Assembly: GCA_029879765.1 (NCBI GenBank)
Contig: JAOUPQ010000002.1
Coordinates: forward strand, 1 to 39,330
Direction: 5' to 3'
From: Nitrospinota bacterium
Lineage (GTDB): Bacteria; Nitrospinota_A; UBA7883
DNA length: 39,330 nucleotides
Part shown: piece after piece, positions 1 to 39,330 of the stretch
How the letters are laid out: the number at the start of each line of letters is the position of its first letter
Position numbering within the stretch: the first letter of the stretch is position 1
The notes under the pieces: model-generated
The model's input: the letters and a program-made list of their open reading frames with translations, nothing else
Told to the model about the DNA's origin: nothing
The model's database searches: none
Made by a program: the position numbers and the translations under genes

Positions 1-2
1 TG

Positions 3-365
3 TTGAAGCCCAGGGCGCGAACGCTGGTGGATCTGGCGGCCAGCGCCAGGTTGTATCTGGGGGACGAGGTTGAATATGACGAGAAGGCGGTGATAAAGTT
101 TTTAACTTCCGACACCGCGGCTTTGCTTTCCGAACTGGCGGACCGCCTGATGATGGCTGATTTTGGCCGAAAGGATGATATTGAGTCGGTGTTCAACGGA
201 TTCCTGGAGGAGAAGGGGCTGAATCTCAAGGCTGTGGCGCAGCCGGTGCGGGTGGCGCTCACCGGAGGCACGATAAGCCCCGGGTTGTTCGATATTATGG
301 CGTTCATGGGGCGGGACAAATGCCTGGCGCGTATACGGGAAGGCGCCCGCCGGGCGCAGGGATAA
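3..365 (+). CDS. gltX: glutamyl-tRNA synthetase, C-terminal fragment (5' end lies outside the window)
   Basis: The frame is open from the left edge. The tail AQPVRVALTGGTISPGLFDIMAFMGRDKCLARI looks like the conserved C-terminal segment of bacterial GluRS. This is recognition from memory, not a search. Confidence 0.7.
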   Translation: MKPRARTLVDLAASARLYLGDEVEYDEKAVIKFLTSDTAALLSELADRLMMADFGRKDDIESVFNGFLEEKGLNLKAVAQPVRVALTGGTISPGLFDIMAFMGRDKCLARIREGARRAQG

Positions 366-389
366 CTCAATAGCGGGAGGGTGGAGACA

Positions 390-1127
390 ATGGTGACCAA
401 CGAGACTAAAAGGCCCATAAGCCCCGGCGCCGAAGAAGAGCTGGGGCAGGTCCACAGTGTGCTGGACAAGGGCGAGGTGGAGCTGGTGGATTATGTGGGG
501 AGCGACCGGACCGTGGCCCGGGCCGCTCGAACTTCATACCAGGGGAGCGAGGGGAAAAGCGAGGAGGCGGACCAGCGCCTGATCCTGCGGTTGTGGAAGG
601 ACCGGCATACTTCACCCTTCGAGATGGTGGGGCTGACTTTCCGCATCCGGCTCCCCATTTTCGTGATGCGCCAGCATGTTCGGCACAGGACGGCGTCGCT
701 GAACGAATGGTCCTTCCGATACACGGAGTGCCCGGAGCTTTTTTTCGTGCCTGATCATGACAATGTGCGGGGCCAGGGGAAGACGAACAAGCAGGTGGGC
801 GAGGGGAAGCTGGATGAGGACGCGGCCACCAAGGCGCGGACCCTTATAGATGGCGTCAATCATCACGCATACAAGACCTATCGGCTTCTTTTGGAGCTTG
901 GCGTGGCCCGGGAGCAGGCCAGGGTGGTGTTGCCTGTTTCCGCCTATACCCAGATTGTGTGGAGCATGGACATGCGCAACCTGCTGCACTACTTTTCGCT
1001 GCGGCTGGCCCCGGACGCGCAAAAAGAGATTCGTGATTACGCCATTGTGATGGCCAGGATTGTGAAAAAGGGATGGCCTATGATCTGGAACGCGTTCGCT
1101 GAAGGAAATGATCCCCTGGATCAGTGA
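390..1127 (+). CDS. thyX: flavin-dependent thymidylate synthase ThyX
   Basis: RHRTASLNEWSFRY matches the ThyX signature RHRxxSxxxxSxRY. The ATG at 390 follows GGGAGGGTGGAG (375-386). The GTG at 381 used by the ORF track lies inside that Shine-Dalgarno, so 390 is preferred. Confidence 0.9.
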   Translation: MVTNETKRPISPGAEEELGQVHSVLDKGEVELVDYVGSDRTVARAARTSYQGSEGKSEEADQRLILRLWKDRHTSPFEMVGLTFRIRLPIFVMRQHVRHRTASLNEWSFRYTECPELFFVPDHDNVRGQGKTNKQVGEGKLDEDAATKARTLIDGVNHHAYKTYRLLLELGVAREQARVVLPVSAYTQIVWSMDMRNLLHYFSLRLAPDAQKEIRDYAIVMARIVKKGWPMIWNAFAEGNDPLDQ

Positions 1128-1159
1128 CGCGCCCCTGCCCACGCCTGGAGGTGGCGGAG

Positions 1160-2941
1160 TTATGTATTCTCGACGACCCCATCTTCGGCCCTGGGGCTTG
1201 GTTCCCCCACCGGAAGGGTTTCCTGGGGGATCACAGGAAGCCACAGGATAAAACTAGAGCCCTTTCCTGGACTGGATATCGCCTCTATTTTCCCTCCGTG
1301 GCTTTCCACAATCTTTTTCGCCGAGGGAAGGCCCAACCCTGTGCCTTTGGTTTTTGTGGTGAAGAAAGGTTCGAAAATGTTTTCCATCACATCGTCTTCG
1401 ATTCCCTCTCCGGTGTCTTCAATGTTTATCCTCACCCATGGATATTCCTTGTCTCCTCCTAGGTCAATGCTGGATGGCAGTCTGTTCTGGTACGAGCCTG
1501 TTTCCCTGGAAGCGTCAATGGATAAGGTACCCCCATCCGGCATCACATCCACGGCGTTGAGCAGGATATTCCAGATCACCTGTTTGATGCCCTCCTGATC
1601 CACATATGCCAGCAGGCCCTCCTGGACGTTGATTTTTATATCCACTCCTCCAGGCAGCTTGGGACTGGACCGCAGCAAGGTGACCACTTCGTTAATAATC
1701 TCATTCAGGTTGGTGGATTGCCTGTCCAGGTTGGGAGGGGAGGAGTAATCGAGAAAGTCCGTGATTATGTTGTTCAGCCTGTCCGCTTCTCTCATGGTAA
1801 TTTTCATCAGTCTCTGGCTGTGCTCGTCGAGAAAGGAGGAAAGATCGGAGGAGAGCATTTGTATCGAACCGCTGAGGGAGGCCAGTGGATTTCTGATCTC
1901 ATGGGCGATAACGGCGGCGACTTTGCCGATGGCGGCCAGCCTCTCCGAATCCGCCATGCTCCTTTCCATCATCTTCAGCTCTGTCACATCCTGGAAGGCG
2001 GCAATGACCCCTTGTACTTTATCCCCCATAATGAACTTGTTTACTGCCATGGACAGGTATACATCTTCTGATTCTGGGTCTTTATATACCCAGTGATACC
2101 TTTTATCATCATTGTCAAGGCTCTCAATGCTAAAAAAGTATTCCTTTAATTCCTCCAGTTGCAGGACATCTTCAACCTTTTCCCTCAGCAGATCTTCCCT
2201 GCTCATTTTTAATATTTTTTCCGCTGCGGGATTTGTGGAGAGCACTCTTCTGTCCAGCCCTATGGCCATGAATCCCAGTCCCATATTATTCAGGACATTT
2301 TCATGGAAAGCCTGGAGCATGGTGAAATCCTCGATTTTTTGCGCCAGTTCCTCGCCTGTTTTGCTAAGCAATCTGGTGATATGGCTGCTCATGGCCGCCA
2401 CAAAAAAGAAAGTGATGGTGTTCACCATAATGCTCAGAAATACGAAATAGAAAACGGTGGGATCCGCCAGGGGGGGGAAAGGGTAGAACGGCTTGATATA
2501 GCCCAGGTGCTCCATGTACACCATGCCTCCATAGAGGACAGTGGACATCCCCGCCAGGGCGTATGTGGCCATGGATTTTCCATAAAAAACCGAGGCCACA
2601 ATCACGAGGACGTACATGAAGGTAAAAGGGCTGTTCAACCCTCCGGTGCAATATATTATCCATGTGATAAGGAACTGATCCAGCAGCAACTGCAAGTAGG
2701 CGAACCGACGCTGGCTGGAGCCCCATCCCAGGTATAAGGCGTAGATAATGGTCAGAAGATAGGTAGCCGCCACGGGGGCCAGGGCCGGGATATAGTCTCC
2801 CAGTCTTCCGAACTTGGCCTGGTAATACACCACCACACCCATCAGGAAGGAGATGATGGCCAGCCGGGCGGTGAGCAGGATACGGTTGTATATTGGGTCG
2901 AGGGGCTTTAGGATTAGGTTCTCGCCGGACAGGTTACTCAT
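1160..2941 (-). CDS. membrane sensor histidine kinase with PilS-like architecture (about 6 TM helices, PAS, HisKA, HATPase)
   Basis: Six hydrophobic segments lie in the first ~190 aa. There is a PAS-like segment (NVLNNMGLGFMAIGLDRRVLSTNPAAEKIL), an H-box (AHEIRNPLASLSGSIQML) and a C-terminal ATPase with G-boxes (EDTGEGI, GTGLGL). It lies next to pilC/pilT. Confidence 0.85.
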   Translation of the reverse strand: MSNLSGENLILKPLDPIYNRILLTARLAIISFLMGVVVYYQAKFGRLGDYIPALAPVAATYLLTIIYALYLGWGSSQRRFAYLQLLLDQFLITWIIYCTGGLNSPFTFMYVLVIVASVFYGKSMATYALAGMSTVLYGGMVYMEHLGYIKPFYPFPPLADPTVFYFVFLSIMVNTITFFFVAAMSSHITRLLSKTGEELAQKIEDFTMLQAFHENVLNNMGLGFMAIGLDRRVLSTNPAAEKILKMSREDLLREKVEDVLQLEELKEYFFSIESLDNDDKRYHWVYKDPESEDVYLSMAVNKFIMGDKVQGVIAAFQDVTELKMMERSMADSERLAAIGKVAAVIAHEIRNPLASLSGSIQMLSSDLSSFLDEHSQRLMKITMREADRLNNIITDFLDYSSPPNLDRQSTNLNEIINEVVTLLRSSPKLPGGVDIKINVQEGLLAYVDQEGIKQVIWNILLNAVDVMPDGGTLSIDASRETGSYQNRLPSSIDLGGDKEYPWVRINIEDTGEGIEDDVMENIFEPFFTTKTKGTGLGLPSAKKIVESHGGKIEAISSPGKGSSFILWLPVIPQETLPVGEPSPRAEDGVVENT

Positions 2942-2963
2942 GGCAAGGTGACACTAAAGCGCA

Positions 2964-2991
2964 CTGGCCGGGGCTTTTGCGCCCCGGCCAG
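2964..2991 (-). terminator. GC-rich hairpin between pilC and the PilS-like kinase (possible terminator or attenuator)
   Basis: Perfect 11-bp stem CTGGCCGGGGC / GCCCCGGCCAG with a 6-nt loop, 30 nt after the pilC stop. The T-tract on the - strand is poor (TGCGCTTTAG), so it may be only partial, or an RNA-stabilising hairpin. Confidence 0.4.
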
Positions 2992-3021
2992 CTTGCCTTT
3001 ATAAGTTTTCGATCCCTGTCT

Positions 3022-4212
3022 TCAGCCGACAACTTCGCCAAGCTTGAATATGGGCATATACATGGCCACGACGACGAAACCGACCACCACGCCCAGGAAA
3101 ACCATAAGGGCCGGCTCCAGCAGCGAAGTCATCGCATCCACTGCCGTGTCCACTTCGTTGTCATAAAAGTCCGCTATTTTGTTCATCATGGCGTCCAGGG
3201 CGCCGGTCTGCTCGCCGACCTCTATCATCTGGACCACCATTATGGGAAACACTCCCTGTTCCTTGAGAGGTTCTGAAAGACCTTTACCCTGTTTGATATC
3301 GTCAATAACTTCCAGAACCGCCTGTTCAATAACCTTTTGGCCTGCGGTTTTGGCAGTGATGGTGAGTCCTTCAATAATTGGCACACCGGAGGCGATGAGA
3401 GTTCCCATGGTTCTGGTGAACTTGGCCACGGCGATTTTCTGGATAAGCTCTCCTAGGACCGGCAATTTTATAAACACCCTGTCCGTGATGATCATCCCTT
3501 TTTCGGTGGCTCTGAATTTGATGAAAGCAAAGAACACCACCACCGGCATGACGAACACCAGGTACCATCTGGCTATAACAAAATTCGACGCTCCCAACAC
3601 CACCTGGGTTGGCCATGGCAAGGCCTGGCCGAAGTCGGAAAACATGGTGCCGAACATGGGGATAACAAAGATCAGGAGGAAGATAACAACAGCCACCGCC
3701 ACAGTGACGATAGCTGCAGGATATACCATGGCGCCTTTCACTTTTCCCTTCAGCGCCATGGCTTTTTCCATGTATTCCGCCAGCCGGATAAGGATCTTGT
3801 CCAGAATACCGCCCACCTCGCCGGCTTCTATCATGTTGGTATACAACTCGTCGAAAATATCCGGATGCTTCCGCAAAGCGTCGGCGAAAGTGTCCCCTGT
3901 TTCCACTTTCTGTTTGACGCTGGAGATGGCGCGGGCGAAAATCCTGTTTTCCGTGGAGTTCGCCAGGATGCTGAGACACTGAACCAGCGGCAAGCCTGCG
4001 CTGATCATAGTGGCGAATTGGCGGGTGAATATGACCACGTCTTTTTGCGTGGGGCCCCCTCCGAAGAGGACCATATCACTGTTAGGGGAGATTTTAGTGT
4101 ATTTTATATGCTGACGGTTGAGCATGGTTTTGGCCTGCTCAATATTTTCCGCCTCAATGATACCTTCTTTGGTTCCAGCCTTCGTCGTATACTTATATTT
4201 AAACTCTGGCAT
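3022..4212 (-). CDS. pilC: type IV pilus inner-membrane platform protein PilC (GspF family)
   Basis: About 397 aa with the two-fold GspF repeat pattern (FTRQFATMISAGLPL... and FTRTMGTLIASGVPI...) and 3 TM segments. The ATG at 4212 has AAAGGA 6 nt upstream. The track start at 4218 is a TTG. Confidence 0.85.
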   Translation of the reverse strand: MPEFKYKYTTKAGTKEGIIEAENIEQAKTMLNRQHIKYTKISPNSDMVLFGGGPTQKDVVIFTRQFATMISAGLPLVQCLSILANSTENRIFARAISSVKQKVETGDTFADALRKHPDIFDELYTNMIEAGEVGGILDKILIRLAEYMEKAMALKGKVKGAMVYPAAIVTVAVAVVIFLLIFVIPMFGTMFSDFGQALPWPTQVVLGASNFVIARWYLVFVMPVVVFFAFIKFRATEKGMIITDRVFIKLPVLGELIQKIAVAKFTRTMGTLIASGVPIIEGLTITAKTAGQKVIEQAVLEVIDDIKQGKGLSEPLKEQGVFPIMVVQMIEVGEQTGALDAMMNKIADFYDNEVDTAVDAMTSLLEPALMVFLGVVVGFVVVAMYMPIFKLGEVVG

Positions 4213-4237
4213 AAACAATCCTTTAGTTAATTATCTT

Positions 4238-4915
4238 TCACAGGTCAAATCCTCTGCCTGTCTCCTTTAGCACATGTTTGAAAACGGTGTATTTGTCCGC
4301 AGTATCCCTGAGGGCCTTTCTTAGCAAAAGCTCAAAATTGGAAAACTCACTTTCATTAAATACCATATCCGCGCTCAAGCTGAAAGCTGTCAGCTCATCC
4401 AGAGTCTTGAAATTCTTCCCCACCAGCACTATGAACACTCTTCTGCGTTTATCCATGGGCAAGGGCTCAAGAAACTTCAGTATAGCGTTCCTGGAGGGGT
4501 CGGCGCCACCAAACCTCTCATTTAATAATATCAGATCATATTCAATTGACTGAAGTTTTTTATATCCATCCTCCTGGCTGCTGGCCAGGGTTATCTGATA
4601 ATCGAGCTTTTTCAACACGGGGGATATCTTGGCAGCGTTTTGCTGGTCGGCTACCAGCGCTTTATATTTTCCTTCTCCCAAAAGATCAATCTCATGATCC
4701 AGGCTCCCACCCAGCTGTGGCATACCCTTGGCCCCAGCGCCCCTGGGGGGCAGAACCACATCCTGGGTCTGGTCCAGAGGCTTGTCCTCTTTCCCTTTAA
4801 AAACGCTGATGGGCCCTTTGCAGCTTGGGCATTTGAAGGTCTTGGAACCAGAGGCCGGAACCATATTATCCGGTATACTTACTGTCTTGTGACAGCTGGG
4901 ACAGGATACTTTCAT
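4238..4915 (-). CDS. zinc-ribbon (MJ0042-type CXXC...CXXC) protein with a C-terminal pseudo-receiver domain
   Basis: N-terminus is MKVSCPSCHKTVSIPDNMVPASGSKTFKCPSCKGPISVF. The C-terminal ~120 aa have a receiver-like beta/alpha pattern (KALVAD..., YDLILLNERF, VFIVLVGKN). However, Asn replaces the phospho-acceptor Asp, and the conserved Thr/Ser and Lys are missing. Confidence 0.6.
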   Translation of the reverse strand: MKVSCPSCHKTVSIPDNMVPASGSKTFKCPSCKGPISVFKGKEDKPLDQTQDVVLPPRGAGAKGMPQLGGSLDHEIDLLGEGKYKALVADQQNAAKISPVLKKLDYQITLASSQEDGYKKLQSIEYDLILLNERFGGADPSRNAILKFLEPLPMDKRRRVFIVLVGKNFKTLDELTAFSLSADMVFNESEFSNFELLLRKALRDTADKYTVFKHVLKETGRGFDL

Positions 4916-4918
4916 CGT

Positions 4919-6115
4919 CTACCTTTTCCTCCTCTTTCCTTTGCCGCCATCCACCTCCTTGGAATAATCATCATCCAGATCCAATCCTTCGATATCCGAT
5001 GTTTTCTCGCCTCTTGTCTGCTTGACCTTGTCAATTTTTCTTTGCACCTCGGATTTTCGCGAGGCGTACGCGATGGCCGTTTCCTCCGTTATCAACCCAT
5101 TGGCATAAAGCTCCGCCATATGGGCGTCGAAGGTTCTCCATCCAAAAGGCTCCGCCTGGGATATTATGTCATAAAAGGTTTTCCCCTCCTCCTCTCCATT
5201 GAGGATAGAGTCCTTGACACGCAGGTTCATCCCCATGATTTCGAAAGCCGCCACTCGCCCCCCTCCCTTCCGGGGCAGCAACCTCTGGCAGACGACCCAA
5301 CGCAGTGTATCCGCCAGCCTTATACGGATAAGCTGCTCTTCCTCCTGGTCAAACATGCCGATTATGCGGTTTATGGTGGAGCCTGCGTCCACGGTGTGCA
5401 GCGTACTCATCAGAAGATGGCCGGTTTCAGCGGCGGTCATGCCGATCTCCATGGTTTCCCGGTCGCGCATCTCGCCCACCAGGATCACTTTGGGGGCCTG
5501 GCGCAGGGCAGCGCGCAAACCGCTGGCGAAATTATCGTAATCCTGCCCCAGTTCCCGCTGATTGAATGTGGCCATCTTGTGGGGATGAGAAAACTCCACA
5601 GGGTCTTCCAGGGTTACGACATGGATAGCCTTTTTCTGGTTTATCTCGTCGAGCATGGCCGCCAGAGATGTGGTCTTGCCCGATCCGGTGGCGCCGGTGA
5701 CCAGCACCATGCCGTTTTTCTCCTCAATTATTTTATTAAACACCTTGGGGAGCTTCATTTCCTCGATGGTGGGGATCCGCGATTCCAGCTTCCTGAGCAC
5801 CAGCGAGTATGTGCTGCGCTGGCTGAAGATGTTCACACGAAACCTGGCCCGATCCCCCAACGCGTATGAACAATCCGCTGAACCTTGCTCCACCAGTTGC
5901 CGAGTCAACCTGGAGTCGGAATTTATGATGGTAAAGGCGATATTCTCCGTTTGAAACGGGGTGAGTTTGTCAATTTTCGGCGTAATGGCAACTTCTTTCA
6001 GGACACCGGAGGATTCCACCTGCAACGGCTTGCCCACGGTGAAATTCAAGTCGGATACATTAGGGTGGCTGTCCAGCATGGTGTTCAAAATAAAGTCCAG
6101 TTCCCGTGATTGCAT
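4919..6115 (-). CDS. pilT: PilT/PilU-family type IV pilus retraction ATPase (divergent, with a charged C-terminal tail)
   Basis: Walker A VTGATGSGKTTSLAAM, Walker B/Asp-box VILVGEMRD, His-box AAETGHLLMSTLHT. The ~398 aa size fits PilT rather than PilB. The AIRNLIRE motif is not conserved, and there is an extra tail ...DLDDDYSKEVDGGKGKRRKR. Confidence 0.8.
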   Translation of the reverse strand: MQSRELDFILNTMLDSHPNVSDLNFTVGKPLQVESSGVLKEVAITPKIDKLTPFQTENIAFTIINSDSRLTRQLVEQGSADCSYALGDRARFRVNIFSQRSTYSLVLRKLESRIPTIEEMKLPKVFNKIIEEKNGMVLVTGATGSGKTTSLAAMLDEINQKKAIHVVTLEDPVEFSHPHKMATFNQRELGQDYDNFASGLRAALRQAPKVILVGEMRDRETMEIGMTAAETGHLLMSTLHTVDAGSTINRIIGMFDQEEEQLIRIRLADTLRWVVCQRLLPRKGGGRVAAFEIMGMNLRVKDSILNGEEEGKTFYDIISQAEPFGWRTFDAHMAELYANGLITEETAIAYASRKSEVQRKIDKVKQTRGEKTSDIEGLDLDDDYSKEVDGGKGKRRKR

Positions 6116-6200
6116 TTAATCCCCTATTGAACAATACAACATTCAGTTTTTCGATTCAAAGCGCTAATGTTATAGGGCCCCGCCCAACTGCCACATAATA

Positions 6201-6230
6201 ATTATATAATAACTTTCGCTTAATTAGCAA
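6201..6230 (-). promoter_or_regulatory. candidate sigma-70 promoter for the pilT operon
   Basis: On the - strand: TTGCTA, an 18-nt spacer, then TATAAT, about 85 nt upstream of the pilT ATG in a 202-bp AT-rich gap. A chance match in AT-rich DNA is quite possible. Confidence 0.3.
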
Positions 6231-6317
6231 AAACAATAATCCAATGTTTAAAAAAAGTCCCTATGCCAGAAAAGACGCGAACTGAGGGGGGATCGGGGAT
6301 AGGTGGGGGCACAGCGA

Positions 6318-7220
6318 TTACAAAGAACCTCCCCCCACCGCTTCCTTGACTTTGGATTTATAGAAAATGCTGTTTCCATAGCGAACAGATTCGAAATCAT
6401 CTGACAGCCCATAAAGATTCTCCGTCACTCCCAGGATCAGGAGACCGGAGGCATTGAGTAGTTTAGAGAACTGGCTGAATATTTTCTTCTTGGTGATATC
6501 ATCGAAATATATCAGCACGTTTCGACAGAAGATAATATCGTATGCTCCGATGTGGGAAAATGATTCGTTTAAATTGATCCGTCTAAACTCCACCATCTTC
6601 TGCAGATATGGCTTTATCTGCCACATTCTTTCGATTTTATTGAAATATTTGACCTTTTGGATTTCATCCAACCCCCGATCCACTTCCAGGTCGCTATATT
6701 CGCCAGCCACGGCGCGGGCCAGAACCTTGGGGCTGATATCCGAAGCCAATATGGAAAAATCATCCAACGTCACACCGTTTGGTTTGTGGACCGCCATGTA
6801 ATCAGAAAGAATCATGGCCACACTATAAGGCTCCTGCCCTGTGGAAGACGCCGCGCACCAGATTTTCACTTTCGGTCCCTTGCGCTGGTAATTATGGCTT
6901 TTTCGGCTCACCGCCAGCTCGATCAACTTTGGAGCCAGATGCGCCTTAAAGGTCTCGAAGGGATGAATGTCACGGAAAAATGAGGTCTCATTGGTCGTGA
7001 TGGCGGAGATAATCTGGTCCCGCAGATTATTATCCGGCGTCAGTGAAAGAGTCCTGTTCAGATCCGAAAAGCTGGCGAACCCATGCGAGGCCAGCAAGGG
7101 CTCCAACCTTTGACGCACAAGATATTTTTTCGATTCGTTTATGTCCAACCCGCAGATCCGGTAGATATAGGCTGTAATGTCGGCAAATTCCTTTTCAGTG
7201 ATTTCCATGGAGCTAACCAT
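6318..7220 (-). CDS. cheR: chemotaxis protein methyltransferase CheR
   Basis: N-terminal helical CheR domain (FADITAYIYRICGLDI), TNETSFFRD motif and SAM-binding IWCAASSTGQEPYS. It overlaps the cheB stop by 8 nt. Confidence 0.9.
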   Translation of the reverse strand: MVSSMEITEKEFADITAYIYRICGLDINESKKYLVRQRLEPLLASHGFASFSDLNRTLSLTPDNNLRDQIISAITTNETSFFRDIHPFETFKAHLAPKLIELAVSRKSHNYQRKGPKVKIWCAASSTGQEPYSVAMILSDYMAVHKPNGVTLDDFSILASDISPKVLARAVAGEYSDLEVDRGLDEIQKVKYFNKIERMWQIKPYLQKMVEFRRINLNESFSHIGAYDIIFCRNVLIYFDDITKKKIFSQFSKLLNASGLLILGVTENLYGLSDDFESVRYGNSIFYKSKVKEAVGGGSL

Positions 7221-8334
7221 TCCTTTTCTTCACCACTGCCGCAATGGCCGAGGATATCTGTTCAATAGGCAGCACCTCGTCCACAGCCCCTGTGGCCACG
7301 GCGCTTCCGGGCATCCCCCACACCACGCTGGTAGGCTCGTCCTGGGCGATAATATGGGCGCCGGAGGTTTTCAGCCCCACCAGCGAGCTGGCCCCATCAT
7401 TGCCCATTCCTGTCAACACCGCAGCCACCAGGTCCCCCCCACACACCTGGTGGGCGGATTTAAACATAGTGTCCACAGAAGGTCGACATCCATTCTCCGG
7501 CGGGTCTTCATTCAGGAACAACCTGATCACCCCACCCGTGCCAGATCCCAGCTTCATATGCCTTCCTCCAGGAGCGATGTAAACCTTTTCCCCGGTCATC
7601 AACTCCCCATCTCGCGCTTCACACACAGGACTGGCGCATTTTTTGGCCAGGCTTTCCGCCAGGGACTGGGTGAACTTGGGGGGCATATGCTGCACAATCA
7701 GGATCGGCACCTTCACCTGATTCGTCAGATCCGGCAACAAGACAGACAAAGCCTTGGGCCCACCGGTGGAGACGCCGACAATCACCGCCTTCACCGCCGT
7801 TCCCGGCCCTTTGGTGGCGATTATTTTTGGCGGCTCAGGGGCTACAGCCTGGCCCTTTTGATCCTGCTCTGTCTTTCGCGCGGAAGACAAATCCCGGGTC
7901 TTGTTTCTTTGGACCCCATAGACACGGATCTTGACAAGCAGCTGGCGCCTTAACGTTTCCATATTGGCGGTCATGTCCGCCCCGGAAGGCTTTTCCACAA
8001 AATCAAAGGCGCCCGCTTCCAGAGACTCGATGGTGATTGCCGCCCCCTTTACGGTGTGGGAGCTTAGCATGATGACGCCAACTTCCTTGGAAAGCTTGCC
8101 GGAAGCGTTGAGTTCGTTTATATGGCGGAGAGTTTCCAGGCCGTCCATGTCCGGCATTTCCACATCCAGGGTAACCAGATCTGGAGGATTGTTTTTAATA
8201 AACTCCAGCGCCTTCACGCCGTTTCGCACCGAACCTGCTATCTCGCAATCCTTGGTTTCCGCAAGGATGCTGGCCACCGCGCTTCGAAAGACCAGGGAAT
8301 CGTCAACAATCAGGATTCTTGTTTTCTTGTTCAT
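7213..8334 (-). CDS. cheB: protein-glutamate methylesterase CheB (receiver plus esterase)
   Basis: Receiver (ILIVDDS..., DLVTLDVEMPDMDG) followed by esterase motifs GVSTGGP, VQHMP and GMGNDG. Confidence 0.9.
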   Translation of the reverse strand: MNKKTRILIVDDSLVFRSAVASILAETKDCEIAGSVRNGVKALEFIKNNPPDLVTLDVEMPDMDGLETLRHINELNASGKLSKEVGVIMLSSHTVKGAAITIESLEAGAFDFVEKPSGADMTANMETLRRQLLVKIRVYGVQRNKTRDLSSARKTEQDQKGQAVAPEPPKIIATKGPGTAVKAVIVGVSTGGPKALSVLLPDLTNQVKVPILIVQHMPPKFTQSLAESLAKKCASPVCEARDGELMTGEKVYIAPGGRHMKLGSGTGGVIRLFLNEDPPENGCRPSVDTMFKSAHQVCGGDLVAAVLTGMGNDGASSLVGLKTSGAHIIAQDEPTSVVWGMPGSAVATGAVDEVLPIEQISSAIAAVVKKRNG

Positions 8335-8513
8335 TCACAACAACCGAAAAAACGTCAATCACACCCGCATTTCCCCACAGTTTATCAGGTTATCACCCCT
8401 GTTTAGCGTATAATCAAAATATTTTTCATTCTTTTTGGAAGGCTGACATATCAGAACGGTATGAGGCCATTTTAAAGAGCGAAAGAATGATTTCAACCGC
8501 TTTCCCGGGTTAA

Positions 8514-11462
8514 CTACGCCACCTTGAATCTTGATATCATCATATCCAGTTCACCTGCGATCCGGGCCAGCCCCAGCGATGAAGTGTTCACCATCTGGGC
8601 GCTGGCGCTGGTGTCGCTGGCGTTGTCATGCACCACCTGGATATTGGTGGATACTTCCAGGGCGCCCCTGGCCGCGTGCCCCACGCTCGTGGATATCTCG
8701 CTGGATCCCTGGGCGATCTGGGCGATGGACTGGGCGATGGTGTTGGCTCCGGAGGCTGCCTGATTCACCGTTTCGGAGATTTCCTGGGCGGACCGGTTCT
8801 GCTGCTCCACCATACTGGTGATACCCTCCACCGATTTTCCTATGGAATTGATGGTGGAGAACACATCCCCCAACACATTTACCGCCCGCTCCGTATTTTG
8901 CTGCACCCCCTCTATTCGTTTTGCGATATCCTCCGCCGCCGCGGCGCTCTGGTTGGCCAGCTGCTTGATCTCATTGGCCACCACGGCAAAACCTTTCCCC
9001 GCCGCCCCGGCGCTGGCCGCTTCTATGGTGGCGTTCAGGGCCAGCAGATTCGTCTGCTCGGCGATCTTTTTTATCACATGGGTCACCTTCCCGATTTCAC
9101 TGGCCGCAGTGTCCAATGAATTCATGGCCCTCGACGCCGCCGCCGAGCGTTCCTTGGCCGTATCGGTGACGCCCAAAGCCTTCCTGGATCCCTCGGTGAT
9201 ATTCCTGATAGACACGGTCATCTCATCCACAGCCTTGGAAACCACACCCATGCGGTGGCTCATCTCCTCCGCCCCGGAGGATACGCGGGAAACGTTCAGG
9301 CTCATCTCCTCCACCGACAGGGCCATGGCGCTGATGCTGGTGGACATTTCCTCCGTGGCGCCGGCCACTACGCTGGCCTTGTTCGTCATCTCCTCCGATC
9401 CCGTGGCAAGCTGCCGGGAAACACCGGACATCTCCTCGGAGGAAGACGCCAGGGTTTTGGAGCTGTACGATATTTCCACCAGCACCTTCTGGATCTTCTC
9501 CATCAGTCTGTTGAACCAGAACGCCAGGTCGCCCACCTCGTCATCGTTATCCACCAGCATTCGCTGGGTCAGGTCCCCTTCCCCTTCCGAGATATCCTTC
9601 AACCTGTTCACCGCGTCGCGCAATGGATTGGTCACAGACACCACCAGCCACATGGTAACACCAATAACAACGATAGATAAAAGCGCTATCACGCCATTGA
9701 TGGCCATGGCTTGCCATGCGTTGTTTTTGATATTCCCCACCACCTCCTCCGACTGGCTTCCCAAAACCTGGCTCATCATCAGCACCGTATTGATGGCTCG
9801 GGTGGCTTTATCCATCCACTCAACCCCGGTCATCCCGTAATCTATGGGATCGACAGATTTGACAATCACCCAGTACGATCGACGATCGCCAGGATAGTAA
9901 TAGACGGGGGTCCACATATGGGTCACTCCCTGGGCCGTAATGCGCCTGCCAGGCTCTCGGGACAGGATGTCCTCGGCCAAATCGGGTATGTCCATCAGCA
10001 CGTTGCTTTTATGGCGGCCCAACTCTCCCACAAAACCCCATTCCTTCTCCTTCAGGATATGGGACAGATAAAAACCATCCTTGTCCAGCAGAGCTGAGTT
10101 CACCTGTCGGGATTCCCTGGAAAGAATTTCCAGAGCTCGGCCCACCATCATCTTCGCGGAGATATAACCTGCCAGCGAGTTGTTGGCGTATACCGGCATG
10201 GCAAAGGTCATGACAGGCCGATGGGGCGTCTCCACCTTTCCTCCCACCATGTTCAACGACACCGGGGAAATATAAATCTCCCCCGGCCCCAATTTCCTCG
10301 CCTCATCCATGATCTCGTCGTTCACCTTGGCCAACAGCTGGCTCCCGTGACGGCGGTAATATTTCGCTCCGTCATAATCCACCCTGGCCATCTCCTTCCC
10401 CAGCCTTCCAATAAACCGGATGACCATATAATCCTGGCTGGATTGGGAAAGAGCGAAAAAGTCATTCTCCACGGAAGCCTGGGAATCATGCATCCCTGCC
10501 GAGGATTCATCCAGCATGGAGCGAGATAGCTTCTGCACATTGGAGGAACTGGCCAAATTCCACAGCTCATCCACCTTCCCTTTCATGAGGCTCTCCAGCT
10601 TGGCCCTTTCCGCGCTTAATGTGGACTCCAGCTTTTTAACCTTGACGTCATGCTCACGGCTTTTGCGATACACATCATCCCGAAGCTGTCGGTATCCACC
10701 CAAAAACTCCTTTTCATATAGATCGAGCATCGACTTCAATTGCTCCGGAGTGCCGGAGTAGTTCTTGATGGCCATTATCCGCTTGGACGCTTCATCAACC
10801 ACGGAGTTGATATTCTCCAGATAAACCAATTTCTGGTCGGTGATTGGGGCGCCGTTCTGCACCGCATCAAGAAGCCCCGCCCTCTCTCTTCCCGCATACT
10901 CGGCCAGCGTGGCCGCATTGGAACGGATCACCGTGTTAAAATATGTCAGCTTCTCCTTTTCATCCTCCGGAACCAGAATAAGATCGCGAATATCAAATTC
11001 CATCTGGATATTAGCCGTGGTGATATTTTCCCAATCCTCTTTTGATATTTCTTTGGATATCACCTTCGCCCTGGCCTCCAAATACTCGTTGCGAGACTTT
11101 CTCCACTTTTCGGCGGCCAGCTTCAAGTCTGTATTGGTGGATTGGGCCAACAGAATATCAAAAGCCTTCTCGGCGTTTTCCAACATCCCAAATCCCAGGT
11201 CTCCGGCCTGAGTGAACTTGCCAATAACTTCTTCGGAAGCTGTTTCCATGGACAGAACAGCGACCCCCATTCCTCTCTCCAATGCCTGATATCCAGCAGC
11301 CTCATTCAGGTATCCCGCCACTGAATTTACCAAACCGAGCCTGTTCGCAAATTCCTGTTCGCTCCATGCCCGAAGCATATTTAGCGAGGAAACCGTGATT
11401 GTGAAAAAGAGGATGACCCCCAGAGAAACTATCAGTTTTGACTTTATACTCTTCAATCGCAT
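8514..11462 (-). CDS. methyl-accepting chemotaxis protein with a very large periplasmic region (NIT-like module plus Cache-like module)
   Basis: TM1 is [17 protein letters not shown] and TM2 is [24 protein letters not shown] ([12 protein letters not shown]) and a canonical MCP tip ([37 protein letters not shown]) follow. The sensor has [10 protein letters not shown] and [12 protein letters not shown] motifs shared with the 13476..15620 MCP. Start is set at the Met preceding TM1 (11462); the ORF is open up to 11522. Confidence 0.85.
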
Positions 11463-11612
11463 CGTTCTTATCCGCCCAGTGGTAGTTATCATTACAGCAT
11501 AAAGCTTTAGTGACCCCCGCAAACAGCCTGATTCGCAAAGGCTTACGGCCTATTATCACCAAAAGGGATACGGATTTGAAGTGTTATTTTTTTCCGGGTA
11601 TTTTTCTGTGCG

Positions 11613-13385
11613 CTAGGCTAATTTGAAATCGCTGATAAGCTTTTCCATCTCCATGGCTATCTTGCTAATCTCATGGGCCGCTTCACGAACCGCCTCCGCG
11701 CTGTTTCTCGCGTCACTGGCCGCCTGGCTTACTCCATGAATATTAGAGGTCACGTCATAGGCGCCGTTGGCCGCCTCCCCGGTGTTTCGGGAAACTTCCA
11801 TGGCCCCCTTGGAGACTTCCACCATGGAGGTGGCCACATGCTGCACCCCTCCTGCGGCGCTGCTCACGGTTTCCGAGATGGAGGCCACGGCATTGGCCTG
11901 CTGTTCCACAGATTCGGTTATTACCTCCACTGATTTATTGATCTGGCTGATGATTGAAGCTATATCGGCGATCACCCGCACCGCTTCCTTGGAGTAGTCC
12001 TGCACGCCGGATATCCGGTTGGCTATATCCTCGGCGGCGGATCCGCTCTGGTTGGCCAGCTCCTTGATCTCGTTGGCCACCACGGCAAACCCCTTCCCTG
12101 CGGCGCCGGCGCTGGCCGCCTCGATGGTGGCGTTGAGCGCCAGCAGGTTGGTTTGCTCGGCGATACGCATGATCACTTCCGTCACTTTGCCAATCTCTCT
12201 GGCGGCGGCGCCCAAGGCGTCCATGGTCGACGAGGCGGCCGAGGACATTTCCATGGCCTTGGTGGAGACTCCGGAGGCTTCCCTGGAGTTCTTGGCGATA
12301 TTGTTTATCGATACTGTCATCTCCTCTATGGAACTGGAGGCGGTATTCATCCCCTCGGCCATCTTTTCCGCCCCATCGGAAACGCTGGCCACGATCACGC
12401 TCATCTGCTCCACCGCCGAGGCCATGGTGTTTATGTTGTTGCCCATCCGTTCAGAGGCGTCCGCCACCGCGTCGGCCTGCATGGTGATCTGCTCCGCGCC
12501 CCCCGCCAGCATGGAGGATACCTCCGACATCTTCGATGATGATGACGTAAGCGCACTGGAACTTTGCCCCATGCATTGGAGTATCCCGCTCAAGTTGGCG
12601 GTCATCTTGTTGATGGCGTTGCCTTGCTCCCCGATCTCATCATAAGAATTCACATCCACCTTCTGGGTAAAATCCCCCTGGGCGATCTTGCCGATGACTT
12701 GCACCGAGGTGAACAAAGGAATGGTTATGGAGCGCGACACAGTCACCGCCAGCGCTGCGGAGATAACCACCAGCAGCGCCGTGACCCAGGGCAGGGAGGT
12801 ATGCAACCGCTTGGAGTGATCAACGATCTCCTCTATAGACGAGTGCGAACCTGCCTGGAAAGCCTGGACAAAGGGAAGAAGAACCTGGCTCAGCGCCTCG
12901 GCCTCTTTGTCGAACTGGCCCATGATCTTATTCCCCTCCTCAGGGCCCCCATCGATATACGCCTGGGCCATTTTCCGCCCCATTTCGTAGTAGGCGGCAA
13001 ACCGGGCCCTTACCCGGGCCAGTTCGCCCAGATGAGCCTTTCCACTGGTGGAGTTGGACAATATGCTTTCCATCTCCGCCAGCCCGTCCTCGAAAGCGTC
13101 GTGAGACTGTTTCGCCTCGGCGAATCCATCATCCAGCCCGTCCAGACCGCGGGTGGCGGAAATATCGGTGAGCCACTGCTGGGTCTGGATCACATCCCGC
13201 TCCAGCTTTAGCGCCAGAAAGACAAGACGCATATGCTCCTGCTTGGCCTGCAGGGCGGTATCCACCACAAGCCCGTTCACCCGATACGCCCAGGAAGAGA
13301 GGAATAAAAGCGCTACAAGTGGAATGGCCATACAAAAGCCTATTTTCCACCGCACCGTAATCCTCCCCAAGTATCGCTGGATCAT
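11613..13385 (-). CDS. methyl-accepting chemotaxis protein with a helical (4HB-like) periplasmic sensor
   Basis: Two TM segments flank a ~165-aa all-helical-looking domain, followed by HAMP (IAQGDFTQKVD) and an MCP signalling domain with the same tip sequence. The ATG is preceded by GAGGGGGGA. Confidence 0.9.
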   Translation of the reverse strand: MIQRYLGRITVRWKIGFCMAIPLVALLFLSSWAYRVNGLVVDTALQAKQEHMRLVFLALKLERDVIQTQQWLTDISATRGLDGLDDGFAEAKQSHDAFEDGLAEMESILSNSTSGKAHLGELARVRARFAAYYEMGRKMAQAYIDGGPEEGNKIMGQFDKEAEALSQVLLPFVQAFQAGSHSSIEEIVDHSKRLHTSLPWVTALLVVISAALAVTVSRSITIPLFTSVQVIGKIAQGDFTQKVDVNSYDEIGEQGNAINKMTANLSGILQCMGQSSSALTSSSSKMSEVSSMLAGGAEQITMQADAVADASERMGNNINTMASAVEQMSVIVASVSDGAEKMAEGMNTASSSIEEMTVSINNIAKNSREASGVSTKAMEMSSAASSTMDALGAAAREIGKVTEVIMRIAEQTNLLALNATIEAASAGAAGKGFAVVANEIKELANQSGSAAEDIANRISGVQDYSKEAVRVIADIASIISQINKSVEVITESVEQQANAVASISETVSSAAGGVQHVATSMVEVSKGAMEVSRNTGEAANGAYDVTSNIHGVSQAASDARNSAEAVREAAHEISKIAMEMEKLISDFKLA

Positions 13386-13475
13386 TAAATCCCCCCCTCA
13401 TTTCCATAGCGCATAGCGCCATCCTCAATTAATAAACCACGCTGCCTTGCGATGAGCAAACGAAGCCTTGATATT

Positions 13476-15620
13476 CTACGCCACTTTAAACCGCGCCACC
13501 ATTTTGTTCAACTCCCCGGCGACTTTGGCTATCTCGCTGGAGGAAGAATTCACCTGTTGAGCGCTGGTGCTTGCCTCGTTGGCGGCCTTGCTGACTCCCT
13601 GGATATTGGAGGAAACATGCGTGGCGCCCCGGGCCGCCTCTCCGGTATTCCTGGAAACGTCGTTGGCGCCTTTGGCCACCTCCGATATGGAAGAGGCGAT
13701 ATTGTTGGCCCCGGCGGCCGCCTGGCCCACATTGCCGGCGATCTCCTGCGCCACGTTGGACTGCTGGCTCACCGACTCGGAAATCACCTGGATAGACTTT
13801 GTCATGGAATCGATAATACGGGACACATCGGCGATCACCGTCACCGACTGTTCCGTATTCGCCTGCACACCCTCGATCCTGGAGGCGATGTCCTGGGCGG
13901 CGCTGGCGCTCTGGTTGGCCAGCTCCTTGATCTCGTTGGCCACCACGGCAAAACCCTTGCCGGCGTCTCCGGCGCTGGCAGCCTCGATGGTGGCGTTGAG
14001 CGCCAGCAGGTTCGTCTGCTCGGCGATCCGCTTTATCACCTCGGTCACTTTGCCGATCTCCTCGGCGGCGGTCCCCAGGGCGGCCATGGACTTTGTGGCG
14101 GCGGAGGACATCTCTATCGCCTTTTTGGCCACGTTGGACGCTTCTTTGGCGTTGTGGGCGATCTCGCCCATGGATGTGGTCATCTCCTCCACAGCGCCGG
14201 ATACGGCCAGCATGTTCTGGCTCATCTGCTCGGCCCCGGTGCTCACTGTGGAAACGTTCATGCTCATCTGCTCCACCGCCGAGGCCATGGCGTTGATGTT
14301 CGCCGACATCTGCTCCGTGGCGCCCGCCACTGTGGTGGCCTGGGCGTTCATCTCCTCGGAACCGCTGGCCAGATGGCTGGACACCGCAGTCATTTCCTCT
14401 GATGATGAAGCCAGCATTTTGGAGTTATTCGTTATTTCGATCACCAGAGTCTGTATCTTCTCCACAAAGCTATTGAACCAAAAGGCCAGCTCGCCCAGTT
14501 CATCTTCGCTGCGGGTTTCCATTCGCCGGGTAAGATCCCCTTCCCCTTCCGAAATATCCTGCAGCCTTTGCACCACGAACCGCAACGGCCCGGTAACCGA
14601 TTGTTTCACGTAGTATATGGAAAACACGAACATACCCAAAGCCATAAAGAAAAGAATTCCAGAAAAGGTCATATTCCAGTTGGCCTCGGACTGGATTTCA
14701 TGGACATTTTGCCGGGCGATGGCGCCTATCACATTGGATATCTCCAGCGCGGAGTTGATTCCTGTTGTCGCCTCGTCGATCCACTGGCCTCCGGAAAGGT
14801 GATACGGCTTCCCTTCGGCGCTGGCCTGATACACTTGCTCCCGGATGTTCTGGTAGGATCCCAGGAATATTCGCTCGAAAGTGGCGATGGCCTCGTTGAC
14901 CTCGCTGGGTGTGGACTCCAGCCCCCGGATGGATAGGATCACCTCGGTGGCCTGATCCACCAAGGCTCGATACTTGCTCAAAGTCTCCATCTCTTCTTTT
15001 TCCACCGATATCCCCGCCGCCACATGGCCGCCCAGGATGGCCCTCTCCCGGCCGGCGTATTCCGCCAGGGTGGCCACATTGGCGCGGGTCACCGTATTGT
15101 AATATCGAACCAGCTCCTTGTGGTTCACCGGCGCAAAGGATATATTGCGCGCCAGGATCTCCGCAGCTATGTTTTCACTTGATATTCTTATCCATTCCCC
15201 GTCCGACATGCTCTTGGAGGTCACCCGGTGCCGGGAATCGATCAGCCGCTTGTAGGTCGCCTGCCACTGGTTGTATCTGGTCTTCAGGTCTTTTTCGTCC
15301 GAAAGAGCGAACAGCTCGTCGAAATGCTCCACCGCCAGGCGCACCTGCTCATCCCCTTTTTCGCCAAGCCCCTTGAATTTCTCCACCAAAGCCGCCGAAG
15401 GATTTTCGGCGCCCAGGATGGTGGCCCCCACGCCGCGCTCTATGGCCTGGAAAGCCGCCGCGCCGTTCAGATGGCCAGCGATCTCGTTGATCACTTCCAT
15501 CCGCACTGCGTCCGCTCTTTCCGCATTGGCGTTCAACACCAGTTGAACGGCCATCACCACGGCCACGGCGAACACCAGGAACAACATCGCTAATACTTTT
15601 GCCTGAATTGTCTTAAACAT
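13476..15620 (-). CDS. methyl-accepting chemotaxis protein with a NIT-like periplasmic sensor
   Basis: The start at 15620 has AAGGAG 7 nt upstream. The sensor has two halves, each with an ERG-type motif ([14 protein letters not shown] and [14 protein letters not shown]). HAMP ([12 protein letters not shown]) and an MCP signalling domain follow. Confidence 0.85.
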
Positions 15621-15733
15621 TTTAATACTCCTTAACCTGCGCCCTATTCTGGGATTCCCGGCCCAGACTTCGCGCAACCTTCCCACATCATCCCTAATCC
15701 CAAGAGATACTATTTATAAAATTGCACACAACC

Positions 15734-15758
15734 CCACCATTCCCATATGGAATGGTGG
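15734..15758 (-). terminator. hairpin downstream of the haem-motif MCP gene
   Basis: Perfect 10-bp inverted repeat CCACCATTCC / GGAATGGTGG with a 5-nt loop, about 40 nt after the stop at 15797. Flanks are AT-rich on both sides. Confidence 0.45.
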
Positions 15759-15796
15759 ATTTATTACTTACTTAAAGACGGATTGCTCCGATAACT

Positions 15797-18040
15797 TCAT
15801 ACCTTGAACCTCCCCACCAGCCGCCCGAGTTCCACGGCTATCCTGTCGATCTCCTTGGAAGTGGCGCTGACCCTTGAAGCGTTCATGTTTGTGTCCCCCG
15901 CGGCGTGGCTAACCCCCTGGATGTTCATCGACACCTCATGGGATCCCTTGGCCGCTTCACCTGTGCTTAAGGAGACTTCGTTGGCGCCCTTGGCCACATC
16001 GGCGATAGAGGAAGCCATGTCGTCGGCCCCGCGGGCCACCTGGTTCACAGCCTCCGCTATCTCCTGGGCGGAGCTGCTCTGCTTCTCCACGGAGGAAGTT
16101 ATAAGATCCACAGACTCGTTGATCAGGCTGATGGTGGATAACACCTCCCCCATCACGCTCACCGCTTGTTCCGTGTTGCTCTGCACTCCATCTATTCTGT
16201 GGGCGATATCCTCCGCCGCTCCCGCGCTCTGGTTCGCCAGCTGTTTTATCTCGTTGGCCACCACGGCAAAGCCCTTCCCCGCCGCTCCTGCGGATGCGGC
16301 TTCGATGGTGGCGTTGAGCGCCAGCAGGTTGGTCTGCTCGGCGATCCGCTTTATAACTTCGGTCACTTTGCCTATCTCACTGGCGGCCTGGCCCAGGGTT
16401 TTCATGGCGTTCTCGGCCATCCGGGAGCGCTCCAACACCTGCCTTGCCACGGAGGAGGCCTCTTTGGCGTTTTCGTTTATCTGAATGATGGATGTGTTCA
16501 ATCCATCCACCGAGCCGGAAATCCCCCTCATGCTGGAGGACATCTGCTCCGCGCCACTGGACACAGAGGCGACATTTACGCTCATCTCCTCCACCGCTGA
16601 GGCCACTGTAACTATATTGGCGGACATCTGCTCCGTCGCCCCGGCCACGGCGTTGGCCTGGGCGGTCATTTGTTCCGCGCCTGTGGCCAGCGAACTGGAG
16701 ACCTCCGACATCGCCCCGGAGGAGGCGCCCAGCGCCATCGAGTTTCCTGAAATCTCCTTTATGAGCTTGGACATGTTCTCCACGAACACATTGAACCAGT
16801 GGGACAGCTCCCCAATCTCGTCCTGGGATCTTTCGCGAAGCCGACGGGTGAGATCCCCCTCTCCTTCGGCGATGTCCCTCAGGGCCAGGGAAACGCCCTC
16901 AATCGGCCTCAATATCCGGTACAACACGAATATGCTCATCGACAGCGATACAATTGAGATCATAATCAAGGCCACCCAGGCGTAGGTCTTGATCTCCGCC
17001 TGGTTGCGGCTGGAAATCTCTGTATATATGGCCACAAGCTCGTCGGACTGTCTCCGCAGCAAGTTGGCCTCCGCCCCAATGTTCACAGTGGCTTTCTGGA
17101 TCTCGTTTTCGTCATTGGAAGTCATCAGCACACGGGCCACATTCTTGAACGCTTTCAGCTGGATTTCTATCTCCCCCAGCTTTTCCTGCGCCCTTTTTTC
17201 ATTTATGGCGCTTACCCGCTTAAAGGTGGTCATGGAAAGGTCGGTGGGAAATTCACCCCCGTTTTTCATGGCATTCAAGGTGTCGGTGAATGTTTTGGCG
17301 GCGTTCTCGTATTCATCAGTGGTGGGATTTAGCTGGGTCCTGCCTGTGGCAGCGTCCGAGGCGAACAAGATTTCGAACTTTCGAATCCCCAGCACATCCC
17401 CAACTTTCAGATCCCCACCCTTCAAATCTTCATGGCAGGTGGCGCAAGCCTCCACGGTGGCCTTGTCCGGCGTGTAGAAGATCAGATACAAAGCCCCGGC
17501 GCGCTCTTCCGTGCCGCTGAATATCCCCTGTGGATTCTTTTTCAAATATTCCCCAGCCTGCCTGTCCATGTCCACTTTGTAACCTTTGTCGGGATTCACC
17601 GGATTATCGGAGAGGATGTCCAGATTCATTCTCCTGCCCGCCAGCTCGTTGCCTTTCACAAATTTTTCGTTAACCATGCGTGTGAATGTGGCGGGGAATG
17701 GAAAAGTCAGGTGGCCCTCGTTTTCCGGATCCATGGAAAGATCGATACCTTTCTTGCCAGCGGGGCCAGCCACCATCTTCGTATAGACAGCCCGCATCTG
17801 GTTTATATATTCATCCAGCAGTTGCACCGTTTTTCGAATGGAGGTGAATTCCCCTTTCTGGGAAAAAACGAGCACCGACTTTGCCATGGCCTGGCCGAGC
17901 ATCCTCTGCCTTCCCAAAGCGTTGACCACAACAGCGTCGTCCGCCGTTTTGTTGGCGGCGCGAATGGTCAACAAGCTTGTGGAAACCACCACAATTACCA
18001 ATACTGCGGAAATAGCCAAAACCTTGTTTCTTAAATTCAT
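15797..18040 (-). CDS. methyl-accepting chemotaxis protein with a PilJ-type N-terminal helix region and a DUF3365/Tll0287-like periplasmic domain carrying CXXCH
   Basis: [18 protein letters not shown] matches the PilJ N-terminal motif. LTFPFPATF...SDNPVNPD...[24 protein letters not shown] resembles the haem-c DUF3365 fold. TM2 ([19 protein letters not shown]), HAMP and an MCP signalling domain follow. Confidence 0.85.
17432..17446 (-). other. CXXCH c-type haem attachment motif (Cys199-Ala-Thr-Cys-His203) in the periplasmic part of the MCP
   Basis: I read the codons directly: TGC GCC ACC TGC CAT on the - strand. The motif lies between TM1 (residues ~7-25) and TM2 (residues ~353-375). Confidence 0.8.
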
Positions 18041-18313
18041 TTTTCTTATCCCGGATGTTTCAAAGTAAACATGGCTTGTGCGCTTTTCAGATTCTCGGCT
18101 CCCGAAGAGAGCACAACTTTCCCAAGTTTCAAAGCGACCGTCAAGGCTTGCCCCTGAAACGGCAGACGATTAATACTTGTTTTTTACAATATATACACAG
18201 ACGCCATCCGAGGTACGGAGTGCGGTTCCCTCTGACGCTGTGCCTGAATAATCCGGTTTATGCTACTTTATTTTACGTTAGTTGTAACTAAAAATATTGT
18301 TATAAAGCCAGGA

Positions 18314-18355
18314 CCGACGGGGCAGCGCGGGGTGTGGCTGGGTCCACCCCGTCGG
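18314..18355 (-). terminator. hairpin downstream of the double-Cache MCP gene
   Basis: CCGACGGGG ... CCCCGTCGG (9-bp stem, long GC-rich loop) about 30 nt after the stop at 18387. On the - strand it is followed by TCCTGGCTTTATAACAATATTTTT. Confidence 0.4.
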
Positions 18356-18386
18356 TTTGCTGGCTATATAATCCATAGTCCCCTTT

Positions 18387-21347
18387 TCAGGCGACCTTGA
18401 ATTTCGCTACCATCGTTTCCAGTTCTCCGGCGACTTTGGCCAGATCGTGCGACGAGGTGCTGACCTGTTGCGCGCTGGCGCTGGTGTCGTTGGCGCTCTT
18501 GGAAACTCCCTGAATATTGGAAGCCACTTCGTTGGCGCCCCGGGCCGCCTCGCCGGTGTTCCGGGAGACGTCGTTGGCGCCTTTGGCCACTTCCGCGATG
18601 GAGGAGGCGATGTTGTTCGCTCCGCTGGCGGCCTGGGCCACGTTGTTGGCGATCTCGGCCGCGGCACGGGTCTGCTGCTCCACGGAATGAGAGATCACCT
18701 CCACCGATTGGTTGATGGTGTTGATGATCGCCGCCACATCAGCGATCACCTTCACGGCCTGACCGGTATTGTTCTGAACACCTGCGATCCTGGAGGCGAT
18801 ATCCTCGGCGGCGTTGGCGCTCTGGTTGGCCAGCTCCTTGATCTCGTTGGCCACCACGGCAAAGCCCTTGCCGGCGTCTCCGGCGCTGGCCGCCTCGATG
18901 GTGGCGTTGAGCGCCAGCAGGTTCGTCTGCTCGGCGATCCTCTTGATCACTTCCGTAACCTCGCCGATGGCCTTGGCCGCCGTGCCCAGAGTGTTCATGG
19001 TGGAAGAGGCGTTAGAACTCATGTCCGAAGCCTGCCCCGCCACCTTGGACGCCTCCCTGGCGTTTTTGGCGATCTCGTTAATAGACGCGGTCATCTCCTC
19101 CACAGCGCTTGAGACGGCGTTCATATTCTGGCTCATCTGCTCCGCGCCGCTGCTCACGGTGCCCACGTTCATGCTCATCTCCTCCACGGCCGAGGCCATG
19201 TTGTTGATGTTGGCGGACATCTGCTCCGTTGCTCCCGCCACCGCGCCTGCCTGGCTGGTGGTTTCCTCGCTGCCGCTGGCCAGCTGGCTGGACACTGCGG
19301 AAAGCTCCTCGGAGGCCGACGCCAGAGTCCTGGAGTTGTTGGATATGGTCACGAACATCTCCTTGAGTTGATGCACCATCTCGTTTATGGAACTGGAGAG
19401 CCGCCCGATCTCGTCGTTGGATGAGACAGTGATCGACTGGGTGAAATCGCCTTTGGCGATCTCCTCCACCACTCGAACCGCATCCACCACCGGCTTGGCT
19501 ATACTCCGGCTGACAAACATCGCCGCCATTATGATCAGAACGGCGCCGATCAGCCCAAACACCAGTATGAACATGGTTATGGCGTCCACAGCATCATAGG
19601 CTTCCTTTTTGTCAACTTCCGCCAGGATGGCCCAGTTGATCTGCTCAATCCGCAATGGCGCATATGAGGAAAGAACCGGATTGCCGTTGTAATCGGTAAT
19701 TATCCCCTGGCCCGTCTTCCCGGCCAGCGCCTCCCGGGCCGCTTCGGTGTCCACGTTCCCTTTTGCGGGGTTGGCGAAGGAGGCTTTTACAGTGTGGTTC
19801 ACCTGATCCAGGAAGGAATCGGAACGCATCAGCTTGTCCGAACCCACCAGATAGGTTTCCCCGGTTTTGCCCATGCCGTCGCGCTGGTTCATCACCGAGT
19901 TGATCGCTTCCAGCGAAAGCTGCAGAGCCACTATGGTGACCACCTTGTCGTGGGAGATAACCGGCTGGGCGACGAACGCCGCCGGCTCGCCACCGCTGGG
20001 ACCGTAGGGAGCGAAATCCTCTATGCCGTATTGGCGGGTCTGCAACACCCGGCGAGTCAGAGCTCCCAGGTTCGACGAGGCCCATTTACCGTTTAGGATA
20101 TTGGTCTGATAATCCGCTTCCCGGGCGGCTGAATAGTAGATATAACCATCCGGATTAACAAGGAACAGGTCGTAATATCCATACATCTTTATGTACTGGG
20201 CGAAATATTCCGATCCGGAGGCGTCTATAGGGGAGAAAGCCTCCGCCACGTCAATCTCCGCCAGCAGGGCCCAGGTCATGTCGCCCACCTTGATGGGCGC
20301 ATAGGCGGAAAGCACCGGATTGCCATTGTAGTCCATAATCACTTCAGCGCCGGAAGACCCTGCCAGCGCTTTCCTGGCGGCGGTTGTATCCACATCCCCT
20401 TTGGTCGGATCCTTAAAGGAGGCCAGCACACTATGGTTCTTCGGATCCAGGAAGGAGTCGGACCGCATCAGCTTATCCTGCCCCACCAGGTATGTCTCTC
20501 CGGTTTTCCCCAGGCCGCTGCGCTCTGTCATTATGCTGTTTATATCCTTAAGGGAAATCTGCAGAGCCACCACACCGATAGTCTTCCCACCGGACTTTAT
20601 CGGGGCGCCAATGAACGCTGACGGCTCCCCGTTGCTGGGGGCGTATGGCTCAAAATCCTGGACTGTCACTTTTTCCCTGGCGCCGCGGAACATCTTGCCC
20701 AGGGGAGAGTCCTTCAGCCCGCCCAGCAGCAGGTTGGCCCCCAGGTCGCTTTCCCTGGATACGGTATACACCACATCGCCATCCTCGGCGATCAGGAACA
20801 GGTCGTAGTAGCCATACTCTTCCTTATACTGGGTCAGCCACTTGCCGTGTCGGGCCGCGGCGCTTTTCCACGAGGCGCCATCCACCTTCCGCCCATCGGC
20901 CATGAATGCGTTCTCAAATTCATGCATGGAATCTAGCACGGCGCCGTTGGCGGAGAGGACCGAAACATCCCCGACCCTTTCGGCAAAGTATCGCTCGATC
21001 TGGGTTTTCTTTATGTCACGAATGGCGGTGAGTTTGCGGAAAGCTTCCTCCTGCAGAGTGCCCACGGTTTCCACCAGCACACCCATATCCCCTTTGCGCT
21101 CGCCGAAGAATTTTTCGATCTGCCCTTTTTTGATAGAGCGGACAGCCTCCAGGTTGTTGAACGCCTGGTTCTCCAATGCGTCGCTGGCGCTCTTCCAGGT
21201 GAAATATCCCAGGATTCCAAACGGGATAAGCCCCACAGCCAGGAACGCAGCCACCAGTTTTTTGCCAAGGGTAAGGCCCCCCTGCTTCCCATTCTGCGCC
21301 GACGATCCCCTTCCAGGGGTGTATGCAACGCTATTTTTAGTACTCAT
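18387..21347 (-). CDS. methyl-accepting chemotaxis protein with two tandem Cache-type periplasmic modules
   Basis: AGGAGAGG lies upstream of the ATG. The sensor contains two copies of a ~200-aa unit (YGYYDLFL...[21 protein letters not shown]...[12 protein letters not shown]...W.LLAE.D), typical of Cache domains. TM, HAMP ([10 protein letters not shown]) and an MCP signalling domain follow. Confidence 0.9.
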
Positions 21348-21375
21348 TCGCCTCTCCTAACAACTTGTTTATTAA

Positions 21376-21873
21376 TCATTTTTGCTCAAAAGTTTTAAGA
21401 AAACTTCTGGCGTTCAATATAACCAGAAGATCCTTCTCCAGCTTGCACACCCCTACAACCAGGTTCCGGTTCTTCCAACGATCCTCCTGCGCCGCTTCCG
21501 CGTCATCCTGGGCGCCATACTCCTCGATATCCTCAGAGCCAACCTCCACGATATCGCCTATCTTGTCCACCAGCGCCCCAAACGGCTCCCCGATATTCTG
21601 TTTGAATATCACCACCCGGCTTTCATGGTCTGGATCCTTCTGGGCAAAGCCGAGAAGAGTCCTAAGATCCAGCACCAGATGTATCTGGCCCCGGATATTC
21701 ACATATCCCCGCACTTCCCTGGGGGCATGAAATATCCTGGTAAATCCCACTTCGGTGTTGATCTCCTTCACGTCCTGGATATCCACACCGAACAGCCTAT
21801 TGTTCAGGCGGAAAGTGCAAAGCTGGATTTTTCTTTCCGTTTCCACTTCCGCCACTATCGATTGCTTACTCAT
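21376..21873 (-). CDS. cheW: chemotaxis coupling protein CheW
   Basis: Single CheW-like domain (LCTFRLNNRLFGVDIQDVKEI..., VNIRGQIHLVLDL). The ATG at 21873 is 9 nt after GGAGG and overlaps the cheA stop by 8 nt. The track's GTG at 21882 abuts the RBS. Confidence 0.9.
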   Translation of the reverse strand: MSKQSIVAEVETERKIQLCTFRLNNRLFGVDIQDVKEINTEVGFTRIFHAPREVRGYVNIRGQIHLVLDLRTLLGFAQKDPDHESRVVIFKQNIGEPFGALVDKIGDIVEVGSEDIEEYGAQDDAEAAQEDRWKNRNLVVGVCKLEKDLLVILNARSFLKTFEQK

Positions 21874-24800
21874 TGTCATCACCCTCCACGCTCTGGCTGG
21901 TTAAGGCCTTGTTCAAAAGCTCCGCCACCGACAGCAGAAACTCGTCCTTCTCCAATTTGATCTCCGCCCTGGTGTATCCTGCCCCTTCCGCGGCGGCCCG
22001 TTCTTTTTCCAGATTTTCCGGGGAGACCAGCGCCAGGGCAGGCAGATGGTTTTGTCGACCGCCGCCCCTGACCGCCATGATAAAATCCAGGCCCTCCTGC
22101 CCCATGGAAGCCACATCACAAACCAACGCGTCGAAACTCTCGTCGTTCACCCGGGCCAGGGCCTCTTCCACTGTGGATGCGCCGGCCACTTCATATCCTT
22201 CGCTGTGCAGATAGCGCCGCACCAGCACTTTCATGAAGGGATCCTCCACCACGGCCAGGATTCTGGGCAGCCTGCTCCCTTTCATCATGGAATCCTTGCG
22301 CAACCTTTCATCCAGCAGCCACTTGTTCTCGGACATATCCACCATCCGGTATACATCCGGGAAAATGGTGAGCCTGTTGCGCAAAATCGCCGTGCCCAGA
22401 ATTCCGTCTTCCATATAGCTCTCCTCGTTCAGGGTCGAGGGGGCTTCTTCCGTATCCAGCAACCTGGAGATCAGGATCCCCACCGGTCGGCTCGTGTGTT
22501 TTGGCAAAAGCAGGAACATCTCCTCATCCTCCTGGCATTCGGAGACTTTTATCAGCTTGCTGAGGGTTATGAGCTGGGTGGAAACTCCATCTATGGTGAT
22601 AAACCGGTCGCCCCCGAGCTTTTCCACCGACTTAAGGGCGATTCTCTCTATCCTTTTTATCAGCGACAGAGCGATGGCAAACTGCTCCTCCTTGCCATAC
22701 TCGAAGAGCAGCACTGTATGGGTGTCCGACTCGGTGTCGGCGGCGGTATCCTCGATCTCCTCGTCGCCCCTTCCTTCCGTGGCGATCCCGGTTTGCCGGG
22801 CGATCCCCTGGGCGTCCAGGATCAGGGCCACCTTGCCATCGCCCATGACCGTGGCGCCGGCATAGCAACCGATATCCTTCACCGCCGGGTGCATCGGCTT
22901 GACCACGATCTCCTCTGTGCCGATTATCTTGTCTATTATCAGGCCGAACTTGCTGCCGCCGGCCTTGAGCACGCCGAAGTTCAATGATCCCCCCTTCATC
23001 CTGGCGGATTCGGAGCCAGTCTCTATGACGATGGGGTCGTTTTCCGAGGCGCCAGACCGAAACTCGTCTTCAAGCACCTTGTTCAGGCGCACCATGGAAA
23101 GGAGCCTGTTCCGCAGGCGGTAGACTTCCCTGTCGCCGGCGATTTCGATTTTCTTTTTCACATCCTCGTCATACAGGCACACCAATTCCTCCACATTCAC
23201 CTGGGGAATGGCGTATCGATCCTCCCCCATCTGCACGATAAGACATGGAATGATGGCCAGAGTCAGAGGGAGCCGCAGGTGCATGGACACACCCTGGCCT
23301 TCCACCGAATCTATATCGAAGGTGCCTCCCAGTTCCTCCACCCCCGTCTTCACCACATCCAGCCCCACGCCGCGGCCGGACATATCGGTCACCTTGTCCG
23401 CAGTGGAAAAACCGGCCTGAACTGTGAGGTACAGGATCTCTTTTTCTGTCATTTGCGACAGTTCCTCGGCGGTTTTCATCCTTCTGGAAATGGCTTTTTG
23501 CTTTATCTTTTCCAGGCTGACTCCCCGCCCATCGTCCTTGATGACGATGTTTATCTGGCCCCCTTCGTGATAGGCGTTAAGCTGGATATGGCCGGTTTCG
23601 TTCTTCCCTTTTTCTTTTCTCTCCTCCGGAGTTTCAATTCCGTGGTCGCAGGAGTTGCGCACAAGATGCGTCAGAGGGTCGGCCAGCGCCTCGAGGATGG
23701 TCTTGTCCAGTTCCACGTCCGCGCCCTGGATATCCACCTCTATCTTTTTCCCCAATTGGCGGTTTAGCTCGCGAATGACCCTGGGAAACTTGTTGAATAT
23801 ATTACCGATAGGTTGCATCCGGGTGGCCATGATGCTTTCCTGGATCTCCGTGGTGACCACGTCCAGCCGCTGGGATATGGCCCTGGAGACAGGGTCGGAC
23901 TTGTCCACCGATCTTATCTGCTGGTTGCGCACCAGCACAAGCTCGCCCGCCAAAGTCATCAGCTTGTCTATGACAGATACGTTCAGCCGAATGGTCTCGT
24001 TCTGATCCTTTCCACTCCTCGGGATTCCCAGGATGCGCTCCTCATGTTCATCCCTGGAAAGCTCCTCATTCGCCTGGGGCGCCTTCTCCAGGGTGGTCAC
24101 CGGCGACACCCTGGCTTCTGTAAACTGGTCCACTATTTTTTCCTCCTGCAGGCTTTCTTCAAAGTCCGTCATTTCCGAAATATCCTCAAATGGCTGGGTA
24201 TCCACAAGTTTTTTGACAGTTGGCTCAGCCTTGGGGGCCGACCGGGCAAAGGTTTTCAACTCCACGATATTCCCTTCCGTAAGACCTGTGACACCTTTCA
24301 CCAGATCCTTTTCGATGCTGGTGGCATACACCACATCGCAGAACAGAGGCTTTTTGGGAAGGCCTTCCCGCAGATCCTCCACAGAAAACTTGATGTTGGT
24401 ATCCAGGATTTTGCCCGCTTCATTAAGCTCCTTCATCAGGGCTGTGGGTGTCTTTCCCGCGGCGCTGGCCAGCTGGGTCAGGTCATACCTTAGAAGATAG
24501 ATAAACTTGCACGAATCAGGCACCTCCCTCATTATCATGTCTGTCAGCTGATACTCACCCTGCTCCATGGTGATGACCGACACCGGGCTTTCCTTCTTCT
24601 TCTGCCCGCCGCTCCTTGCCTCATTGAGCAGGGCCTGCAACGAAACATCACCCACGGGAGGGGGAGCATGGGGCGTGGCCGCTTCTTTTTTCTCTTTTTC
24701 CTTTGTGGGGGGATTGAATTTGATTACGGTATCCTCCGTGACCATCTCCTGGGCCTGGGAAACCGGCTTTATATGCTTTTCGATGCTGGCGACCAATTCA

Positions 24801-25150
24801 TCCACCGGTATCTTATTGCTGTTCTTGATATCCTCCAGCATGGTGTTGATCATATCCACACCCTTGAAAAGCGGATCCACAACTTCACTGTCAGGCCGGA
24901 CCTCCCCCCCGCGAATCAGCGAGAGCAACGTCTCCATCACATGGGCCAGATCCGCCAGCTTGATGAAACCGAGGAATCCGGCCGATCCTTTTACCGTATG
25001 GATGGCCCTGAAAACCTTGTTTATCAGATCCTGGTCCAGATCGTCGGACATCTTCTCCAGCGCCAGAAGATCCCCTTCCACCGAGGCTATGTGCTCCTTG
25101 GCCTCGGCAACGAATTCTTCAACAATGGCTTCGTCGAATTGCATCATCAT
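21866..25150 (-). CDS. cheA: hybrid chemotaxis histidine kinase CheA (Hpt, long linker, dimerisation, HATPase, two CheW-like domains, C-terminal receiver)
   Basis: Hpt is AIHTVKGSAGFLG. Kinase boxes are DPLTHLVRNSCDHGIE, DDGRGV and GRGVGLDVV. The two CheW-like segments are CLIVQMGEDRYAIP... and TVLLFEYGKEEQFAIAL.... The receiver is RILAVVEDPF...DALVCDVA. GGGAGGGAA precedes the ATG. Confidence 0.9.
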   Translation of the reverse strand: MMMQFDEAIVEEFVAEAKEHIASVEGDLLALEKMSDDLDQDLINKVFRAIHTVKGSAGFLGFIKLADLAHVMETLLSLIRGGEVRPDSEVVDPLFKGVDMINTMLEDIKNSNKIPVDELVASIEKHIKPVSQAQEMVTEDTVIKFNPPTKEKEKKEAATPHAPPPVGDVSLQALLNEARSGGQKKKESPVSVITMEQGEYQLTDMIMREVPDSCKFIYLLRYDLTQLASAAGKTPTALMKELNEAGKILDTNIKFSVEDLREGLPKKPLFCDVVYATSIEKDLVKGVTGLTEGNIVELKTFARSAPKAEPTVKKLVDTQPFEDISEMTDFEESLQEEKIVDQFTEARVSPVTTLEKAPQANEELSRDEHEERILGIPRSGKDQNETIRLNVSVIDKLMTLAGELVLVRNQQIRSVDKSDPVSRAISQRLDVVTTEIQESIMATRMQPIGNIFNKFPRVIRELNRQLGKKIEVDIQGADVELDKTILEALADPLTHLVRNSCDHGIETPEERKEKGKNETGHIQLNAYHEGGQINIVIKDDGRGVSLEKIKQKAISRRMKTAEELSQMTEKEILYLTVQAGFSTADKVTDMSGRGVGLDVVKTGVEELGGTFDIDSVEGQGVSMHLRLPLTLAIIPCLIVQMGEDRYAIPQVNVEELVCLYDEDVKKKIEIAGDREVYRLRNRLLSMVRLNKVLEDEFRSGASENDPIVIETGSESARMKGGSLNFGVLKAGGSKFGLIIDKIIGTEEIVVKPMHPAVKDIGCYAGATVMGDGKVALILDAQGIARQTGIATEGRGDEEIEDTAADTESDTHTVLLFEYGKEEQFAIALSLIKRIERIALKSVEKLGGDRFITIDGVSTQLITLSKLIKVSECQEDEEMFLLLPKHTSRPVGILISRLLDTEEAPSTLNEESYMEDGILGTAILRNRLTIFPDVYRMVDMSENKWLLDERLRKDSMMKGSRLPRILAVVEDPFMKVLVRRYLHSEGYEVAGASTVEEALARVNDESFDALVCDVASMGQEGLDFIMAVRGGGRQNHLPALALVSPENLEKERAAAEGAGYTRAEIKLEKDEFLLSVAELLNKALTSQSVEGDDNE

Positions 25151-25157
25151 TCCCTCC

Positions 25158-25892
25158 CTAGGCCACGTTTACAGTTATGATTTCGTCGATTTTGATCAGG
25201 CGGAAGAGGCTGTGGATATCTTTGTTGGTGTTCATAAGCTTCAGCTTTCCCTTCTTGCTCTTCCCCTCCAACATCTTGGTGAAGCTGATCAGCACGCTTA
25301 TCCCTATGGAGTCGATATCATTCACATTTTTCATGTCGATCTTCACCTGATACTTCTTCTCGTCCAGCGCCCGGATGAGCAACAGACGAAGCTTGTCCGC
25401 CACGTTGGCCGTTATATCCCCGGTTGGGATAATATGGATAGAGTTCTTTCTATCCTCGGTTTTAAAATCCGTCTCCACCAGATCACCCAAAAAGGCGGTG
25501 ACCCGGTTCCCCTTCTCGTTAAACTCCACCTCGTCCGCCAGGGTGTTCACAAGCCCGAACCCCCGATGACGCTCCTGCTGGGGATCACCCGGGATTTTCC
25601 AGTTTATTGACTCGTAGTCGAATCCGGCTCCGCTGTCTTCCACGGTGATGCGGAACCTGGCGCCCCCCAGATATTCGATCTCGCATTCCACGGTCAAGGT
25701 TGGGTCGCCCCCGCAACCGTGTTCGATGGCGTTGATCAAAAGCTCCCTGATCACCACCTTGAGCCGGATATTTTCCGCTGCGCCATACCGCCCCAGGAAA
25801 GCCTTCGATTCCTGGACAACCCGATCCACCACCCGCATTTCCGCCGATGAACGGAACAGGATAATATCTTCACCTTTTTCAACTGCGAACAT
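25158..25892 (-). CDS. fusion of an RsbW/SpoIIAB-like anti-sigma serine kinase (N-terminal) with a STAS anti-anti-sigma domain (C-terminal)
   Basis: Kinase N-box is VIRELLINAIEHG and G-boxes are VEDSGAGFD and GFGLVNTLADEV. The STAS segment is IHIIPTGDITANVADKLR...IDMKNVNDIDSIGISVL, with the phosphorylatable Ser context DS.G. The ATG at 25892 has GGAGG 6 nt upstream. The track's longer ORF to 25970 would overlap the upstream gene by 92 nt. Confidence 0.75.
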   Translation of the reverse strand: MFAVEKGEDIILFRSSAEMRVVDRVVQESKAFLGRYGAAENIRLKVVIRELLINAIEHGCGGDPTLTVECEIEYLGGARFRITVEDSGAGFDYESINWKIPGDPQQERHRGFGLVNTLADEVEFNEKGNRVTAFLGDLVETDFKTEDRKNSIHIIPTGDITANVADKLRLLLIRALDEKKYQVKIDMKNVNDIDSIGISVLISFTKMLEGKSKKGKLKLMNTNKDIHSLFRLIKIDEIITVNVA

Positions 25893-27144
25893 TTTCAACC
25901 TCCGTGGGAATTTCCATGGCCAACAACAAGGCGTCGTCGGAAAACTTCCTGTGGCAAAAGTTTGAGACATCGTCCCACACCTTGCCCACCATCTCTTCTA
26001 GCAATAGTTTTTTATGCAGGCTGATAAACCTAAGCAGCCCCGCCTCCGCCAGACGTTTTCTCGATCCGGTCCTACCATCCACCTGGCTGGCGTTCAGCAA
26101 TCCATCGGTGTGGATAAAAATCCGCTCCGTGGATTTGAAGGAAAATTCCACCCGCTCAAAATTCAATCCGCCACGCCCGCCCAGCGCCGGACCTCCGCTG
26201 GAGAGCCGCCTTACAGAGCCCGCTACGGGATTGAATATCATCACCCCGCTGTGCCCCGCGCTCACAACTTCACCTTTCATGGTGTCAAGGTTCAGCTTTA
26301 TATATAAAGCGGTGGCCATCCGGCCGAAATCGAAGGTATCGGCGAATTTATCGTTTATTGACTTCATCAGCGCTTCCCCGGCCCCAGGCTTTCCGGAATG
26401 CTGATCGAAGAGCGCTTTTATGAACACCGTGTGATACGAGGCGCCCAGATCATGGCCAGCCACATCCGCCACCAGCGCCTCCACTCCATCCTCCACATTC
26501 CTGGCCTCGAAATAATCGCCGCCCAGGCTCCCCAGGGGCGAATAGCGGTACGCCACTTTCACTTTCAACCCTTCCGGATTGAACTTGACTATCTGGTTGT
26601 ACGAATTCACCGCGCTCTCCATCTGGGTTCGCAGGTATTCATAATCCCGTTTGAACAAGTCGGCGTCTCGCATGGACACGGAGGAGGAGCGAGCCAGTTC
26701 CCGCTGGGTATGGCGCCCTTTTGTGATCCACTTGATATTTTCCAAAAGCTCTTCCACATCCACCGGTTTTTCCAGGAAGTCGTCACAGCCTATCCGCATC
26801 AGGTCCACCATCATCTCTTTGTCACCATATCCTGTGATCGCTATCACAGGCGTATAGATCCCCCTGCGTCGCATCTCCCATATCAACTCCCTGCCATTCA
26901 ACCCGGGCATCTGGATGTCCGTAATGATCAATGTGTATGGCAATCCGATTGACCACGAATCGACGATCTTCTCCAAAGCCTCCACTCCATCCAGGCAAAC
27001 AGAAGTGCGAAACTCCGCCACGTTAAGAGCGATCTCCAGAGAAAAAGCCAGATCCTTCTCGTCATCGACAATCAGAATTCTTTCCATAAGAAGCTCAGCA
27101 AAAATAATTCGGAAACACACACCCGACATCTCAGATACTTGCAT
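25879..27144 (-). CDS. response-regulator receiver fused to a PP2C/SpoIIE-type serine phosphatase (RsbU-like)
   Basis: Receiver is ILIVDDEKD...TLIITDIQMPGLNG...VIAITGYGD...FLEKP. PP2C motifs are LGGDYFEA, VADVAGHDLGASY, IFIHTDGL and SDDALLLAMEI. The start is uncertain: 27144 has GGGGGTGG upstream, while 27087 begins MERILIVDD. Confidence 0.85.
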   Translation of the reverse strand: MQVSEMSGVCFRIIFAELLMERILIVDDEKDLAFSLEIALNVAEFRTSVCLDGVEALEKIVDSWSIGLPYTLIITDIQMPGLNGRELIWEMRRRGIYTPVIAITGYGDKEMMVDLMRIGCDDFLEKPVDVEELLENIKWITKGRHTQRELARSSSVSMRDADLFKRDYEYLRTQMESAVNSYNQIVKFNPEGLKVKVAYRYSPLGSLGGDYFEARNVEDGVEALVADVAGHDLGASYHTVFIKALFDQHSGKPGAGEALMKSINDKFADTFDFGRMATALYIKLNLDTMKGEVVSAGHSGVMIFNPVAGSVRRLSSGGPALGGRGGLNFERVEFSFKSTERIFIHTDGLLNASQVDGRTGSRKRLAEAGLLRFISLHKKLLLEEMVGKVWDDVSNFCHRKFSDDALLLAMEIPTEVENVRS

Positions 27145-27361
27145 TTTTCATACCACCCCCTAAAAAGAATGAAATACATACTATATACCTTTGTATTTAC
27201 GTGTGTTGCTCCCTCGGGCAAAATATCGTCCTCTTGGGTAAATGGGTGAGACAATGGATGACATTATTCATAACCCATCGATAACATCCCTATTAACAAC
27301 CACATACCACCACCCACTCAAGACAAAAGTGAATTACTTCTCAGGTTTTTACAGAGTCCAT

Positions 27362-28801
27362 TCACCCCTTTGCTTCCCTGTTCAAGCGCTTGTTCAACGC
27401 CGCCCGGGAAAGACCCAGCATCTCCGCGGCGATGGTCTGGTTGGAGCCGGCTCGGCGCATGGCCTCACCTATCAGATATTTCTCCACTTCCTTCAATGTG
27501 GGAAAGAGTCCCGTCTCTTGTTGTGGCAGATACAACCTTCCTCCATTGTTGGAGGCGGCCTTTTTCTCCTCGGAAACGGGGGAGCTTTTCCGGTTTCTTG
27601 CGAGTTTTTCCCTTATCCCTATGATCGACAGGATCTTCCCCTTGTGCATGCTCACCGCGTCCTGGATCAGGCTTTGCAACTCGCGCACGTTGCCGGGAAA
27701 ATGGTAATTGGACAGCAGGGTATATAATTCCACGGGAGGGGTTGGCTTTTTCTTTCCCAGGTCCATGGCGCCCAGTTCCAGGAAATGATCGATCAGCGGC
27801 GGTATATCGTCCAGCCTCTCGCGCAAAGGGGGTATATGGATATGATGGGTCTGCAGCCTGTAGAACAGGTCACTTCGAAACTCCCCTTTTTCCTGGGCCT
27901 GATGGACATCTTTCTGGGTAGCGGTGACTATCCTGGCCAGGCTCATCTTCGGCAAGTCCGAACCCAGGGGATAATACTCCCTCTCCTGCAAAAGCCGCAG
28001 AAGCTTCACCTGGGAAGCCTCGGTCAAATCCCCTATCTCGTCCAGAAACAAGGTTCCCCCCGCAGCCCTCTCGATGAGCCCCTTGCGGTCCCGATCCGCC
28101 CCGGTATACGCCCCTTTCTGGTGGCCGAACAAGGTGTCGGAGAACATATTGTCATCCAGCCCGGCGGTGTTCACCGGCACGAATTCCCCTTTTACCTTGC
28201 TGGCCAGATGGATCGATTTGGCGATCAGCTCCTTGCCCACTCCTGTCTCCCCGGTTATCAGCACCGGGAAGGATGATTTTGCGATAGACTCCACATATTG
28301 GAAGATTGCTCGCATGACCCTGTCCTTGGAGACGATTTCCCGGAAGGTCTCTGGATTTTCCAGATCATCCGAAAGAAGATAGTGCTTCAGGGAACTGTTT
28401 TCCCTGCGCAGCCCCCCAAACTCCAAAGCCCTGGTGACCGTGGAGGTGAAGCGGCTGCCATCCACTGGCTTTTGCAGGTAATCGTAGGCGCCATTGCGCA
28501 TGCAATCCACGGCAATATCCACCTCGCCCACTCCAGTCATGATGATCACCGGAATCTCCGGCCATCGGGCGGCGATCTTATCCAGCAGTTCCCTGCCCCC
28601 CACATGGGGCATCAAAAGATCCATCACCACCAGCTCTACAGGAGTGGAGGAAAGAAACGGGATAACCTCCCTGCTGTCCGATATTCTCACCTGGTTGGAA
28701 ACTCCACAACCATACAGAAGCGCCGAGCAACTCTCCAGGTGGTAAGTCTCGTCATCCACAATCAGCACAGGAAGCTTGGGATTCAATTCCACTTTATTCA
28801 C
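27362..28801 (-). CDS. NtrC-family sigma-54-dependent response regulator (REC, AAA+, Fis-type HTH)
   Basis: REC is VLIVDDE...ELVVMDLLMP. Walker A is ITGETGVGKE, the sigma-54 contact loop is GAYTGA, and the C-terminal HTH is NQTIAAEMLGLSRAALNKRL. The GTG start overlaps the kinase TGA (GTGA). Confidence 0.9.
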   Translation of the reverse strand: MNKVELNPKLPVLIVDDETYHLESCSALLYGCGVSNQVRISDSREVIPFLSSTPVELVVMDLLMPHVGGRELLDKIAARWPEIPVIIMTGVGEVDIAVDCMRNGAYDYLQKPVDGSRFTSTVTRALEFGGLRRENSSLKHYLLSDDLENPETFREIVSKDRVMRAIFQYVESIAKSSFPVLITGETGVGKELIAKSIHLASKVKGEFVPVNTAGLDDNMFSDTLFGHQKGAYTGADRDRKGLIERAAGGTLFLDEIGDLTEASQVKLLRLLQEREYYPLGSDLPKMSLARIVTATQKDVHQAQEKGEFRSDLFYRLQTHHIHIPPLRERLDDIPPLIDHFLELGAMDLGKKKPTPPVELYTLLSNYHFPGNVRELQSLIQDAVSMHKGKILSIIGIREKLARNRKSSPVSEEKKAASNNGGRLYLPQQETGLFPTLKEVEKYLIGEAMRRAGSNQTIAAEMLGLSRAALNKRLNREAKG

Positions 28802-31800
28802 TTGCTCTCTCCATTGGAAGCGGGAAATTCCAGGGTTACGGTGGTGCCGGAGCCTGGTTTCGAGTCAAACCGCATGATTCCGCCATGCTCCCTGACTATC
28901 CCGAAGGATACCGAAAGGCCAAGGCCGGTGCCCCCTTCCTCCCGCTTGGTGGTATAGAACGGATCGGTTATTTTCCCCAGGTTCTCCTCGGCGATGCCGC
29001 ATCCCTGGTCGAGCACCCGCACCCGCACCGTACCCGTTTTCTGGTCATACCCGGTCTCCACCTCCACTTTTTTGTCCATATCCTCCAGCGATTGCAAAGC
29101 GTTGCTGATAAGGTTTATCATCACCTGCTCCATCTCAATCTGGCTTCCCAACACCGTAGGCAATCCTTGGCAGAGACTGGTGACGAAATTGCGCGTATGC
29201 CTTTTGATCAGGCTTGCCAGCAGAAGAGCCGATGACTCCACCACATTGTTCATGTCCACTGGCCGTTTTTTGGCGCCTGGCTCCACCCTGGCGAAATTCT
29301 TGAGCTTTTCCACGATAATCTGAATGCGCTTCGACCCTTCCGATATGCCGTTCAAAAGTTTTGGCGCGGCCTCCAGCGCCTGCCCCATTGGCATCCCCCC
29401 CAACATCAGACCTTCGTTGTCTTCCAGGCTTTTTCTTATCAGCAAAGCTCCCTGTTCCCAAATCTTTTTCAACAAAGGCGCATTGACGGCGATAAAGCTG
29501 TTGGGATTGTTGATCTCGTGGGCCACCCCCGCCACCAATATCCCCAGCGACTTCATCTTGTCCGCATGAATCAGTTGCAGCTGGCGCACCCTGGCCTGTT
29601 CCTCGGCCTGTTTGCGCTCCGTCACATCCAGAAGGCTCAACAGCAGACCGAACACTCTCCCGTCATCTTCCTTGAGAGGCTGAACACTCACATCCCAGTA
29701 AGAGACTCCCCGTTCCGGGTTGGCCTCATAGATAAATGGCTTGGCGTAACATATATAAGCCTCCCCGGTGCGCGCCACTTCCTCGAATATCCGTTCGTTT
29801 TCCTCATTGGGATACAGCCGGAAATGGTTCTTGCCAGGGAAAAAATCCACATCTTTTCCATCCGCCTCGGCGTAGGCCTTGTTCACCTTGATGAAGTTCA
29901 TCTCTTTATCCAGCAGAGCCAGCTTCATATGGGTGGTGGAGAATAGACGCTCGAACAGAGCCTCGCTGTCCCGCACCGCTTTCTCCGCCGCCAGACGCCT
30001 GGAATCCGCCCGGCTGGCCTCCAGCATGCTGGCGCAAGTGGTGATGAAGGGCTCCAGAAACTCTCTCATGCTATCGCTGTATCCCCCCGGCCGATTGGCA
30101 AGGCCGATTATTCCCACCAGATCCCCACCCCTTTTCAGCGGCACACCCATAAAGCTTTTCAGCGCAGGATGCCCATGGGGAAGGCCGGAAGATCTGGGGT
30201 CTTTGGCAGGATCTTCGCTGATCACATATTCCCCGGTGGTCAATACGGCGCCGTATAACGAATCCAGCTTCCGGAATTCCATGCCTGGCTCAAACCCGTT
30301 TTGCATAAATTTTTTGGCCTTCTTGTCCCCCGACATAATGGAAATAGCATGGGTCTTTATAAAAGGATTTCCGGCCTCGTCATAGTGCGCTTCACCTATG
30401 AATCCGAATTCGCTCCTGGACAGGGATATTATCCGATGGAGCAATTTCTCGAACATCAGCTCCGCCTTCTCGCCAAGGATGAAGCGCGTTTGCGCCTGGC
30501 TGATCGCCTCCAGTATCTCCTGGTTCTGACACAGTTCCTCTTCCGCTCTTATCTGCTCCGTAATCTCTCTGGATATCCGCAGCACCGCCGTCACCTCCCC
30601 CTCCGGGCCGCTGATTGGATTTAGAATGCTCTCCCACCATCGCTCGCTATCGCCTTTGCTCTGGGTCATGTATCGCACATGGGACACCTCGCCCCGGGCG
30701 GCTTTTTTAAGAGAACCCTCCATCAGTGGTCGAAACTCTGCCCCCAGCAAGTCCATGCAGGTCTTCCCTTTCACCTCCACTATACTGCCATATCCATTCA
30801 GTTCCAGACCTCGCTGATTCATGAACAGGAAATATCCGTTCACGTCCAGAAGACATATGCAGTCGTCGGAGCTTTCCACCAGCGCCCGGTAGCGCTCTTC
30901 GCTGTCGCGCAGCGCTTCCTCGGCTTTCTTTCTTTCCCTAAGATCGCGAAACACCCCGAGAATCACTTTCTTCCCGTTGATCATATATCGCTGCCCGGTA
31001 ACCTCCACGGGCGCCGTGGTCCCGTCCGCCAGCATAATATTGTTTTCAACCGGGATTGTCGGGTCCACATCCTCCCCACGACTTTTGAACCGATCCCGAG
31101 CCAGCGCTCCTTCTTCCGGCAGATGGAGCCGGGACTGATGCATGCCGGCGAATTCCTTCCTCTGTCTTTTAAACAGCTTCTCCGCCGCCCGGTTTGCCTG
31201 CAACAGGATCCCGGTATCCGCCTCCGCCAGCAGCATGGCATCCGGTGAATTTTCAAACAACATCCGGAACCGCTCTTCGCTCTCCTGCATGGCCTCCCGC
31301 GCCAGCTTGGTCTCCGTCACATCCCTCTTCACCGCCAACATCACTTCTCCATATTTTGCGTCCTGATATCGGGTGACGGTGGTATAGGTCCAAAAGGGAG
31401 TCCCATCCTTCTTGACGTTGAATATTTCGCCGCTCCATTCCCCCTTATTCTTCAAAGTTGTGGATATATGCGTGGCAATCTCCAAGGGCGTATGTTCCGT
31501 GGGCATATTTTGAATGGAGACATGTTTACCGATCATCTCTCCATGGTCGTAACCGAACATCTGCTCGAATTTCGGGTTGGTATGGACGATCACATCGTCC
31601 GACATACGGATCATCTGCACCCCTTCGGCGATGTTCTCCATGATCGCCGCCTGGGTCCGAAGCTCCGCCTCGGCCATTTTGCGCTCGGTGATATCCTGGA
31701 ACACTGTCTGCGCCGCTGGCTTGCCTCCGAACTCCACCGGCGAAGACATCGACTCGACAGTTATCGATTTGCCATCCTTTCTTTTGAACTGGAACTCGGT

Positions 31801-34173
31801 TAGCGCCGCAGTCTCCCTTTTTTCATACACAAGAGACACACGTTTTCTTGCCCTTTGCTTTTCGGCGGCGTCAAGATAATCTATCGGATCCTTCCCGATA
31901 AATTCCTCGGCGCTCTTTCCTGCCAGAGCCGCCACCGCCGCGGGATTTATGTATTCGATCTTGAATTTGGAATGGACCACCACAGGGATCGGGGAATTCT
32001 CCGACAGCTGGCGATAGCGCCCCTCGCTCTCCTCCAGGGCGGACTCATAGCTGCGCTGGCGGGTAAGGTCGTGGATCCCCATCAAGATCGCCGCGGGCCT
32101 GCGGGTTTCGTCGCGCACCATCTTCACCATCACCTCGATGGGGCGGCCCGTGGGATTGGCCGGGTGATCCGGCTCCAGGGTGATCATGGCCTCCCGCTTT
32201 TCGTTCTGCGCGTCACATACCGGGCAATCCACCTCCGGAGCGTGATGAAGCATCTTCTGGATGTTCCTGCCAATCACCTTGTCGGGAGAAAGGCCGGTCA
32301 TCATATAGAACGCGCTGTTGGCGTGAGTGACGTTAAGATCCATGTCCAGAAGGTATATGGCGTCCTCGAAGAAATCCATGGCATAGGCCCATTCCATCCG
32401 GGATTCCACCAGATCCTTCTCCATTTTCTTCCGCTCGGTGATGTCCAGAAATACCGTCTGCACCGCCCGCTGGCCCCCCAGTTCCACAGGAGAGCCCATG
32501 ATCTGGGTGTCGATCAGTCCGCCATCCAGGCGACGCAGCTTCATATCAACAGGCGATGTCGCTTCCTGTTTATCGGAGATGTTTTCAATGCGGCTTTGCG
32601 CAAATTGCCTGAATTCATCGTCGACAAGATCCAGAGAGTTTTTCCCGATAAAGTCCTCCGGTGAACTCCCTCCCAGCGCCGCCACCGCCGCAGGGTTTAT
32701 ATAGATGATCTTGAGATTGGACTGGACGAATATGGGGATGGGAGAATATTCCACCAGGCGCCTGTATCGCTCCTCGCTCTCCTTGAGGGCCGCTTCGGTT
32801 TTTTTCGTTTCCGTGATGTCCTGCACCTGCCCCACGTAATACAGAGGTCGACCCTCCGGATCGGAAACCACAGTGGCCCCCACAATGCCCCAGAAAACCG
32901 AACCGTCCTTGCGGACATATCGCTTTTCCATGCTGTAGAAATCAACTTCCCCTGAAACCACTTGTCGCTGTTTCTCCTTGTTTGGCGCCACATCGTCCGG
33001 ATGGGTGAGGTCCAAAGGTGTTTTACCGATCAACTCCTCTCTGGAATAGCCGAACATGCGGGCCAGGCCTTCGTTGACCTTGATAAACTTGAAGTCCAGA
33101 TCGGTCAACCCCATCCCTATGTTGACCTGGTCGAAAAAGCTGCGCAGTCGGAATTCGCTTTCGCTCAGCGCCTTTTCCATTTCCAGTCTTTCCAGTTCGG
33201 TGGCCATCCGGCCCGAAAAAACCTGCATGGCCGCCTCCGCCAGATCCTGTTCCGCCAAAGGCTCCCGGCTCAGAATGGCCATAATCCCCAAAGGCTCGCC
33301 GGAACTGGAGAGCAGCGGCGCTCCCATATAGCTTTCGATCCCAATATCCGCCAGCAGAGTGTCTTTGGGAAAAAGCCGCGATACTCCTTCGGGGTATACA
33401 CATGCCCCCTTGGTCAATACCTGTTCACAGGGCGAGCCTGCCAGGGAATAGGAAAACGGCTCCACATAAACGCCATTTTCATACACGGCGAATGCCTCCA
33501 CAGTCTCCGGTTCCCCAGGTTTAATTCTGCCGATCAGGGCCACAGCCTCTCCAAAGCTCCGGCTCAGGTGGCGGGCCAGGTTCTGGAATAACTCATCACC
33601 GGTGAATTTGGACAGATCAAACGCCAGGGTTTTGTAGGCGTCCTCCATCCTGCGTCGTTCCTTCTCGGGGCCGGTTTCAAACATCGCCTCCCGCAGGATG
33701 CAAACCGCCCCGACTTTGGTATGGCTAAGCTCGATCAGGGTGGAGTAGTTGACCACCACGTTAAGCTGGGTTCCATCCCGCCTGGTGATTTGCTGGATAT
33801 GGCCATCCAGCCGACTGGCCGCCATAGACTCCATCGCCATTGCCCAGCCCATGCCGGACAGAACCTCGGCCCAATCCGCCCCCACCAATTGCGCCCGGTC
33901 CAAGCCCAGCAAACGCTCCACCGCCGGATTGACCGAGGCCACCTTCCCCTTCTCATTGATAATGACAATGCCATCCCCGGCAAGATCCACCACTTTTTTC
34001 AATCTGCTGTCGAGCAGATCCCCACGGCGCTGGGCGATTTCCAGTTTATGGGAGGTGTTGTTCAGTTGGCGATAATATGAGCGAATGATGAATAGAAAGA
34101 CAATGCTGGCTATCCCCAAACCGGCGATAAATTGCCAAAGACAAATATATTGAACGATTATTCCCATGTCCAT
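28798..34173 (-). CDS. giant membrane-anchored sensor histidine kinase with about nine PAS-like and two GAF-like modules
   Basis: One N-terminal TM segment, then repeated PAS boundaries (...DITERK..., ...DVTETK..., ESEERYR linkers). GAF-like stretches lie at residues ~190-330 and ~1250-1390. H-box is AHEINNPNSF and the ATPase has DQGCGI and GTGLGLSVS. It is 4-nt coupled to the NtrC-family gene. Confidence 0.9.
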   Translation of the reverse strand: MDMGIIVQYICLWQFIAGLGIASIVFLFIIRSYYRQLNNTSHKLEIAQRRGDLLDSRLKKVVDLAGDGIVIINEKGKVASVNPAVERLLGLDRAQLVGADWAEVLSGMGWAMAMESMAASRLDGHIQQITRRDGTQLNVVVNYSTLIELSHTKVGAVCILREAMFETGPEKERRRMEDAYKTLAFDLSKFTGDELFQNLARHLSRSFGEAVALIGRIKPGEPETVEAFAVYENGVYVEPFSYSLAGSPCEQVLTKGACVYPEGVSRLFPKDTLLADIGIESYMGAPLLSSSGEPLGIMAILSREPLAEQDLAEAAMQVFSGRMATELERLEMEKALSESEFRLRSFFDQVNIGMGLTDLDFKFIKVNEGLARMFGYSREELIGKTPLDLTHPDDVAPNKEKQRQVVSGEVDFYSMEKRYVRKDGSVFWGIVGATVVSDPEGRPLYYVGQVQDITETKKTEAALKESEERYRRLVEYSPIPIFVQSNLKIIYINPAAVAALGGSSPEDFIGKNSLDLVDDEFRQFAQSRIENISDKQEATSPVDMKLRRLDGGLIDTQIMGSPVELGGQRAVQTVFLDITERKKMEKDLVESRMEWAYAMDFFEDAIYLLDMDLNVTHANSAFYMMTGLSPDKVIGRNIQKMLHHAPEVDCPVCDAQNEKREAMITLEPDHPANPTGRPIEVMVKMVRDETRRPAAILMGIHDLTRQRSYESALEESEGRYRQLSENSPIPVVVHSKFKIEYINPAAVAALAGKSAEEFIGKDPIDYLDAAEKQRARKRVSLVYEKRETAALTEFQFKRKDGKSITVESMSSPVEFGGKPAAQTVFQDITERKMAEAELRTQAAIMENIAEGVQMIRMSDDVIVHTNPKFEQMFGYDHGEMIGKHVSIQNMPTEHTPLEIATHISTTLKNKGEWSGEIFNVKKDGTPFWTYTTVTRYQDAKYGEVMLAVKRDVTETKLAREAMQESEERFRMLFENSPDAMLLAEADTGILLQANRAAEKLFKRQRKEFAGMHQSRLHLPEEGALARDRFKSRGEDVDPTIPVENNIMLADGTTAPVEVTGQRYMINGKKVILGVFRDLRERKKAEEALRDSEERYRALVESSDDCICLLDVNGYFLFMNQRGLELNGYGSIVEVKGKTCMDLLGAEFRPLMEGSLKKAARGEVSHVRYMTQSKGDSERWWESILNPISGPEGEVTAVLRISREITEQIRAEEELCQNQEILEAISQAQTRFILGEKAELMFEKLLHRIISLSRSEFGFIGEAHYDEAGNPFIKTHAISIMSGDKKAKKFMQNGFEPGMEFRKLDSLYGAVLTTGEYVISEDPAKDPRSSGLPHGHPALKSFMGVPLKRGGDLVGIIGLANRPGGYSDSMREFLEPFITTCASMLEASRADSRRLAAEKAVRDSEALFERLFSTTHMKLALLDKEMNFIKVNKAYAEADGKDVDFFPGKNHFRLYPNEENERIFEEVARTGEAYICYAKPFIYEANPERGVSYWDVSVQPLKEDDGRVFGLLLSLLDVTERKQAEEQARVRQLQLIHADKMKSLGILVAGVAHEINNPNSFIAVNAPLLKKIWEQGALLIRKSLEDNEGLMLGGMPMGQALEAAPKLLNGISEGSKRIQIIVEKLKNFARVEPGAKKRPVDMNNVVESSALLLASLIKRHTRNFVTSLCQGLPTVLGSQIEMEQVMINLISNALQSLEDMDKKVEVETGYDQKTGTVRVRVLDQGCGIAEENLGKITDPFYTTKREEGGTGLGLSVSFGIVREHGGIMRFDSKPGSGTTVTLEFPASNGESK

Positions 34174-34543
34174 GAGTCTTTAACCGCCCAACTTAATGGA
34201 GGATCCAGGAAGGCCACTACCCCAGCCATCTTCCCGAAGACAAGATTCCAGCGATGAAAATGAATATGGGCAAAAATCGACCCGTCCAAAAAACCACACC
34301 CCAGCGAACATTTCCACACCCCCTGTACGCCACTCACCGTGAACCTGAGCCTTCAGATAAGCAACTTGTTCCTATAGCATAGTGGTAACGCAAAACCGCC
34401 TTATTTTACATCATAATTGATTTGTTTTGGAACAGGCAAAATTAGCGTGACATCCCACCGACCGTGGCATTTCTAAAACAGACAGCGCAAAGCATTCCTG
34501 AAGAAGGCCTCACCATGCGCAAGCGACGAATTGCGCCCAAGGA

Positions 34544-35797
34544 TCAAACACGGGCGCCCATTTTCCGCAATGCGTTGATTCTGGCCTCGGTGGGAGGATG
34601 GGTGGCGAACATGGCCCCGGAACTCATGGAAAAGCTCTTCAGAGGATTGATAATATACATATGCTGGGTGGCCCGGTTGGCCCCATTCAGAGGTTCAGGA
34701 TCCAAGGCTATCTTGGCCAGGGCCGAGGCCAACCCCTCCGGATTGCGGGTGAACTGGACGGCGGTGGCGTCCGCCAGCAGCTCGCGTTTGCGAGAGACAG
34801 CCATCTGCAGAAGATATGCGCTGAAGGGGGCCAGCACAGCCAGCAGGATCGCCAGGATCAGCAGAATCGGATGACCACCCCTTGGCCCGCCGCGCCCCCG
34901 CAAGAACGCGTCGCTTATCATGGCGATGGCCCCTGCCAGCACCGCCGCCAGCATGGCGTATCGGATATCGTAATTGCCAATGTGGGCCATCTCATGGGCT
35001 ATCACCCCCTGCAGCTCATCCCGGTCCAGCTTGTCCAGCAGGCCCCGAGTCACCGCCACGGCGGAGCGTTCCGGATCCCGCCCCGTGGCAAAGGCGTTGG
35101 GCGCCGCCGATTCCATGATATACACCTCCGGCATAGGGAGGCCGGAGGCGATCCTCATCTCCTCCACCACGTTATACAGCATCGGCTCCTGGTCATGATC
35201 CACCCTTGTTGCGCCGCTCATCCATATGATCATGCTCGCCCCCTGGGCCCATGACCACCAGCCCAGGAAAAACGCGATGACAAAAGCCACACCCACCCCG
35301 ATGTCAGGCGCCCCGTAGGTTCCCCCGATGGCCGCTCCCAGAAGGGCAAGTATGGCCGTCATGGCGAACAGCATCATGTAGGATTTTCGTATGTTCATCT
35401 CTTTTTCCGCGTAGAAGGTGGAGCGCTCCACAGGACCGGCGGGCAAGGGCGCCGTTCTGGACCCCGTATCGCCTCCAAAAGCTGCCATGGCCCCCGGAGG
35501 AACATCGGCCGCGACCTTTGCCGCGGGCGTCCGGGCTGTCGGCGGTGTGGGAGCGGAACCGATGGAGGGGGGCGCAGGCATGGCTCTGGCAGAGAAATCT
35601 TTTGGAGTCGGCAAAGGAGGCGGTGGAGATTCCGCGCTTTCTCCATGAACCGGCGCCATGGATGAGGGAGTGGGGATGGGGCGCGCAGTTCCTTTTTCCA
35701 CCATAATATCCCCGCACAAGGCGCACTGCACCGCGCGGGATCGGTTCATGAACCCGCAATTGGGGCATGGAACCCTGGGTCTGTTTGTCAGGCTCAT
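34544..35797 (-). CDS. htpX: HtpX-like M48 zinc metalloprotease with an N-terminal zinc ribbon and a Pro/Ala-rich linker
   Basis: HEMAHIGNYD (HEXXH) sits in an HtpX-like membrane topology. The N-terminal CPNCGFMNRSRAVQCALCG is followed by ~100 aa rich in Pro, Ala and Thr before the first TM segment. Confidence 0.8.
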   Translation of the reverse strand: MSLTNRPRVPCPNCGFMNRSRAVQCALCGDIMVEKGTARPIPTPSSMAPVHGESAESPPPPLPTPKDFSARAMPAPPSIGSAPTPPTARTPAAKVAADVPPGAMAAFGGDTGSRTAPLPAGPVERSTFYAEKEMNIRKSYMMLFAMTAILALLGAAIGGTYGAPDIGVGVAFVIAFFLGWWSWAQGASMIIWMSGATRVDHDQEPMLYNVVEEMRIASGLPMPEVYIMESAAPNAFATGRDPERSAVAVTRGLLDKLDRDELQGVIAHEMAHIGNYDIRYAMLAAVLAGAIAMISDAFLRGRGGPRGGHPILLILAILLAVLAPFSAYLLQMAVSRKRELLADATAVQFTRNPEGLASALAKIALDPEPLNGANRATQHMYIINPLKSFSMSSGAMFATHPPTEARINALRKMGARV

Positions 35798-35821
35798 TTC
35801 TTCTGGCGGGAACAGGATCCT

Positions 35822-36373
35822 TTATCGCAGATCCACCTTCACCGGCGCCCGTTCCACCTCCGGGATAGAGAAGAACTCCTCCTGCTTGAAGCCGAACATG
35901 TTGGCGACGATGTTTGATGGAAACATTTCGCACTTGGTGTTCAGCTCCATGACCGAGTCGTTATAAAACTGCCGGGAAAAGGAGATCCTGTTCTCGGTGG
36001 AGGTCAACTCCTCCTGCAGCTTCATCACGTTCTGGTTCGCTTTAAGATCCGGGTAGTTTTCCGAAAGAGCGAAAAGGCTTTTCAGAGCCTCGGTGAGCAT
36101 CCCCTCTTTCTGGGCCCGGTCAGAGATGTTTGTGGCCTTCATCGCCTCGCCACGAGCCTGGATCACCTTCTGCAGCGTCTCCTGCTCATAGCTCATGTAG
36201 TCCTTCACCACCTCCACCAGGTTCGGGATCAGGTCATACCTTCTTTTAAGCTGCACATCGATCTGGCTCCATGCGTTTTTCACCTGCTGGCGCAATTTGA
36301 CCAGGCTGTTGTACATGCCCACCACGAACAACACGGTCAGCACAAGAACACCAAGAATTATCAATCCGGTCAC
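35822..36373 (-). CDS. lemA: LemA family protein
   Basis: N-terminal TM then YNSLVKLRQQVKNAWSQIDVQLKRRYDLIPNLVE, the classic LemA signature. The GTG start has AAGGAGGG 6 nt upstream. Confidence 0.9.
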   Translation of the reverse strand: MTGLIILGVLVLTVLFVVGMYNSLVKLRQQVKNAWSQIDVQLKRRYDLIPNLVEVVKDYMSYEQETLQKVIQARGEAMKATNISDRAQKEGMLTEALKSLFALSENYPDLKANQNVMKLQEELTSTENRISFSRQFYNDSVMELNTKCEMFPSNIVANMFGFKQEEFFSIPEVERAPVKVDLR

Positions 36374-36395
36374 TTCAATCCCTCCTTGATATGAT

Positions 36396-36761
36396 TTATC
36401 CCAAATTTTTCAGAGCCCACAGGGTGGGGCCCAGCCAAACCTGTATCGCGAAAACCAGCACATGCGCCCCGGCCATGATGTACCCCGCCAGCGCCGCGGG
36501 CGTGCGGGAGCGCTCCAGCCCCACCGTGGTCCAGTATACTCCCCCGGCGAAGGAAAAGCCCGCCACGGAGAGCGGATTCATGTCCATGTAAAATGGGTAG
36601 GCGGTCGCCACGTCATTCATGGCGGCATAGGCGCGCAACCCTTCCCTAAGGTACCATCCAAGACCCAGCAGATAGAATCCCAGGGAAAGATATTTATACG
36701 CCCCCGGGTGAAAAGCCTTCGGATCCCCCGGCCCGCCCCCTTCCGCGCCGAAAAGGCTCAT
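36396..36761 (-). CDS. small integral membrane protein, unknown function (121 aa)
   Basis: The ATG at 36761 forms an ATGA overlap with the stop of the upstream gene. Three to four hydrophobic segments (YLSLGFYLLGLGWYL, LSVAGFSFAGGVYW, YIMAGAHVLVFAIQVWLG). I recognised no family. Confidence 0.55.
   Translation of the reverse strand: MSLFGAEGGGPGDPKAFHPGAYKYLSLGFYLLGLGWYLREGLRAYAAMNDVATAYPFYMDMNPLSVAGFSFAGGVYWTTVGLERSRTPAALAGYIMAGAHVLVFAIQVWLGPTLWALKNLG

Positions 36762-39330: not shown

What the first reader, a model, noticed from the sequence alone, without database searches (positions are those of the whole stretch)
21376..27144. Chemosensory operon whose dedicated output looks like a partner-switching module (receiver-PP2C plus RsbW-STAS), with no CheY
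Seen: five genes are packed as one unit, namely receiver-PP2C, the RsbW-like kinase/STAS fusion (14-nt overlap), CheA-receiver (7-nt gap), CheW (8-nt overlap) and an MCP (28-nt gap). Four more MCPs, CheB and CheR follow on the same strand. The window has no single-domain CheY, CheZ/CheC/CheX or flagellar gene. Established: receiver-PP2C, RsbW and STAS proteins form partner-switching cascades (RsbU/V/W; HsbR/HsbA). Che-like pathways with non-motility outputs exist (Wsp, Myxococcus Che3). Inference: CheA~P probably controls the PP2C through its receiver. That would set the phosphorylation state of the STAS serine (NDIDSIG) and so release or capture an unknown RsbW target. I am not aware of an experimentally characterised Che pathway with this output.
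Basis: partly seen in the sequence, partly recalled or inferred. Interest (0 to 1): 0.75.

Follow-up and report, generated by a model that had tools for sequence, protein, structure and literature searches.

The report
CheY-less chemosensory operon with Ser-phosphoswitch module
A chemotaxis-like sensing operon in an uncultured Nitrospinota bacterium lacks CheY and instead carries a receiver-controlled protein phosphatase and a fused serine kinase/STAS protein; the cassette recurs in many phyla, looks uncharacterised, and resembles published systems.

Summary
On the minus strand, REC-PP2C (25879-27087), an RsbW-like kinase fused to STAS (25158-25892), CheA-REC (21866-25150), CheW, five MCPs, CheB and CheR form one tightly packed unit. 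The window has no CheY.

New here:
- The pair is followed directly by cheA in 36 of 41 distinct related loci, from about ten phylum-level groups and the cultured Desulfonema magnum.
- Catalytic residues are invariant: receiver Asp, PP2C Asp motifs, kinase N and G1 boxes, STAS Ser195 and CheA His51.
- A conserved sigma-54 promoter (27155-27140) with two upstream repeats precedes REC-PP2C. It is probably driven by the adjacent PAS kinase and NtrC-type regulator.
- In sister CheA clades the gene before cheA is another receiver-effector (HD-GYP, cyclase), which marks an output slot.
- A STAS-only gene often sits directly before cheA. It often lacks the serine, which recalls the CheA-binding STAS protein CheS.

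Best reading: CheA controls the PP2C through its receiver, and the PP2C and the fused kinase set Ser195 phosphorylation. The downstream partner is unknown; no target is encoded in cis.

Gammaproteobacterial F7 clusters with RsbU/RsbV-like genes (CrsR/CrsA to RpoS) are a published precedent. I class this as a new variant of a known kind. Interest: moderate to high.

The parts
28798..34173 (-). 1791-aa sensor histidine kinase with about 9 PAS and 2 GAF domains; probable partner of the sigma-54 regulator
   Evidence: Pfam hits to PAS families, GAF_2, HisKA and HATPase_c. It overlaps the next gene by 4 nt. A HK at this position, next to the sigma-54 regulator, recurs in L004, L006, L026, L037, L090 and L116.
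27362..28801 (-). NtrC-type sigma-54-dependent response regulator (REC, AAA+ and Fis-type HTH domains)
   Evidence: Pfam Sigma54_activat 3.4e-56, Response_reg and HTH_8. NCBIfam ntrC and AtoC models match but below their cut-offs. It is adjacent in 9 of 34 distinct fusion loci.
27318..27333 (-). Upstream conserved repeat 1 (TTCACTTTTGTCTTGA); candidate enhancer-binding-protein site
   Evidence: Conserved block in the intergenic alignment of three Nitrospinota relatives. Its function is inferred.
27244..27263 (-). Upstream conserved repeat 2 (TGTCATCCATTGTCTCACCC); candidate enhancer-binding-protein site
   Evidence: Conserved block carrying the same TCAC..GTCTCA core as repeat 1. Its function is inferred.
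27140..27155 (-). Sigma-54 type -24/-12 promoter, TGGTATGAAAAATGCA
   Evidence: GG-N10-GC spacing, 9 of 12 consensus positions, 68 nt upstream of ATG 27087. It is identical apart from 1-2 bases in L008, L009 and L090. Such sites occur in 7 of 9 loci with an adjacent sigma-54 regulator and in 1 of 25 without (Fisher p = 5e-5).
25879..27087 (-). REC-PP2C (SpoIIE/RsbU-type Ser phosphatase with N-terminal receiver, phospho-acceptor Asp57), 402 aa
   Evidence: Pfam Response_reg 5e-23 and SpoIIE 4.6e-28. The receiver Asp, Thr and Lys and the GGD, ADVxGHD, TDG and DD motifs are invariant or nearly so in 29 loci. The closest solved receiver-PP2C protein is P. aeruginosa RssB, 3eq2.
25158..25892 (-). 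RsbW/SpoIIAB-like Ser kinase (residues 1-135) fused to an RsbV/SpoIIAA-like STAS domain (residues 145-244); phosphorylatable Ser195 is the codon at 25310-25308
   Evidence: Pfam HATPase_c_2 and STAS. phmmer against the PDB aligns DIDSIG with the conserved DS(T)G motif of RsbV; I identify that serine as the phosphorylation site from memory. The AF2 model (pLDDT 84.8) best matches SpoIIAB and RsbV by Foldseek. Invariant in 13 homologues: E50, N54, D86, G88, G90, R110, G111, D194 and S195.
21866..25150 (-). Hybrid CheA: P1 (His51), P3, P4, two CheW-like domains and a C-terminal receiver (Asp1012)
   Evidence: Pfam. His51, the N, G1 and G2 boxes, and the receiver Asp and Lys are invariant in relatives.
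21376..21882 (-). CheW
   Evidence: Pfam CheW 1.9e-23.
8514..21347 (-). Five MCP genes (18387-21347 dCache_1; 15797-18040 Tll0287-like; 13476-15686; 11613-13385; 8514-11522 HK_sensor_dom_bact)
   Evidence: Pfam MCPsignal and HAMP in all five. By arithmetic on those Pfam coordinates, about 323-324 aa follow the HAMP domain in all five.
7213..8334 (-). CheB (receiver plus methylesterase)
   Evidence: Pfam; NCBIfam CheB above its cut-off.
6318..7220 (-). CheR methyltransferase; last gene of the unit
   Evidence: Pfam CheR and CheR_N. A sigma-70-like promoter at 6230-6201 follows, ahead of pilT.

Best explanation
This is a chemotaxis-like pathway that does not steer a flagellar motor. Its readout is the serine-phosphorylation state of a self-contained kinase-STAS protein.

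Proposed mechanism (inferred unless marked as shown):
1. The five MCPs, with CheW, control autophosphorylation of CheA on His51.
2. CheA passes phosphate to three receivers. One is its own C-terminal receiver, acting as a sink or relay. The second is CheB, which with CheR gives methylation-based adaptation. The third is the receiver of the PP2C phosphatase (Asp57).
3. The fused RsbW-like domain keeps phosphorylating Ser195 of its own STAS domain, in cis or across a dimer. The CheA-controlled PP2C removes that phosphate.
4. Ser195 phosphorylation decides whether the STAS domain is docked on its kinase domain or free. That in turn decides which partner the protein engages.
5. The partner is not encoded in the operon. 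Candidates are a sigma factor held by the RsbW domain, an HsbA/SypA-type STAS target, or CheA itself.
6. In this lineage the whole operon is transcribed from a sigma-54 promoter. The promoter is probably activated by the adjacent giant PAS/GAF kinase and NtrC-type regulator.

Shown here: gene content, co-inheritance, conserved catalytic residues and the conserved promoter.
For: - Domain content.
- Tight packing, with overlaps and gaps of at most 28 nt through the first MCP, and no excess of terminator-like sites inside the unit.
- REC-PP2C, fusion and CheA-REC occur in that order in 36 of 41 distinct loci. These come from Nitrospinota, Planctomycetota (including Ca. Anammoxibacter), Desulfobacterales (including cultured Desulfonema magnum CP061800.1), SAR324, Verrucomicrobiota, Spirochaetales and others, at only 33-46% identity.
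- Clustering of all ORFs in 34 loci finds no other conserved gene besides CheW, MCP, CheB, CheR and sometimes the HK and sigma-54 regulator.
- Catalytic residues are invariant.
- Ser195 aligns with the DS(T)G motif of RsbV that I recall as its phosphorylation site. It is invariant wherever the kinase is fused, but replaced by P, A, V or Y in 13 of 22 kinase-less STAS relatives. This fits the idea that the fused kinase phosphorylates it.
- Related CheAs have REC-HD-GYP or REC-cyclase in the same 5' position. This is the pattern expected of an exchangeable output regulator.
- Where the pair lacks CheA, another Hpt or histidine kinase lies nearby: an Hpt-CheR fusion and REC-HK directly downstream in L031, and a TPR-HK about 3.5 kb downstream on the other strand in L010.
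- Sigma-54 promoter and its association with the regulator.
Against: - No biochemical evidence exists, and phosphotransfer specificity cannot be computed here.
- In the only tested analogue, the V. vulnificus F7 cluster, a bacterial two-hybrid assay found no CheA2-RsbU interaction (PMC10107281).
- No target is conserved in cis.
- A CheY or a sigma factor elsewhere in the genome cannot be excluded from a 39-kb window.
- The AF2 monomer model leaves the inter-domain arrangement uncertain (pTM 0.56), so docking in cis is not shown.
- STAS-only genes without the Ser lie next to cheA in relatives. This shows that the STAS domain has a role tied to CheA that does not need phosphorylation.
Confidence: 0.5

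Rival explanations
1. Feedback rather than output. The STAS domain is a CheS-like accessory that binds CheA and tunes its kinase activity or its choice among receivers. The fused kinase and the CheA-controlled PP2C make that binding depend on phosphorylation. This would add a serine-phosphorylation memory loop to the array, and the true output would be an orphan regulator elsewhere or the CheA receiver.
For: - In the wider CheA clade the gene directly 5' of cheA is a STAS-only protein in about 20 of 80 metagenome loci and in L093. It sits beside other evident outputs: REC-cyclase, or a sigma-54 regulator plus a REC.
- Thirteen of 22 of these proteins lack the Ser, so the STAS-cheA link is older than phospho-regulation and independent of it.
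- L169 shows the unfused state, in the order PP2C, RsbW, STAS.
- S. meliloti CheS is a STAS-only che-operon protein that binds CheA and alters CheY1 handling (reviewed in PMC12654446).
Against: - The PP2C/fusion pair also occurs without cheA: L010, L007/L016 and L031.
- If the only receiver-effector in the operon served feedback, the pathway would have no encoded output.
- Sequence relatedness to CheS was not tested, because no CheS sequence was available.
- About 29 of 80 related cheA loci have no STAS upstream.
Confidence: 0.22
2. A CrdS/CrdA-type design. The NtrC-like sigma-54 regulator upstream is the real output of the Che pathway, jointly controlled by the giant PAS kinase and by CheA, as in M. 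xanthus Che3. The PP2C/fusion pair would be an accessory branch.
For: - A HK plus an NtrC-like regulator lie directly upstream of a CheY-less che operon with a CheA-REC hybrid. This is the same layout as Che3, where CrdA is the output and CheA3 destabilises CrdA~P (PMC3147164).
- HK and sigma-54 regulator recur next to this CheA clade, including STAS-only loci L093, L127 and L150.
Against: - Only 9 of 34 distinct fusion loci have an adjacent sigma-54 regulator, so it is not a core part of the cassette.
- Where it is present, a -24/-12 promoter sits in front of REC-PP2C (7 of 9 loci against 1 of 25). That is explained more simply by transcriptional control of the operon.
Confidence: 0.12
3. The PP2C receiver is fed by another kinase, for example the adjacent PAS kinase or an unlinked one, and not by CheA. 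The partner-switch genes are merely co-transcribed with the che genes. The che system signals to a CheY encoded elsewhere.
For: - The analogous F7 RsbU showed no two-hybrid interaction with CheA2 (PMC10107281).
- The pair is found beside non-Che kinases in L010 and L031.
Against: - Linkage to cheA is far stronger (36 of 41 loci) than to any other kinase.
- No CheY is conserved in any of the loci.
- Alternative receiver-effectors occupy the same slot in sister clades.
Confidence: 0.1

Closest known systems
Ancestral (stage 1/2) F7 chemosensory clusters of gammaproteobacteria: S. oneidensis Che1 with CrsR/CrsA, V. cholerae cluster III, V. vulnificus che2 with RsbU/RsbV (PMC7184735, PMC9855816, PMC10107281)
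   Same: A che cluster that also encodes a receiver-controlled PP2C Ser phosphatase, an RsbW-type kinase domain and a STAS antagonist. It is proposed to serve a stress response rather than motility. The link from CheA to the phosphatase is unproven there too.
   Different: - Those clusters keep a CheY and CheD.
- Their CheA has no receiver domain in the gene lists of the cited papers.
- They use Aer2-type 36H receptors.
- The kinase domain is fused to the phosphatase (REC-PP2C-HATPase) and STAS is a separate protein.
- Here the kinase is fused to STAS, the phosphatase stands alone, CheA is a receiver hybrid with two CheW-like domains, and there is no CheY.
Classical partner-switching modules (B. 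subtilis RsbU/RsbV/RsbW and SpoIIE/SpoIIAA/SpoIIAB; P. aeruginosa HsbR/HsbA)
   Same: The same three activities are present: a PP2C phosphatase, a GHKL Ser kinase and a STAS substrate with the DS(x)G serine. The closest matches by sequence and fold are SpoIIAB and RsbV.
   Different: Kinase and substrate are one polypeptide. No sigma factor or other target is encoded nearby. The input is a receiver domain encoded directly 5' of cheA.
M. tuberculosis Rv1364c (PAS-PP2C-anti-sigma kinase-STAS multidomain protein; mentioned in PMC12143880)
   Same: The kinase domain and its STAS substrate lie on the same chain.
   Different: In Rv1364c the phosphatase and a PAS sensor are also fused, and there is no Che context. 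Sequence relatedness was not tested here.
P. aeruginosa Wsp (ACF class) and M. xanthus Che3-CrdS/CrdA (PMC3147164)
   Same: A CheY-less Che pathway with a CheA-receiver hybrid, CheB and CheR. Its output is a receiver-effector protein encoded in or beside the cluster. As in Che3, a HK plus an NtrC-like regulator lies adjacent.
   Different: The effector here is a PP2C acting on a kinase-STAS fusion, not a GGDEF domain or a transcription factor. Class membership by CheA phylogeny was not determined.
S. meliloti CheS (STAS-only protein of the che operon that binds CheA; PMC12654446)
   Same: A STAS domain is encoded at the 5' side of cheA. STAS-only versions occupy exactly this position in relatives of the window's CheA.
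   Different: [quoted passage not shown] Here the STAS is fused to a kinase and keeps the phospho-serine. Homology to CheS was not tested.

Membership tests
Chemosensory (Che) pathway core | CheA with a P1 phospho-His, dimerisation domain, HATPase domain and CheW-like domain | tested here: met
   Pfam Hpt, H-kinase_dim, HATPase_c and CheW. His51 and the N, G1 and G2 boxes are invariant in 29 relatives.
Chemosensory (Che) pathway core | CheW, MCP signalling domain, and CheB and CheR for adaptation | tested here: met
   Pfam; NCBIfam CheB above its cut-off.
Chemosensory (Che) pathway core | Single-domain CheY in the cluster | tested here: not met
   No further receiver ORF of at least 60 aa in the window. 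No CheY is conserved across 34 related loci. The rest of the genome was not seen.
Non-motility (ACF-like) Che pathways such as Wsp and Che3 | CheA-receiver hybrid plus a receiver-effector output encoded in the cluster, in place of CheY | tested here: met
   CheA has a C-terminal REC with invariant Asp1012 and Lys1065. REC-PP2C lies two genes upstream of cheA, with the fusion gene between them. REC-HD-GYP occupies the position directly 5' of cheA in sister clades, and in L111 a REC-cyclase precedes a STAS-only gene and cheA.
Non-motility (ACF-like) Che pathways such as Wsp and Che3 | Phylogenomic class assignment of CheA (MiST / Wuichet-Zhulin HMMs) and MCP heptad class | not testable with these tools
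   No class HMMs were available. The architecture with two CheW domains plus a REC is reported as typical of F5 (PMC10782961). The best annotated match in the plasmid collection is an Azospirillum cheA-cheW-cheY-cheB-cheR cluster at 36-37% identity. The alignment to the T. maritima receptor 2CH7 (44H by my recollection) leaves the MCP heptad class unresolved.
Partner-switching system (RsbU/V/W type) | PP2C phosphatase with intact metal-binding Asp motifs | tested here: met
   The GGD, ADVxGHD, TDG and DD motifs are essentially invariant in 29 loci; one locus has Arg in place of the His.
Partner-switching system (RsbU/V/W type) | RsbW/SpoIIAB-type GHKL Ser kinase with an N box and G boxes | tested here: met
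   HATPase_c_2 7.3e-17. E50, N54, D86-x-G88-x-G90 and R110-G111 are invariant. Best fold matches are SpoIIAB structures 1TID, 1TIL and 1L0O. The first Gly of the G2 box is absent and the ATP lid is modelled with low confidence, so activity is inferred.
Partner-switching system (RsbU/V/W type) | STAS antagonist with a phosphorylatable Ser | tested here: met
   D194-S195 is invariant and aligns with the conserved DS(T)G motif of RsbV; its identity as the phosphorylation site is from memory.
Partner-switching system (RsbU/V/W type) | Kinase and antagonist are separate proteins that exchange partners, with a sequestered target (sigma factor) in the module | tested here: not met
   Kinase and STAS are one 244-aa chain. 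No sigma factor or other conserved partner lies within 10 kb in 34 loci. The whole genome was not searchable.
CrsR/CrsA or HsbR/HsbA subtype | Three-domain REC-PP2C-HATPase regulator plus a separate STAS protein | tested here: not met
   The REC-PP2C protein ends after the PP2C domain (402 aa). The HATPase_c_2 domain is on the STAS protein.
CheS-type STAS accessory of CheA | STAS protein encoded at the 5' side of cheA that binds CheA | tested here: inconclusive
   Position is met: a 7-nt gap to cheA here, and STAS-only genes at the same position in about 20 relatives. Binding and sequence homology to CheS could not be tested.
M. xanthus Che3/CrdS/CrdA design | HK plus NtrC-like regulator next to a CheY-less che operon, with CheA acting on the NtrC-like regulator | tested here: inconclusive
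   The layout is met in the window but in only 9 of 34 fusion loci. Action of CheA on the regulator is not testable here.

The most novel reading that the evidence does not exclude
The STAS domain may be an ancestral, CheA-coupled component of a large clade of CheA-receiver chemosensory systems, analogous to CheS. In this subclade it would have been turned into a phospho-switch by fusing a Ser kinase to it and recruiting a CheA-controlled PP2C. A chemosensory array would then carry a second covalent memory or feedback layer, serine phosphorylation, on top of receptor methylation. Its state could also gate an as yet unknown cellular target.
Probability: 0.2. Interest if true: 0.8.

Novelty: new variant of a known kind. 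Interest (0 to 1): 0.55.

Why it matters
Chemotaxis-like pathways that control something other than swimming are common in genomes, but only a handful have a known output. This cassette is a clean case: there is no CheY, and the only effector domains in the operon form a closed kinase/phosphatase/substrate triad. It is widespread in environmentally important but poorly studied groups such as Nitrospinota, anammox Planctomycetota and sulfate reducers.

It offers a direct test of whether CheA can drive a Ser/Thr phosphorylation switch. That link has been suspected, but not shown, for the F7 clusters of Vibrio, Shewanella and Pseudomonas.

The recurrent STAS-cheA adjacency also suggests a general role for STAS proteins in chemosensory arrays, one that has gone largely unnoticed. 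Desulfonema magnum, which is cultured and has a complete genome, provides an experimental entry point.

Tried and rejected
- Cis-encoded target. I clustered all ORFs of at least 70 aa from 34 distinct loci. Only Che genes, the pair, and the HK and sigma-54 regulator are conserved, so no sigma factor or other partner emerged.
- Type IV pilus output. pilT, pilC and pilS follow cheR in the window. However, pilT has its own sigma-70-like promoter, and pil genes are not conserved next to the cassette elsewhere. Rejected as part of the unit.
- Docking of STAS on its own kinase. The AF2 monomer model gives confident domains but pTM 0.56 and no PAE, so a cis-docked state is neither shown nor excluded. 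No multimer prediction was available to test STAS-CheA binding.
- Che class. No class HMMs were available. Alignments of the MCPs to 2CH7, Tsr and PcaY are ambiguous in register. The class is left open; the CheA architecture and the best annotated relative look F5-like (PMC10782961).
- The first word-indexed search suggested the fusion is extremely rare, with 14 clusters. The exhaustive profile search corrected this to 232 clusters at E <= 1e-30, most of the roughly 120 best-scoring ones being full-length fusions.
- Papers not held, so their content is cited only through secondary sources: Wuichet & Zhulin 2010 (PMC3401578), Bouillet 2016 (PMC5207083) and Dogra 2012 (PMC3294773).
- The partial RsbW-only hits L040-L087 mostly have no che context and were not pursued.

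Full report
**Anatomy**

All relevant genes are on the minus strand. Pfam scans give the following order:
- M48 peptidase.
- A 1791-aa kinase with about nine PAS and two GAF domains (28798-34173).
- An NtrC-type sigma-54 regulator (27362-28801).
- An intergenic region of about 270 nt.
- REC-PP2C (25879-27087).
- An RsbW-like kinase fused to STAS (25158-25892, 244 aa).
- CheA with Hpt, dimerisation domain, HATPase, two CheW-like stretches and a C-terminal receiver (21866-25150).
- CheW (21376-21882).
- Five MCPs with different sensor domains (8514-21347).
- CheB (7213-8334) and CheR (6318-7220).

These are a 14-nt overlap with a GGAGG ribosome-binding site, a 7-nt gap, an 8- or 17-nt overlap, and a 28-nt gap. 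A phmmer search with the four receiver domains finds no other receiver in any frame. None of the large ORFs scanned with Pfam is a CheZ, CheC, CheX or flagellar protein. Terminator-like sites inside the unit are no more frequent than in shuffled sequence, and none lies in an intergenic gap on the coding strand. After cheR, a sigma-70-like promoter (6230-6201) precedes pilT. The pil genes are therefore a separate unit.

**Promoter and true start of the first gene**

A sigma-54 type element, TGGTATGAAAAATGCA, lies 68 nt upstream of ATG 27087 at 27155-27140. It has GG-N10-GC spacing. In an alignment with two Nitrospinota relatives whose intergenic regions have diverged (76% mean column identity), this element is a conserved island. 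Two upstream blocks are also conserved and share a TCAC..GTCTCA core (27333-27318 and 27263-27244). They are candidate binding sites for the adjacent enhancer-binding protein.

I then examined 34 distinct loci that encode the PP2C/fusion pair and have at least 2.5 kb of upstream sequence. A -24/-12-like site precedes REC-PP2C in 7 of the 9 loci with an adjacent sigma-54 regulator, and in only 1 of the 25 without one. The Fisher p-value is 5e-5. About six independent lineages contribute.

Three conclusions follow. Second, the PP2C/fusion pair and cheA share a promoter. Third, in this lineage the PAS kinase and sigma-54 regulator most simply control expression of the operon.

**Are the parts functional?**

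In 29 homologous loci the REC-PP2C protein keeps its receiver residues. The acidic pocket, the phospho-acceptor Asp (Asp57 here) and the Lys are conserved in all 29, and the Thr in 28 (Ser in one). The four PP2C metal-binding motifs GGD, ADVxGHD, TDG and DD are likewise conserved, except that one locus has Arg for the His.

CheA keeps His51 and the N, G1 and G2 boxes. In all 24 full-length sequences it also keeps the receiver Asp and Lys (Asp1012 and Lys1065).

In the fusion protein, the N-terminal domain aligns with SpoIIAB and RsbW. The C-terminal domain aligns with RsbV, and DIDSIG falls on RsbV's conserved DS(T)G motif; I know that serine as RsbV's phosphorylation site from memory. An AF2 model has a mean pLDDT of 84.8. 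Its best Foldseek matches are SpoIIAB structures for residues 1-135 and RsbV or SpoIIAA for the C-terminal part. E50, N54, D86, G88, G90, R110, G111, D194 and S195 are invariant in 13 homologues that are as little as 39% identical. The inter-domain arrangement is not resolved (pTM 0.56).

**Distribution and linkage**

A word-indexed search found only 14 clusters of the fusion. An exhaustive profile search of 1.84 billion representatives finds 232 clusters at E <= 1e-30. Most of the roughly 120 best-scoring clusters are full-length fusions of about 240-260 aa. A few are longer, and unfused RsbW-like proteins of the same subfamily also appear.

Genome hits come from MAGs of many groups: Nitrospinota (the window's group, 88-89% identity), Ca. 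Anammoxibacter and other Planctomycetota, Desulfobacterales, SAR324, Melioribacteraceae, Victivallales, Verrucomicrobia, Aminicenantes, Spirochaetales and Desulfovibrionaceae. The complete genome of cultured Desulfonema magnum also carries the cassette.

In 36 of 41 distinct loci the order REC-PP2C, fusion, cheA holds. Where the contig allows, it continues with cheW, MCP, cheB and cheR. Clustering every ORF of 34 loci shows that nothing else is conserved: no CheY, no sigma factor and no other candidate target. A Desulfobacteraceae variant extends the fusion to REC-NMT1_2-RsbW-STAS.

The few loci without cheA place the pair near other phospho-donors. In L031 an Hpt-CheR fusion and a REC-HK follow the pair directly. 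In L010 a REC-PAS protein and, on the opposite strand, a TPR histidine kinase lie within a few kb downstream.

**The slot in front of cheA**

The window's CheA type is abundant. I sampled relatives by context look-up and by a metagenome scan of 80 loci, tagging upstream ORFs with HMMs built from the PP2C and fusion alignments.
- Thirteen loci have REC-PP2C plus the fusion.
- About 20 loci have a STAS-only gene of 100-130 aa directly 5' of cheA. L093 is a further example, and L169 has unfused PP2C, RsbW and STAS in that order.
- About 29 loci have no STAS.

Other receiver-effectors occupy the neighbouring position: REC-HD-GYP (L094, L095), REC-adenylate/guanylate cyclase (L111), and a sigma-54 regulator plus a single REC (L093, L127, L150). 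Exchangeable receiver-effectors in front of a CheY-less cheA-receiver gene match the pattern known from Wsp and M. xanthus Che3. This supports reading REC-PP2C as the pathway's response regulator.

At the same time, STAS is the most constant neighbour of cheA. Thirteen of 22 kinase-less STAS proteins have lost the canonical Ser (Pro, Ala, Val or Tyr instead). Every kinase-fused form keeps it (A1). This has two implications. It is good indirect evidence that Ser195 is the substrate of the fused kinase. It also shows that the STAS domain has an older, phosphorylation-independent role tied to cheA.

**Mechanism**

The best-supported chain runs as follows. MCPs control CheA. CheA~P transfers phosphate to the PP2C receiver, and also to CheB and to its own receiver. 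PP2C activity then works against the fused kinase on Ser195, and the phospho-state of the kinase-STAS protein is the readout.

Gene content, co-inheritance, conserved chemistry and the shared promoter are shown. Phosphotransfer, cis or trans autophosphorylation, and the partner are inferred. I put 0.5 on this.

The main rival (0.22) is that the STAS domain acts back on CheA in the manner of S. meliloti CheS, a STAS-only che-operon protein that binds CheA and changes CheY1 handling (PMC12654446). The fused kinase and the PP2C would then form a feedback or memory loop. Against this, the pair exists without cheA in a few genomes, and the operon would then lack any output.

A second rival (0.12) is a CrdS/CrdA-Che3-like design, in which the NtrC-like regulator is the output (PMC3147164). 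Its presence in only 9 of 34 loci, together with the promoter evidence, makes transcriptional control the simpler reading.

A third rival (0.1) is that the PP2C receiver is fed by a non-Che kinase. One observation in its favour is that a two-hybrid test found no CheA2-RsbU interaction in V. vulnificus (PMC10107281).

**Comparison with what is known**

Published work already links che clusters to partner-switch genes. Stage 1 and 2 F7 clusters of gammaproteobacteria contain one or two anti-sigma antagonists and a serine phosphatase, and are proposed to act in stress responses (PMC7184735). [quoted passage not shown] V. vulnificus che2 lists RsbU and RsbV alongside CheY3 (PMC10107281).

The window's system differs in several tested respects.
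- There is no CheY.
- CheA is a receiver hybrid with two CheW-like domains.
- The kinase is fused to STAS rather than to the phosphatase.
- The operon is under sigma-54 control.
- It occurs outside the Proteobacteria.

A kinase and a STAS domain on one chain are also known from M. tuberculosis Rv1364c (PMC12143880), but in a different context. The CheA architecture is the one reported as typical of class F5 (PMC10782961). The best annotated match in the plasmid collection is an Azospirillum cheA-cheW-cheY-cheB-cheR cluster at 36-37% identity. Class membership and MCP heptad class could not be established with the tools at hand.

I found no paper that describes this cassette in ten full-text searches of the held library. 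That library is incomplete.

**Verdict**

The idea of a Che-linked partner switch is not new. The target need not be an RsbW client. The STAS-cheA link suggests an additional or alternative role at the array.

This is a new variant of a known kind. Interest is 0.55: it is uncharacterised, widespread and directly testable, and cultured Desulfonema magnum is a possible experimental host.

Noticed in passing
window 28798-34173 (-): A very large (1791 aa) cytoplasmic-type histidine kinase with about nine PAS and two GAF domains. A relative (L090) has a 1790-aa version. It is the probable sensor for the sigma-54 regulator that drives the che operon.
   Followed up: partly
window 1160-6115 (-): A type IV pilus gene set directly after cheR: a PilT-family ATPase, a 225-aa zinc-ribbon protein with no other family match, PilC, and a PilS-like 6TM kinase without a PilR in the window. 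It has its own sigma-70-like promoter at 6230-6201. The set is not conserved next to the cassette in other lineages.
   Followed up: partly
window 36396-37915 (-): Two overlapping ORFs (197 aa and 385 aa) without any Pfam match. They lie between LemA and an M48 peptidase on one side and a radical SAM/SPASM protein (37713-39173) on the other.
   Followed up: no
L021 5314-7521; L028 8480-10729; L032 8558-10750: Desulfobacteraceae carry a long form of the fusion, REC-NMT1_2 (ligand-binding-like)-RsbW-STAS, of 730-750 aa. It sits between REC-PP2C and cheA. This adds a second receiver and a possible small-molecule input to the switch protein.
   Followed up: partly
L111, L119, L120, L122, L125, L127, L133-L136, L138, L145, L149, L150, L158, L159, L162, L164, L165, L167, L168, L093 (gene directly 5' of cheA): STAS-only genes of 100-130 aa sit directly upstream of cheA in many relatives of this CheA clade. 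About 60% have lost the phosphorylatable Ser. This recalls the CheA-binding STAS protein CheS of S. meliloti.
   Followed up: partly
L031 8829-11533: An Aminicenantes locus has the PP2C/fusion pair followed by an Hpt-CheR fusion protein (524 aa) and a REC-HisKA-HATPase kinase instead of CheA. A PAS kinase and a sigma-54 regulator lie downstream.
   Followed up: no
L001 16984-20735: The Ca. Anammoxibacter version of the cluster has extra genes between the MCP and cheB: a 257-aa receiver protein, a 343-aa protein with no family, and a PilZ protein. A CheX follows cheB.
   Followed up: no
L094 6703-7776; L095 6837-7895: In two closely related loci (a 3.1-Mb contig and MAG GCA_021777055.1, whose organism was not shown), closely related CheA-receiver genes have a REC-HD-GYP protein (probable c-di-GMP phosphodiesterase) in the position that REC-PP2C plus the fusion occupy in the window.
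   Followed up: partly
L098-L111, L119, L120, L122, L123, L125, L137, L138, L171 (metagenome Ga0272440): A single metagenome contributes about twenty different contigs with this CheA clade. They include the fusion type, the STAS-only type and a type with no STAS. This suggests heavy paralogy or many carriers in one community.
   Followed up: no
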